A stretch of DNA of 54,435 nt from assembly GCA_030141605.1 (NCBI GenBank), contig JAQGDQ010001218.1:1-54435 (forward strand), given 5' to 3'. A program made the position numbers and the translations under genes. This document shows positions 1-54,435 of the stretch, one piece after another (within the stretch, counting starts at the first letter, position 1; the number at the start of each line of letters is the position of its first letter). The notes beneath the pieces are model-generated. The model had not been told where the DNA came from and searched no databases. It worked only from the letters and a program-made list of their open reading frames with translations. Origin of the DNA: Tubiluchus corallicola (Eukaryota; Animalia; Priapulida).

Positions 1-376
1 CAAATAATGGATTCACCAGTAATGGACCCACAAGTAAGGGAACCACAAGTAATAGACCCACCTGTAATGGACCCACAAGTAATGGACCCACCTGTAATGG
101 ACCCACAAGTAATGGACCTACCAGTAATGGGCATTCCAGTAACGAACAGACCGGTATCACCAAGTAAACTCACCGAGTAACTCACAAGCGCGTTCAAACT
201 AGAAACCTGCAGTGGTTACTCTCTAACAATGAAGAACTGACACTCATTCTCCATTCATGGAAAAGTGTCAAAAGTAACTCAGCGAAGCGTTCATACTAGA
301 TAGCTATTCAACTCGCAGTAACTGTTGGAAAGTTGGTAACTGGTTAAGCTATGAAAACTCACTAATGGAAAAAGTC
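1..376 (+). repeat. Direct duplicate of ~2919-3300 (minisatellite end plus TRPA1 intron 6 sequence)
   Basis: Near-identical to 2919-3300, with a cluster of mismatches/indels around 225-265. Confidence 0.9.
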
Positions 377-900
377 TTAACCATTGTTGCCTTCATCATC
401 ATCATCATCATTATCGCCAATTGCCATTATTGTCACTGTCGCCATTATCATCACCTTTAATTTATCATTATCGTTATCATTGTCATCTTCTTGACGTCAT
501 TTGATATCGTAAATTTTTGATGAAACTTTTACTTTTCGTTTGTATCATTTTGTTTTCTTTCTCTTGCAGACGAGATACAATGCTAAGTTATGTAAGAAGT
601 GCTGCAATGGTTTCTATCCCATACATGATGCTTGCAAAAATGCCTCCGGGAAGGTCCTCAAGTTACTCATTGACGAAGGTAGGACCTTCTCTTCCACACG
701 ACGTTTTTGTTGCTAACCTGCGTGTTGAACTAGATTAGATTAGATTTAGATTAGATCAGATTAGATTATTTTATATCAACTCATCATCATAAATTGGATT
801 AGTTTACAATTCCTTACACAATTTAAATGCATTAACTCTAACCCTAACCCCAACCCAACCTTAACCCTAACCCAACCTTAACCCTAACCCCAACCTTAAC
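371..900 (+). pseudogene. Inverted duplicate of ~6330-6903, including an orphan copy of TRPA1 exon 5 (~570-678) and telomere-like repeats
   Basis: ORFs 517..738(+) and 6536..6757(-) encode identical peptides; the flanking sequences are reverse complements. Confidence 0.85.
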
Positions 901-1380
901 GCCAACTGTAAAACACTCCCCCTAGCAACACCAACTGTAAAACACTCCCCCTAGCAACACTATATAAACCTCATTTAACTGAAATTCGTCTGCGGTCCTT
1001 CGTATTGCAGAAAATTATAAAATTAAAGAAACTCTAAAAAATTAAAACATTTTCGTCCATTTTGCTCTTATTTCTTTCAAAGAAGATTTTTGGGACCCTG
1101 TAGAAGCATTTCACACACGACATTTGCATTTAAAACTTAACTGTCTCCTTACAAGACAAGGAAAAGTAACTCCATCTGACAGCTGCAGTTGAGTGGAAAG
1201 CGGAGAGTCTAAATAATTAGTACTGCATCCTACAGATGGCAGCACCAGGTGGCAGCTCTGTTTTAGGCCTGCTAATATTCTGATGACGGTTGTAAAGACG
1301 CCAGGAAAGCCTGTATAAAATGGAGTCTATATAATTATAATGATGACGTCTATATAATTATAATGATGACGTGTTTGCAT

Positions 1381-1922
1381 TTAAAGGGAAGGTCAACTCT
1401 TCTGGAAAGTTGGGTTACTTCAATGTTCGCGTAAAATATCGGAAGGATTTAGTAATAAAACTGCAATTAGCGCCTCGTGTAATGAGTAAAATCACTTTGA
1501 CGTCACGATCACTTCACGCTTGGACGATTCCATTTTCAATGCCCATTCTTCTTCTAATGACGTCATTCGTCTTGAAGAAAAGTAGCGCACTGTCAATTTT
1601 CATCAAAAGTATACTAAGTTTTTCAAAAACATTAGATGGCTGATTTTGTAATAATTTTGCGTCAACATTAGTTATGCTGCAGAAGTTTGAATTAGTAAAA
1701 ACGTCACACACTGACGGAAAGCCACGATGCACTTACGAAAAATCCCGAAATCTCCCAGTTACGTCATAATTTTTAAGGGAATAGCGTCAACCACGATGTT
1801 GAAAATTTCTATTCAGAGGTAATATAGTTTAAATTTATGAGTTATAGGCAGGTTCTATAGCAAATTTCTGAGTGATAATAGTAAAATAAACCCGATACGC
1901 TAAGTGTTGTTCTTTCCTTTAA
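1381..1922. mobile_element. Non-autonomous DNA transposon family A (TTAA|AGG...CCT|TTAA, Kolobok-like); other copies ~18434-18967, ~22874-23201, ~33242-33790
   Basis: TTAA flanks, short imperfect TIRs, and a shared internal sequence (aaatcactttgacgtcacgatcacttca ... ccagttacgtcataatttt) in several dispersed copies. Confidence 0.75.
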
Positions 1923-1933
1923 TATAATCACAC

Positions 1934-2122
1934 CTTTTCTAGCAAGTACTTGACAATCTCTGTATGATCATACATAGCAGCGTGATGCAGTGGTATCATC
2001 TGTTGAATGTCCAGTGTTCCAATGACCTTTGGCACACGGTCAGCTTGTGCAGTAAACATCATTTCTATAATGTCAAGTGATCCTTGAGCACAGGCTAAGT
2101 GTACGGGGGTAGATTCATCGTG
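1934..2122 (-). CDS. TRPA1: TRPA1 coding exon 7 (HDESTPVHLACAQGSLDII...PLHHAAMYDHTEIVKYLLEK)
   Basis: TTTTCACAG| acceptor, AAG|GTGTGA donor, 189 nt; QQHDxSTPVHLACAQG is characteristic of invertebrate TRPA1. Later exons were not found in 1-1933. Confidence 0.94.
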
Positions 2123-2265
2123 CTGTGAAAATAATGCAAGAAACGTGTTAGTAATAAATAATGACACCAGATGGCAGTGCATAGATGTTTAACGCACGGC
2201 TAGTAGCATTGGTAGCATATAGAGACGTTCTGGCAATGCTGAATTCTGCAATGTTAGTAGTGAAC

Positions 2266-3050
2266 CCACCGGTAATGGACCCACCGGTAATAGATCCACC
2301 AGTAATTGACCCACCAGCAGTGGATCCATCAGTAATGGATCCATCCACAAGTAGTGGACCCACCAAATAAGTACCAACTGCAATAACCCAGCCAGTAATG
2401 GACCCGGCCACTTGTAATAGAGCTAGCAGTAATGCTTACACCAGTAATGGACCCACCAGTAATGGATCCACAAGTAATGGATCCACCTGCAATGGACCCA
2501 CAAGTAATGGATCCACCTGTAATTGACCCACAAGTAATGGATCCACCTGTAATAGACACACAAGTAATGGATTCACAAGAACCAACCCACAAATAATGGA
2601 TTCACCAGTAATGGACACACAAGTAATGGAACCACAAGTAATGGATCCACCTGTAATAGACACACAAGTAATGGATTGACCAGTAATGGACCCACAAATA
2701 ATGGATTGACCAGTAATGGACCCACAAGTAATGGATTCACCAGTAATGGACCCACAAGTAATGGAACACAAGTAATGGATCCACCTGTAATAGACACACA
2801 AGTAATGGATCCACCTGTAATAGACACACAAGTAATGGATCCACCTGTAATAGACACACAAGTAATGGATCCACCTGTAATAGACACACAAGTAATGGAT
2901 CTACCTGTAATAGACACACAAATAATGGATTCACCAGTAATGGACCCACAAGTAAGGGAACCACAAGTAATAGACCCACCTGTAATGGACCCACAAGTAA
3001 TGGACCCACCTGTAATGGACCCACAAGTAATGGACCTACCAGTAATGGGC
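2266..3050. repeat. 15-bp-based minisatellite (GTAATGGACCCACCA/CAA variants) in TRPA1 intron 6
   Basis: Visible tandem units with 30-bp dimers; explains the GSITG/VMDPP ORFs. Confidence 0.95.
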
Positions 3051-3363
3051 ATTCCAGTAACGAACAGACCGGTATCACCAAGTAAACTCACCGAGTAACT
3101 CACAAGCGCGTTCAAACTAGAAACCTGCAGTGGTTACTCTCTAACAGAAAGTGTGAACTGACACTCTGTTCTCCATTCACAGCGACAAGTGTCAAAAGTA
3201 ACTCAGCGAAGCGTTCATACTAGATAGCTAATCAACTCGCAGTAACTGTTGGAAAGTTGGTAACTGGTTAAGCTATGAAAACTCACTAATGGAAAAAGTC
3301 GTAATCACACCTTTAGCAATATTTGTATAAAACTATTTGTGTTGGTTAAGCGTGCACGTGTAC

Positions 3364-3509
3364 CTGTTGGGCATCAATGAATGCTCCATTCTCTAAGAGT
3401 AATCTTACAGCTGTTCTGTCACCCCCATTCACAGCGGAATGTAATGGCATATTCTTCTCCTTATCCAGGAATGTTAGTATGTGCTCACGTGAGTAACCAA
3501 GTTTCTCAG
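3364..3509 (-). CDS. TRPA1: TRPA1 coding exon 6 (AEKLGYSREHILTFLDKEKNMPLHSAVNGGDRTAVRLLLENGAFIDAQQ)
   Basis: TGTTTTTCAG| acceptor, CAG|GTACAC donor, 146 nt, phase 1->0; PLHSAVxGGD motif. Confidence 0.93.
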
Positions 3510-6197
3510 CTGAAAAACAACATCATTGAAGAGCGTTAGTATGTGCTCACGTGAGTAACCAAGTTTCGCAGCTGAAAACCAACATCATTGAAGAACGTTA
3601 GTATGTGCTCACGTGAGTAACCAAGTTTCTCAGCTGAAAAACAACATCATTGAAGAATGTTAGTATGTGCTCACGTGAGTAACCAAGTTTCTCAGCTGAA
3701 AGACAACATCATTCAAGAATGTTAGTATGTGCTCACGTGAGTAACCAAGTTTCTCAGCTGAAAAACAACATCATTGAAGAGCGTTAGTATGTGCTCACGT
3801 GAGTAACCAAGTTTCTCAGCTGAAAGACAACATCATTGAAGAATGTTAGTATGTTCTCACGTGAGTAACCAAGTTTCTCAGCTGAAAGACAACATCATTC
3901 AAGAATGTTAGTATGTGCTCACGTGAGTAACCAAGTTTCTTAGCTGAAAAACAACATCATTGAAGAATGTTAGTATGTGCTGACGTGAGTAACCAAGTTT
4001 CTCAGCTGAAAAACAACATCATTGAAGAATGTTAGTATGTTCTCACGTGAGTAACCAAGTTTCTCAGCTGAAAGACAACATCATTGAAGAATGTTAGTAT
4101 GTGCTGACGTGAGTAACCAAGTTTCTCACCTGAAAAACAACATCATTGAAGAATGTTAGTATGTGCTCACGTGAGTAACCAAGTTTCTTAGCTGAAAAAC
4201 AACATCATTGAAGAATGTTAGTATGTGCTCACGTGAGTAACCAAGTTTCTCAGCTGAAAAACAACATCATTGAAGAATGTTAGTATGTACTCACGTGAGT
4301 AACCAAGTTTCTCAGCTGAAAGACAACATCATTGAAGAATGTTAGTATGTGCTCACGTGAGTAACCAAGTTTCTCAGCTGAAAAACAACATCATTGAAGA
4401 ATGTTAGTATGTGCTCACGTGAGTAACCAAGTTTCTTAGCTGAAAAACAACATCATTGAAGAATGTTAGTATGTGCTCACGTGAGTAACCAAGTTTCTCA
4501 GCTGAAAGACAACATCATTGAAGAATGTTAGTATGTGCTCACGTGAGTAACCAAGTTTCTCAGCTGAAAAACAACATCATTGAAGAATGTTAGTATGTGC
4601 TCACGTGAGTAACCAAGTTTCTCAGCTGAAAAACAACATCATTGAAGAATGTTAGTATGTGCTCACGTGAGTAACCAAGTTTCTCAGCTGAAAGACAACA
4701 TCATTGAAGAATGTTAGTATGTGCTCACGTGAGTAACCAAGTTTCTCAGCTGAAAAACAACATCATTGAAGAATGTTAGTATGTGCTCACGTGAGTAACC
4801 AAGTTTCTCAGCTGAAAAACAACATCATTGAAGAATGTTAGTATGTGCTCACGTGAGTAACCAAGTTTCTCAGCTGAAAGACAACATCATTGAAGAATGT
4901 TAGTATGTGCTCACGTGAGTAACCAAGTTTCTCATGACAACATCATTGAAGAATGTTAGTATGTGCTCACGTGAGTAACCAAGTTTCTCAGCTGAAAAAC
5001 AACATCATTGAAGAATGTTAGTATGTGCTCACGTGAGTAACCAAGTTTCTCAGCTGAAAAACAACATCATTGAAGAATGTTAGTATGTGCTCACGTGAGT
5101 AACCAAGTTTCTCAGCTGAAAGACAACATCATTGAAGAATGTTAGTATGTGCTCACGTGAGTAACCAAGTTTCTCAGCTGAAAAACAACATCATTGAAGA
5201 ATGTTAGTATGTGCTCACGTGAGTAACCAAGTTTCTCAGCTGAAAAACAACGTCATTGAAGAATGTTAGTATGTGCTCACGTGAGTAACCAAGTTTCTCA
5301 GCTGAAAAACAACATCATTGAAGAATGTTAGTATGTGCTCACGTGAGTAACCAAGTTTCTCAGCTGAAAAACAACATCATTGAAGAATGTTAGTATGTGC
5401 TCACGTGAGTAACCAAGTTTCTCAGCTGAAAAACAACATCATTGAAGAATGTTAGTATGTGCTCACGTGAGTAACCGTTTCTCAGCTGAAAAACAACTCA
5501 TTGAAGAAGTTAGTATGTGCTCACGTGAGTAACCAAGTTTCTCAGCTGAAAACAACGTCATTGAAGAATGTTAGTATGTGCTCACGTGAGTAACCAAGTT
5601 TCTCAGCTGAAAAACAACGTCATTGAAGAATGTTAGTATGTGCTCACGTGAGTAACCAAGTTTCTCAGCTGAAAAACAACGTCATTGAAGAATGTTAGTA
5701 TGTGCTCACGTGAGTAACCAAGTTTCTCGCTGAAAAACAACGTCATTGAAGAACGTTAGTATGTGCTCACGTGAGTAACCGAGTTTCTCAGCTGAACAAC
5801 AACGTCATTGAAGAATGTTAGTATGTGCTCACGTGAGTAACCAAGTTTCTCAGCTGAAAAACAACGTCATTGAAGAACGTTAGTATGTGCTCACGTGAGT
5901 AACCGAGTTTCTCAGCTGAACAACAACGTCATTGAAGAATGTTAGTATGTGCTCACGTGAGTAACCAAGTTTCTCAGCTGAAAAACAACGTCATTGAAGA
6001 ACGTTAGTATGTGCTCACGTGAGTAACCGAGTTTCTCAGCTGAACAACAACGTCATTGAAGAATGTTAGTATGTGCTCACGTGAGTAACCAAGTTTCTCA
6101 GCTGAAAAACAACGTCATTGAAGAACGTTAGTATGTGCTCACGTGAGTAACCGAGTTTCTCAGCTGAACAACAACGTCATTGAAGAATGTTAGTATG
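3469..6197. repeat. 62-bp tandem array (~44 units) spanning the intron 5/exon 6 junction of TRPA1
   Basis: Period 62 (gtgctcacgt at 3481, 3543, 3605...). Unit = 21 nt of intron end plus the first 41 nt of exon 6. Confidence 0.97.
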
Positions 6198-6440
6198 AGG
6201 GTTGTGGTTAGAGTTAAGGTTGGGTTAGGGTTAAGGTTGGGTTGGGGTTAGGGTTAAGGTTGGGTTGGGGCTAGGATTAGGATCAGGATTAAGATTAGGG
6301 TTGTGGTTAGGGTTAAGGTTGGGTTAGGGTTAAGGTTGGGTTAGGGTTAAGGTTGGGTTGGGGTTAGGGTTAAGGTTGGGTTGGGGTTAGGGTTAAGGTT
6401 GGGTTAGGGTTAAGGTTGGGTTGGGGTTAGGGTTAGAGTT
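6198..6440 (+). repeat. Degenerate TTAGGG/TTGGG/TTAAGG telomere-like repeat (inverted copy at ~835-900)
   Basis: Runs such as GGGTTAGGGTTAAGGTTGGGTTGGGG. Confidence 0.85.
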
Positions 6441-6595
6441 AATGCATTTAAATTGTGTAAGGAATTGTAAACTAATCCAATTTATGATGATGAGTTGATA
6501 TAAAATAATCTAATCTGATCTAATCTAAATCTAATCTAATCTAGTTCAACACGCAGGTTAGCCACAAAAACGTCGTGTGGAAGAGAAGGTCCTAC

Positions 6596-6704
6596 CTTCG
6601 TCAATGAGTAACTTGAGGACCTTCCCGGAGGCATTTTTGCAAGCATCATGTATGGGATAGAAACCATTGCAGCACTTCTTACATAACTTAGCATTGTATC
6701 TCGT
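6596..6704 (-). CDS. TRPA1: TRPA1 coding exon 5 (TRYNAKLCKKCCNGFYPIHDACKNASGKVLKLLIDE)
   Basis: TTTCTCTTGCAG| acceptor, G|GTAGGA donor, 109 nt, phase 0->1; CxNGxYPIHxAxKNAS motif of TRPA1. Confidence 0.93.
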
Positions 6705-7176
6705 CTGCAAGAGAAAGAAAACAAAATGATACAAACGAAAAGTAAAAGTTTCATCAAAAATTTACGATATCAAATGACGTCAAGAAGATGACAATGATAA
6801 CGATAATGATGAATTAAAGGTGATGATAATGGCGACAGTGACAATAATGGCAATTGGCGATAATGATGATGATGATGATGAAGGCAACAATGGTTAAGAC
6901 TTTAATATTACTGAATCTTTTGATGGAAACAATGATGATGTGAGATACTGTGATGACGACGATGATGATGATCACGATCATGCTGGTGATGGCGACAAAA
7001 TCAACAAAGAGAAGAACAGAAATTTGCTGAATATCATATGCAGCATTTGCATGATATACAACTATACCAAATCTTGAATATTTAGTGAAAATTACTTGCC
7101 ACGAAACCTGCTGATAATGCAAAATGTTATTAACTTTTGAAAATGCAGCATCAATTCCAATAATGATTACCATAGT

Positions 7177-8743
7177 AAACTAGTTTATATGAAACAACAC
7201 TCATCAAAGAGACTTTTCAGTACTAAATCTTACCAAGACTACAGCACAGTCATAGTCGTCCTTGATGGAGGCATAGTGCAATGCATGAACTAGCTTGCAT
7301 GAAACAACACTCATCAAAGTGACCTTTCAGTTGTCAAACTTACCAAGACTACAGCACAGTCATAGTCGTCCTTGATAGCGGCATAGTGCAATGCATGAAC
7401 TAGCTTGCATGAAACAACACTCATCAAAGAGACTTTTCAGTACTAAAACTTACCAAGACTACAGCACAGTCATAGTCATCCTTGATAGCGGCATAGTGAA
7501 GTGCACGAACTAGCTTGCATGAAACAACACTCATCAAAGAGACTTTTCAGTACTAAAACTTACCAAGACTACAGCACAGTCATAGTCATCCTTGATGGCG
7601 GCATAGTGAAGTGCACGAACTAGCTTGCATGAAACAACACTCATCAAAGAGACCTTTCAGTACTAAAACTTACCAAAACTACAGCACAGTCATAGTCATC
7701 CTTGATAGCGGCATAGTGAAGTGCACGAACTAGCTTGCATGAAACAACACTCATCAAAGAGACTTTTCAGTACTAAAACTTACCAAGACTACAGCACAGT
7801 CATAGTCATCCTTGATGGCGGCATAGTGAAGTGCACGAACTAGCTTGCATGAAACAACACTCATCAAAGAGACTTTTCAGTACTAGAACTTACCAAGACT
7901 ACAGCACAGTCATAGTCATCCTTGATAGCGGCATAGTGAAGTGCACGAACTAGCTTGCATGAAACAACACTCATCAAAGAGACCTTTCAGTACTAGAACT
8001 TACCAAGACTACAGCACAGTCATAGTCATCCTTGATGGCGGCATAGTGAAGTGCACGAACTAGCTTGTATGAAACAACACTCATCAAAGAGACCTTTCAG
8101 TATTAAAACTTACCAAAACTACAGCACAGTCATAGTCATCCTTGATGGCGGCATAGTGAAGTGCACGAACTAGCTTGTATGAAACAACACTCATCAAAGA
8201 GACTTTTCAGTACTAAAACTTACCAAGACTACAGCACAGTCATAGTCATCCTTGATAGCGGCATAGTGAAGTGCACAAACTAGCTTGCATGAAACAACAC
8301 TCATCAAAGAGACTTTTCAGTACTAAAACTTACCAAGATTACAGCACAGGCATAGTCATCCTTGATGGCGGCATAGTGAAGTGCACGAACCAGCTTGCGT
8401 GAAACAACACTCATCAAAGAGACCTTTCAGTATTAAAACTTACCAAAACTACAGCACAGGCATAGTCATCCTTGATGGCAGCATAGTGAAGTGCACGAAC
8501 TAGCTTGTATGAAACAACACTCATCAAAGAGACCTTTCAGTACTAAAACTTACCAAGACTACAGCACAGTCATAGTCGTCCTTGATGGCGGCATAGTGAA
8601 GTGCACGAACTGGCTTGCATGAAACAACACTCATCAAAGAGACCTTTCAACAACACTCATCAAAGAGACTTTTCAGTACTAGAACTTACCAAGACTACAG
8701 CACAGTCATAGTCATCCTTGATGGCGGCATAGTGCAATGCAGT
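7177..8743. repeat. 110-bp tandem array (~14 units) spanning the exon 4/intron 4 junction of TRPA1
   Basis: gaaacaacac at 7191, 7301, 7411 ... 8621. Each unit carries the last ~17 codons of exon 4 and its donor (GTAAGT in most units). Confidence 0.97.
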
Positions 8744-8797
8744 TCTCCCATTTTTCCCACCCAAGTTCACGTCAACGTGAGGGTGTTTTAGCAACGC
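8690..8797 (-). CDS. TRPA1: TRPA1 coding exon 4 (ALLKHPHVDVNLGGKNGRTALHYAAIKDDYDCAVVL)
   Basis: TTTTAG| acceptor, TTG|GTAAGT donor, 108 nt, phase 0->0; GGxxGRTALHxAAI motif typical of TRPA1. Not in the ORF track. Confidence 0.93.
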
Positions 8798-8970
8798 CTA
8801 AAATAAACCATCTTTGATTGTAGTCACATTTGTTAAAAGTTTGAACAGATGGCGACATACGTGTTGAGAACACTTATGTTTATTTTCATTTGTTCATTAT
8901 TTAGTCATAAACACCTTCGATACCATATAAATACTCTTTGATCATGCAGGCATGAACCACGTTCTCTTGC

Positions 8971-9647
8971 TTAAACGACAAGAAAAGGGACACCTGGAGA
9001 CTTAAACGATAAGAAAAGGGACACCTGGAGACTTAAACGACAAGAAAAGGGGCACCTGAAGTTGGTTTTAGAAAAATCACCTTAAAATTTATATCACTTT
9101 GTAGCATTCTATGCACATATCGTACTAACGTGGAGAGGAATTTTTGTTTCTTTTCATATTAAATTTCGTGCAATACTGTTCCGACCGCAGCATCACATGA
9201 CGTCATACATGCACAACGTAAAAGGGAAGAAAAGGAAAGGTCAAATTATGTCCCAAAAAACTTTCCATGCAAATCTATATTACTTAGCATTTCGCTTACC
9301 TGGTTGAAAAATTGAAATAATAATTTAAAATGTTCGTGCGAATTGGTAAAATGTTGCCTGACTCACCCTCCAGGGTGCACCACTTACGAATCAAAAACGT
9401 ATTTTTAATCGTATTGACTAGATACAGCAATTTAAAAATTTACACAGTTGGTTACGTGTGTGTCACGAATGTTCTGATTATTTTTTCAAACTTGACTCAG
9501 TGTTAACTAAACTTGTTTCAAACGACTAACCATCAAAATGGCTGCATTTAACGGTCATCGCGGGAGTTTAAATTTACATGTTTTATATAGCGTTACCGCC
9601 GACGCAAGCACTGCATGCAAAAGGCGGTATGTAAGCTTGTGCTTTAA
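8971..9647. mobile_element. Non-autonomous DNA transposon family C (TTAA-flanked, Kolobok-like); second copy 40707-41402
   Basis: The two copies are collinear. TIR ttaaaggacaagaaaa / ttttcttgtgctttaa is clearest in the 40707 copy. Confidence 0.8.
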
Positions 9648-9759
9648 CCTCTTTTACTCCAATTAACTAACTTCTAAACATTTTGTAGTCTTAAAAACGC
9701 ATATTTTATTTACAAAGATGAAACCATGCAAATGAATGATTAGCAGGTACCGGTACTAC

Positions 9760-9935
9760 CTCAAGAACACCAGGTTTCCCAAGATCCACTGCAACGTGCA
9801 ACGGCGCCGCGAAGTTGTGGTTAAATTTGTCTGTTTTTGCTCCCCGTAGAATGAGATGGGTGATGGCTTCCAATTGGCCCTTCTCCACGGCAGTGTGAAG
9901 TGGACTGTTGCCAGACAAATCTTCATCATTGATAT
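9760..9935 (-). CDS. TRPA1: TRPA1 coding exon 3 (DINDEDLSGNSPLHTAVEKG...APLHVAVDLGKPGVLE)
   Basis: TTTTTTCCTAG| acceptor, GAG|GTAGTA donor, 176 nt, phase 1->0; two ankyrin PLH motifs. Confidence 0.93.
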
Positions 9936-10021
9936 CTAGGAAAAAATCATTAAAATTTATTATATATTTACACATCCATCTTATTTGTTTGTTTGAGAAA
10001 AACAAAATGGCCAACACTTAT

Positions 10022-10574
10022 TTAAAAGAAACCGGACGATTAATTACCCTCAATCTCATTTTAATTTACTGTACAAAATTACATTTTCTGGCCTATAAAA
10101 GTTAACAATTGTTTCCTATATTTGAATAATTAGCTTGGAAAGTTAATCAACGGAAACCAAAAACAGTTATAGTTTACGTCACAAACTAACCACAGTTTTT
10201 TGCAATGGTAGACATCTTTGCTTGCGAATCAAGCACGTTTGCGCTTGCTATAAGAGAAGATTGCTATACGATGCTGATGTGACGTCATGAAAATGCGCTT
10301 TATGTTCCACTGATGTCACAAAGGAACACCGCAGTTCGTGATCGTGCTTATCACGGTACCGCGCCTATTTGTCGGACACACAAAAAGGCGAGATTGCCAA
10401 TTTCACTAGATTAACTGAATAATTAAGCTTTACAAGTTTAACAAAATTTAACTATCTGAGACAATTATTATTTAATCTAACCTTCGATTTAAAAAAAGCT
10501 ATTATAGTTTTCAATATTTTAGAGCATACTTTATTTTAAACTAATGTTTACGCAATCATCCGGTTTTCCTTTAA
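10022..10574. mobile_element. TTAA-flanked MITE with AGGAAAACCGGATG-like TIRs
   Basis: ttaaaagaaaccggacg ... catccggttttcctttaa. Confidence 0.65.
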
Positions 10575-10814
10575 GGACATTTTAATACAACGTATGTTTA
10601 AATGCTGTCACTCACGCTTTATTCAAATTCCTACCAATTATTAATACAACAGATTAATTTTACAAAATATGTTCTATTTTAAAAGCTCAATTCTATCCTT
10701 ATAACTTCAGAACAAGGGAGTTGGTCGCTGTAAGTTTGTTCTAAAGTAATTGAATAGAATTTGACCTCATCTGTATCTAAGATAGTGCATATTGTAGCTT
10801 TTTGGTTAAATATT

Positions 10815-11160
10815 CTAGAACAGAGTATTAGATGGCCAAAGAAAATTTCGAACGAAGATCTATATGAAAAAATAAAAGAAGAACCTTGGACAGGAAAAAT
10901 AAAAAGACGCCGTTTAAGATGGATTGGGCATATGCTTAGACTACCTGATGATATTCCAGTAAAGATAGCTCTTCAACAAGCCATAGAACCAGCTAAAAAC
11001 CCGCAGGAGGACAAATGTTAACATATTTAGATTTTGCACAGAAAGATTTAAACACTTCAGCATTGATCCTTAGACATAAATGCACTTGGGGCATTGTGGG
11101 GAGCAGGGAGTCCTGGCATAGGGAGGTGAGCAGAATCATGTCACTGGACGTGTGATTCAT

Positions 11161-11192
<32 letters not shown>

Positions 11193-11282
11193 CATGATGA
11201 TGATGATGATGATGATGATCTGGCATAGGGAGGTGAGCAGAATCATGTCCCTGGACGTATGATTCATTGGATGATGATGATG

Positions 11283-11315
<33 letters not shown>

Positions 11316-11460
11316 ATCTGGCATAGGGAGGTGAGCAGAATCACGTCCCTGGACGTATGATTCATTGGATGATGATGATGATGATGATGATCTGGCATAG
11401 GGAGGTGAGCAGAATCATGCCCCTGGACGTTTGATTCATGGGATGATGACTAGAAGAGAG
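10815..11460 (+). mobile_element. 5'-truncated RTE-clade LINE with (GAT)n tail; 3' end repeated four times
   Basis: IRWPKKISNEDLY...KRRRLRWIGHMLR is a typical RTE C-terminal segment. Possible TSD ctagaacagag (10815) / ctagaagagag (11450). Confidence 0.8.
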
Positions 11461-11620
11461 CGTAATGTCGAGCCAATTTAAGCAAAAAAGTCCATTAGAT
11501 TAACAGAACGAATGAGGTCTATTATATATTTATAATATGCTATTTATAATATTTATTATATATAATCGTTTATATTTACATAGTTTTATAGTACGAAAGT
11601 TGCAGATGCTTTGCAACTAA

Positions 11621-12083
11621 TTAACCCTTTCATGCCCGTTGTATCCCGTGGGATACGAGAATATTTTCTGCCTTTAAAATTAATAAAATTTTAAAACTGA
11701 CAGTTATTTGATATGTTAATAGTTATTTTGATTTAAGCCAATAACAAGAGACTAAAATAGTGATAAAATGGCAAACTAGAAAATCTACATAGCATAAAAA
11801 CTGTGCAAGGTACAGTACTTTAGAGATGAATTTGTACAGATCAGCATAGCATGCATACTAAATGTTTTAAATACTTTAAAAAATTATCAGCAGTTGCAAA
11901 ATGAAGCACATTTTATGCTTCCATTGAATCCCAATGTATCCCGTGGGATACAGGCTATTTTTAGCACGCGGGCACAGGTAGAAAAAAATTATTATATGTA
12001 AACAAGATGGATATACTGAACAAAAGTACCAAGCCAAAAATTTTTTTCTTATTAAAAGAATAATTTGGGACTGAAAGGTTTAA
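11621..12083. mobile_element. piggyBac-like MITE (TTAA|CCCTTTCA...TGAAAGGG|TTAA); copies 16694-17057 and inverted 35707-36172
   Basis: TTAA flanks, CCC/GGG termini (one mismatch in this copy), and three highly similar dispersed copies. Confidence 0.85.
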
Positions 12084-12530
12084 AGTGAAAAAACCTATAT
12101 TTGCGTACAAGAATTTGATGGATTCAATAACCAGGACATTATTAATTTTTTGCTGTTATGCTATTTTATATCTATACAAATAGACACAGTTTGGCTGTAC
12201 TGCCAATATGCTTGCATATTGTACACATGAGAGAGGTGCTTACACGAATGATTAGTACTGAGTGTTTGTCATGCAGTTTTAAGCAAACAAAAGCCAGAGT
12301 AATAAAAGTCAGCAACATGGCAGCCAACACAAGTCAAACAAAGTAAAGCAACAATGTGGGGAACCCGAAATTTATGATCTATTTACTGTTACAATGTTCA
12401 GAATGCGCAAGACAAATATGCCTATATCCAGCAATGAACAGACTGTATAAAGTACTGTAAGATAGGTGTAAGATAGTACTGTAAGACAGCTATACGTGTG
12501 CCCAACAATGAACAGACTGTTTAGTACTGT

Positions 12531-14594
12531 AATTTACCTGCTCCTGTGGCTAATACAAAGTCTACAACTCTGACTCAGTCCTATTTTGTTTCTGATATTT
12601 CACTTATCTCTAATTCTAGAAAAAGATAAAATTACAGAATTTACCTGCTCCTGTGGCTAATACAAAGTCTACAACTCTGACTCAGTCCTATTTTGTTTCT
12701 CATATTTCACTTATCTCTAGTTCTAGAAAAAGATAAAATTACAGAATTTACCTGCTCCTGTGGCTAATACAAAGTCTACAACTCTGACTCAGTCCTATTT
12801 TGTTTCTCATATTTCACTTATCTCTAGTTCTAGAAAAAGATAAAATTACAAAATTTACCTGCTCCTGTGGCTAATACAAAGTCTACAACTCTGACTCAGT
12901 CCTATTTTGTTTCTGATATTTCACTTATCTCTAGTTCTAGAAAAAGATAAAATTACAAAATTTACCTGCTCCTGTGGCTAATACAAAGTCTACAACTCTG
13001 ACTCAGTCCTATTTTGTTTCTGATATTTCACTTATCTCTAGTTCTAGAAAAAGACAAAATTCCAGAATTTACCTGCTCCTGTGGCTAATACAAAGTCTAC
13101 AACTCTGACTCAGTCCTATTTTGTTTCTGATATTTCACTTATCTCTAATTCTAGAAAAAGACAAAATTCCAGAATTTACCTGCTACTGTGGCTAATACAA
13201 AGTCTACAACTCTGACTCAGTCCTATTTTGTTTCTCATATTTCACTTATCTCTAGTTCTAGAATAAGTTAAAATTACAAAATTTACCTGCTCCTGTGGCT
13301 AATACAAAGTCTACAACTCTGACTCAGTCCTATTTTGCTTCTCATATTTCACTTATCTCTAATTCTAGAAAAAGACAAAATTCCAGAATTTACCTGCTCC
13401 TGTGGCTAATACAAAGTCTACAACTCTGACTCAGTCCTATTTTGTTTCTGATATTTCACTTATCTCTAATTCTAGAAAAAGATAAAATTACAGAATTTAC
13501 CTGCTCCTGTGGCTAATACAAAGTCTACAACTCTGACTCAGTCCTATTTTGTTTCTCATATTTCACTTATCTCTAGTTCTAGAAAAAGATAAAATTACAG
13601 AATTTACCTGCTCCTGTGGCTAATACAAAGTCTACAACTCTGACTCAGTCCTATTTTGTTTCTCATATTTCACTTATCTCTAGTTCTAGAAAAAGATAAA
13701 ATTACAAAATTTACCTGCTCCTGTGGCTAATACAAAGTCTACAACTCTGACTCAGTCCTATTTTGTTTCTCATATTTCACTTATCTCTAGTTCTAGAAAA
13801 AGATAAAATTACAAAATTTACCTGCTCCTGTGGCTAATACAAAGTCTACAACTCTGACTCAGTCCTATTTTGTTTCTGATATTTCACTTATCTCTAGTTC
13901 TAGAAAAAGATAAAATTACAAAATTTACCTGCTCCTGTGGCTAATACAAAGTCTACAACTCTGACTCAGTCCTATTTTGTTTCTCATATTTCACTTATCT
14001 CTAGTTCTAGAAAAAGACAAAATTCCAGAATTTACCTGCTCCTGTGGCTAATACAAAGTCTACAACTCTGACTCAGTCCTATTTTGTTTCTCATATTTCA
14101 CTTATCTCTAGTTCTAGAAAAAGATAAAATTACAGAATTTACCTGCTCCTGTGGCTAATACAAAGTCTACAACTCTGACTCAGTCCTATTTTGTTTCTCA
14201 TATTTCACTTATCTCTAGTTCTAGAAAAAGATAAAATTCCAGAATTCACCTGCTCCTGTGGCTAATACAAAGTCTACAACTCTGACTCAGTCCTATTTTG
14301 TTTCTCATATTTCACTTATCTCTAGTTCTAGAAAAAGATAAAATTACAGAATTTACCTGCTCCTGTGGCTAATACAAACTCTACAACTCTGACTCAGTCC
14401 TATTTTGTTTCTCATATTTCACTTATCTCTAGTTCTAGAAAAAGATAAAATTACAGAATTTACCTGCTCCTGTGGCTAATACAAAGTCTACAACTCTGAC
14501 TCAGTCCTATTTTGTTTCTCATATTTCACTTATCTCTAGTTCTAGAAAAAGATAAAATTACAGAATTTACCTGCTCCTGTGGCTAATACAAAGT
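12531..14594. repeat. 107-bp tandem array (20 donor copies) spanning the exon 2/intron 2 junction of TRPA1
   Basis: atttacctgc at 12532, 12639 ... 14565 (19 x 107). Each unit carries the last ~25 nt of exon 2 and its GTAAAT donor. Confidence 0.97.
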
Positions 14595-14727
14595 CAATAA
14601 TCTGCAAGCGACTTTTCGATGCAGCATAATGTAAAACATTCTGTCCCCTCTTGTCTCGAATTTCCAGTGGTTTTGAATGTGACCGCCATATTGTCTCAAA
14701 TTCTGCAATGTTACCTTTGCTTGCGAC
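14571..14727 (-). CDS. TRPA1: TRPA1 coding exon 2 (VASKGNIAEF...QNVLHYAASKSRLQIIDFVLATGA)
   Basis: TTGCAG| acceptor, G|GTAAAT donor, 157 nt, phase 0->1, ankyrin motif; joins exon 3 as GA-D-INDED. Confidence 0.92.
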
Positions 14728-15048
14728 CTGCAAGATTGAAAATACCTGTGTTATGAGATTGTCAAATTAGTAGTAGACTAAAAGTAAAAAAAAAATAACG
14801 AAAGTTTTCCTTTTTGTAGACGGATATTTTAGTCCATTGTCTTCATAAATTAAATTTACTGATTCTGCATAGTAAATGAGTAATTTACTGATTAATGTAA
14901 TGATTTATTAAGAAATATAGCAAATCAGGTAACACAGCCTACATACGGATCATATTTTAGCAGGAAATAACCCAACAGTAACAATATAATACTTGGAGCA
15001 CGCGCCTGCACGAAAAATGCTCTCAGCTCAGCAAACCTTGCCTCACTG

Positions 15049-15293
15049 GTTGCTAGGGAGATTGGTTACTAGGCAGCGGGGTTGATAGGCAATGAGTTGC
15101 TAGGCAAAGAGGTTGCAACGTGACAGGGTTGCTAGGCAACGAGGTTACATTGTGCCATGATTGCTAGACAGAGGGGTTACTAAATGACTTAGTTGCTAGG
15201 AAACAGGAATGCTAGGTTGTGAGGTCGTTGATTGATGAGGTCGCAAGGAGACTTGATAACAGAGAGACTAAAGAGATTAGTTGCCGGGGAAAC
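15049..15293. promoter_or_regulatory. Cluster of RFX X-box-like motifs in TRPA1 intron 1
   Basis: GTTGCTAGGCAAC (15128), GTTGCTAGGAAAC (15192), GTTGCCGGGGAAAC (15280), plus several degenerate copies at ~17-bp spacing. Confidence 0.4.
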
Positions 15294-15881
15294 GGGTTAA
15301 GAAGGAAAACCTGTTAGTACTGATCAACTCTTTCACCTTTAATTGGCGTAATTCCACTAATTAATTGCAAACTAATCAGTTAAACTTACATTGGCTTTGT
15401 AATTACTTTAAAGGGAAATGAGGTTGCTAAAATTGATTCGACGTTGATGTGACAAACTGATGTACTAATCACTGAAAACAGGTAGTCATAACTGGCTGGT
15501 GATCAGTCATCTCAGACGTGGTAAATTCATTAGGTAATGCGTATTTTAAAATATATTTATACGACGTATTTCGAATTACTGTAAATACAATACATTCATT
15601 CAGTTAGCTGTGTAAATAAATGAACTCATATGTTTACAAATATAAAATGTGCCATTAACTAACATACACATACTATATTGAATTAGATTTTACATCACAG
15701 AATCACAATTTATTCGCAACATAAATATTGCGTAGAATGTCATGAATTTGCAGATTGTCTAAAAGGGAAAAATCTGTTTAAGTCATTTAAAGCATCTTTA
15801 AAAAATTAAAGATGGAGGCTTTGAGTTCACGTAATCTCTCTATCTTTTAATGTCCAAGTATTCACGTAATGATCAGTATAT

Positions 15882-16491
<610 letters not shown>

Positions 16492-17625
16492 AAATTGTGA
16501 TTATGCTTACATACACACACATATTAAATAGCAGATTGTAAGCCAAAGTTGACTGCACAGAATATTCTGCATTTCTAAACACAAACATTAACAGGCGTAT
16601 TACTGCTATTGATACACGACATAAATCATTTCATAAATCTGATTTCAAACTGGAAACTCGGACGAATACATTCAGCAGTAACAATTTACATTATTAACCC
16701 TTTCATACCCGTTGTATCCGGTGGGATACGAGAATATTTTCTGCCGTTAAAATTAGTAAAATTTTAAAACTGACAGTTATTTGATCTGTTAATAGTTAAT
16801 TTGATTTAAGCCAATAACAATAGATTAAAAATGGTGATAAAATGGCAAACTAGAAAATCTACATAGCATAAAAAACTGTGCAAAGTACAGTACTTTAGAG
16901 ACGACTTTGTAATGGCTTTAGAGATGGCCGTGGGATACAGGCTATACAGGCTATAAAAAATAATTATTATGTGTAAACAAGATGGATATACTGAACAAAA
17001 GTACCAAGACAAAAAATTTTTTCTTATTAAAAAATAATTTGGGACTGAAAGGGTTAAGCTATTGTGTAGTCATAGCTAGTTTTGTTTTTCAACGCTCCCA
17101 GTTTTTGCATAATTTTGAAGTGTAAATCAACTGACAAAGTATCAAAAAGTATTCATTGTGGTGAATTAATGTGTGCAGAAAACAATTTTGATACTTAAAA
17201 TCTTATCAGACTATCAATTATTGTGATATTAGTGATCAACAATTTTCTGATATATCAGACTAGCGTGTGTAGTTCGACAGGAGCAACACGGTTGCAGAGT
17301 TGTTTGGACAAGTTAATTAACTACAGCACAAAGGCCTTTAATAGGCCGAATAGCATACTATTGCAGACATACAGAAGGTCTATACCCACGACTTTAGCTG
17401 AATTACGCCCTCTGTCGAAGACACAGATGGACACAATTAACAAATCAACAGTAATCGATATTTTAATGAACAGAATTACTGTGATCAGAAGTGTTAATCG
17501 TGAATTTGTAAAAACCCTTGAGCTGTTTTTGGACAGCAATGATCATGTTATATGATCAAAAGTCCTTTTTGTAGTGAACTATGGAGCGAACCAAAATATC
17601 ATGTTCGACTATCTATTAATCAGTC

Positions 17626-17694
<69 letters not shown>

Positions 17695-19076
17695 CTGATA
17701 AGAACGAAATGCACGTGGCATAACATACGTTACATTGGAAAATGGAAGATCTAATATACTATGAAGCAACAATTATTTCACCCAAAGCTAAAAAAATCCA
17801 CAAAATTTCACATTTCCAAACCAAGACTGGACGATCGCACAATGTCTGCATTATTTTCATAAACACGTCTGGCAAAAGATTATAGAGATTAGAAAAAAAT
17901 CAACTTATAATGGCATGAAAGTAGAATTGTTCTCTTCTGAGATTTGCCGTGGTCATAGTTAAAATGACCATAGATCTGAAAATGAAAGTTAAACTGACAA
18001 ACTAAATGACATCTAGTGTGTTAGTCAGTTTAATTTTTATTTTGTTTTTTTAATTAGTAATTTTACTTTTTCTTTTAATTTAGGTTTTAATTCATTCTCT
18101 TCATGCTTTTTTTACCATTTTTTACTATCATTGTAAACTTCTATTTCATAGGTAGTTTCATCTGTAATTTTTTTATTATTGTATCTTTCTGTGCAGCTGA
18201 TGAACTCCGAGAAGACGAAGGTTTCTGAAGAAAAAGCAAAGAAGATTTATGGGTATTTTAACTTCTTGTACAGTGGCATTTTTCAACGTAGCTGTTGTAT
18301 TAACGCTCGTCAAAAGGGACTTTCATTTTCTCAAAAAAATATGACTGTAAACTGAAATTTATTGGCAAGAAATATTAAAGGTTGGCAAAGTTACACGCGA
18401 ACCTTTAACCGCAAGTCGTCAATTCCAGGAAAGTTAAAGGAAAAGTCAACCGTTTTGGGAAGTTGGGTTTTTATTTCAATGTTCGTGAAAAATGTTAGAA
18501 GAATTTTCTAATAAGTGTGATAAGCAAAATCACTTTAATGTCACGTTCATTTCATACTTGAGTGCTCCCATTTTGAATGCCCATTCTTCCACCAATGACG
18601 TCGTTTATCAGCTGAAGTAAAGCAGCAAATTTCCCTAAAAACTATAAAGTTTTTACAAATAATAGAGAGTTAATTTTTTGATATCTTGTGCAAGAACATT
18701 AGGCAAGCTGTAGAAATTTGAATTAATTTTAACGTCTCAGAAAGCCAGATAGTGTTTACAAAAAATCATGAATTCCACCAGTTACGTCATAATTTTCAAG
18801 TGAGTGACCGCCACCAAGGTACCTAGAAATTTGTATGCAGAGGTAAAATCACTCAAGTTAACTTCATGCTTTATAGACAGTTTTTTGCAAATTTCTTTGC
18901 TATATTTTTCTAAGTTTAAATAATAACAGTGAAAAGAACATGCAAAGAAACTTGTCTTTTCCTTTAAATTTGCATTCCGCCATAATATTCCCAGATGAAT
19001 AATCCCATCTCACTTTCTAGAGGGCAGCACTTTTGAAGTGATGGAAAAAATAAAAATGGTTCACAAGTGTACATAC

Positions 19077-19280
19077 TTTTAAAAATCTCATGTGATTATG
19101 CTTCATATATCTCGACATATCATTCCACAAAGAAGTATTGGAGTCATCGCTGTCGTCGTGGTCACTATAATTCACTTTCTGATAGCCAAGTTCGTGTGCA
19201 TCGTTACCAGTAATCAAGTCCTTCACCAGTTTTCCCTGAGTCGACAATCGCTTCTTTTTCTTCTGCTTTCCCGAAAACAT
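19077..19280 (-). CDS. TRPA1: TRPA1 coding exon 1 (putative start; MFSGKQKKKKR...HMRFLK)
   Basis: ATG at 19280, 68 codons, donor AAA|GTATGT in phase 0. Joins exon 2 to give RFLKVASKGN, matching the first-ankyrin RILRAAESGN motif recalled for Drosophila TrpA1. Confidence 0.75.
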
Positions 19281-19499
19281 TGTCGATTTTCAGTGATTCG
19301 ACTGTCTATCGATTTATGGCGATTTATCGTTAAATTTTATCTGTTAATATCAGTTAATGTCTGTTATATTCATAGGTCCAACGATATGCTTCACAATGCA
19401 AAGCAAGGCCTGGCGTGGCAAATGAATGAAGCTGACAGATCTGGTTTTTGCAGTTTATAGTTTAGAATGTAGAATTTTTGATCAAAATCGATATACGAT

Positions 19500-19925
19500 T
19501 GTAAGATATTGACGATATTGACAATATGTTCGATACTGACGATATTGACGACATTGACAATATGTTCGATACTGACGATATTGACGATATTGACAATATG
19601 TTCGATACTGACGATACTGACGATATTGATGATATTAACAATATGTTCGATACTGACGATATTGACGATATTGATGATATTGGCAATATGTTCGATACTG
19701 ACGATATTGACAATATGTTCGATACTGACGATATTGATGATATTAACAATATGTTCGATACTGACAATATTGATGATATTGACGATGTGTTCGATACTTA
19801 GGATATTGACGATATGTTCGACGCTGACGATATTGATAATATTGACGATGTGTTCGATACTGATGATATTGACAATATCCAATAGGTTCGACACTGACCA
19901 TGTGTTTGATACTGATGATATGATT
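19500..19925. repeat. Minisatellite built from 9-bp blocks (GACGATATT/GACAATATG/TTCGATACT) upstream of the TRPA1 ATG
   Basis: Visible modular repeat; source of low-complexity ORFs on both strands. Confidence 0.9.
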
Positions 19926-20689
19926 AACTTTGGTTTATCTCTCTGGTTTAGAAGTGTTACGACCGACTCAGTAACTTACTTCATCCGACAAATTTTTTGC
20001 TTATTTTCGTTTTTTTACTTTTATGGCAGTTAATTCCACAGGAAAAAACACACACAGCTTGCGAGGGTCCTCGGACTGAATCAAAAACAAATTTTCAAGA
20101 ACTTACACTGAAATATTGCAATAAAACTACTTCACAAATACTTCACAAACACTGTAGTACTGCCTTAGTTTGTGTAACACAGTAGTTGTAGTACTCCAAG
20201 AACTATGGCTACCCTCCTAAAAAAAGCGGGCACACGATGTTAAACTACAGCCTGGTCACCAAGAATTCATGCTGTTAAAGCATGACTGTTAAAGCATGAC
20301 AATTCAATATCCAAGCGGCTGATCTTCAGAAGTCTGGGTCACCCAATCCAATTTACCCTGATTAAGTTGACATACGAAGTTGACATAGTATGATTGTAAG
20401 ATATTGTCTACAACAGTTTAAATAGACATATTGACACATTGGAGGATAAGTGTACACAGCTTACAAACTCAGAGAACATGAAATTCCACTTTACTGGTCA
20501 GAAGTTAATCTGGAAGTGGTGCTGTTAGACTGAAACTTGCTTAGCTGGGTGAATTGCGGCCACAAGGGGGAGGAATTTTGAAATACTGACTTGCCTAGAA
20601 GTAATATGAATCTGTTATCAGACTGTATATGTCAAGCTGACTTATGTGAGACGACTAATGATCTGTTAGGTTGCACTTCGTGGTAAATT

Positions 20690-21430
20690 CATTTGTCTGT
20701 TCTGTTACGTTTCGCTGCCCTCTCTATTTGTCTGTTCCGTTACATTTACTTGCTAATTTCATTCGTCTGTTCCGTTCCATTTCCTTGCTAATTTTACGTC
20801 TCTGTTCCGTTACATTTCCTTGCTAATCTTACGTGTTTGTTCTGTTACATTTACTTGCTAATTTCATTTATCTGTTCCGTTACATTTACTTGCTAATTTT
20901 ATTCGTCTGTTCTGTTCCATTTACTTGCTAATTTCATTTATCTGTTCCGTTACATTTACTTGCTAGTTTTAGGTGTCTGTTCCGTTACATTTACTTGCTA
21001 ATTTCATTTATCTGTTCCGTTACATTTACTTGCTAATTTTATTCGTCTGTTCTGTTCCATTTACTTGCTAATTTCATTTATCTGTTCCGTTACATTTACT
21101 TGCTAATTTTATTCGTCTGTTCTGTTCCATTTACTTGCTAATTTCATTTATCTGTTCCGTTACATTTACTTGCTAGTTTTAGGTGTCTGTTCTGTTCCAT
21201 TTACTTGCTAATTTCATTTATCTGTTCCGTTACATTTACTTGCTAATTTTATTCGTCTGTTCTGTTCCATTTACTTTCTAATTTCATTTATCTGTTCCGC
21301 TACATTTCCTTGCTAATTTTACGTGTCTGTTCTGTTCCATTTACTTGCTAATTTCATTTATCTGTTCCGTTACATTTACTTGCTAATTTCATTTATCTGT
21401 TCCGTGACATTTCCTTGCTAATTTCATATT
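20690..21430. repeat. 35-bp pyrimidine-rich minisatellite (~21 units)
   Basis: tctgttccgttacatttacttgctaatttcattta repeated with period 35. Confidence 0.93.
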
Positions 21431-24231
21431 ACATTTTGTTACACACTTAATTTGTGTATTAAACTATGTGTAATTTCAGTGGAATTAAGTGTCTGTTCTA
21501 GTACGTTTTGTTGTGCAATTGGTTTGTTCTATTACGTTACGTTTCATTTCATGTTCGGGTTACATGTAGTTACATACTTCATTACACGCTCGTTTCAACA
21601 AGACAACACCTTGCGTTAACCATTCCATCTCTCACAGAATATGTAAACCATTCAGACCAGTCAGCCACCCATTTACGAACTACACCTGGCGCTGCTTAAG
21701 TTGCACAGCCAACAAAACACAGTGACCATGTGGCCCTACCCCTAGCTCCTGCGTTGTTTTTTTTGCATAACGTGCCTACGTATTCAGGAGTCATTTGCAC
21801 AGCTTCATTTCAAGCATCAATCTTTCAATTCATCCGTATTTCATCACAAGGTGATTGTTTAAGAAACGAGTAAATAATTTATGCACCACAGGAGCACTTG
21901 AGATGATGGATATAAAACAACTTGGGAAACCCAAGAAGCAAAAGGGAAGACCAGCAATAAGAGTGGCAGGCTCTTGATACCCAAACTTTCATTCATCCAC
22001 TGGCAGCTCGTGTATAGGCACTGTGGAACTGCAGCACCCCCTATTTTCACTCAATATAATCGATAATATTCAATATAATATTAGTCACGTGATACTTTGT
22101 TTAAATCTGCCCTCTTTGGCACAACATAGTATAACACTATATGAGTCAAATTCAGGTGTGCTCTCATTACAGCAATTTTAATAATGTTTTGATAGGCCAG
22201 TGGCCACTCGTGTATAGGCACTGTGGAACTGCAGCGCCACCTATTTTCACACAAAATTATCGATAATATTAAGTCTTTTTTCTTTAGTTCTTTCTTTATA
22301 TTTGTACGGAACCAGAGTACGTGGGGGGGGGGGTAGTACTGTTTGCTTCACTGCCCGCAACGTGCGCACCAGCAACGTGGTGCGGCCGTGCGCACATGCT
22401 GAGCCCAGGTAGAGAAAGAACTGTCCCTCACACAGTTTGTTGTCAGTTGTCATGTGCTTACCGTGAATCCATCAAGCTTTAAGCTGCGAAAATTTAGACT
22501 ATTAGTGAGCAAAACGTATTTTTGTTTAGGATTTTTGTTCAGTTCGTCATGTGATCTAGGGCTCAATGGTTTAGGAAATTTACGTGATTTTTGAACCCAG
22601 CAGGCGCCATATTGGGTTCATCTCAAAAGTAGCAAAACCCGCTCTGGCCGATTCTTTATTATGGGTACCTGAAGGTTTGTTCTTACAGAAACTGCACTAC
22701 AATTTGTCCTAGGTACCCCCTTATTAAGAGCTAACTTTACTCACATATATGGTACCTTAACAATCTACTCTTATTGCATTAAGCAGAGGTAAAAATTTGC
22801 CAAGTAATTGAACATACTTGATGTTATCCAAAAATTATTTAAAAATTCATTTGCACATTAAAATTAGGGGCTTTTAAAGGAAAAGTCAACGGTATAATTA
22901 GTTTTCGTTAGATAGCTAATTTTGTCATACTTTTGCCTGAACATTAAGTAAGCTGCAGAAGTTTAAATTAATTTAAACAGCTCACGTTTACGGAAAGTCA
23001 CGAGGCGTTTACGAAAACGCGCGAATTCCACCAGTTACGTCATAATTTTCAAGTAAATGGCGCCTGAAAACTTCTACGCCACTGTACTACCAATTAACTT
23101 TATGCTTTACAAATGAACTTCAAGTAGAATACATGAGTATTATAAATGAACTTAATAGTAGATTAAATCCAACATGCTAAATGACTTGTCCTTTCCTATA
23201 ATCTATACACAGAAAAACTCGTAGTACAACTGCAACGCCACCAGGTGTCCGTGACCTCTTTTTAGTTACTTATAAACACAAAATTGCTCAAATTCCCTAT
23301 AATATCACAGCGTAAAAGAACTAGACACAGTTCGTGTAGCCACAGTATCATATAAACTCAACAAACACGACGTTGTAACACAATTTACAAACACAGCCAT
23401 CATATTTATCCTTGTAAACTGCATGTAAACCGTGCAGTAACACGCATTAATGGTTACTAGGCATTAAGCAGTCATGCACGACTCAAGCTATCATCGCTTA
23501 AGTGAAAAAGTACACATTATATAGACCCAGGGGCGGCTCCAAATATCTATGGTCACCGTAAACCATAGATATCGTCTACTTGGATAACTAGCTGACTATG
23601 CGAGTTATTACCCGTATACTGGGTTTCGGAGAATGGACTTTTAATTTACACAAACACAATTCACGTTTATTGCAATTCTTACTAAATGTCATCAGTCAAC
23701 TCCCTGGAGATGAAATCACTAATAAGTATTAATAACTGTAATATCACTCGTCTGTTATTGCCGTATGACTAAGTTTTCTGCTCAGATAGGGACCACTCTT
23801 ATTAACAATGGCTGCTAACATGCTGGCTGGGTTATTATTATTAAAGTAACAACGGACTCTGTGCTACCTTCTTATAAAAATCTCCAACAACATAATTGTG
23901 CAGCTTGTATCGTTTAATCTGAAAACAAATAAGATAATTTTATATAATTTTGCTCAATTTTACGGCGAAATCTAAACCAAATTGATCTAATTAACTTTTA
24001 GGTTTTACGCAAATTATAAAATCTAATCTCTAGTCTTTTTAATAAACTAAGGTTTAAGATTTAAGAAATTAATAAATCAACTTACATGGTGATCTTCTAT
24101 AAGTGTAATTATGAAATTATAACAACGAATCAATGAATGACGCTAAACAATCTGTCACTGCAGTGTGTGAACGCCTGAGTTACTCCAATCTACAGGTAAG
24201 TGTACAGGTAAAAGACTGGTCACATGACCTG

Positions 24232-24655
24232 TTTAAAAGGAAACCAGTTTATAACAGAAAAGAGGGGGCAACACAAGTTTAAATCAGCACGGACTGAATC
24301 TTAAACTGTCGCTCAAAACAATCTACTTTTAAAATATTGAAAGGAAATAAACTTATTTTACAAAAATGACTTACGTGAAAAACCCACACAGACGCAGTTT
24401 CGCGTGGACTACTCGCTAGATAGACTGGCACTAGCGCCTGCATTTCGGAAACGCATTGCACAAAAAACAGGTGCTGCATTTCTCAGTTCATAGGTGTTCG
24501 TTTGTGATGTACTGCACACTTTCGCAGAGCGGTAAATTTGAAATTTAAATTTTTATCTTAAAACTTGCGTAGTTTATCTTACAGCAGCGCTGTACTTCAA
24601 TTTTCCGTTTTGCAAACACGTGCAACTCGCTCGTAGAATATTTTTACGTATATTT
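24232..24655. mobile_element. MITE family B, truncated copy; fuller copies 28888-29416 and 32296-32913 (TTAA-flanked)
   Basis: Shared internal blocks (aaaaacaggtgctg..., actgcaca..., ttatcttaaaacttgc) and ttaaagg...cctttaa-like ends. Confidence 0.75.
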
Positions 24656-27435
24656 TACGAATGTCAGGTGTACAGGAATGTCAGGTGTGCACGAATGTCA
24701 GGTGTACACGAATGTCAGGTGTGCACGAGTGTCAGGTGTGCACGAATGTCAGGTGTGCACGAATGCCAGGTGTACACGAATGTCAGGTGTGCAGGAATGT
24801 CAGGTGCACACGAATGTCAGGTGTACACGAATGTCAGGTGTGCACGAATGTAAGGTGTGCAGGAATGTCAGGTGTACACGAATGTCAGGTGTGCGAATGT
24901 CGGTTGTGGTGTGAAATGTCAGGTGTGGAATGTCAGGTTACACGAATGTCAGGTGTGCACGAAGTCAGGTGTGCACGAATGTCAGGTGTACAGAGTCAGG
25001 TGTGAGAAGTCGGTGTGGAAGTCAGGTGCATGTAGTGTGCGAATGTCAGGTGTACACGAATGTCAGGTGTGCAGGAATGTCAGGTGTACACGAATGTCAG
25101 GTGTGCAGGAATGTCAGGTGTACACGAATGTCAGGTGTACACGAATGTCAGGTGTGCACGAATGTCAGGTGTGCACGAATGTAAGGTGTGCAGGAATGTC
25201 AGGTGTACACGAATGTCAGGTGTGCAGGAATGTCAGGTGTACACGAATGTCAGGTGTACACGAATGTCAGGTGTACACGAATGTCAGGTGTACACGAATG
25301 TCAGGTGTACACGAATGTCAGGTGTACAGGAATGTCAGGTGTGCAGGAATGTAAGGTGTGCACGAATGTCAGGTGTGCACGAATGTCAGGTGTGCACGAA
25401 TGTAAGGTGTGCAGGAATGTCAGGTGTGCAGGAATGTCAGGTGTACACGAATGTCAGGTGTGCACGAATGTCAGGTGTACACGAATGTCAGGTGTGCACG
25501 AATGTCACGTGTGCACGAATGTCAGGTGTGCACGAATGTCAGGTGTACACGAATGTCAGGTGTACACGAATGTCAGGTGTGCACGCACGAACGTCAGGTG
25601 TGCACGAATGTCAGGTGTGCACGAATGTCAGGTGTGCACGAATGTCACGTGTGCACGAGTGTCAGGTGTACACGAATGTCAGGTGTGCACCAATGTCAGG
25701 TGTACACGAACGTCAGGTGTGCACGAATGTCAGGTGTACACGAATGTCAGGTGTGCACGAATGTCAGGTGTACACGAATGTCAGGTGTACACGAATGTCA
25801 GGTGTGCACGCACGAACGTCAGGTGTGCACGAATGTCAGGTGTGCACGAATGTCAGGTGTGCACGAATGTCAGGTGTGCACGGATGTCAGGTGTACACGA
25901 ATGTCAGGTGTGCACGAATGTTAGGTGTACACGAATGTCAGGTGTACACGAACGTCAGGTGTGCACGAATGTCAGGTGTACATGAATGTCAGGTGTACAC
26001 GAACGTCAGGTGTACACGAATGTCAGGTGTACACGAATGTCAGGTGTGCACGAGTGTCAGGTGTACACGAATGTCAGGTGTACACGAATGTCAGGTGTGC
26101 ACGAATGTCAGGTGTGCACGAATGTCAGGTGTACACGAATGTCAGGTGTACACGAATGTCAGGTGTGCACGAATGTCAGGTGTACACGAATGTCAGGTGT
26201 GCACGAATGTCAGGTGTGCACGAGTGTCAGGTGTGCACGAATGTCAGGTGTGCACGAATGTCAGGTGTGCACGAATGTCAGGTGTACACGAATGTCAGGT
26301 GTGCACGAATGTCAGGTGTACACGAATGTCAGGTGTGCACGAATGTCAGGTGTGCACGAATGTCAGGTGTACACGAATGTCAGGTGTACACGAACGTCAG
26401 GTGTGCACGAATGTCAGGTGTACACGAATGTCAGGTGTGCACGAATGTCAGGTGTGGACGAATGTCAGGTGTGGACGAATGTCAGGTGTGCACGAATGTC
26501 AGGTGTACACGAATGTCAGGTGTACACGAATGTAAGGTGTGCACGAATGTAAGGTGTGCACGAATGTAAGGTGTACACGAATGTAAGGTGTGCACGAATG
26601 TCAGGTGTACACGAATGTCAGGTGTACACGAATGTCAGGTGTACACGAACGTCAGGTGTGCACGTATGTCAGGTGTACACGAATGTCAGGTGTGGACGAA
26701 TGTCAAGTGTGGACGAATGTCAGGTGTGCACGAATGTCAGGTGTATAAAAATGTCAGGTGTACACGAATGTCAGGTGCACACGAATGTCAGGTGTGCACG
26801 AATGTAAGGTGTACACGAATGTCAGGTGCACACGAATGTAAGGTGTACACGAATGTCAGGTGCACACGAATGTCAGGTGTACACGAATGTCAGGTGTGCA
26901 CGAGTGTCAGGTGTGCACGAATGTCAGGTGTACACGAATGTCAGGTGTACACGAATGTCAGGTGTACACGAATGTCAGGTGTACACGAATGTCAGGTGTA
27001 CACGAATGTCAGGTGTGCACGAATGTCAGGTGTACACGAATGTCAGGTGTACACGAATGTCAGGTGTACACGAACGTCAGGTGTACACGAATGTCAGGTG
27101 TACACGAACGTCAGGTGTACACGAATGTCAGGTGTACACGAATGTCAGGTGTACACGAATGTCAGGTGTGCACGAATGTCAGGTGTGCACGTATGTCAGG
27201 TGTGCACGAATGTCAGGTGTGCACGAATGTCAGGTGTGCACGAATGTCAGGTGTACACGAACGTTAGGTGTACACGAATGTCAGGTGTACACGAATGTCA
27301 GGTGTACACGAATGTCAGGTGTACACGAATGTCAGGTGTACACGAATGTCAGGTGTACACGAATGTCAGGTGTGCACGAATGTCAGGTGTACACGAATGT
27401 CAGGTGTACACGAATGTCAGGTGTGCACCAATGTA
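24656..27435. repeat. 17-bp satellite GAATGTCAGGTGT(A/G)CAC, ~160 copies
   Basis: Homogeneous tandem array; all HECQVCTNVRC ORFs derive from it. Confidence 0.98.
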
Positions 27436-27650
27436 ATATTGCTGATTACACTTAATTATGCAATGGCTCATAACACTTGTTTATATCACATAATACTCTA
27501 ACTTAACGACCTTTGTTACTTGATAATGTATTTTTATAACTTGTTTATGCTTCTGTTTAATCGCTCACATTTCCCTGACCAATCGTTCTGCACCCTCAGC
27601 TTCCCGTTTCCTCTCATTGGCCAAGATTTATCTTCAGAGTAGTAATTATA

Positions 27651-27860
27651 GCAGGTGGTGTAGCTCAATGGTAGCGTGCCCGTTTCCCACCCAGAAGATC
27701 GAGAGTTCAACTCCCGATCGAGTCATACAAGAGACTTAAAGATGGTACCGCTGGTTTTTCGACCAAGCACGGCGGCTAACATGAGGGTAATAATAATCGG
27801 GACCACCTTGGAAACAAGTAGTGAGTTACTTATCCTGGTCTGTGTGCTAAAAGAATTCAT
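27651..27860 (+). mobile_element. tRNA-derived SINE-like element (degenerate)
   Basis: A-box tagctcaatggtag, B-box gagttcaactccc, followed by gagtcatacaagagacttaaagatggtacc, resembling a Mermaid/Meta-type SINE core. No intact cloverleaf acceptor stem. Confidence 0.6.
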
Positions 27861-28083
27861 ATTATTCCAACTATAACTACCAACCTAGAATCGATCCTAC
27901 AACCTCGTGCTAGCAGCACCATTTTACCGGAAGCATCTCAATAAATGCATCCGTTTTACTCCTGTTAATTGTTTAGGATTTTGTTATTGTCATTTCATTT
28001 TTGTTTTTGCTCAACTTATTCGAACGTTCTAAATTGACAACGTGAAATGTTCGCGAATTATTGATTCTTTTCATTCTGTGCCT

Positions 28084-28392
28084 CATATATCACTTCAGTA
28101 ATCCTAAAGTGAGAACACACAACTGCAAAAGCACTAGCAATTGAGCTTAGAGATTTCAACTTCTATATTTTTCTCTTGTAGTATTCTATTCATTGCATCT
28201 CTAAGAGCAGCTTTGAACCTGGAGAGTAGTTAGAAGACATATATCTCACTTCAATACTCCTAAAGTAAAAACACACAAGTGTAAAAGCACTAGTAATTGA
28301 GCTTAGAATTTCAACTTCTACATTTTTCTCTTGTAGTATTCTATTAATTGCATCTCTAAAAGCAGCTTTGAACCTGGAGAGTAGTTAGAAGA
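28084..28392. repeat. ~155-bp tandem duplication (2 copies)
   Basis: catatatc...gaacctggagagtagttagaaga occurs twice in tandem. Confidence 0.85.
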
Positions 28393-29589
28393 GAGTTAAT
28401 GACGGAATAAAGTTCATAATTCAAGGCTGAAGAGGCTGAGGCGCTTTTCCAATAGGCATTCTGAGCAAACGGTGATTAATTTAATGAAATTGATTGATTT
28501 AATATCGGGTTTACGTTGAATGAGGTTTTGATTAATAGATTCAATATTAACAACGCTATTCATTTTACAAAGCTGATCGATTACAGGGCGAGAGTAAAAA
28601 GGGGGGGTGATGAACAGACAGAGAAACGGTTGCACGAAAAAACAGCCAAACCAACTTCACTCCTTTCTTCTTCTTTGTTTTTTCTTCTTCTTCCACTTGT
28701 ACAAAGCTACGGATCACAATTAGCTCTAAAGCGTAGATGGAGAGGTGAGACAGCTGTAGCCACCGCCTCCTCCCCCCCCCCCCAGCATCTGCAGTGAAGC
28801 CTTTATGAACATAATTGGTTTGGCTTCGTGCAAAGTCAACTCAAACGCTTTTTTGCAATTACCATCTAAATCAGGACCTTGTAAATCTTAAGGCAAAACC
28901 GGATCTAATCTAGAACTGTAGATCAAAACAATCTACTCTTTAAAATATTGAAAGGAAACTTACTAGTTTTTCAAAAATGACATACGTGAAAGAATTAGTA
29001 CATCAAAAACACAATTTCACGTTCGCGCCACTATTCTTCGCTGTTACATGCATTTCGTCTTTCTCTAGTTAGACGGGCAAGAGCGTCTGCATTTCGGAAA
29101 CGTGTTGCGCAAAAACAGGTGCTGTACCTCTCAAGTTCATATGCGTTCGTTTCTGACGTACTGCACACGTTCGACAGCTCATGCGTGTGCACAGAGGTAA
29201 ATTTGAAATTGGAATTTTTATCTTAGAACTATGTTCGTTTATGTTCGTTTGTGACGTCATCAATAGTTGGGCTCCTCGCCATTAACTAGGATTTTAATCT
29301 ATTATTTAATTATCAGAAAGGTTTTTGCAGTATTAACTGTGTTGAAATGTTTACTTTTACCACTATCTGATTTGAAAATAGGGCAGTGTATGAAAAATCA
29401 TCCAGTCTTCCTCTAAGCCTTGATTCTCAGTAAATGATACCCCCAAACTGATCCCCATTTGCCGTTAAAGGAAAAAGAATGGTCTGAAGCGCCACGTCGA
29501 AAAACACCACGAGTTGGATTCGAACTTGGAAACTCTAAACCAGCACCTTCCTTTAAAGAATTTGAGGAAAGAAACATGACAGGAAAAAA

Positions 29590-30025
29590 ACAATTGTGAG
29601 CTGTTGTTGACAAACAAACCGAAGACTGTGTAGTAGAAACTGGGAAAAGATCTGCAATTGTAAAGAATTCCAAATAGAAGTAGTTCTGGCAGAACAAAAA
29701 TACAATTGTCCGCGGTTTTAAACAAATACCCTAAAAACTGTTAAGTAGAAACTGGAAGATGATCAGCAATTATAAAGAATTCCAAATAGAAGCAGCTCTG
29801 ACAAGCCAAACCACAATTGTGTGCTGTTTGTAATAAATAATCTAAAAACTGTGAAAAGGAAACTCGGAAAAAATCCGCAATTGTGAAGAATTTCTTATAG
29901 AAGCAGCTCTGGCAAGACAACTATGCAAATGTATGCTGTTGTTGACAAACAATTAAGAGACTGTGAAACAAGAACTGGAAAGGATCTGCAACTGTACAAA
30001 TTCCAAATAGAAGCAGCCCTGGCAC
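29590..30025. repeat. Degenerate ~118-bp tandem repeat (~4 copies)
   Basis: Recurring gaaactgg...gcaattgtaaagaattccaaatagaagcagctctggca. Confidence 0.75.
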
Positions 30026-30576
30026 GATAATACTATAAAAATTAAAGGAACATAATGTGTTTAGATGAATGGTGTGACGTATTTCTGTATTCTCTGATCA
30101 CATGTCAATCTACAATGTCATTATATAATAAACAATCTCCTTATTTGCTTGATCAACATTTGCATTCAATTAGCAGCAATGCTAACACTGTTTACATTAA
30201 CGCTACTAGTGACGTCTGTCGGCTAATTTGTCAACATAATGTACAAGTTTCTTGCAATAATTTGACAAGACTAACTTAACTTTCATTTCTGGCATCAAAA
30301 TGAAGAATTATTGCAACGTTTACCTGGGCAATATGTAACAACCCACCTGCTGTGTAGAGGTAATTTGTGATTATTTGTTGTACATTTATTATTAGAATGT
30401 AAGCAGGTGAGATGAAGAGAGGTCGTTACCTCATAATTATTCCTGGTTATAGCAGACGGTGTGTTTAAACGGGAAGTCACTTCTTTTGAGAGGAATAATA
30501 GACAGTGGATAACTCAATAAAATAACGGAAGCCATATCTACATTTGTGTACTACAGATCTGTAACCATTAAAATGC

Positions 30577-30856
30577 ATTGTTGTTGTTGTTGTCGTCGTC
30601 GTCGTCGTCGTCGTCGTTGTTGTTGCCTTTGTCGTTGTCGTTGACATTGTTTTCGTTGTTATTGTTGTTGTTGCCTTTGTCGTTGTTGTTGACGTTGTTT
30701 TCGTTGTTATTATTGTTGCTGTCATTGTCATTGTCATTGTCGTTGTTGTAGGTGTTGTGGTGGTGCTGTTGGTGGTTGTGTTGTTGGCGGTAGTCGTTGT
30801 TGTTGTTGTCGTCGTCGTTGTCACTGTTGTTGCCTTTCTCATTATCGTTGACAATG

Positions 30857-30888
<32 letters not shown>

Positions 30889-31075
30889 GGTTATCGTTCT
30901 TGCTGTTGTTATTATTGTTGTAGTCGTTGTTGTTGATGTAAATGTTGTTGATGATAATATATTGATGGCTATGTTGTTGTTTTTGTTATTGATGATGATG
31001 TTGATGTCGATGTCATTGTAGTTGCCGTTATCATTGTTAATGCTGATGATACTGATGCTGCTCATGCTGTAGTTA
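30577..31075. repeat. Compound (TTG/TCG/TGA)n microsatellite
   Basis: Direct inspection. Confidence 0.9.
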
Positions 31076-31744
31076 TTAAGCTGTACCAACAGCTGCAATT
31101 CTAATTCATAATTTTAAGACACATTAGTGATAAGATGACGTCATTACTAATCTTCACTAAACATGCCAAAGCTTGTCCAATAACATTCAAGCAAAAATTG
31201 TTTAAAATAACGTTTCGGTTACATTACGCGAATTAACAACACGGAAAGCAGCCATCTTGTTTACACTGTCGTTTTACAGAAAAACGCCGCATGTTTAGAT
31301 GAACGGCTCGTTGAAAGGTTAAAAAAACAAAGATCGAAATGAGTTTAAACGAAAAACTGTCTCCGTTTACGTTTCTGTGAAACGCTTTCAAAGCAAACAA
31401 GTCAAAAGAGAAATTAATGGACGAAGCACAAAGATGAATCAACATTGTTGTTATTAAAATGCATAAATTATGCAAATACAGGCAACAATGGTTCACATTT
31501 TAATGATAAATTACTTTACATTGATTTATTTATAACAGAACGTTTAAATTTAATAGTTAAACAATTTTCAATGGACAGATCTGTAGCTAAACCAAAATTC
31601 ACATTAATTTTTTCATGAATTAAAACTTTTTGGAAGGACTTTACAATTCAGCACACAACCTAACCCTAACCCTCAGAGTAGCAGCTTGTTTAAACATGCA
31701 AATACGTGTAATTAATAATGACAACGTAGAAACTACGCTAATAA

Positions 31745-32175
31745 AGTTTCTAACACACCACAAGTAATTATGTAATCGGCTCATTACATAAGCAACCATA
31801 AATCGCCACAATCACAAAATTTTACGATGAAAACACAACAAAAACTTATTTGGAACTGATATCGTTTTAAGAACGTACAGTGTCTAACACACCACAAGTA
31901 ATTGTGTAAGCGGCTCATTACATAAACAACCACAAATCGCCAAAGTCACAAACTTTTACGATGAAAACACAACAAAAACTTATTTGGAACTGATATCGTT
32001 TTAAGAACATACAGTGTCTAACACACCACAAGTAATTGTTCAAACGGCTCATTACATAAACAACCATAAATCGCCAAAGACAAAATTTTACGATGAAAAC
32101 ACAACAAAAACTTATTTGGAACTTATATGGTTTTAAGAAAATACAGTTTCTAACACACCACAAGCAATTGTGCAC
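31745..32175. repeat. ~133-bp tandem repeat (~3 copies)
   Basis: ctaacacaccacaagtaatt...ttttacgatgaaaacacaacaaaaacttatttggaact repeated. Confidence 0.85.
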
Positions 32176-33874
32176 ATAAAACGTTGGGTATATAAGAAGA
32201 TCTGTAAACATAATGAAGGAATAAACGGTTTGTAAGCTGTAACTCGCTTGAGACGAAGTTTGACAAATTTTTACTGCATTCTTTGGGTGAATTTCTTAAA
32301 GAAAAACCAGATCAAATCTTGAACTTTAACACAATGTGCTGTATATAAAATAGTTAAAGGAAATATACTATTTTTTCAAAATGGATTTACGAATGAAACA
32401 AATTATTACCACACAAACACAATTTCACGATCGCACCACTAGTTCTTCGCTCTTACATGCATTTCACCATTCGCTACTTAGACGGGCACCAGCGCCTTTT
32501 TTTTGAAAATGTTTTGCACAAAAAAAACAGGTGCTGTACCTCTCAGGTCAGATGTCTTACTTTGTGACGAACTGCACATGTTCGACAGCTCATTCGTGAG
32601 CACAGCAATAAACTCAAAATTTGAATTTATATCTTAAAACTTGCCTAGTTTTAGTACAACACACTGAATATCTTACAGTAGCGGTGTACATCAATTGTCG
32701 GTTTCATGTGCAAGAGACTCGTGAAGTATTTTTGCTGCTGAAATTTATGTTAGTTTGTGACGTCATCAATAGTTGGGCTCGCCAGCTGTTCATTAAATTT
32801 TTAATCAACAATTATCAGAAACGCCTTTGCAGTATTAATTGGATTAAAATGTATGCTTTTTATTGAACTTGAAAATGGGATAGTATATGAGAAATCATCC
32901 TGTCTTCCTTTAAAGGCTTTTGCTTAATGTCTCTTCTATTTTTAGTGGGTATGATGAGTAAACACATCCGGTGTGAATACGCTTTCAAACGACATATGTT
33001 TATATACATTATGGTCATCAATATCGCAAACTGAGACAGATTTATTATAATTTTAATGTCATAATAACCTTTTGTGGTGTGTTAACTTTTTTCACCACGA
33101 TTTAAAACCCATGATTTAAAATCTGCTTTTGTTCTGAAAATTTGCTTTTCCACCAAATTTTCTTAACTTTTTGCATTTTAATTTATTTGAGATGCTGCGT
33201 TTTCTTCTTCTGCTTATATTTCTTGCAAAATTTTGTTGTTATTAAAGGAAACGTCAAGTATTCTGGACAGTTAGTTTTATTTCAATGTTCGTGGAAAATT
33301 TTAGGAGGATTTAGTAATACAACTGCAATAAGCGCCTCGTGTAATTAGTAAAATCACTTTGACGTCACGATCACTTCATGCTTGGATGCTTCCATTTTCA
33401 ATGCCCATTCTTCTTCCAATGACGTCATTCGTCTTGAAGAAATGCAGCGCGCTGTCAATTTTCATTAAAGTATAAGTTTTTCAAAAACATTAGATAGCTG
33501 ATTTTGTAATATTTTTGCATCAACATTAGTTAAGCTGCAGAATTTATATAAACGTCACACACTGACGGAGAGCCACGATGCGCTTACGAAAAATCCCGAA
33601 ATCTCCCAGTTACGTCATAATTTTTAACGGAATTGCTTCGACCACCATTTTTCCACCAATGACGTGGTTCACCGACTAAATTTCCGTTAAAAAAGTATAA
33701 TACGTTTTTACAAAACATTAGATAACTAATTTTGTCATATTTTTGGTAAACATCAGGTTAGCTGTAGAAGTTTGAATTAGTTTAAGCAGCACATGCTAAG
33801 TCACTAGCACGTCACTAAGTCACTAGCACGTCACTAAGTCACTAGCACGTCACTTGCTTACTATTGTGCAAGGC

Positions 33875-34335
33875 AACTACGGCCATATCACTTTGAAAAC
33901 AGCGGTTCTCGTCTGATCACCGAAGTTAAGCAACGTAGAGCCTGGTTAGTGCTTGGATGGGTGACCGCCTAAGAATACCAGGTGCTGTAGGTTTGCGGGA
34001 TGCCCACACTGTATCTCGACACTAGGCGGAGGTGCTGCACAAGCAGCCAACGGCCATGTGTAGAGGAGTAAACCTTCCAAATCAGGAGTGGAGCCCCGAA
34101 GGCGCACCAGTGCAGCATGCTCACTGACTCCGCCAGCTCCTGCAGCCAACCTGGTGCCAAACGTATTGCTCCACTTTCCTTTGGACTACACCAGGGAGGA
34201 AGAGAGGGGGTTCCTGCGGTCTAGCCAACTCAGGATCTCCATACACCTTGCCCAGGCGTGCGCCCTGGAGACGTTCAAGGATCGGACTCTCTTGGCGCAC
34301 ATTCCATTGTCTTCCGAGACAGAAGGATGCCAACA
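33875..34335 (+). mobile_element. 5S rRNA-headed SINE (SINE3-type): 5S-like head 33875-33994 plus unique body
   Basis: Full-length 5S-like 120-mer (…gaagttaagcaacgtagagcctggttagtgcttggatgggtgaccgcc…gtgctgtagg) continuing into a body shared with the copy at 42885-43275. Confidence 0.8.
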
Positions 34336-34405
34336 ACATGATTGTACACGAGTTATTGCTGAAATTGTGCTGGTGTAATTAGCTAAGTTATTTATGATTT
34401 GATAG

Positions 34406-34504
34406 GCGATGGAATTGGAAACACCCGTGATAGCCAGAAATGTTCAAGGCAACACTTCCATAATTACACACTGCGAAACGGGGTTAATATATGATTCACC
34501 TCAA
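34406..34504 (+). CDS. GLT1D1: GLT1D1-like glycosyltransferase, penultimate exon (AMELETPVIARNVQGNTSIITHCETGLIYDSPQ)
   Basis: TTTGATAG| acceptor, CAA|GTGAGT donor, 99 nt, phase 0-0. GT-B/Glycos_transf_1 motif closely resembling recalled human AMDLEVPVLARNIPGN...HEVTGLLFSNPQ. Confidence 0.8.
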
Positions 34505-36310
34505 GTGAGTAGAATTTCATGTACATTTTTCATAAATCGTATTGTAAGAGTTGAACCTATGTTAACAGCCTGTGTCTCAGTTAATTTATTGTCTCTGTTT
34601 GAAGCAGAATAATTCTAACGCTGTAACATTTCAGCTGACAAATACCCGCATAGAAAAAATAGGGACCACGGGTGGTGAAACATGTGCACATAAACTTCTT
34701 TAATGTTCCTCTGTCGCTAGATAAGCACATATCATTAACAGCATTTATGTATTTAATACATGCATAGAAATGGCAAGCCTGAAACCTGGCACAAAACAAG
34801 GCCCAATACGCAGGGCGGGTGAGGGCCCCTTGGGGGAGGGCGAAGCGCCAGGGGGGGTGCCCAGAAAATTTTTGAACTTTCTAGAATGCCGGAGAAGCAT
34901 TTTCGAAGAGAAAATATGGAGTTCTACAGTTGTTAAAGGAAAGAACAATTGAAAGAAAAACTGCTTTATTCTCAAGACCAGTCCTTAATACTTACCAAAT
35001 AGTCAAATCAAAAACAACATCTTTGCAATATGTAATACCGTACTCTCACTTCCGTACAAGCCGGTGTTAGAAATTCCGAAATTGAAAACAGCTGAACATC
35101 GGCACCGAGCCGCACAAGGCAAACGGCACGCGTGCGGCAACAGAGAGAGAGGGAGAGAGGAGGCAGTATGTTCGCATAAAGCAAAAAAAAATGTTACCTC
35201 AGTGCGAGGCCCCCCTGGAGGGTGAGGCCCCAGGGAAGTATCCCCACTTCCCCCCTCTCTGGCAATACGTAAGGACAGACACGAGCTAACATGGTCAACA
35301 TTGTTGTTAAAGGGAGGCCATAACATTATTCTCAGCCACCCATTCAGTCGTTTAACACAATAGACCCTAATCAAAAAGATGCGTGTCAAAAAAGAGACGG
35401 CTCAGTGTCTCGGTCGTGAGTCACTGGAATATCGAGTACGTGCTTTGTTCAAAGGAGGGGAAGACCAAACATATAAATTCCCAGAAAATAAATTTCATGA
35501 GAAAATTCAAGCACAGGTGTCACCCTGTGGAGTGAAGACAGGTGTCAATAAGGATGCAGACCATGTAAATCGAGTCAAATTAAAATAGTATTGAACTCAT
35601 TCTTTCTTATCTTGTTGGCTTGCTTTCCTAATGATATCCATGTGTCGGAACTATAACATTCAGCACTTGAAGTTTGTAGTGATTATAGGATTACATTTTA
35701 TTTTGTTTAACCCTTTCAGTCCCAAATTATTTTTTAATAAGAAAAATTTTTTTGGCTTGGTACTTTTGTTCAGTATGTCCATCTTGTTTACACATAATAA
35801 TTATTTTTTCTACCTGTGCCCGCGTGCTAAATATAGCCTGTATCCCACGGGATACATTGGGATTCAATGGAAGCATAAAATGTGCTTCATTTTGCAACTG
35901 CTGATAATTTTTTAAAGTATTTAAGACATTTAGTATGCATGCAATGCTGATCTGTACAAAGTCGTCTCTAAAGTACTGTACCTTTTTCAGTTTTTTATGC
36001 TATGTAGATTTTCTAGTTTGCCATTTTATCACCATTTTTAGTCTATTGTTATTGGCTTAAATCAAAATAACTATTAACAGATCAAATAACTGTCAGTTTC
36101 AAAATTTTATTAATTTTAAAGGCAGAAAATATTCTTGTATCCCACGGAATACAACGGGTATGAAAGGGTTAAAGAGCAAAAACTTGATTCTTGAGTTTTG
36201 AACTTTTAATCCACTAATGTTTCTTGCAAGACACCTGTATCAGCCACCCAATCCATCCTGAATGATTTTTTAAATCGATGTTTGTTTCTCAACCATAAAC
36301 TGCTTTTCAG

Positions 36311-36478
36311 GATTTCATTGTGAAACTGAATGAACTGCGCACAACCCCGGGACTTCGGGAACGGTTAGTTACAAATGCAAAGTGTCTCGTCACGGACAGG
36401 TACAACTGCGAATCAGAGCAAGAGGCTTATCTAAAACATCTTAAAAGATTGATGCCGAATGCACATTGTAGTTTCTAG
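36311..36478 (+). CDS. GLT1D1: GLT1D1-like terminal exon (DFIVKLNELRTTPGLRERLVTNAK...EQEAYLKHLKRLMPNAHCSF*)
   Basis: TGCTTTTCAG| acceptor in phase 0, open to TAG at 36478; fits the GT-B C-terminal helices. Confidence 0.75.
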   Translation, partial: DFIVKLNELRTTPGLRERLVTNAKCLVTDRYNCESEQEAYLKHLKRLMPNAHCSF

Positions 36479-36557
36479 ATAAAACTAGCTGTATCCAAAA
36501 ATTTATTCAGTCATAATTGTCTCTGTTTTTAAATTAACTAATGTTCATTATTGTTTA

Positions 36558-37052
36558 CCGTATATACTCGCATATAAGCCGAATTTAGAACTATAAAATA
36601 CAATACTGAAATCAGGGGGTCGGCTTATATGCGCATGAAACAAAATGAACACAAGGACAGACACCAATGCCAATTTTCCAGCCACACATTTTCATCGCTA
36701 TCTGACTCTTTATTTGGTTGTGTGTCACCAGTGGTGTATTGGAGGGGGATCGTGGGGGATCGCCGTCCAATCACTTTTTTTTTAGAAAAAATTCACATTT
36801 CAATAAATGTCTGCTTTTTGTATTCATAAAAGTAAGCATTTTACATCTTTATAGTAAAAAATTTCTATGAACCAAAAATACCCAATTAACAAAATGTGAC
36901 AAAAAGGGATCAATTTTGTTGATTGGGTATGGAGTAAAATTAGACAAGTTGATGGTCGGCTTATATACGGGTTTTTGCAAAAACTGGCCATTTTAAAGCA
37001 GTTTTAGGGGTCGGCTTATATGCGATATAGGCTTATATGCGAGTATATACGG
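36558..37052. mobile_element. Tc2/pogo-like MITE (TA|CCGTA...TACGG|TA); near-identical copy 39664-40118
   Basis: TIR ccgtatatactcgcatataagcc, TA flanks, two very similar copies 3.1 kb apart. Confidence 0.9.
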
Positions 37053-38015
37053 TACTTTTTAAGTTAAAATTTGTGGAAAAGTGTTTCAGAATCAGAAATG
37101 TATATTTTTCAAGTCAAATGAGGAAAGAATAAGTAACATGGCATGTACCAGTAATGTTTATCGTAAACTAGTATTTAGTCTGCATTATAGATGTATAAAA
37201 GTGGATAGAACATTTACTTATTGTAAAAATTTGTAATAAATAGTGACCGTCATTTAATTTTAACACTCATAGTAACTTTCAGCTGAAGTAGATTCCGGTG
37301 TCATAGTTTATATTATATTGAAATCATGTTATTGTTATTGTAGTTTATTTATAGTCATGTTGAAATTAATTTTCGACCATTACTTCGACCAAACTGAATC
37401 CAATCAATTGTAACATTCGAAAATTTATTGTAATTTAAGTTAACTTATTAATTTTAAATTTTATTATTTATTAATCAGTTTAACGGACGTTGTTATGAGC
37501 AGCAGAGACTGTATCTGTTTTAATACTGATTCGTTGCTGTTTTAAAAATGTAGTTTTACAATGGCATCGAGACTCATAATGTGGTATTTTACGATGGACA
37601 ATTTTATTTTTTAACGTTGTTATTTTACACAAGTTTAATTTTGTGTAGAAATGAATATCTGAAAATAATTGATGACTTATCAGGAAATTTTGCATTTTCG
37701 TATTCATCTTAGGAACTATCTAGCAAACTTTGAAAGCATTCACGGTATTTGAATATTTTTGCTAGTTTTATTTTTTACAATATTATGTTTTACAATAATC
37801 AGGAGACTCTAATCACAAATTTCTACTGAAGCTGAATACTTTATATTTCAGCAAGGTACAACCAATTTTCTGTATCTAGTGCAGGCACTATACAACACCA
37901 TAAGAAACTCGAAATTCTTCAATATGAGACTACTTTGTTCAGTTTAACTGCATTCATTTTTACTCCCTAATTCAATTATCTTCGTAACTGCTGAATTCAG
38001 TGAGAAAACAAAACG

Positions 38016-38407
38016 CTAGCTTTCGTCTTCTCTGCTGTTATCGTTGTCGCATACTTCTTGTTCATCATCCGTCTCCTTGTTATCACTATTTACCTGTTCG
38101 TCTGATTCTTCACTTTCGTTCACATTACGATCTAGCTCATTCATCACATGTTCACATAACCCTTTTTGAATTCCTTCTTTCTCGTTGTCGCTTTCCTCTA
38201 TTTTCGTCAAATCTTTTTCATCTTTGTTGCTAGTGATCAAATCTGTCTCTTCCCTTTCCTTTGCGTCCAATTCGGTGATATTTTCTGCAACTGTCTCTGT
38301 GTTTGTCGATTCATGCTCCTCTACAGGCTCACATACAGACTTATCTTCAACATCTGAATATTCAGACTCTTCGTCTGTGGTATTGGTCTTCGTAATGCGA
38401 TTCTCTC
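38016..38407 (-). CDS. PRKRIP1: PRKRIP1 terminal exon, acidic low-complexity tail (total protein ~272 aa)
   Basis: ACTGCAG| acceptor in phase 1, open for 130 codons to TAG at 38016. Confidence 0.8.
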
Positions 38408-38779
38408 CTGCAGTAATTAAAAAAATAGCAAAATTTAAAAAAAATAGATTTTCGTGTGTAAAACAAAATCTGCATAATGCCACTGCAAAACAATGGGCAA
38501 AATGTATTATTCATACATGCATTATATATACATTACATTATTCAGACATGTATTATACATGCAGAGACACAGGACTGAACAAAGGCAATTGCCTTGAAAT
38601 TACAAAACAAACATTTTAATTTACTTTTATTAAAGGGCTACTTGAAAACAACAGCATTGAGCGCTTCCCTATACAAAATTGGCAAAATGCCAAAGTTCCA
38701 ACATAAAAATTTCTTTTTTGCACCTCATTGACGCTATAGTCACTTACAAGGCCGTTCAAATTGCCAAGAGTGATGAGTC

Positions 38780-39275
38780 CAGGGATGAGAATGACAAATT
38801 GCAAAAAACTCTGAAACAGGCCAGGGGTTTGGGGGCCGCGTAGCCCCTCATGGGGTTTCAAGGGGGCGAAGCAACAAATTGCAATTATGTGACCATAGAG
38901 AGCCTCTAATTGGACTTAAAATATGAGTTACCCTGTTTCATGCATAATTTAAAATACCCAACTATCAAGGATACATGATACCTAATTGTCTCAAAAACGC
39001 CTATGGGCCGCTCCTATGCAAAAGTATATAAAAACTGTCTGCAATTGACTCAAATAACTCCGCACAATTGATTCTATATTTTTATACATAGAGATATACA
39101 CGTGATTACACTGATGTACGTGATGTATACAAAGTGACGGCCTGCCAACTAGCGGTCAGCTTGTGAAATAATGTACGGGCCCGTAAAAATTTTCTCAACG
39201 AATTTACGCGATTTACAAAAATGGCACTACTGGTCTTCCAAAAACTCGGAATTCCGCGGAAAATTCTCATCCCTG
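38780..39275. mobile_element. MITE with CAGGGATGAGAAT TIRs (hAT-like ends)
   Basis: 13-bp perfect inverted termini; no clean TSD. Confidence 0.55.
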
Positions 39276-40276
39276 CGAGTCTGTTCTATAGCGGTTAATG
39301 AAATGTTGTAATCTATTTTTCCTCTTAGTATCTCTCAGCATTTAAAACAAAATTAAAATCACTAATATTAACCAGATATGAAATACCATCACACCAGTAC
39401 GACGACATACACACTAATTCAGAATTCATATATCCATGACCATATTAATTAAATCATAGTTTTTTCATTTTTTGCGCATAGTTGTAAATACGTTTGATTT
39501 TATTCGTCGTTACTTTCCATTACTGCACAGTAGTGTAGATTGCACTGACGCATTTGAATTTAGCAGTGTAAGTTTTTATTAACTAACACTGATTGATCAT
39601 CTCTCTAAAGTTTTTGTCAGTGATTATCAATGTATCTTAATGGCAAATAAAGATTATTATATACCGTATATGCTCGCATATAAGCCGAATTTAGAACTAT
39701 AAAATACAATACTGAAATCAGGGGGTCGGCTTATATGCGCATGAAACAAAATGAACACAAGGACAGACACTAATGCCAATTTTCCAGCCACACATTTTCA
39801 TCGCTATCTGACTCTTTATTTGGTTGTGTGTCACCAGTGGTGTATTGGAGGGGGATCGTGGGGGATCGCCGTCCACCCACTTTTTTTTTTTAGAAAAAAT
39901 TCACATTTCAATAAATGTCTGCTTTTTGTATTCATTAGATAAAAATACCCAATTAGTTAATACCCAATTAATAAAATGTGACAAAAAGGGATCAATTTTG
40001 TTGATTGGGTATGGAGTAAAATTAGACAAGTTGATGGTCGGCTTATATATGGGTTTTTGCAAAAACTGGCCATTTTAAAGCAGTTTTAGGGGGTCGGCTT
40101 ATATGCGAGTATATACGGTACGTATATATATATATGTATCATTTATTAGTAACAAAGTGCAAAAGTTTAACACAGAACAGATGGAAGTAAATCTCATTTC
40201 ATCATGTAAAAATACATCATTACTTCATAACCACAAAATTCAGACATTTCAATTTAGCATCGTCTCACTTTTGTAC

Positions 40277-40403
40277 CTTTCAGTTTCTTCGCAGTCATCT
40301 TCTGCTTCTTCTTTAATCTCTTTGCTCGTTTCTTTGCCGTCCGCTCGTCCGCTTTTCTCTGATTTTCTTCCAGTTTTCTGTGATATTCCACGTCCTCTTC
40401 CGA
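40277..40403 (-). CDS. PRKRIP1: PRKRIP1 coding exon 4 (SEEDVEYHRKLEENQRKADERTAKKRAKRLKKKQK...)
   Basis: GTTACAG| acceptor, G|GTACAA donor, 127 nt; conserved EENxxxAxExTAKKRxKR basic coil. Confidence 0.92.
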
Positions 40404-41486
40404 CTGTAACCAATATAATTAATTGTACTTACACTAGCTGCCTCATACAGACACAATAAAAGGAAGGGAAACATCCGAAGACGCCAGCGCAGTTCTCGAG
40501 TCGCAGAAGTACCCCAGGTAGAATTTTAGACATTTTTAGAAGCCTTTTAGCAACCAAAAGTGAAAAAAAAACAAATAAAAATTATTTATTTAATGATAAT
40601 TTTGTCAAACTTTGTAACATATTTGGAATAATTTAGCCACTAGCACTTATCTTTAACATCAGTATAACTATGTCACTTATTTATTAAGATAGCTTAATAG
40701 TTAGACTTAAAGGACAAGAAAAGGGGCACCTGAAGTAGGTTTCACAAAAATCGCCTTGAAAAATTATATTACTTTATAGCAATTTTATGCGTATATCGTA
40801 CTCGCACGGAAAGGAATTTTTGTTTGTTTTCATTTTAAATCTCCCGCAATACTGTTCCAAAGTCGCCATTGCATGACGTCACCTATGCAAAAATGTAAAT
40901 CAGGGGAAGAAAAGGCCATGTTAAATAATATCTCAAAAGACTTTCTGTGCAAATCTATATTACGTAGATTTTCGCTTACCTGCTAGAAAGACTTATGTAA
41001 CTAGAAAAGAAAATTATTAATTATTTAAAATGTTTTCACCAATTGGTAAAATGTCGCTGACTCACCCTCCAGGGTGCACCACTCACTAACCAAAAAACAT
41101 ATTTTTAATCTTATTGACAAAATACAGTAATTTAAAATTTTATTTAGTTAGTGACTTGTGTGCTACGAATGCTCTGATTAGTTTTTCAAACTTTACAAAA
41201 TGTTATCTAAACTTATTTCAAATGACCTATCGTGAAAATGGCTGCGTCTAACGGTCATCGCGGGAGTTTAAATTTACATGTTTTATACAGCGTGACTGCC
41301 GATTGAAGTCCCGCATGCAAAAAGGCAATATGTAAGCGATATAAAGTGTCAAAACGAATTTTTTAAAGCTTTATGTTTATGAAGGGTTTTCTTGTGCTTT
41401 AACAAGAGCACACTTGTGCGCAAATTTTAATTCTGACAATAATACACTAGACGAATATAACAGTTATAATACAAATTTCCAATTTC

Positions 41487-42280
41487 CTTTATCAAAAAGA
41501 ACACCTATTAACTTTATCAAAAAGAACACCTATTAACTTTATCAAAAACAACACCTATTAACTTTATTATCAAAAACAACACCTATTAACTTTATCAAAA
41601 ACAACACCTATTAACTTTATCAAAAGCAACACCTATTAACTTTATCAAAAACAACACCTATAAACTTTATCAAAAACAACACCAATTAACTTTATCAAAA
41701 AGAACACCTATTAACTGTATCAAAAACAACACCTATTAACTTTATCAAAAGCAACACCTATTAACTTTATCAAAAGCAGCACCTATTAACTTTATCAAAA
41801 GCAGCACCTATTAACTTTATCAAAAACAACACCTGTTAACTTTATCAAAAACAACACATGTTAACTTTATCAAAAACAACACATGTTAACTTTATCAAAA
41901 ACAACACATGTTAACTTTATCAAAAACAATACCAGTTAACTTTATCAAAAACAATACCAGTTAACTTTATCAAAAACAATACCAGTTAACTTTATCAAAA
42001 ACAATACCAGTTAACTTTATCAAAAACAATACCAGTTAACTTTATCAAAAACAACACCTGTTAACTTTATCAAAAACAACACCTATTAACTTTATCAAAA
42101 ACAACACCTATTAACTTTATCAAAAACAACACATGTTAACTTTATCAAAAACAACACCTATTAACTTGATCAAAAACAATACCAGTTAACTTTATCAAAA
42201 ACAACACCTATAAACTTTCTCAAAAACAACACATGTTAACTTTATCAAAAACAACACCTATAAACTTTATCAAAAACATC
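41487..42280. repeat. 25-bp minisatellite (AACTTTATCAAAAACAACACCTATT, ~31 units) in PRKRIP1 intron 3
   Basis: Direct inspection. Confidence 0.93.
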
Positions 42281-42371
42281 ATTGTCGTTAACAGAAACAC
42301 GATAAATGAATCTCGTTCATTATAAAATTGAATGAACCAACATTGTTAAATGCCCACTGCTGATCAAGTAC

Positions 42372-42472
42372 CTGTTCAGCTTGATCGTTTATCCACTTCT
42401 GCCTCATTTGTTCTCGTCGTCTGATGTGCCTGTACACGTGGAATTCTCCACTTCCAGCTCCAGCACTGGATC
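42372..42472 (-). CDS. PRKRIP1: PRKRIP1 coding exon 3 ([34 protein letters not shown])
   Basis: Signature [15 protein letters not shown] (DUF1168); TTACAG| acceptor, CAG|GTACTT donor, phase 1->0. Confidence 0.95.
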
Positions 42473-42884
42473 CTGTAATAAAAGTTGTGACTAATATGTA
42501 ACTAAGATGAAAAACAACAGACGGCATTAGAAATTACACGTTGCACAGAGCCACAAGTCAATTACAAATTGACTTCTAATGTCACGTATCAGACATTCAT
42601 CGGAATGACAGCATCACTGATGATCCATCACTCATTCAGTTTAATTGATAAATGTGTTTAAGTCCGAGGACGATCAGCATCGTCTGGCTACTTATTTAAA
42701 AAGCGGTTTGGTTCCTGTTATGGATAATGATATTAAACATTTCGTTTGTACTATACTGCAAAGGCAAGTGACAGGTAGGCCATTGAACTGATTCGTGATC
42801 GCCACGCTGTTTGTTGAACAAAAGGAGCGATGATCCGCAGAGATCCATGAGATTTCAGTGAGAATTTTTTACCCCATGATGTGG

Positions 42885-43275
42885 CACAATGGTTGGCATC
42901 CTTCTTTCGCGGAAGACAATGGAGTGTGCGCCAAGAGAGTCAGTTATTGATCACATTGATGGAGCTGCAGCGTCGACTGTGGCTGAGCAGTGAGATCCTT
43001 GAACGTCTCCAGGGCGTACACGCCTGGGCAAGGTGTATGGAAATCCTGAGTTGCCCAGACGTCTCCAGTTTGGTCACTTGACCTCCTCCGCCCTCTAGCC
43101 GTTGGCTGCTTGTGCAGCTCCTCCGCCTAGTGTCGAGATACAGTGTGGGCATCCCGCAAGTCTACAGCACCTGGTACTCCTAGGCGGTCACCCATCCAAG
43201 TACTAACCAGGCTCTACGTTGCTTAACTTCGGTGAACAGACGAGAACTGGTGTTTTCAATGTGATTTGGCACAAC
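42885..43275 (-). mobile_element. Second copy of the 5S-headed SINE, in PRKRIP1 intron 2
   Basis: The reverse complement matches the 5S head and body (gcgggatgcccacactgtatctcgacactaggcggag...ggcgcacactccattgtcttcc). Confidence 0.8.
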
Positions 43276-43991
43276 ATAGAGTCAACAATTTCACACGAAG
43301 TTCTCGCTTTGAAAAAATTCAGCGTGAAAGTACAGTAAACTCACAATTGAATTTTTTTCATCTGAAGTTGTGGAAAATTATCACTGGACCTGCAGCTGAG
43401 TTGATGCATAGTGACGACTTATTTACTCTTTAATACTTTTTTATAATTGTCTAATTTGCATCTTTTTGTGCCTCCTTAACATGGTGTTACCTAATAGAAG
43501 CGATGATAGTTATCCACTACTATAGCGGTGTTCATTATCTACTAAACTATATCCTATGTTTACTTTTCATGATGCAGACGTCTCTCAAGGGTTTCTGCTG
43601 CCCAATATCGAAATTTTGCCCAACGACGTTAAAGGGTGACGATGTTCGTCCTTCAAAATCGAAGGTGACCATAGTGACAGGGATAAAGGGTCAGTTTGAG
43701 GGGTTGTCATTCCTTTGATGAGCTCGAAGGTGACTGACTAGGCCAATTCTGGCCTGGAAACTTCTTTGGCATTTGGCACAGGTGAGGCTGGGCGTTTGGA
43801 CCTGTTGTTGGGCAGTGTCACATGCCTTGCGTCTCCTGCGCTTCTCCTCTGCCTCCTCAATTCTCTATACACCTCAACTTTCACCCCCCCAACAACACCC
43901 AAAAACACCAACACAAACAACCACACACCACACACCCAAACACCAAACAAATTGCCTAACAATTAAAGAAATTACAGAATATTATACTCAC

Positions 43992-44070
43992 CCATTACAT
44001 TTCTAACAAAGTCTGGTGCATTAGGGAATTTTTTGCTTCTAGGTGCCTCTGGTATATCCACAGGTATGTG
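43992..44070 (-). CDS. PRKRIP1: PRKRIP1 coding exon 2 (HIPVDIPEAPRSKKFPNAPDFVRNVMG)
   Basis: CTTCTTTCAG| acceptor, G|GTGAGT donor, 79 nt; PxFVRxVMG motif. Confidence 0.93.
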
Positions 44071-44885
44071 CTGAAAGAAGAATTCACTTCTCTTAGTAAA
44101 TAATAGCCTTTTAAGAAAAAGTGACAATCACAACACCATCAAGACAAACAATTTTGATGAACTCATTTAAGCATGCTAATTAGCAATAGAAGCAGTTACT
44201 GAAAAAAAAACTGTAAGATTAGTTTCTGATTTCCATGGTGCTACTGAAAAAAAAGACATAGACAACTGCGCATGTAGTGCAAGGTTCGTAAATTGATTTC
44301 TCTCAGTCACCATGCAATATTAATGAATTCTGTGAAAGTCATGTATGTGGTTGTAGTTGAACACTTGGTAGAAAAAGAATGAACACTATATTACATATCT
44401 GCACAAAAACTGAAACACGTTTATTATACTAAATAGACATATGTAAAATGACTGCTACACTGCACACTGAGGACCAGAGTGTCCTGCACTGATCACGAAG
44501 AATTAGACAGTGGCTAGAAGTAAAATCCAGCCAGTATATATAGGTAGAGGACTATGCAAAACTTGGCTTCACAAATACCATTACAGTAAAAATAGGGAAA
44601 GATCCAGTGAGTATGCATATTCACTGGACCGAACAATTGTACTAGGGGTGAGTTTAGCTAGAAAATGTAAAGTGGTTAGTTAATAGATGGCAGCACCTAA
44701 ATATATACAGTTACAACTTTCACAAATTCCTTAAATATTGAAAAGATAAATATTGTCAAAGTGATTTACTTACAACGAGTTTAAATTCTAAAGTGAAATG
44801 CCATTCATAAGCTTCTCATTTACCATCGCAAGCAAAATCTCTTAAACACTGAATGAACTAGGGTAAGAACGCCTCTTTTACTCAC

Positions 44886-45005
44886 TGGCTTCTCCATCAA
44901 TTTATCCAATTTCATTCGCTGGAGCTCAACTGAAGTTTTTGGATATGGCTTCTTCTCTTTTGGCTCGATTCTGAAGATGTCTGGCTTCTTCTCTTTTGGC
45001 TCCAT
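44886..45005 (-). CDS. PRKRIP1: PRKRIP1 coding exon 1 (MEPKEKKP...PKTSVELQRMKLDKLMEKP)
   Basis: QRxKLxKLMxxP motif; CCA|GTGAGT donor in phase 0. Confidence 0.88.
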
Positions 45006-45109
45006 TCTGAAGATGTCTGCTTAATTTTAGGTACCTAAATTAGGAAAACAGAGTAATGTTATTGCCTAATGGTCTATCATTGTAGATTACTCAGCGATAC
45101 AGCGCTGTT

Positions 45110-45978
45110 AGAATCATTTATGTAGAGCAGGAACAGAATCGGTCCCAGGATCGTGCCATGGGGGATTCCACTCACCTCCCTAGCCCAGGTAGAAGATTTG
45201 CCATTCATTGTTATGGGCAAATTACCAAATTACCCATATAATTCGTTTTTTATTTTTCCCGCATGAGGGAGCCAAAAACTAAAGGGGACAAGTGGGCAAT
45301 TGCTGGCAGACTCAACTAGTTATTGCAGAGACTTACTTGTAATGTGGATAATGCAATTTTTATATGAGAAATTTAATGTCATGCTTCATAAACCATAAAC
45401 AGTGTGCCGAATGAAGTAAGTGATTTTTGTAAATCTAAGTAGCAATTTCCTGTGTAATTTTTTTGTTCAAATTTCTGTAGCTTTGTTCAAATTGCATTAC
45501 TGCAAATTTTATGTATTTCTTTTGTTTTTCTGCTTTAGAAAATAAAGACTGCAGAAACACCTTATGAAAGGAACTGTCGTGTTTTGCTGTGTTAACAATC
45601 ATCATCATCATACGCCCGTCACGTCTATTGTAGACATTGGGCAGGCAGAATTCTAAAATAAAAGAAATCTGCCTTCAGACAGGTAAACGCAGCAGTGATC
45701 CAGCAAAAAAACTAGACACTGCTACGCCAGTGGCTTGTCAGCACCACTTCCGAGAAAAATAGTCTAGATGAATAGTGAAGAAACTAAAGTAAGGAAAGTA
45801 GGCAAATGCGGTAAAGAAACATGGTAGAAAATGTATGCGACCACTAAAGGCAATGAAAATGCTTTTATTAGATGCACCAGATCGACTAGGAGAATCATTT
45901 ACGTAGAACAGGAACAGAATCGGTCCCAGGATCGTGCCATGGGGGATTCCACTCACCTCCCTAGCCCGGGTAGAAGAT
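45110..45978 (-). mobile_element. Two short CR1/L2-type reverse-transcriptase fragments (~45110-45200 and ~45890-45978)
   Basis: SGIPHGTILGPILFLFYVND resembles the non-LTR RT motif GVPQGSVLGPLLFxxYIND. Confidence 0.75.
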
Positions 45979-46628
45979 GTGACATTCAGAACAACTTCTT
46001 TATAATCTGATCACAGTTTTTCTTAGTTCTCGCTCCATTTCATCTTTCATTCACTACTCCCCCCCACACTTTTATGTATATATTAACATTATTTCAATTA
46101 TTAATCACTTCTTTAAGATTTCCACATACAGTTTGGCCTCTCAAGCTATGCTTTTAGGCTCAAACTGTATGCATCAAAATTACTCTGTAATGTAATTTGC
46201 ACATGTATATGCTGCATAAGAATCTCTTTTGTAATTTCTGGATAATATTACATTTATATTTACTTCAGTGAAATTATCTGTATTTTTATTATAACTGTTA
46301 GATGCAGAGTGGAACCAAATAAACTTAAAAAAACTTGTTGATTTCTGTTTGCTAAGGACCCAGACAGCCATTGAATATAGACATCAAAGAGTCAATGTAC
46401 CACGTCGCCATATTCAATGACATCATAAGTACCACTTTAAGGGCAGAAGTATGTTGCACTAACACTGCTTTCTTCCCTGGGGATCGAAGCAGTTGTTGCC
46501 AATGTAGTTTCTTGCATTGAATTAAACAATGGTCCCTGAAGTCAGACTTGATTGTGTACTGCAGTGAATATACACGGTACCTTACAGCGGCACATGGGAG
46601 TGCTGTATACACACTGAGGTGGGACATG

Positions 46629-46968
46629 CAGGGCCTATTTCAGGGGGTGGGGTGGGGATACTTCCCCAGGGCCTCCCCCTCCAGGGGGGCCTCGCGCCAA
46701 GGTAACATTTTTTTTGCTTTATGCGAACATACTGCCTCCTCTCTCGCTCTCTTGCTGCAAGCACGCCGTTTGCCAATATTGACAAGTATTAAGGACTGGT
46801 CTTGAGAATAAAGCAGTTTTTCTTTCAATTGTTATTTCCTTTAACAACTGTATAACTCCATATTTTCTCTTCGAAAATGCTTCTCCGGCGTTCTAGCAGT
46901 TCGAAAAATTTTTGGGGGCCTCACACGCCCCACTTCCCTGGGCCTCGCTTAGGCTGAAATAGGCCCTG
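46629..46968. mobile_element. hAT-type MITE; related inverted sequence ~34800-35260 and a fragment at ~48216
   Basis: 15-bp perfect TIR cagggcctatttcag; perfect 8-bp TSD GGGACATG (46621, 46969). Confidence 0.92.
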
Positions 46969-48259
46969 GGGACATGGTATTGCAGCACACAGTAAGGTGG
47001 TACTCGATGAGGCAGTGCAAAATGAAGCGGTACTCAAGGATTGAGCAAGCGCAAACGTTATATAGTTTATTATTTATGTTTGCAAACATTCTGTACAGAT
47101 TAGTGTTAAATGTACAGTAACATGTATTATTTTTTATAATATAAATTTGTCGACCATTGGTCTTGCACTTACAAGAAGACTAGTTTCTAACAGTTATTTT
47201 TCTCATAATACAAAATTGATTCAAACGGAAAGCCAAGTAGAAAATTAATAAAAATAGGACCTAGACAGTTTCATTGAGGTATTCCTGTATTAGTTGAAAA
47301 AGCTTCACTGAATTTACCTTCGTATCTAACTTCGGACATCGTCATCTTTCAAGTTCTAAAGATTTGAGATCGTGCAATATGGGAACTCCTCCAAATCAGT
47401 TATCTGTTTGATTTTGGAACTTGGACATGTTCAGCATATCTATAGACTGAGATATGCAAGGAGTCAAATCTTATCAGATTCTTAAAGCACAGAAAACCCT
47501 CCACTTGCATAAGGCTTAAAAAATTCGCCTTGAAATTTTATGTTACTTGCGTACTGCCTTCTTGCATGCAGGGCATGTGACAGGACATCACATCTTACTT
47601 GCTTGGATAAATTTGGTAGTGCATGAGTATGTTTTTATTCATTGAATTTTTAATGATTTGAGCACTATTTTCGTAATTAAATTCTCACAATAATTTCATT
47701 AAGAATCATCACTTCTTAATTACACTTAAATTACATATGTGCATTATGGTAATAACAATTAAGACCACTCTTTTGACTTAGCACTTTCTGGTTTTCCACT
47801 TTAATTCAAAATTACATGTTGTTAAAAACAATTAACTGGTAAAAACACACTGCAAGGATACATTAGTATTTTGCAGAAATGTGCAAATATTTTATTTCAA
47901 GAATATCTAGATGTGCGACACAAAAATCTATTCACACGAAAATCTAGTTTTAATAGAAGTGTAATATAGTGCAGCACTTTAACTAGTATTACACATAATA
48001 ATTTTGGTATAATTATTTTGGTATCTTTTAGAGAAACCGACCAAGAATGATTGGCAATTTTGGCATTTTTGCTGTATCTCTTGCAACATGATTATGCATG
48101 TGCTCGGTTGCAGTGTTCTTACACTAAGTGAGTTTGGCTATCGAGTCACGTTAGACGTAAAAGCACAATAATGTCTGCATTGGGTGTTTCATGCACAGGT
48201 GAGCCAATGTCCTAGCAGGGCCTATTTCAGGGGGGCGGGGGATGGGGATACGTAAGCAA

Positions 48260-48327
48260 GGCTCTACGTTGCTTAACTTTGGTGATCAGACGAGAACCGG
48301 TGTTTTCAATGTGACATGGCCGTAGAC
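48260..48327 (-). pseudogene. 5' half of a 5S rRNA-like sequence (truncated SINE head or 5S pseudogene)
   Basis: Reverse complement GTCTACGGCCATGTCACATTGAAAACACCGGTTCTCGTCTGATCACCAAAGTTAAGCAACGTAGAGCC. Confidence 0.8.
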
Positions 48328-49643
48328 AATAATAATAATAAGAAGAAGAAGAAGAAGAAGAAGGAAACTAAAAATGATAATGATGATGATGATCACAATA
48401 ATAATAAGTCTACTATCAAAAAGCCTGTGTCTGCTAAAGCAATTAAACTGAAATTTAATTATTTGATTGTGTTAAGTATTTTGTTTAAAAGAATGGGTCA
48501 AGAAACACGTGTTCGTCTGTTTATTTGCCTGTTGGCTTGTTTACACGTTTGTTTATTTGCTTGCTGGCTTGTTTACACGTTTGTTTATTTGCCTGTTGGC
48601 TTGTTTACACGTTTGTTTGTTTGTCACGTACCAGGTTAATTATTGTACTTGTTTGAAGCATACAGATTTCTTATGAACTACAACTGAACATCATATAAAA
48701 ACCAAATTCGTGTTTTTCTTTTTGCAACCGCAAGAGATTTATTATGCAAAGCACGACGACGAACAATGCCACGGAGAGAGAACATTTCACCTTTTTCAAA
48801 CCACCAAACGGAAAATAAGAAGTAGGTAACTGATATGCAAGAAAATTCCAAAATATTTACAGCTCTAAGATATTTTAGCTGTTTCTATAATTTTCGATTA
48901 CAATAACTTGACAATGTATAAGATCTTTTTCATGCTTTCCCATTTCGATTCTTTTTATAAATGTTCTTCTCGTGGGTTCATCAACGAATAATCAAAGTAA
49001 AATCTAATAAATTTAACATCATTGTATGTAAAAATTTGCAATTTGCAAGAATGATTCGAGAATTGTTGCTTATCTCAATCTAGAAATCATTTACTATTTT
49101 GACTCTTGATGCAACAAGAAACCAGTGATTCAATTAATTGTTCTACAAGGTCATGATCTAGCTAACTCACCAGGGGGCGTTCACATGCTCAATATAATCG
49201 TCACTTATATTGACAATAATATTGACGAGTTATCACAGGCACTTAGGAACATTTATATTTAAAAACAGCACAACTTAATTGAAACTTTTACATTAAAAAG
49301 TTAAAATTATGCCAAACGTTTCAACAAGCGTGAAGAATTTAGCTTGTATATGGAACTTGCACTTAGTGACAAAACAGAAGAAGTCAAAAAGAAGATCACA
49401 ACAGCAAGACAGTCTAGAATGCAGAACGCTGCTAAGCAATCACCGAGATCTTTGATTTGCACAAACCATATCTATGGTATTGTTATAATAATATTGATTA
49501 TGTTTCCTGTCTGTATTCCGTTGCAGTAACAAGGATTGTTTGGCAAATCTGTTGAAGTCTGTCATTCAGGACTAATAAATTTACCATAATTGCAACCTTT
49601 CTATCCAAAAACAAACAGGATTCAAAATCAAGTGTGCACGGAG

Positions 49644-50148
49644 CAATGGTGGCTCGTAATCAAAATTAGTAGGTGTGCTGATTCAGAAAATTTTTAACCA
49701 TTGTTTTAATGCTGTGTAAAACGAAAAAAAACATATTTATATAATTTTAATATTGAAATTCGTGATTTTAAATAAACAAACGTACGAAAATTTGTTCAAA
49801 AACTTGATAAAATCCTAAACAAATATAGTGTTTACTTACGAATAGCTTAAATTGTCACAGTTCAAGAATATGCCGGTACACTGTTTTTAAGTACGTGACA
49901 ACTGACAGCACACACTGTGTGAGGGACAGTACTCTTTCTACTTAAAGTGCAGCGCCTTATCTCTGACATGTGCGCATGGCCGCATGCGCACAGCAGCCAA
50001 ACACCACGTTACTTGAGTTGTGAAGCACACTGTACTAGGCTGCGAAGCAAACAGCACTATTCTCATGTGCTCTGGACCGTGTGTGAGGAAAGTGTGTGAA
50101 AATAGGGGGTGCTGCAGTACCACAGTACCTGTACACGAGCCGCCATTG
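49644..50148. mobile_element. hAT-like MITE; related partial copies ~21998-22075 and ~22198-22480
   Basis: TIR caatgg(t/c)ggctcgt; 8-bp flanks gcacggag / gcacggcc; interior shared (inverted) with 22198-22480. Confidence 0.7.
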
Positions 50149-50616
50149 GCACGGCCACTGACAAAGACTGTATTCTACATAGACAGCTCATTTGTGACGT
50201 TGTGTCGTCAAATTCAACATAGTAATTTCTACTTACGACACTGTAAGCATAACTTAGCAATATAGCATTGACTACAGTTAAAGACACCAGAGCAAACATT
50301 GCCACACAAACTTGCCATACAATATATCATAGTATTCCTCCCAGTCTGCTGAACGAAAGCCATATGTTTTGCCATCAAACAGAGTGAAATACTCAATTCC
50401 ATACCATTAATAATATAATTCTACAATACATAGCTGATGCGTTAAAGTTTTAGTACTCGAATATTCTTTGCCCGAAAGATTAATGGTCGCGGTGGGTACG
50501 ACTTCGGCTCCAACTTAGTCGGTTAATAAAGTTGATGCCTGAAATTTTCAAAAGTAAAATTTACAATTATAATCTTAAATTAAAATGAAGCAGTTAACAA
50601 GTGTGTGTTATATTCA

Positions 50617-51110
<494 letters not shown>

Positions 51111-51263
51111 ATTATAATTAATACATTGGTACATTAACTTATTCAGTAGCAATGCTAGGGAATGTAGCTTTGTAGATGCATAAATTAGCTTAATTAAATT
51201 TAGTAAATACTGCTGTAGAAGTTACTGGTAGAATGCTAAATGCTTCAAAAATAAGTGAAATAC

Positions 51264-51327
51264 CTTAGTGGTCCTTTTACCAGACAATAGATAACTGCGA
51301 ACTTTAGATATGCGAAGTAACTTTTGC
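51264..51327 (-). CDS. Probable small exon following the mucin-like exon (RQKLLRISKVRSYLLSGKRTTK)
   Basis: TGTATTTCAG| acceptor, AAG|GTATTT donor; open in the phase (2) left by the donor at 51961. Confidence 0.45.
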
Positions 51328-51435
51328 CTGAAATACAAATTTTGACAACCAATGTGACATACTTCTATACAAGCTACTTAAAAACAGTGTAGTAGAAATA
51401 ATTATTCTGATTTCTAATGAAATGTTCAAAGGCAG

Positions 51436-51766
<331 letters not shown>

Positions 51767-51960
51767 GCTGGAGAGAAGTCTCTATATCTGAACGTGCCAT
51801 CAGCTAACTTTATTTACTGTGTTTTTTCTTATTAATAAAACATTATTAAAGCATTGCAGCTGCTGCATTGAGATCTGTAACTAATACCAGACTGTAAGAG
51901 CGTGAGATTTTGCATTTAATCAAATTCATTAATTTCTACCATAGTTTCACGTGTACTAAC

Positions 51961-52753
51961 CGTTTGCTTGGCTTTGGTGGTTTTTTGGTTTTAATGTTTT
52001 TGCGTGTTGTACGTTTTCCACACTTTGCACGTCCTGGTCTAGGGGTTGGTGTCTCACTTGTTGCTTGTCTCATGTTCACTGGTCCAGTTGTTGCTTCAGT
52101 AGCAGTTGGTGTTGTTGTTGTTGCAGCAGGTGATGTTGTCGCTATTGTTGGTGTTGTTGTTGTTGCAGCAGGTGATGTTGTCGTTATTGTTGGTGTTGTT
52201 GTCGTTGCTGCTGGCGTTGTTGTCGTTGCTGCTAGCGTTGTTGTTATTGTTGAAGCTGTCGTACTTGTTGGTGGAGTTGATGTTGATGTTAGAGACGTTG
52301 CCGTGGTCGATGCTGTCGTTGTTGTCTGTGTTGTCGTACTTGTTGGTGTAGTTGATGTTGATGTTGGAGACGTTGCCGTGGTCGATGCTGTCGTTGTTGT
52401 CGGTGTTGTCGTAGTTGTTGGTGTAGTTGTTGTTGATGTTGGAGACGTTGCCGTGGTCGATGCTGTCGTTGTTGTCGGTGTTGTCGTAGTTGTTGGTGTA
52501 GTTGTCGTTGATGTTGGAGACGTTGCCGTGGTCGATGCTGTCGTTGTTGTCGGTGTTGTCGTAGTTGTTGGTGTATTTGTTGTTGATGTTGGAGACGTTG
52601 CCGTGGTCGATGCTGTCGTTGTTGCCGTACTTGTTGGCGTAGTTGTTGTTGATGTGGGAGACGTTGCCGTGGTCGATGCTGTCGTTGTTGCTGGTGTTGT
52701 GGTCACTGTTGATGCTGTTGTTGTTGATGCTGTTGTCGATTCTACTGGCCTTG
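51961..52753 (-). CDS. Thr/Ser/Pro-rich mucin-like exon with 25-aa (75-bp) repeats and a basic C-terminal segment
   Basis: Strong acceptor CTGTTTTTTTCACAG| at 52754, long open frame with mixed Thr codons, non-repetitive tail GPVNMRQ...KKPPKPSKR, candidate donor CG|GTTAGT. Confidence 0.65.
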
Positions 52754-52914
52754 CTGTGAAAAAAACAGAGGTTTCATTTAAGACAGCTGTATTTATGAAA
52801 GAAGTTATATAAATAAAACGTGGCTTCTTAGCAGTTCGAGTGACAATCAGTGATTGAAGTCATTTATTACGTGATCTTGATATTGAAACCTAGCCACGGG
52901 GGGGGGGGGGGCAA

Positions 52915-53395
52915 GCCAGCTCAACTTAGTGCCGGTCCCAAGCCCGGATGAATAGGGAGGGTTAGGGTCAGGAAGGGCATCTGTCTGTAAGAGCTGCGCC
53001 AAAACCTTCTATGAATAAGTCGGTGAGACTTAAAGATAAAGTCCACAAATAAGTAGTCAGACCCGCTCTAATCTATGGGCTGGAAGCAGCCTCTCTAAAG
53101 AAGACCGAAGAGAAGAAAATGAGTGTGGTGGAGATGAGGATGTTGAGATGGATGGTGGGAATAACAAGAAGAGATAAAATTAGAAATAATAATATCAGAG
53201 GAACAGTAAAAGTAGTGGAAGCCTCGCAACATTGCGATGGTATGGACACTTGAAAAGAAGAGTCGGTGAAGACCTGGTGGGAAGGGAAGACATAAAGGAA
53301 GAGATGGTCAACAACAGGAATGCGTGGAGAAGACTCATTCACAACAGCGACCCCGAATACGGAAAATCTGGAAAGAAGAAGAGGAAGAAGAATTA
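52915..53395 (+). mobile_element. Internally deleted RTE-clade element (5'UTR-like motif joined to ORF C-terminus, (GAA)n tail)
   Basis: ggtcccaagcccggat...ggagggtt...ggaagggcatc motif, followed by VRPALIYGLEA...EMRMLRWMVGITRRDKIRN. Confidence 0.75.
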
Positions 53396-54435
53396 TATGA
53401 TCTTGATAGTGTACATTAAGTTCATGTACACGTGTGTACGTGACTAGTCTACAGTGCACATCTGCAAGAGTTACCAAAAGCATGTAAGTAAATTTAATTA
53501 AATCTTGCTATGCTAATTAATTTAATCTAATTAGACTAATTAATCTAGTTAATATAATTAATTAAATCAAGTTATACTAAGTTAAAATAAATTATTTTGT
53601 TTTTGTTTTAATTGTTTAATTCAATTCATTAAACATCATTTGTGTTGTTGACATGGGCCTTGTACGATAATTCAATTTTGATTACGTTATCGTGTCCTAG
53701 GGGTCGCTGCAGACCACGCTAGTGGTCACTCGAGATTATCGTAAAACAATGCTAGCCGGTTCTTGCAACAGATGTATTAGAACCAGCCGATTTCAAAAAC
53801 GACACCAGGTGGCAGTAGAACAACTATAGCATTTGCAGTGCTGGATGATTCTTTGGAGACCCCTAGTAATTGACGTCTAACATAATGTCAATCATTTTCG
53901 TTGACCGTCCAATCAGCGCGCAAGTTATTTCACACACCCCTACAGCAGGTACGTTCGGGACATTTAGCTACAGCTGTGTCTAACACTGTTGTTGAAAATG
54001 CTCAACTTTTCATTAGTTAGCGGGAGAAATCTGGTTCTAGATTTTATTATTGTCAATTGAAATTGCAAGTGAATTAGTGGTGCTATATAGTCTAGTTTCG
54101 TTTATAGAAAGAAATGCCCAACGCCTACGTCTATGAGTTGCTGATTAAACCATTTTGCAATCACGAAAATACGCAGTTTAGTTTAGTTTATGGCTTTGCA
54201 AGTTTAGATAAGAACAACTATTTAATTAACTTTAAATAAGGGCAGAACGAAATGTTTTCTTTTCTGGCCAGTTTTATGAGATCTTCACAGTCAAAATTAA
54301 TTCAAATGTGGTCAAAACTTATATTATACATCAATCTAATATTACTTAATTTTACGGTATTTTTCTGGTTATAATCATGGTTAAAAGATGCCATTGGGAC
54401 GTATGTGACTCGGGCATTCAATATAAGGGTTGTCT

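What the first reader, a model, noticed from the sequence alone, without database searches (positions are those of the whole stretch)
3469..6197. 62-bp unit contains a perfect TACTAAC branch point, a pyrimidine tract with CAG, and a GTGAGC donor
On the - strand each unit reads ...TGTTTTTCAG|CTGAGAAACTTGGTTACTCAC|GTGAGCACATACTAACATTCTTCAATGATGT... The exon-6 codons ATA CTA ACA supply TACTAAC ~26 nt before the next unit's AG, so ~43 nearly complete 3' splice sites sit in tandem, and the authentic acceptor's best branch point comes from duplicated exon sequence. Using an upstream AG without re-splicing frameshifts into a TAA (NMD), whereas using GTGAGC gives a 21-nt in-frame exon (x-EKLGYS). The inter-unit intron would be only 41 nt, which may be too short and so could force one-of-many or skip-neighbour inclusion.
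Basis: partly seen in the sequence, partly recalled or inferred. Interest (0 to 1): 0.8.

Follow-up and report, generated by a model that had tools for sequence, protein, structure and literature searches.

The report
Splice-acceptor "mirage" repeat in TRPA1
In an invertebrate gene for the irritant-sensing channel TRPA1, a 62-base piece spanning an intron end and exon start is repeated 44 times, leaving 42 look-alike splice acceptors that would all break the reading frame; this is likely a tolerated repeat of a kind already known from lancelets, not a splicing switch.

Summary
The sequence claims hold. The array has 44 units, each with TACTAAC 27 nt before the acceptor end; 43 end in CAG and 39 carry GTGAGC. 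It is one duplication across the intron/exon border of a TRPA1 gene, amplified. Only the last AG (3510-3511) gives an open frame. The +21-nt micro-exon is in frame, but 0 of 59 homologs have an insertion above 1 residue there, the donor is the weakest of seven by predicted U1 pairing, and a working donor would also define 83- and 145-nt poison exons. Two more arrays in this gene copy donor sites. This is a known class: lancelet 'mirages' (acceptor-side in BflGb6) and human F7-type repeats; this scan also noted the class in other genomes. No RNA covered the junction, so leakage is untested. One small new lead: most units are predicted to fold their branch point into a hairpin, while two letters in the last unit free it (rank 2-5 of 44). 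Verdict: new, large member of a known kind; interest low.

The parts
3469..6197 (-). 62-bp minisatellite, 44 units: about 21 nt of intron end plus the first 41 nt of the exon
3535..3541 (-). TACTAAC serving the real acceptor (branch A at 3536, -27); followed by two letters found in only one other unit, predicted to keep it out of a hairpin
   Evidence: use as branch point inferred
3510..3511 (-). Last AG, the only acceptor that gives an open frame
3364..3509 (-).
3483..3488 (-). Cryptic donor-like GTGAGC inside the real exon, source of the copies in the units
3571..3604 (-). Penultimate acceptor; its T tract is interrupted by a G unique to this unit
6198..6441 (-). Degenerate (TAACCC)n tract directly against the array's 5' edge
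6596..6704 (-). Upstream TRPA1 exon, whose donor must pair with one of the 43 acceptors
1934..2122 (-). Downstream TRPA1 exon; its intron has TACTAAC at -26
7178..8649 (-). 110-bp array (13.4 copies) repeating the donor of exon 8690-8797; 13 of 14 donors lead to a stop
8690..8797 (-). TRPA1 exon
9760..9935 (-). TRPA1 exon
12531..14595 (-). 107-bp array (19.3 copies) repeating the donor of exon 14571-14727; 18 of 19 matched donors lead to a stop
14571..14727 (-). TRPA1 exon

Best explanation
The array is a tandem amplification of the intron/exon border of a TRPA1 gene (a 'mirage' minisatellite), likely tolerated because the spliceosome likely uses the last AG and removes the 42 decoys as intron. 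Shown: unit anatomy, frame outcomes, two donor-side arrays in the same gene. Inferred: origin by one slippage-type duplication, then expansion by unequal exchange (alternating and 4-unit variant patterns, more divergent edges). Inferred: the last AG wins because only it is followed by the whole exon and lies nearest its donor (exon definition). Predicted: a helping bias, in that most decoy branch points sit in a 6-bp hairpin while the real one is open, and the nearest competitor has a broken T tract. Inferred: rare mis-spliced transcripts carry a stop and would be removed by NMD. TACTAAC at -27 is either a survivor effect (the duplication was viable because exon codons supplied a branch point; about 60%) or the intron's own branch point acting as the matching seed (about 40%).
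For: Six GT-AG exons give an 885-nt open frame only through the last AG. 58 of 60 TRPA1 segments (window plus 59 homologs, mostly insects, kept from 107 hits) have the same length across this junction, 2 have +1. The translation P0002 matches from the exon start and stops matching at the exon end, consistent with the same exon borders in a relative. Units differ from their consensus by 1.2 nt on average; 13 variable columns show no significant sparing of signals. Lancelet BflGb6 has the same acceptor-side design, and RT-PCR there and Adh3 data suggest normal splicing (PMC3087553, passages; PMC3902484, passage). Predicted branch-point accessibility of the real acceptor ranks 2, 2, 2, 3, 5 of 44 in five fold settings (0.30-0.56 against medians 0.03-0.14) and falls to 0.02-0.15 when given the majority letters. 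A contig of run X2 joins this exon to the next at exactly 3364, supporting the gene model.
Against: No RNA spans the upstream-exon/array junction. The X2 contig is about 91% alike, so it may be a relative or paralog without the array, and X2 is only guessed to be RNA. Decoy AGs 208 and 270 nt from the exon's donor are within ordinary exon size. In human IFI6 and CBS donor arrays two pseudo-sites are used as well, and engineered globin duplications used the proximal copy, with an opposite result from another group (PMC1557585, introduction and passages). GTGAGC matches 7 of 9 consensus positions, as good as real donors here (5-8 of 9). The real AG itself is predicted no more accessible than decoys (0.010 and 0.003), and the branch A alone ranks only 5-10 of 44. 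Folds are at 37 C.
Confidence: 0.76

Rival explanations
1. The array is leaky: a sizeable share of transcripts use nearby decoy AGs or 83/145-nt pseudo-exons, are destroyed by NMD, and copy number tunes TRPA1 dose.
For: 42 near-identical acceptors with TACTAAC at -27; human IFI6 and CBS arrays leak (PMC1557585); GTGAGC is 7 of 9 consensus.
Against: Lancelet mirages are reported not to disturb splicing; no selection signal on unit motifs; most decoy branch points are predicted paired.
Confidence: 0.12
2. One reading: units act as 21-nt in-frame micro-exons, picked one at a time or skipping neighbours because of the 41-nt spacing, giving a TRPA1 with 7 extra residues.
For: The 21-nt exon is in frame; the 15-nt donor-to-branch distance would bar adjacent joining, while a skip-one intron is 103 nt.
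Against: 0 of 59 homologs have more than +1 residue here; units are near-identical, so choice gives no diversity; weakest predicted U1 pairing of seven donors; longer out-of-frame pseudo-exons would compete; 5 of 44 units lack GTGAGC.
Confidence: 0.04
3. This gene copy is damaged or the region is partly mis-assembled, so the array is neither tolerated nor functional, or its copy number is wrong.
For: Window 371-895 is an inverted copy of 6379-6903 with 2 differences in 525, joined to a copy of the next intron; three single-unit deletions cluster at 5459-5762 and look like read errors; the downstream exons are outside the window.
Against: All six exons are open with GT-AG borders; the units carry ordered variant patterns that simple assembly errors would not make.
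Confidence: 0.08

Closest known systems
Lancelet 'mirage' minisatellites: BflGb6 (acceptor side), BflGb9, Adh3, troponin C, PGBD5 (PMC3087553 and PMC3902484; seen: passages)
   Same: Tandem units made of an intron 3' end plus the start of the next exon; most keep the AG; homogenised centre and more divergent edges; several mirages in one lineage.
   Different: 44 units against 3 and 6 in BflGb6; 62 nt against 150-160 nt; each unit also holds TACTAAC at -27 and a donor-like GTGAGC; three arrays in one gene; no RNA test here.
Human donor-side minisatellites F7 IVS7 (37 bp), IFI6/6-16, CBS, LMNB2, PDGF (PMC1557585; seen: abstract, introduction, passages)
   Same: First or last monomer spans the exon border, so identical pseudo-sites follow; mostly silent. 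The 107-bp and 110-bp arrays here have this design.
   Different: The 62-bp array is the acceptor-side mirror: the real site is the last to be transcribed, so the 5'-to-3' scanning shown for F7 donors cannot explain the choice.
Sterically enforced mutually exclusive exons (alpha-tropomyosin; cited in PMC6692369, passage)
   Same: A donor too close to the next branch point for both to be used together.
   Different: There one of two diverged exons must be included; here the frame is complete without any unit and the units are near-identical.
TRPA1 channels (Owenia P0003; PDB 7YKR and others)
   Same: Six exons align in order to the ankyrin region, 40-58% identity per exon to P0003; 42-51% to 59 homologs.
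   Different: Only the N-terminal ankyrin exons are in the window.

Membership tests
Mirage minisatellite | Tandem units span an exon-intron boundary | tested here: met
   About 21 nt intron end plus 41 nt exon start, 44 units
Mirage minisatellite | Many units keep the AG or GT signal | tested here: met
   43 of 44 end in CAG
Mirage minisatellite | Concerted evolution, edges less homogenised | tested here: met
   Central units mostly 0-1 differences from the commonest unit, edge units mostly 2-3; no tree built
Mirage minisatellite | Length differs between alleles or cells | not testable with these tools
   One sequence only; no genome held
Mirage minisatellite | Regular splicing is not disturbed | tested here: inconclusive
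   No contig reached the junction
Sterically exclusive alternative exon cluster | Donor to next branch point under about 50 nt | tested here: met
   15 nt; threshold from human work
Sterically exclusive alternative exon cluster | One of several diverged exons is needed to complete the protein | tested here: not met
   Frame and homolog length are complete with no unit; units near-identical
Regulated poison exon (AS-NMD) | Inclusion gives a premature stop | tested here: met
   42 of 42 upstream AGs and the 83, 145, 207, 269-nt pseudo-exons
Regulated poison exon (AS-NMD) | Inclusion seen in RNA, regulated and conserved | not testable with these tools
   No RNA holder listed; no related genome
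TRPA1 | Ankyrin array collinear with TRPA1 | tested here: met
TRPA1 | Six-helix channel domain downstream | not testable with these tools
   Lies beyond the window start

The most novel reading that the evidence does not exclude
The array is self-silencing: exon-derived letters fold each decoy's branch point into a hairpin and neighbouring decoy acceptors pair through a palindrome at the AG, while two letters in the last unit leave the real branch point open. RNA structure would then pick 1 of 43 acceptors, and copy number could tune how much TRPA1 message is lost to NMD. With three junction arrays in one gene, tandem amplification may also be seeded preferentially at splice junctions, here by a branch-point/codon match.
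Probability: 0.13. Interest if true: 0.62.

Novelty: new member of a known kind. Interest (0 to 1): 0.27.

Why it matters
As a tolerated mirage it is ordinary, though large for the acceptor side. It is still a natural test of how a 3' splice site is chosen: the correct AG is transcribed 2.7 kb after the first of 42 near-identical rivals, so first-come scanning predicts failure and exon definition or branch-point accessibility predicts success. How mirages arise is stated to be unclear (PMC3087553); three in one gene offers material for that question.

Tried and rejected
No genome is held for this window, so no genome-wide count or intron-length distribution. No RNA holder listed; this is no evidence on expression. 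Runs X1 and X2 were laid on 3060-3545 and 3330-3545, stretches holding one unit, not on the whole array; neither run covered 3435-3545, which is uninformative. Selection on unit signals: not significant. The idea that the real AG is more open than decoys: rejected. Unit dimers and tetramers fold better than arrays of a shuffled unit (z -2.0 and -2.4; 10 of 300 shuffles as low, monomer z -0.7), but this pairing would cover the real AG too. The unit as a dispersed element: no match beyond chance level outside the arrays in this window. The inverted copy at 371-895 as a source of the ancestral intron end: no unit sequence there. Junction enrichment: 3 of 9 non-exonic arrays (period 20 or more, 3 or more copies) sit on junctions, P 0.003-0.011 for an assumed 21-33 junctions, but without the index array 2 of 8 gives P 0.03-0.07; arrays under 3 copies, periods under 20, microsatellite-derived rows and the exonic Thr-rich arrays were dropped before counting; suggestive only. 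Literature: searches for cis-competition of duplicated acceptors and for branch-point microhomology as a minisatellite seed found nothing; one search listed four reviews or surveys that I did not read; some searches gave listings only, apart from PMC2812944 (passages). The Reed and Maniatis 1986 result that a truncated duplicate exon loses to the full exon is recalled, not seen. The original Adh3 mirage paper was not seen. Supplementary alignments of PMC3087553 were not opened; they could show whether BflGb6 units also hold a branch point.

Full report
Observation. Tandem Repeats Finder gives a 62-bp array at 3469-6197, 44.2 copies, 96% matches. On the - strand it splits into 44 units plus the exon's own TACTAAC; 40 units are 62 nt and 4 carry deletions. 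43 of 44 end in a T tract plus CAG and 39 of 44 hold GTGAGC. The branch A lies 27 nt from the intron end, 15 nt after the GTGAGC donor G, and the inter-unit gap is 41 nt. The copies are one event: about 21 nt of intron end and 41 nt of exon start, amplified.

Host gene. Six GT-AG exons (14571-14727, 9760-9935, 8690-8797, 6596-6704, 3364-3509, 1934-2122) give an 885-nt open frame that aligns in order to Owenia P0003, itself a TRPA1 by its match to PDB 7YKR and related entries. The exon after the array is an ankyrin repeat. A 192-nt contig of run X2 (RNA is a guess; 6 differences in 71 letters) leaves this exon at exactly 3364 and its loose end matches the start of the next exon, but it stops at 3434 and does not reach the array junction. 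Unchecked notes on other pieces of this genome call the animal a likely priapulid; I did not test that.

What the signals could do. All 42 upstream AGs give a stop; only 3510-3511 is open. The 21-nt micro-exon is in frame, but pseudo-exons of 83, 145, 207 and 269 nt from the same signals all give stops, so an active GTGAGC would mainly threaten the gene. That donor matches 7 of 9 consensus positions (real donors 5-8) but has the weakest predicted U1 duplex, -4.7 against -5.2 to -9.2 kcal/mol; 3 of 38 exonic GT sites and 27 sites in 8,183 nt of intron reach 7 of 9, so such sites are common. Adjacent units cannot plausibly be joined: about 50 nt from donor to branch point is needed in human extracts and 35 nt abolishes assembly (PMC6692369, passages); the limit in this animal is unknown. 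Of 120 long proteins, 107 hit the window model and 59 were kept (40% identity or more over 250 residues or more); with the window, 58 of 60 have a 46-residue segment across this junction, 2 have 47, none has +7. Most are insects and so not independent. Thirteen of 62 columns vary among the 40 full units; sparing of TACTAAC has P = 0.17.

Where TACTAAC comes from. It is rare here (6 in 43,855 nt outside masked arrays), and the exon encodes it in a conserved stretch. Two origins fit. Either the duplication displaced the old branch point and survived because the exon copy supplied a new one, or the intron already had TACTAAC at -27 and its match to the exon 62 nt downstream seeded the slippage. 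For the second: the array's 5' edge starts at the TACTAAC-bearing 13-mer, the next intron has TACTAAC at -26, and the last unit differs from the exon just after the motif. For the first: the 5'-edge copy matches the exon over all 13 letters, and a (TAACCC)n tract abuts it, as if older intron was lost.

How the last AG likely wins. Only it is followed by the whole exon and is nearest that exon's donor (inference from exon definition; the supporting 1986 duplication experiment is recalled and was not found). Folding adds a predicted bias: in the commonest unit the branch A lies in a 6-bp hairpin. The real branch point ranks 2, 2, 2, 3 and 5 of 44 for accessibility in five settings and loses this when given the majority letters; the penultimate unit has a low value and a G in its T tract. 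Against this: one other unit shares those letters, the branch A alone ranks 5-10, the real AG is not more open than the decoys, and edge units diverge anyway. It is a lead.

Context. Two more arrays in the gene copy donor sites: 107 bp x 19.3 and 110 bp x 13.4; in each only the first donor keeps the frame (1 of 19 matched, 1 of 14). Three of nine long non-exonic arrays in the window lie on junctions (P 0.003-0.011; 2 of 8 and P 0.03-0.07 without the index array).

Comparison with what is known. Notes of this scan pointed me to 'mirages', and I checked the papers. PMC3087553 (passages) describes tandem duplications of the intron 3' end plus exon 5' part in lancelet BflGb6 (3 and 6 units of 150-160 bp), Adh3 units of 10-72 bp, AG/GT kept in many units, regular splicing apparently unaffected, mechanism unclear. 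PMC3902484 (passage) adds troponin C and PGBD5. PMC1557585 (abstract, introduction, passages) covers human donor-side arrays: only the first site used in F7, LMNB2 and PDGF, two pseudo-sites also used in IFI6 and CBS, and it notes conflicting results for engineered duplications. PMC2812944 (passages) reports that repeats at exon-intron borders can make alternative splicing in human duplicated genes. The array meets the three mirage features I could test, and fails the key feature of an exclusive-exon cluster. The scan has noted similar acceptor arrays in other genomes, one also of 62 bases (unchecked).

Verdict. Real, accurately described, and a large acceptor-side member of a known repeat class, most likely tolerated (0.76). 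Leaky NMD tuning 0.12, damaged or mis-assembled 0.08, functional micro-exon 0.04. No RNA tested the junction. Interest 0.27.

Noticed in passing
window 1-895: 371-895 is an inverted copy of 6379-6903, including exon 6596-6704 (2 differences in 525), joined through a 6-nt microhomology to a copy of 2919-3296 (14 differences in 380 columns, mostly in one patch). Template-switch rearrangement or assembly chimera.
   Followed up: partly
window 7178-8649 and 12531-14595: Two donor-side mirage arrays in the same TRPA1 gene; only the first donor of each keeps the frame.
   Followed up: yes
window 3469-6197: Each unit has two short palindromes, one centred on the AG and one on the GTGAG; two units can form a predicted 18-bp helix joining neighbouring acceptors.
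   Followed up: partly
window 5763-6196: The 5' end of the array alternates two unit types, a 124-bp higher-order repeat; one type has a change pair that restores the branch-point hairpin.
   Followed up: partly
window about 38016-50540, - strand: A second gene with DUF1168 (PF06658) exons at 42372-42473 and 43993-44070; PRKRIP1-like is my recalled label. Its 25-bp intronic array (41487-42278) does not span a junction.
   Followed up: partly
window 51936-52859, - strand: Thr/Pro-rich mucin-like open frame built from a 75-bp repeat, probably an exon of a third gene.
   Followed up: no
window 24657-27434, 20684-21427, 2256-3048: Further minisatellites (17 bp x 163, 35 bp x 21, 15 bp x 52); the window is rich in young tandem arrays.
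   Followed up: no
window 15860-16242 and 43637-43864: Two 95%-identical copies of what looks like a LINE 3' fragment (label recalled).
   Followed up: no
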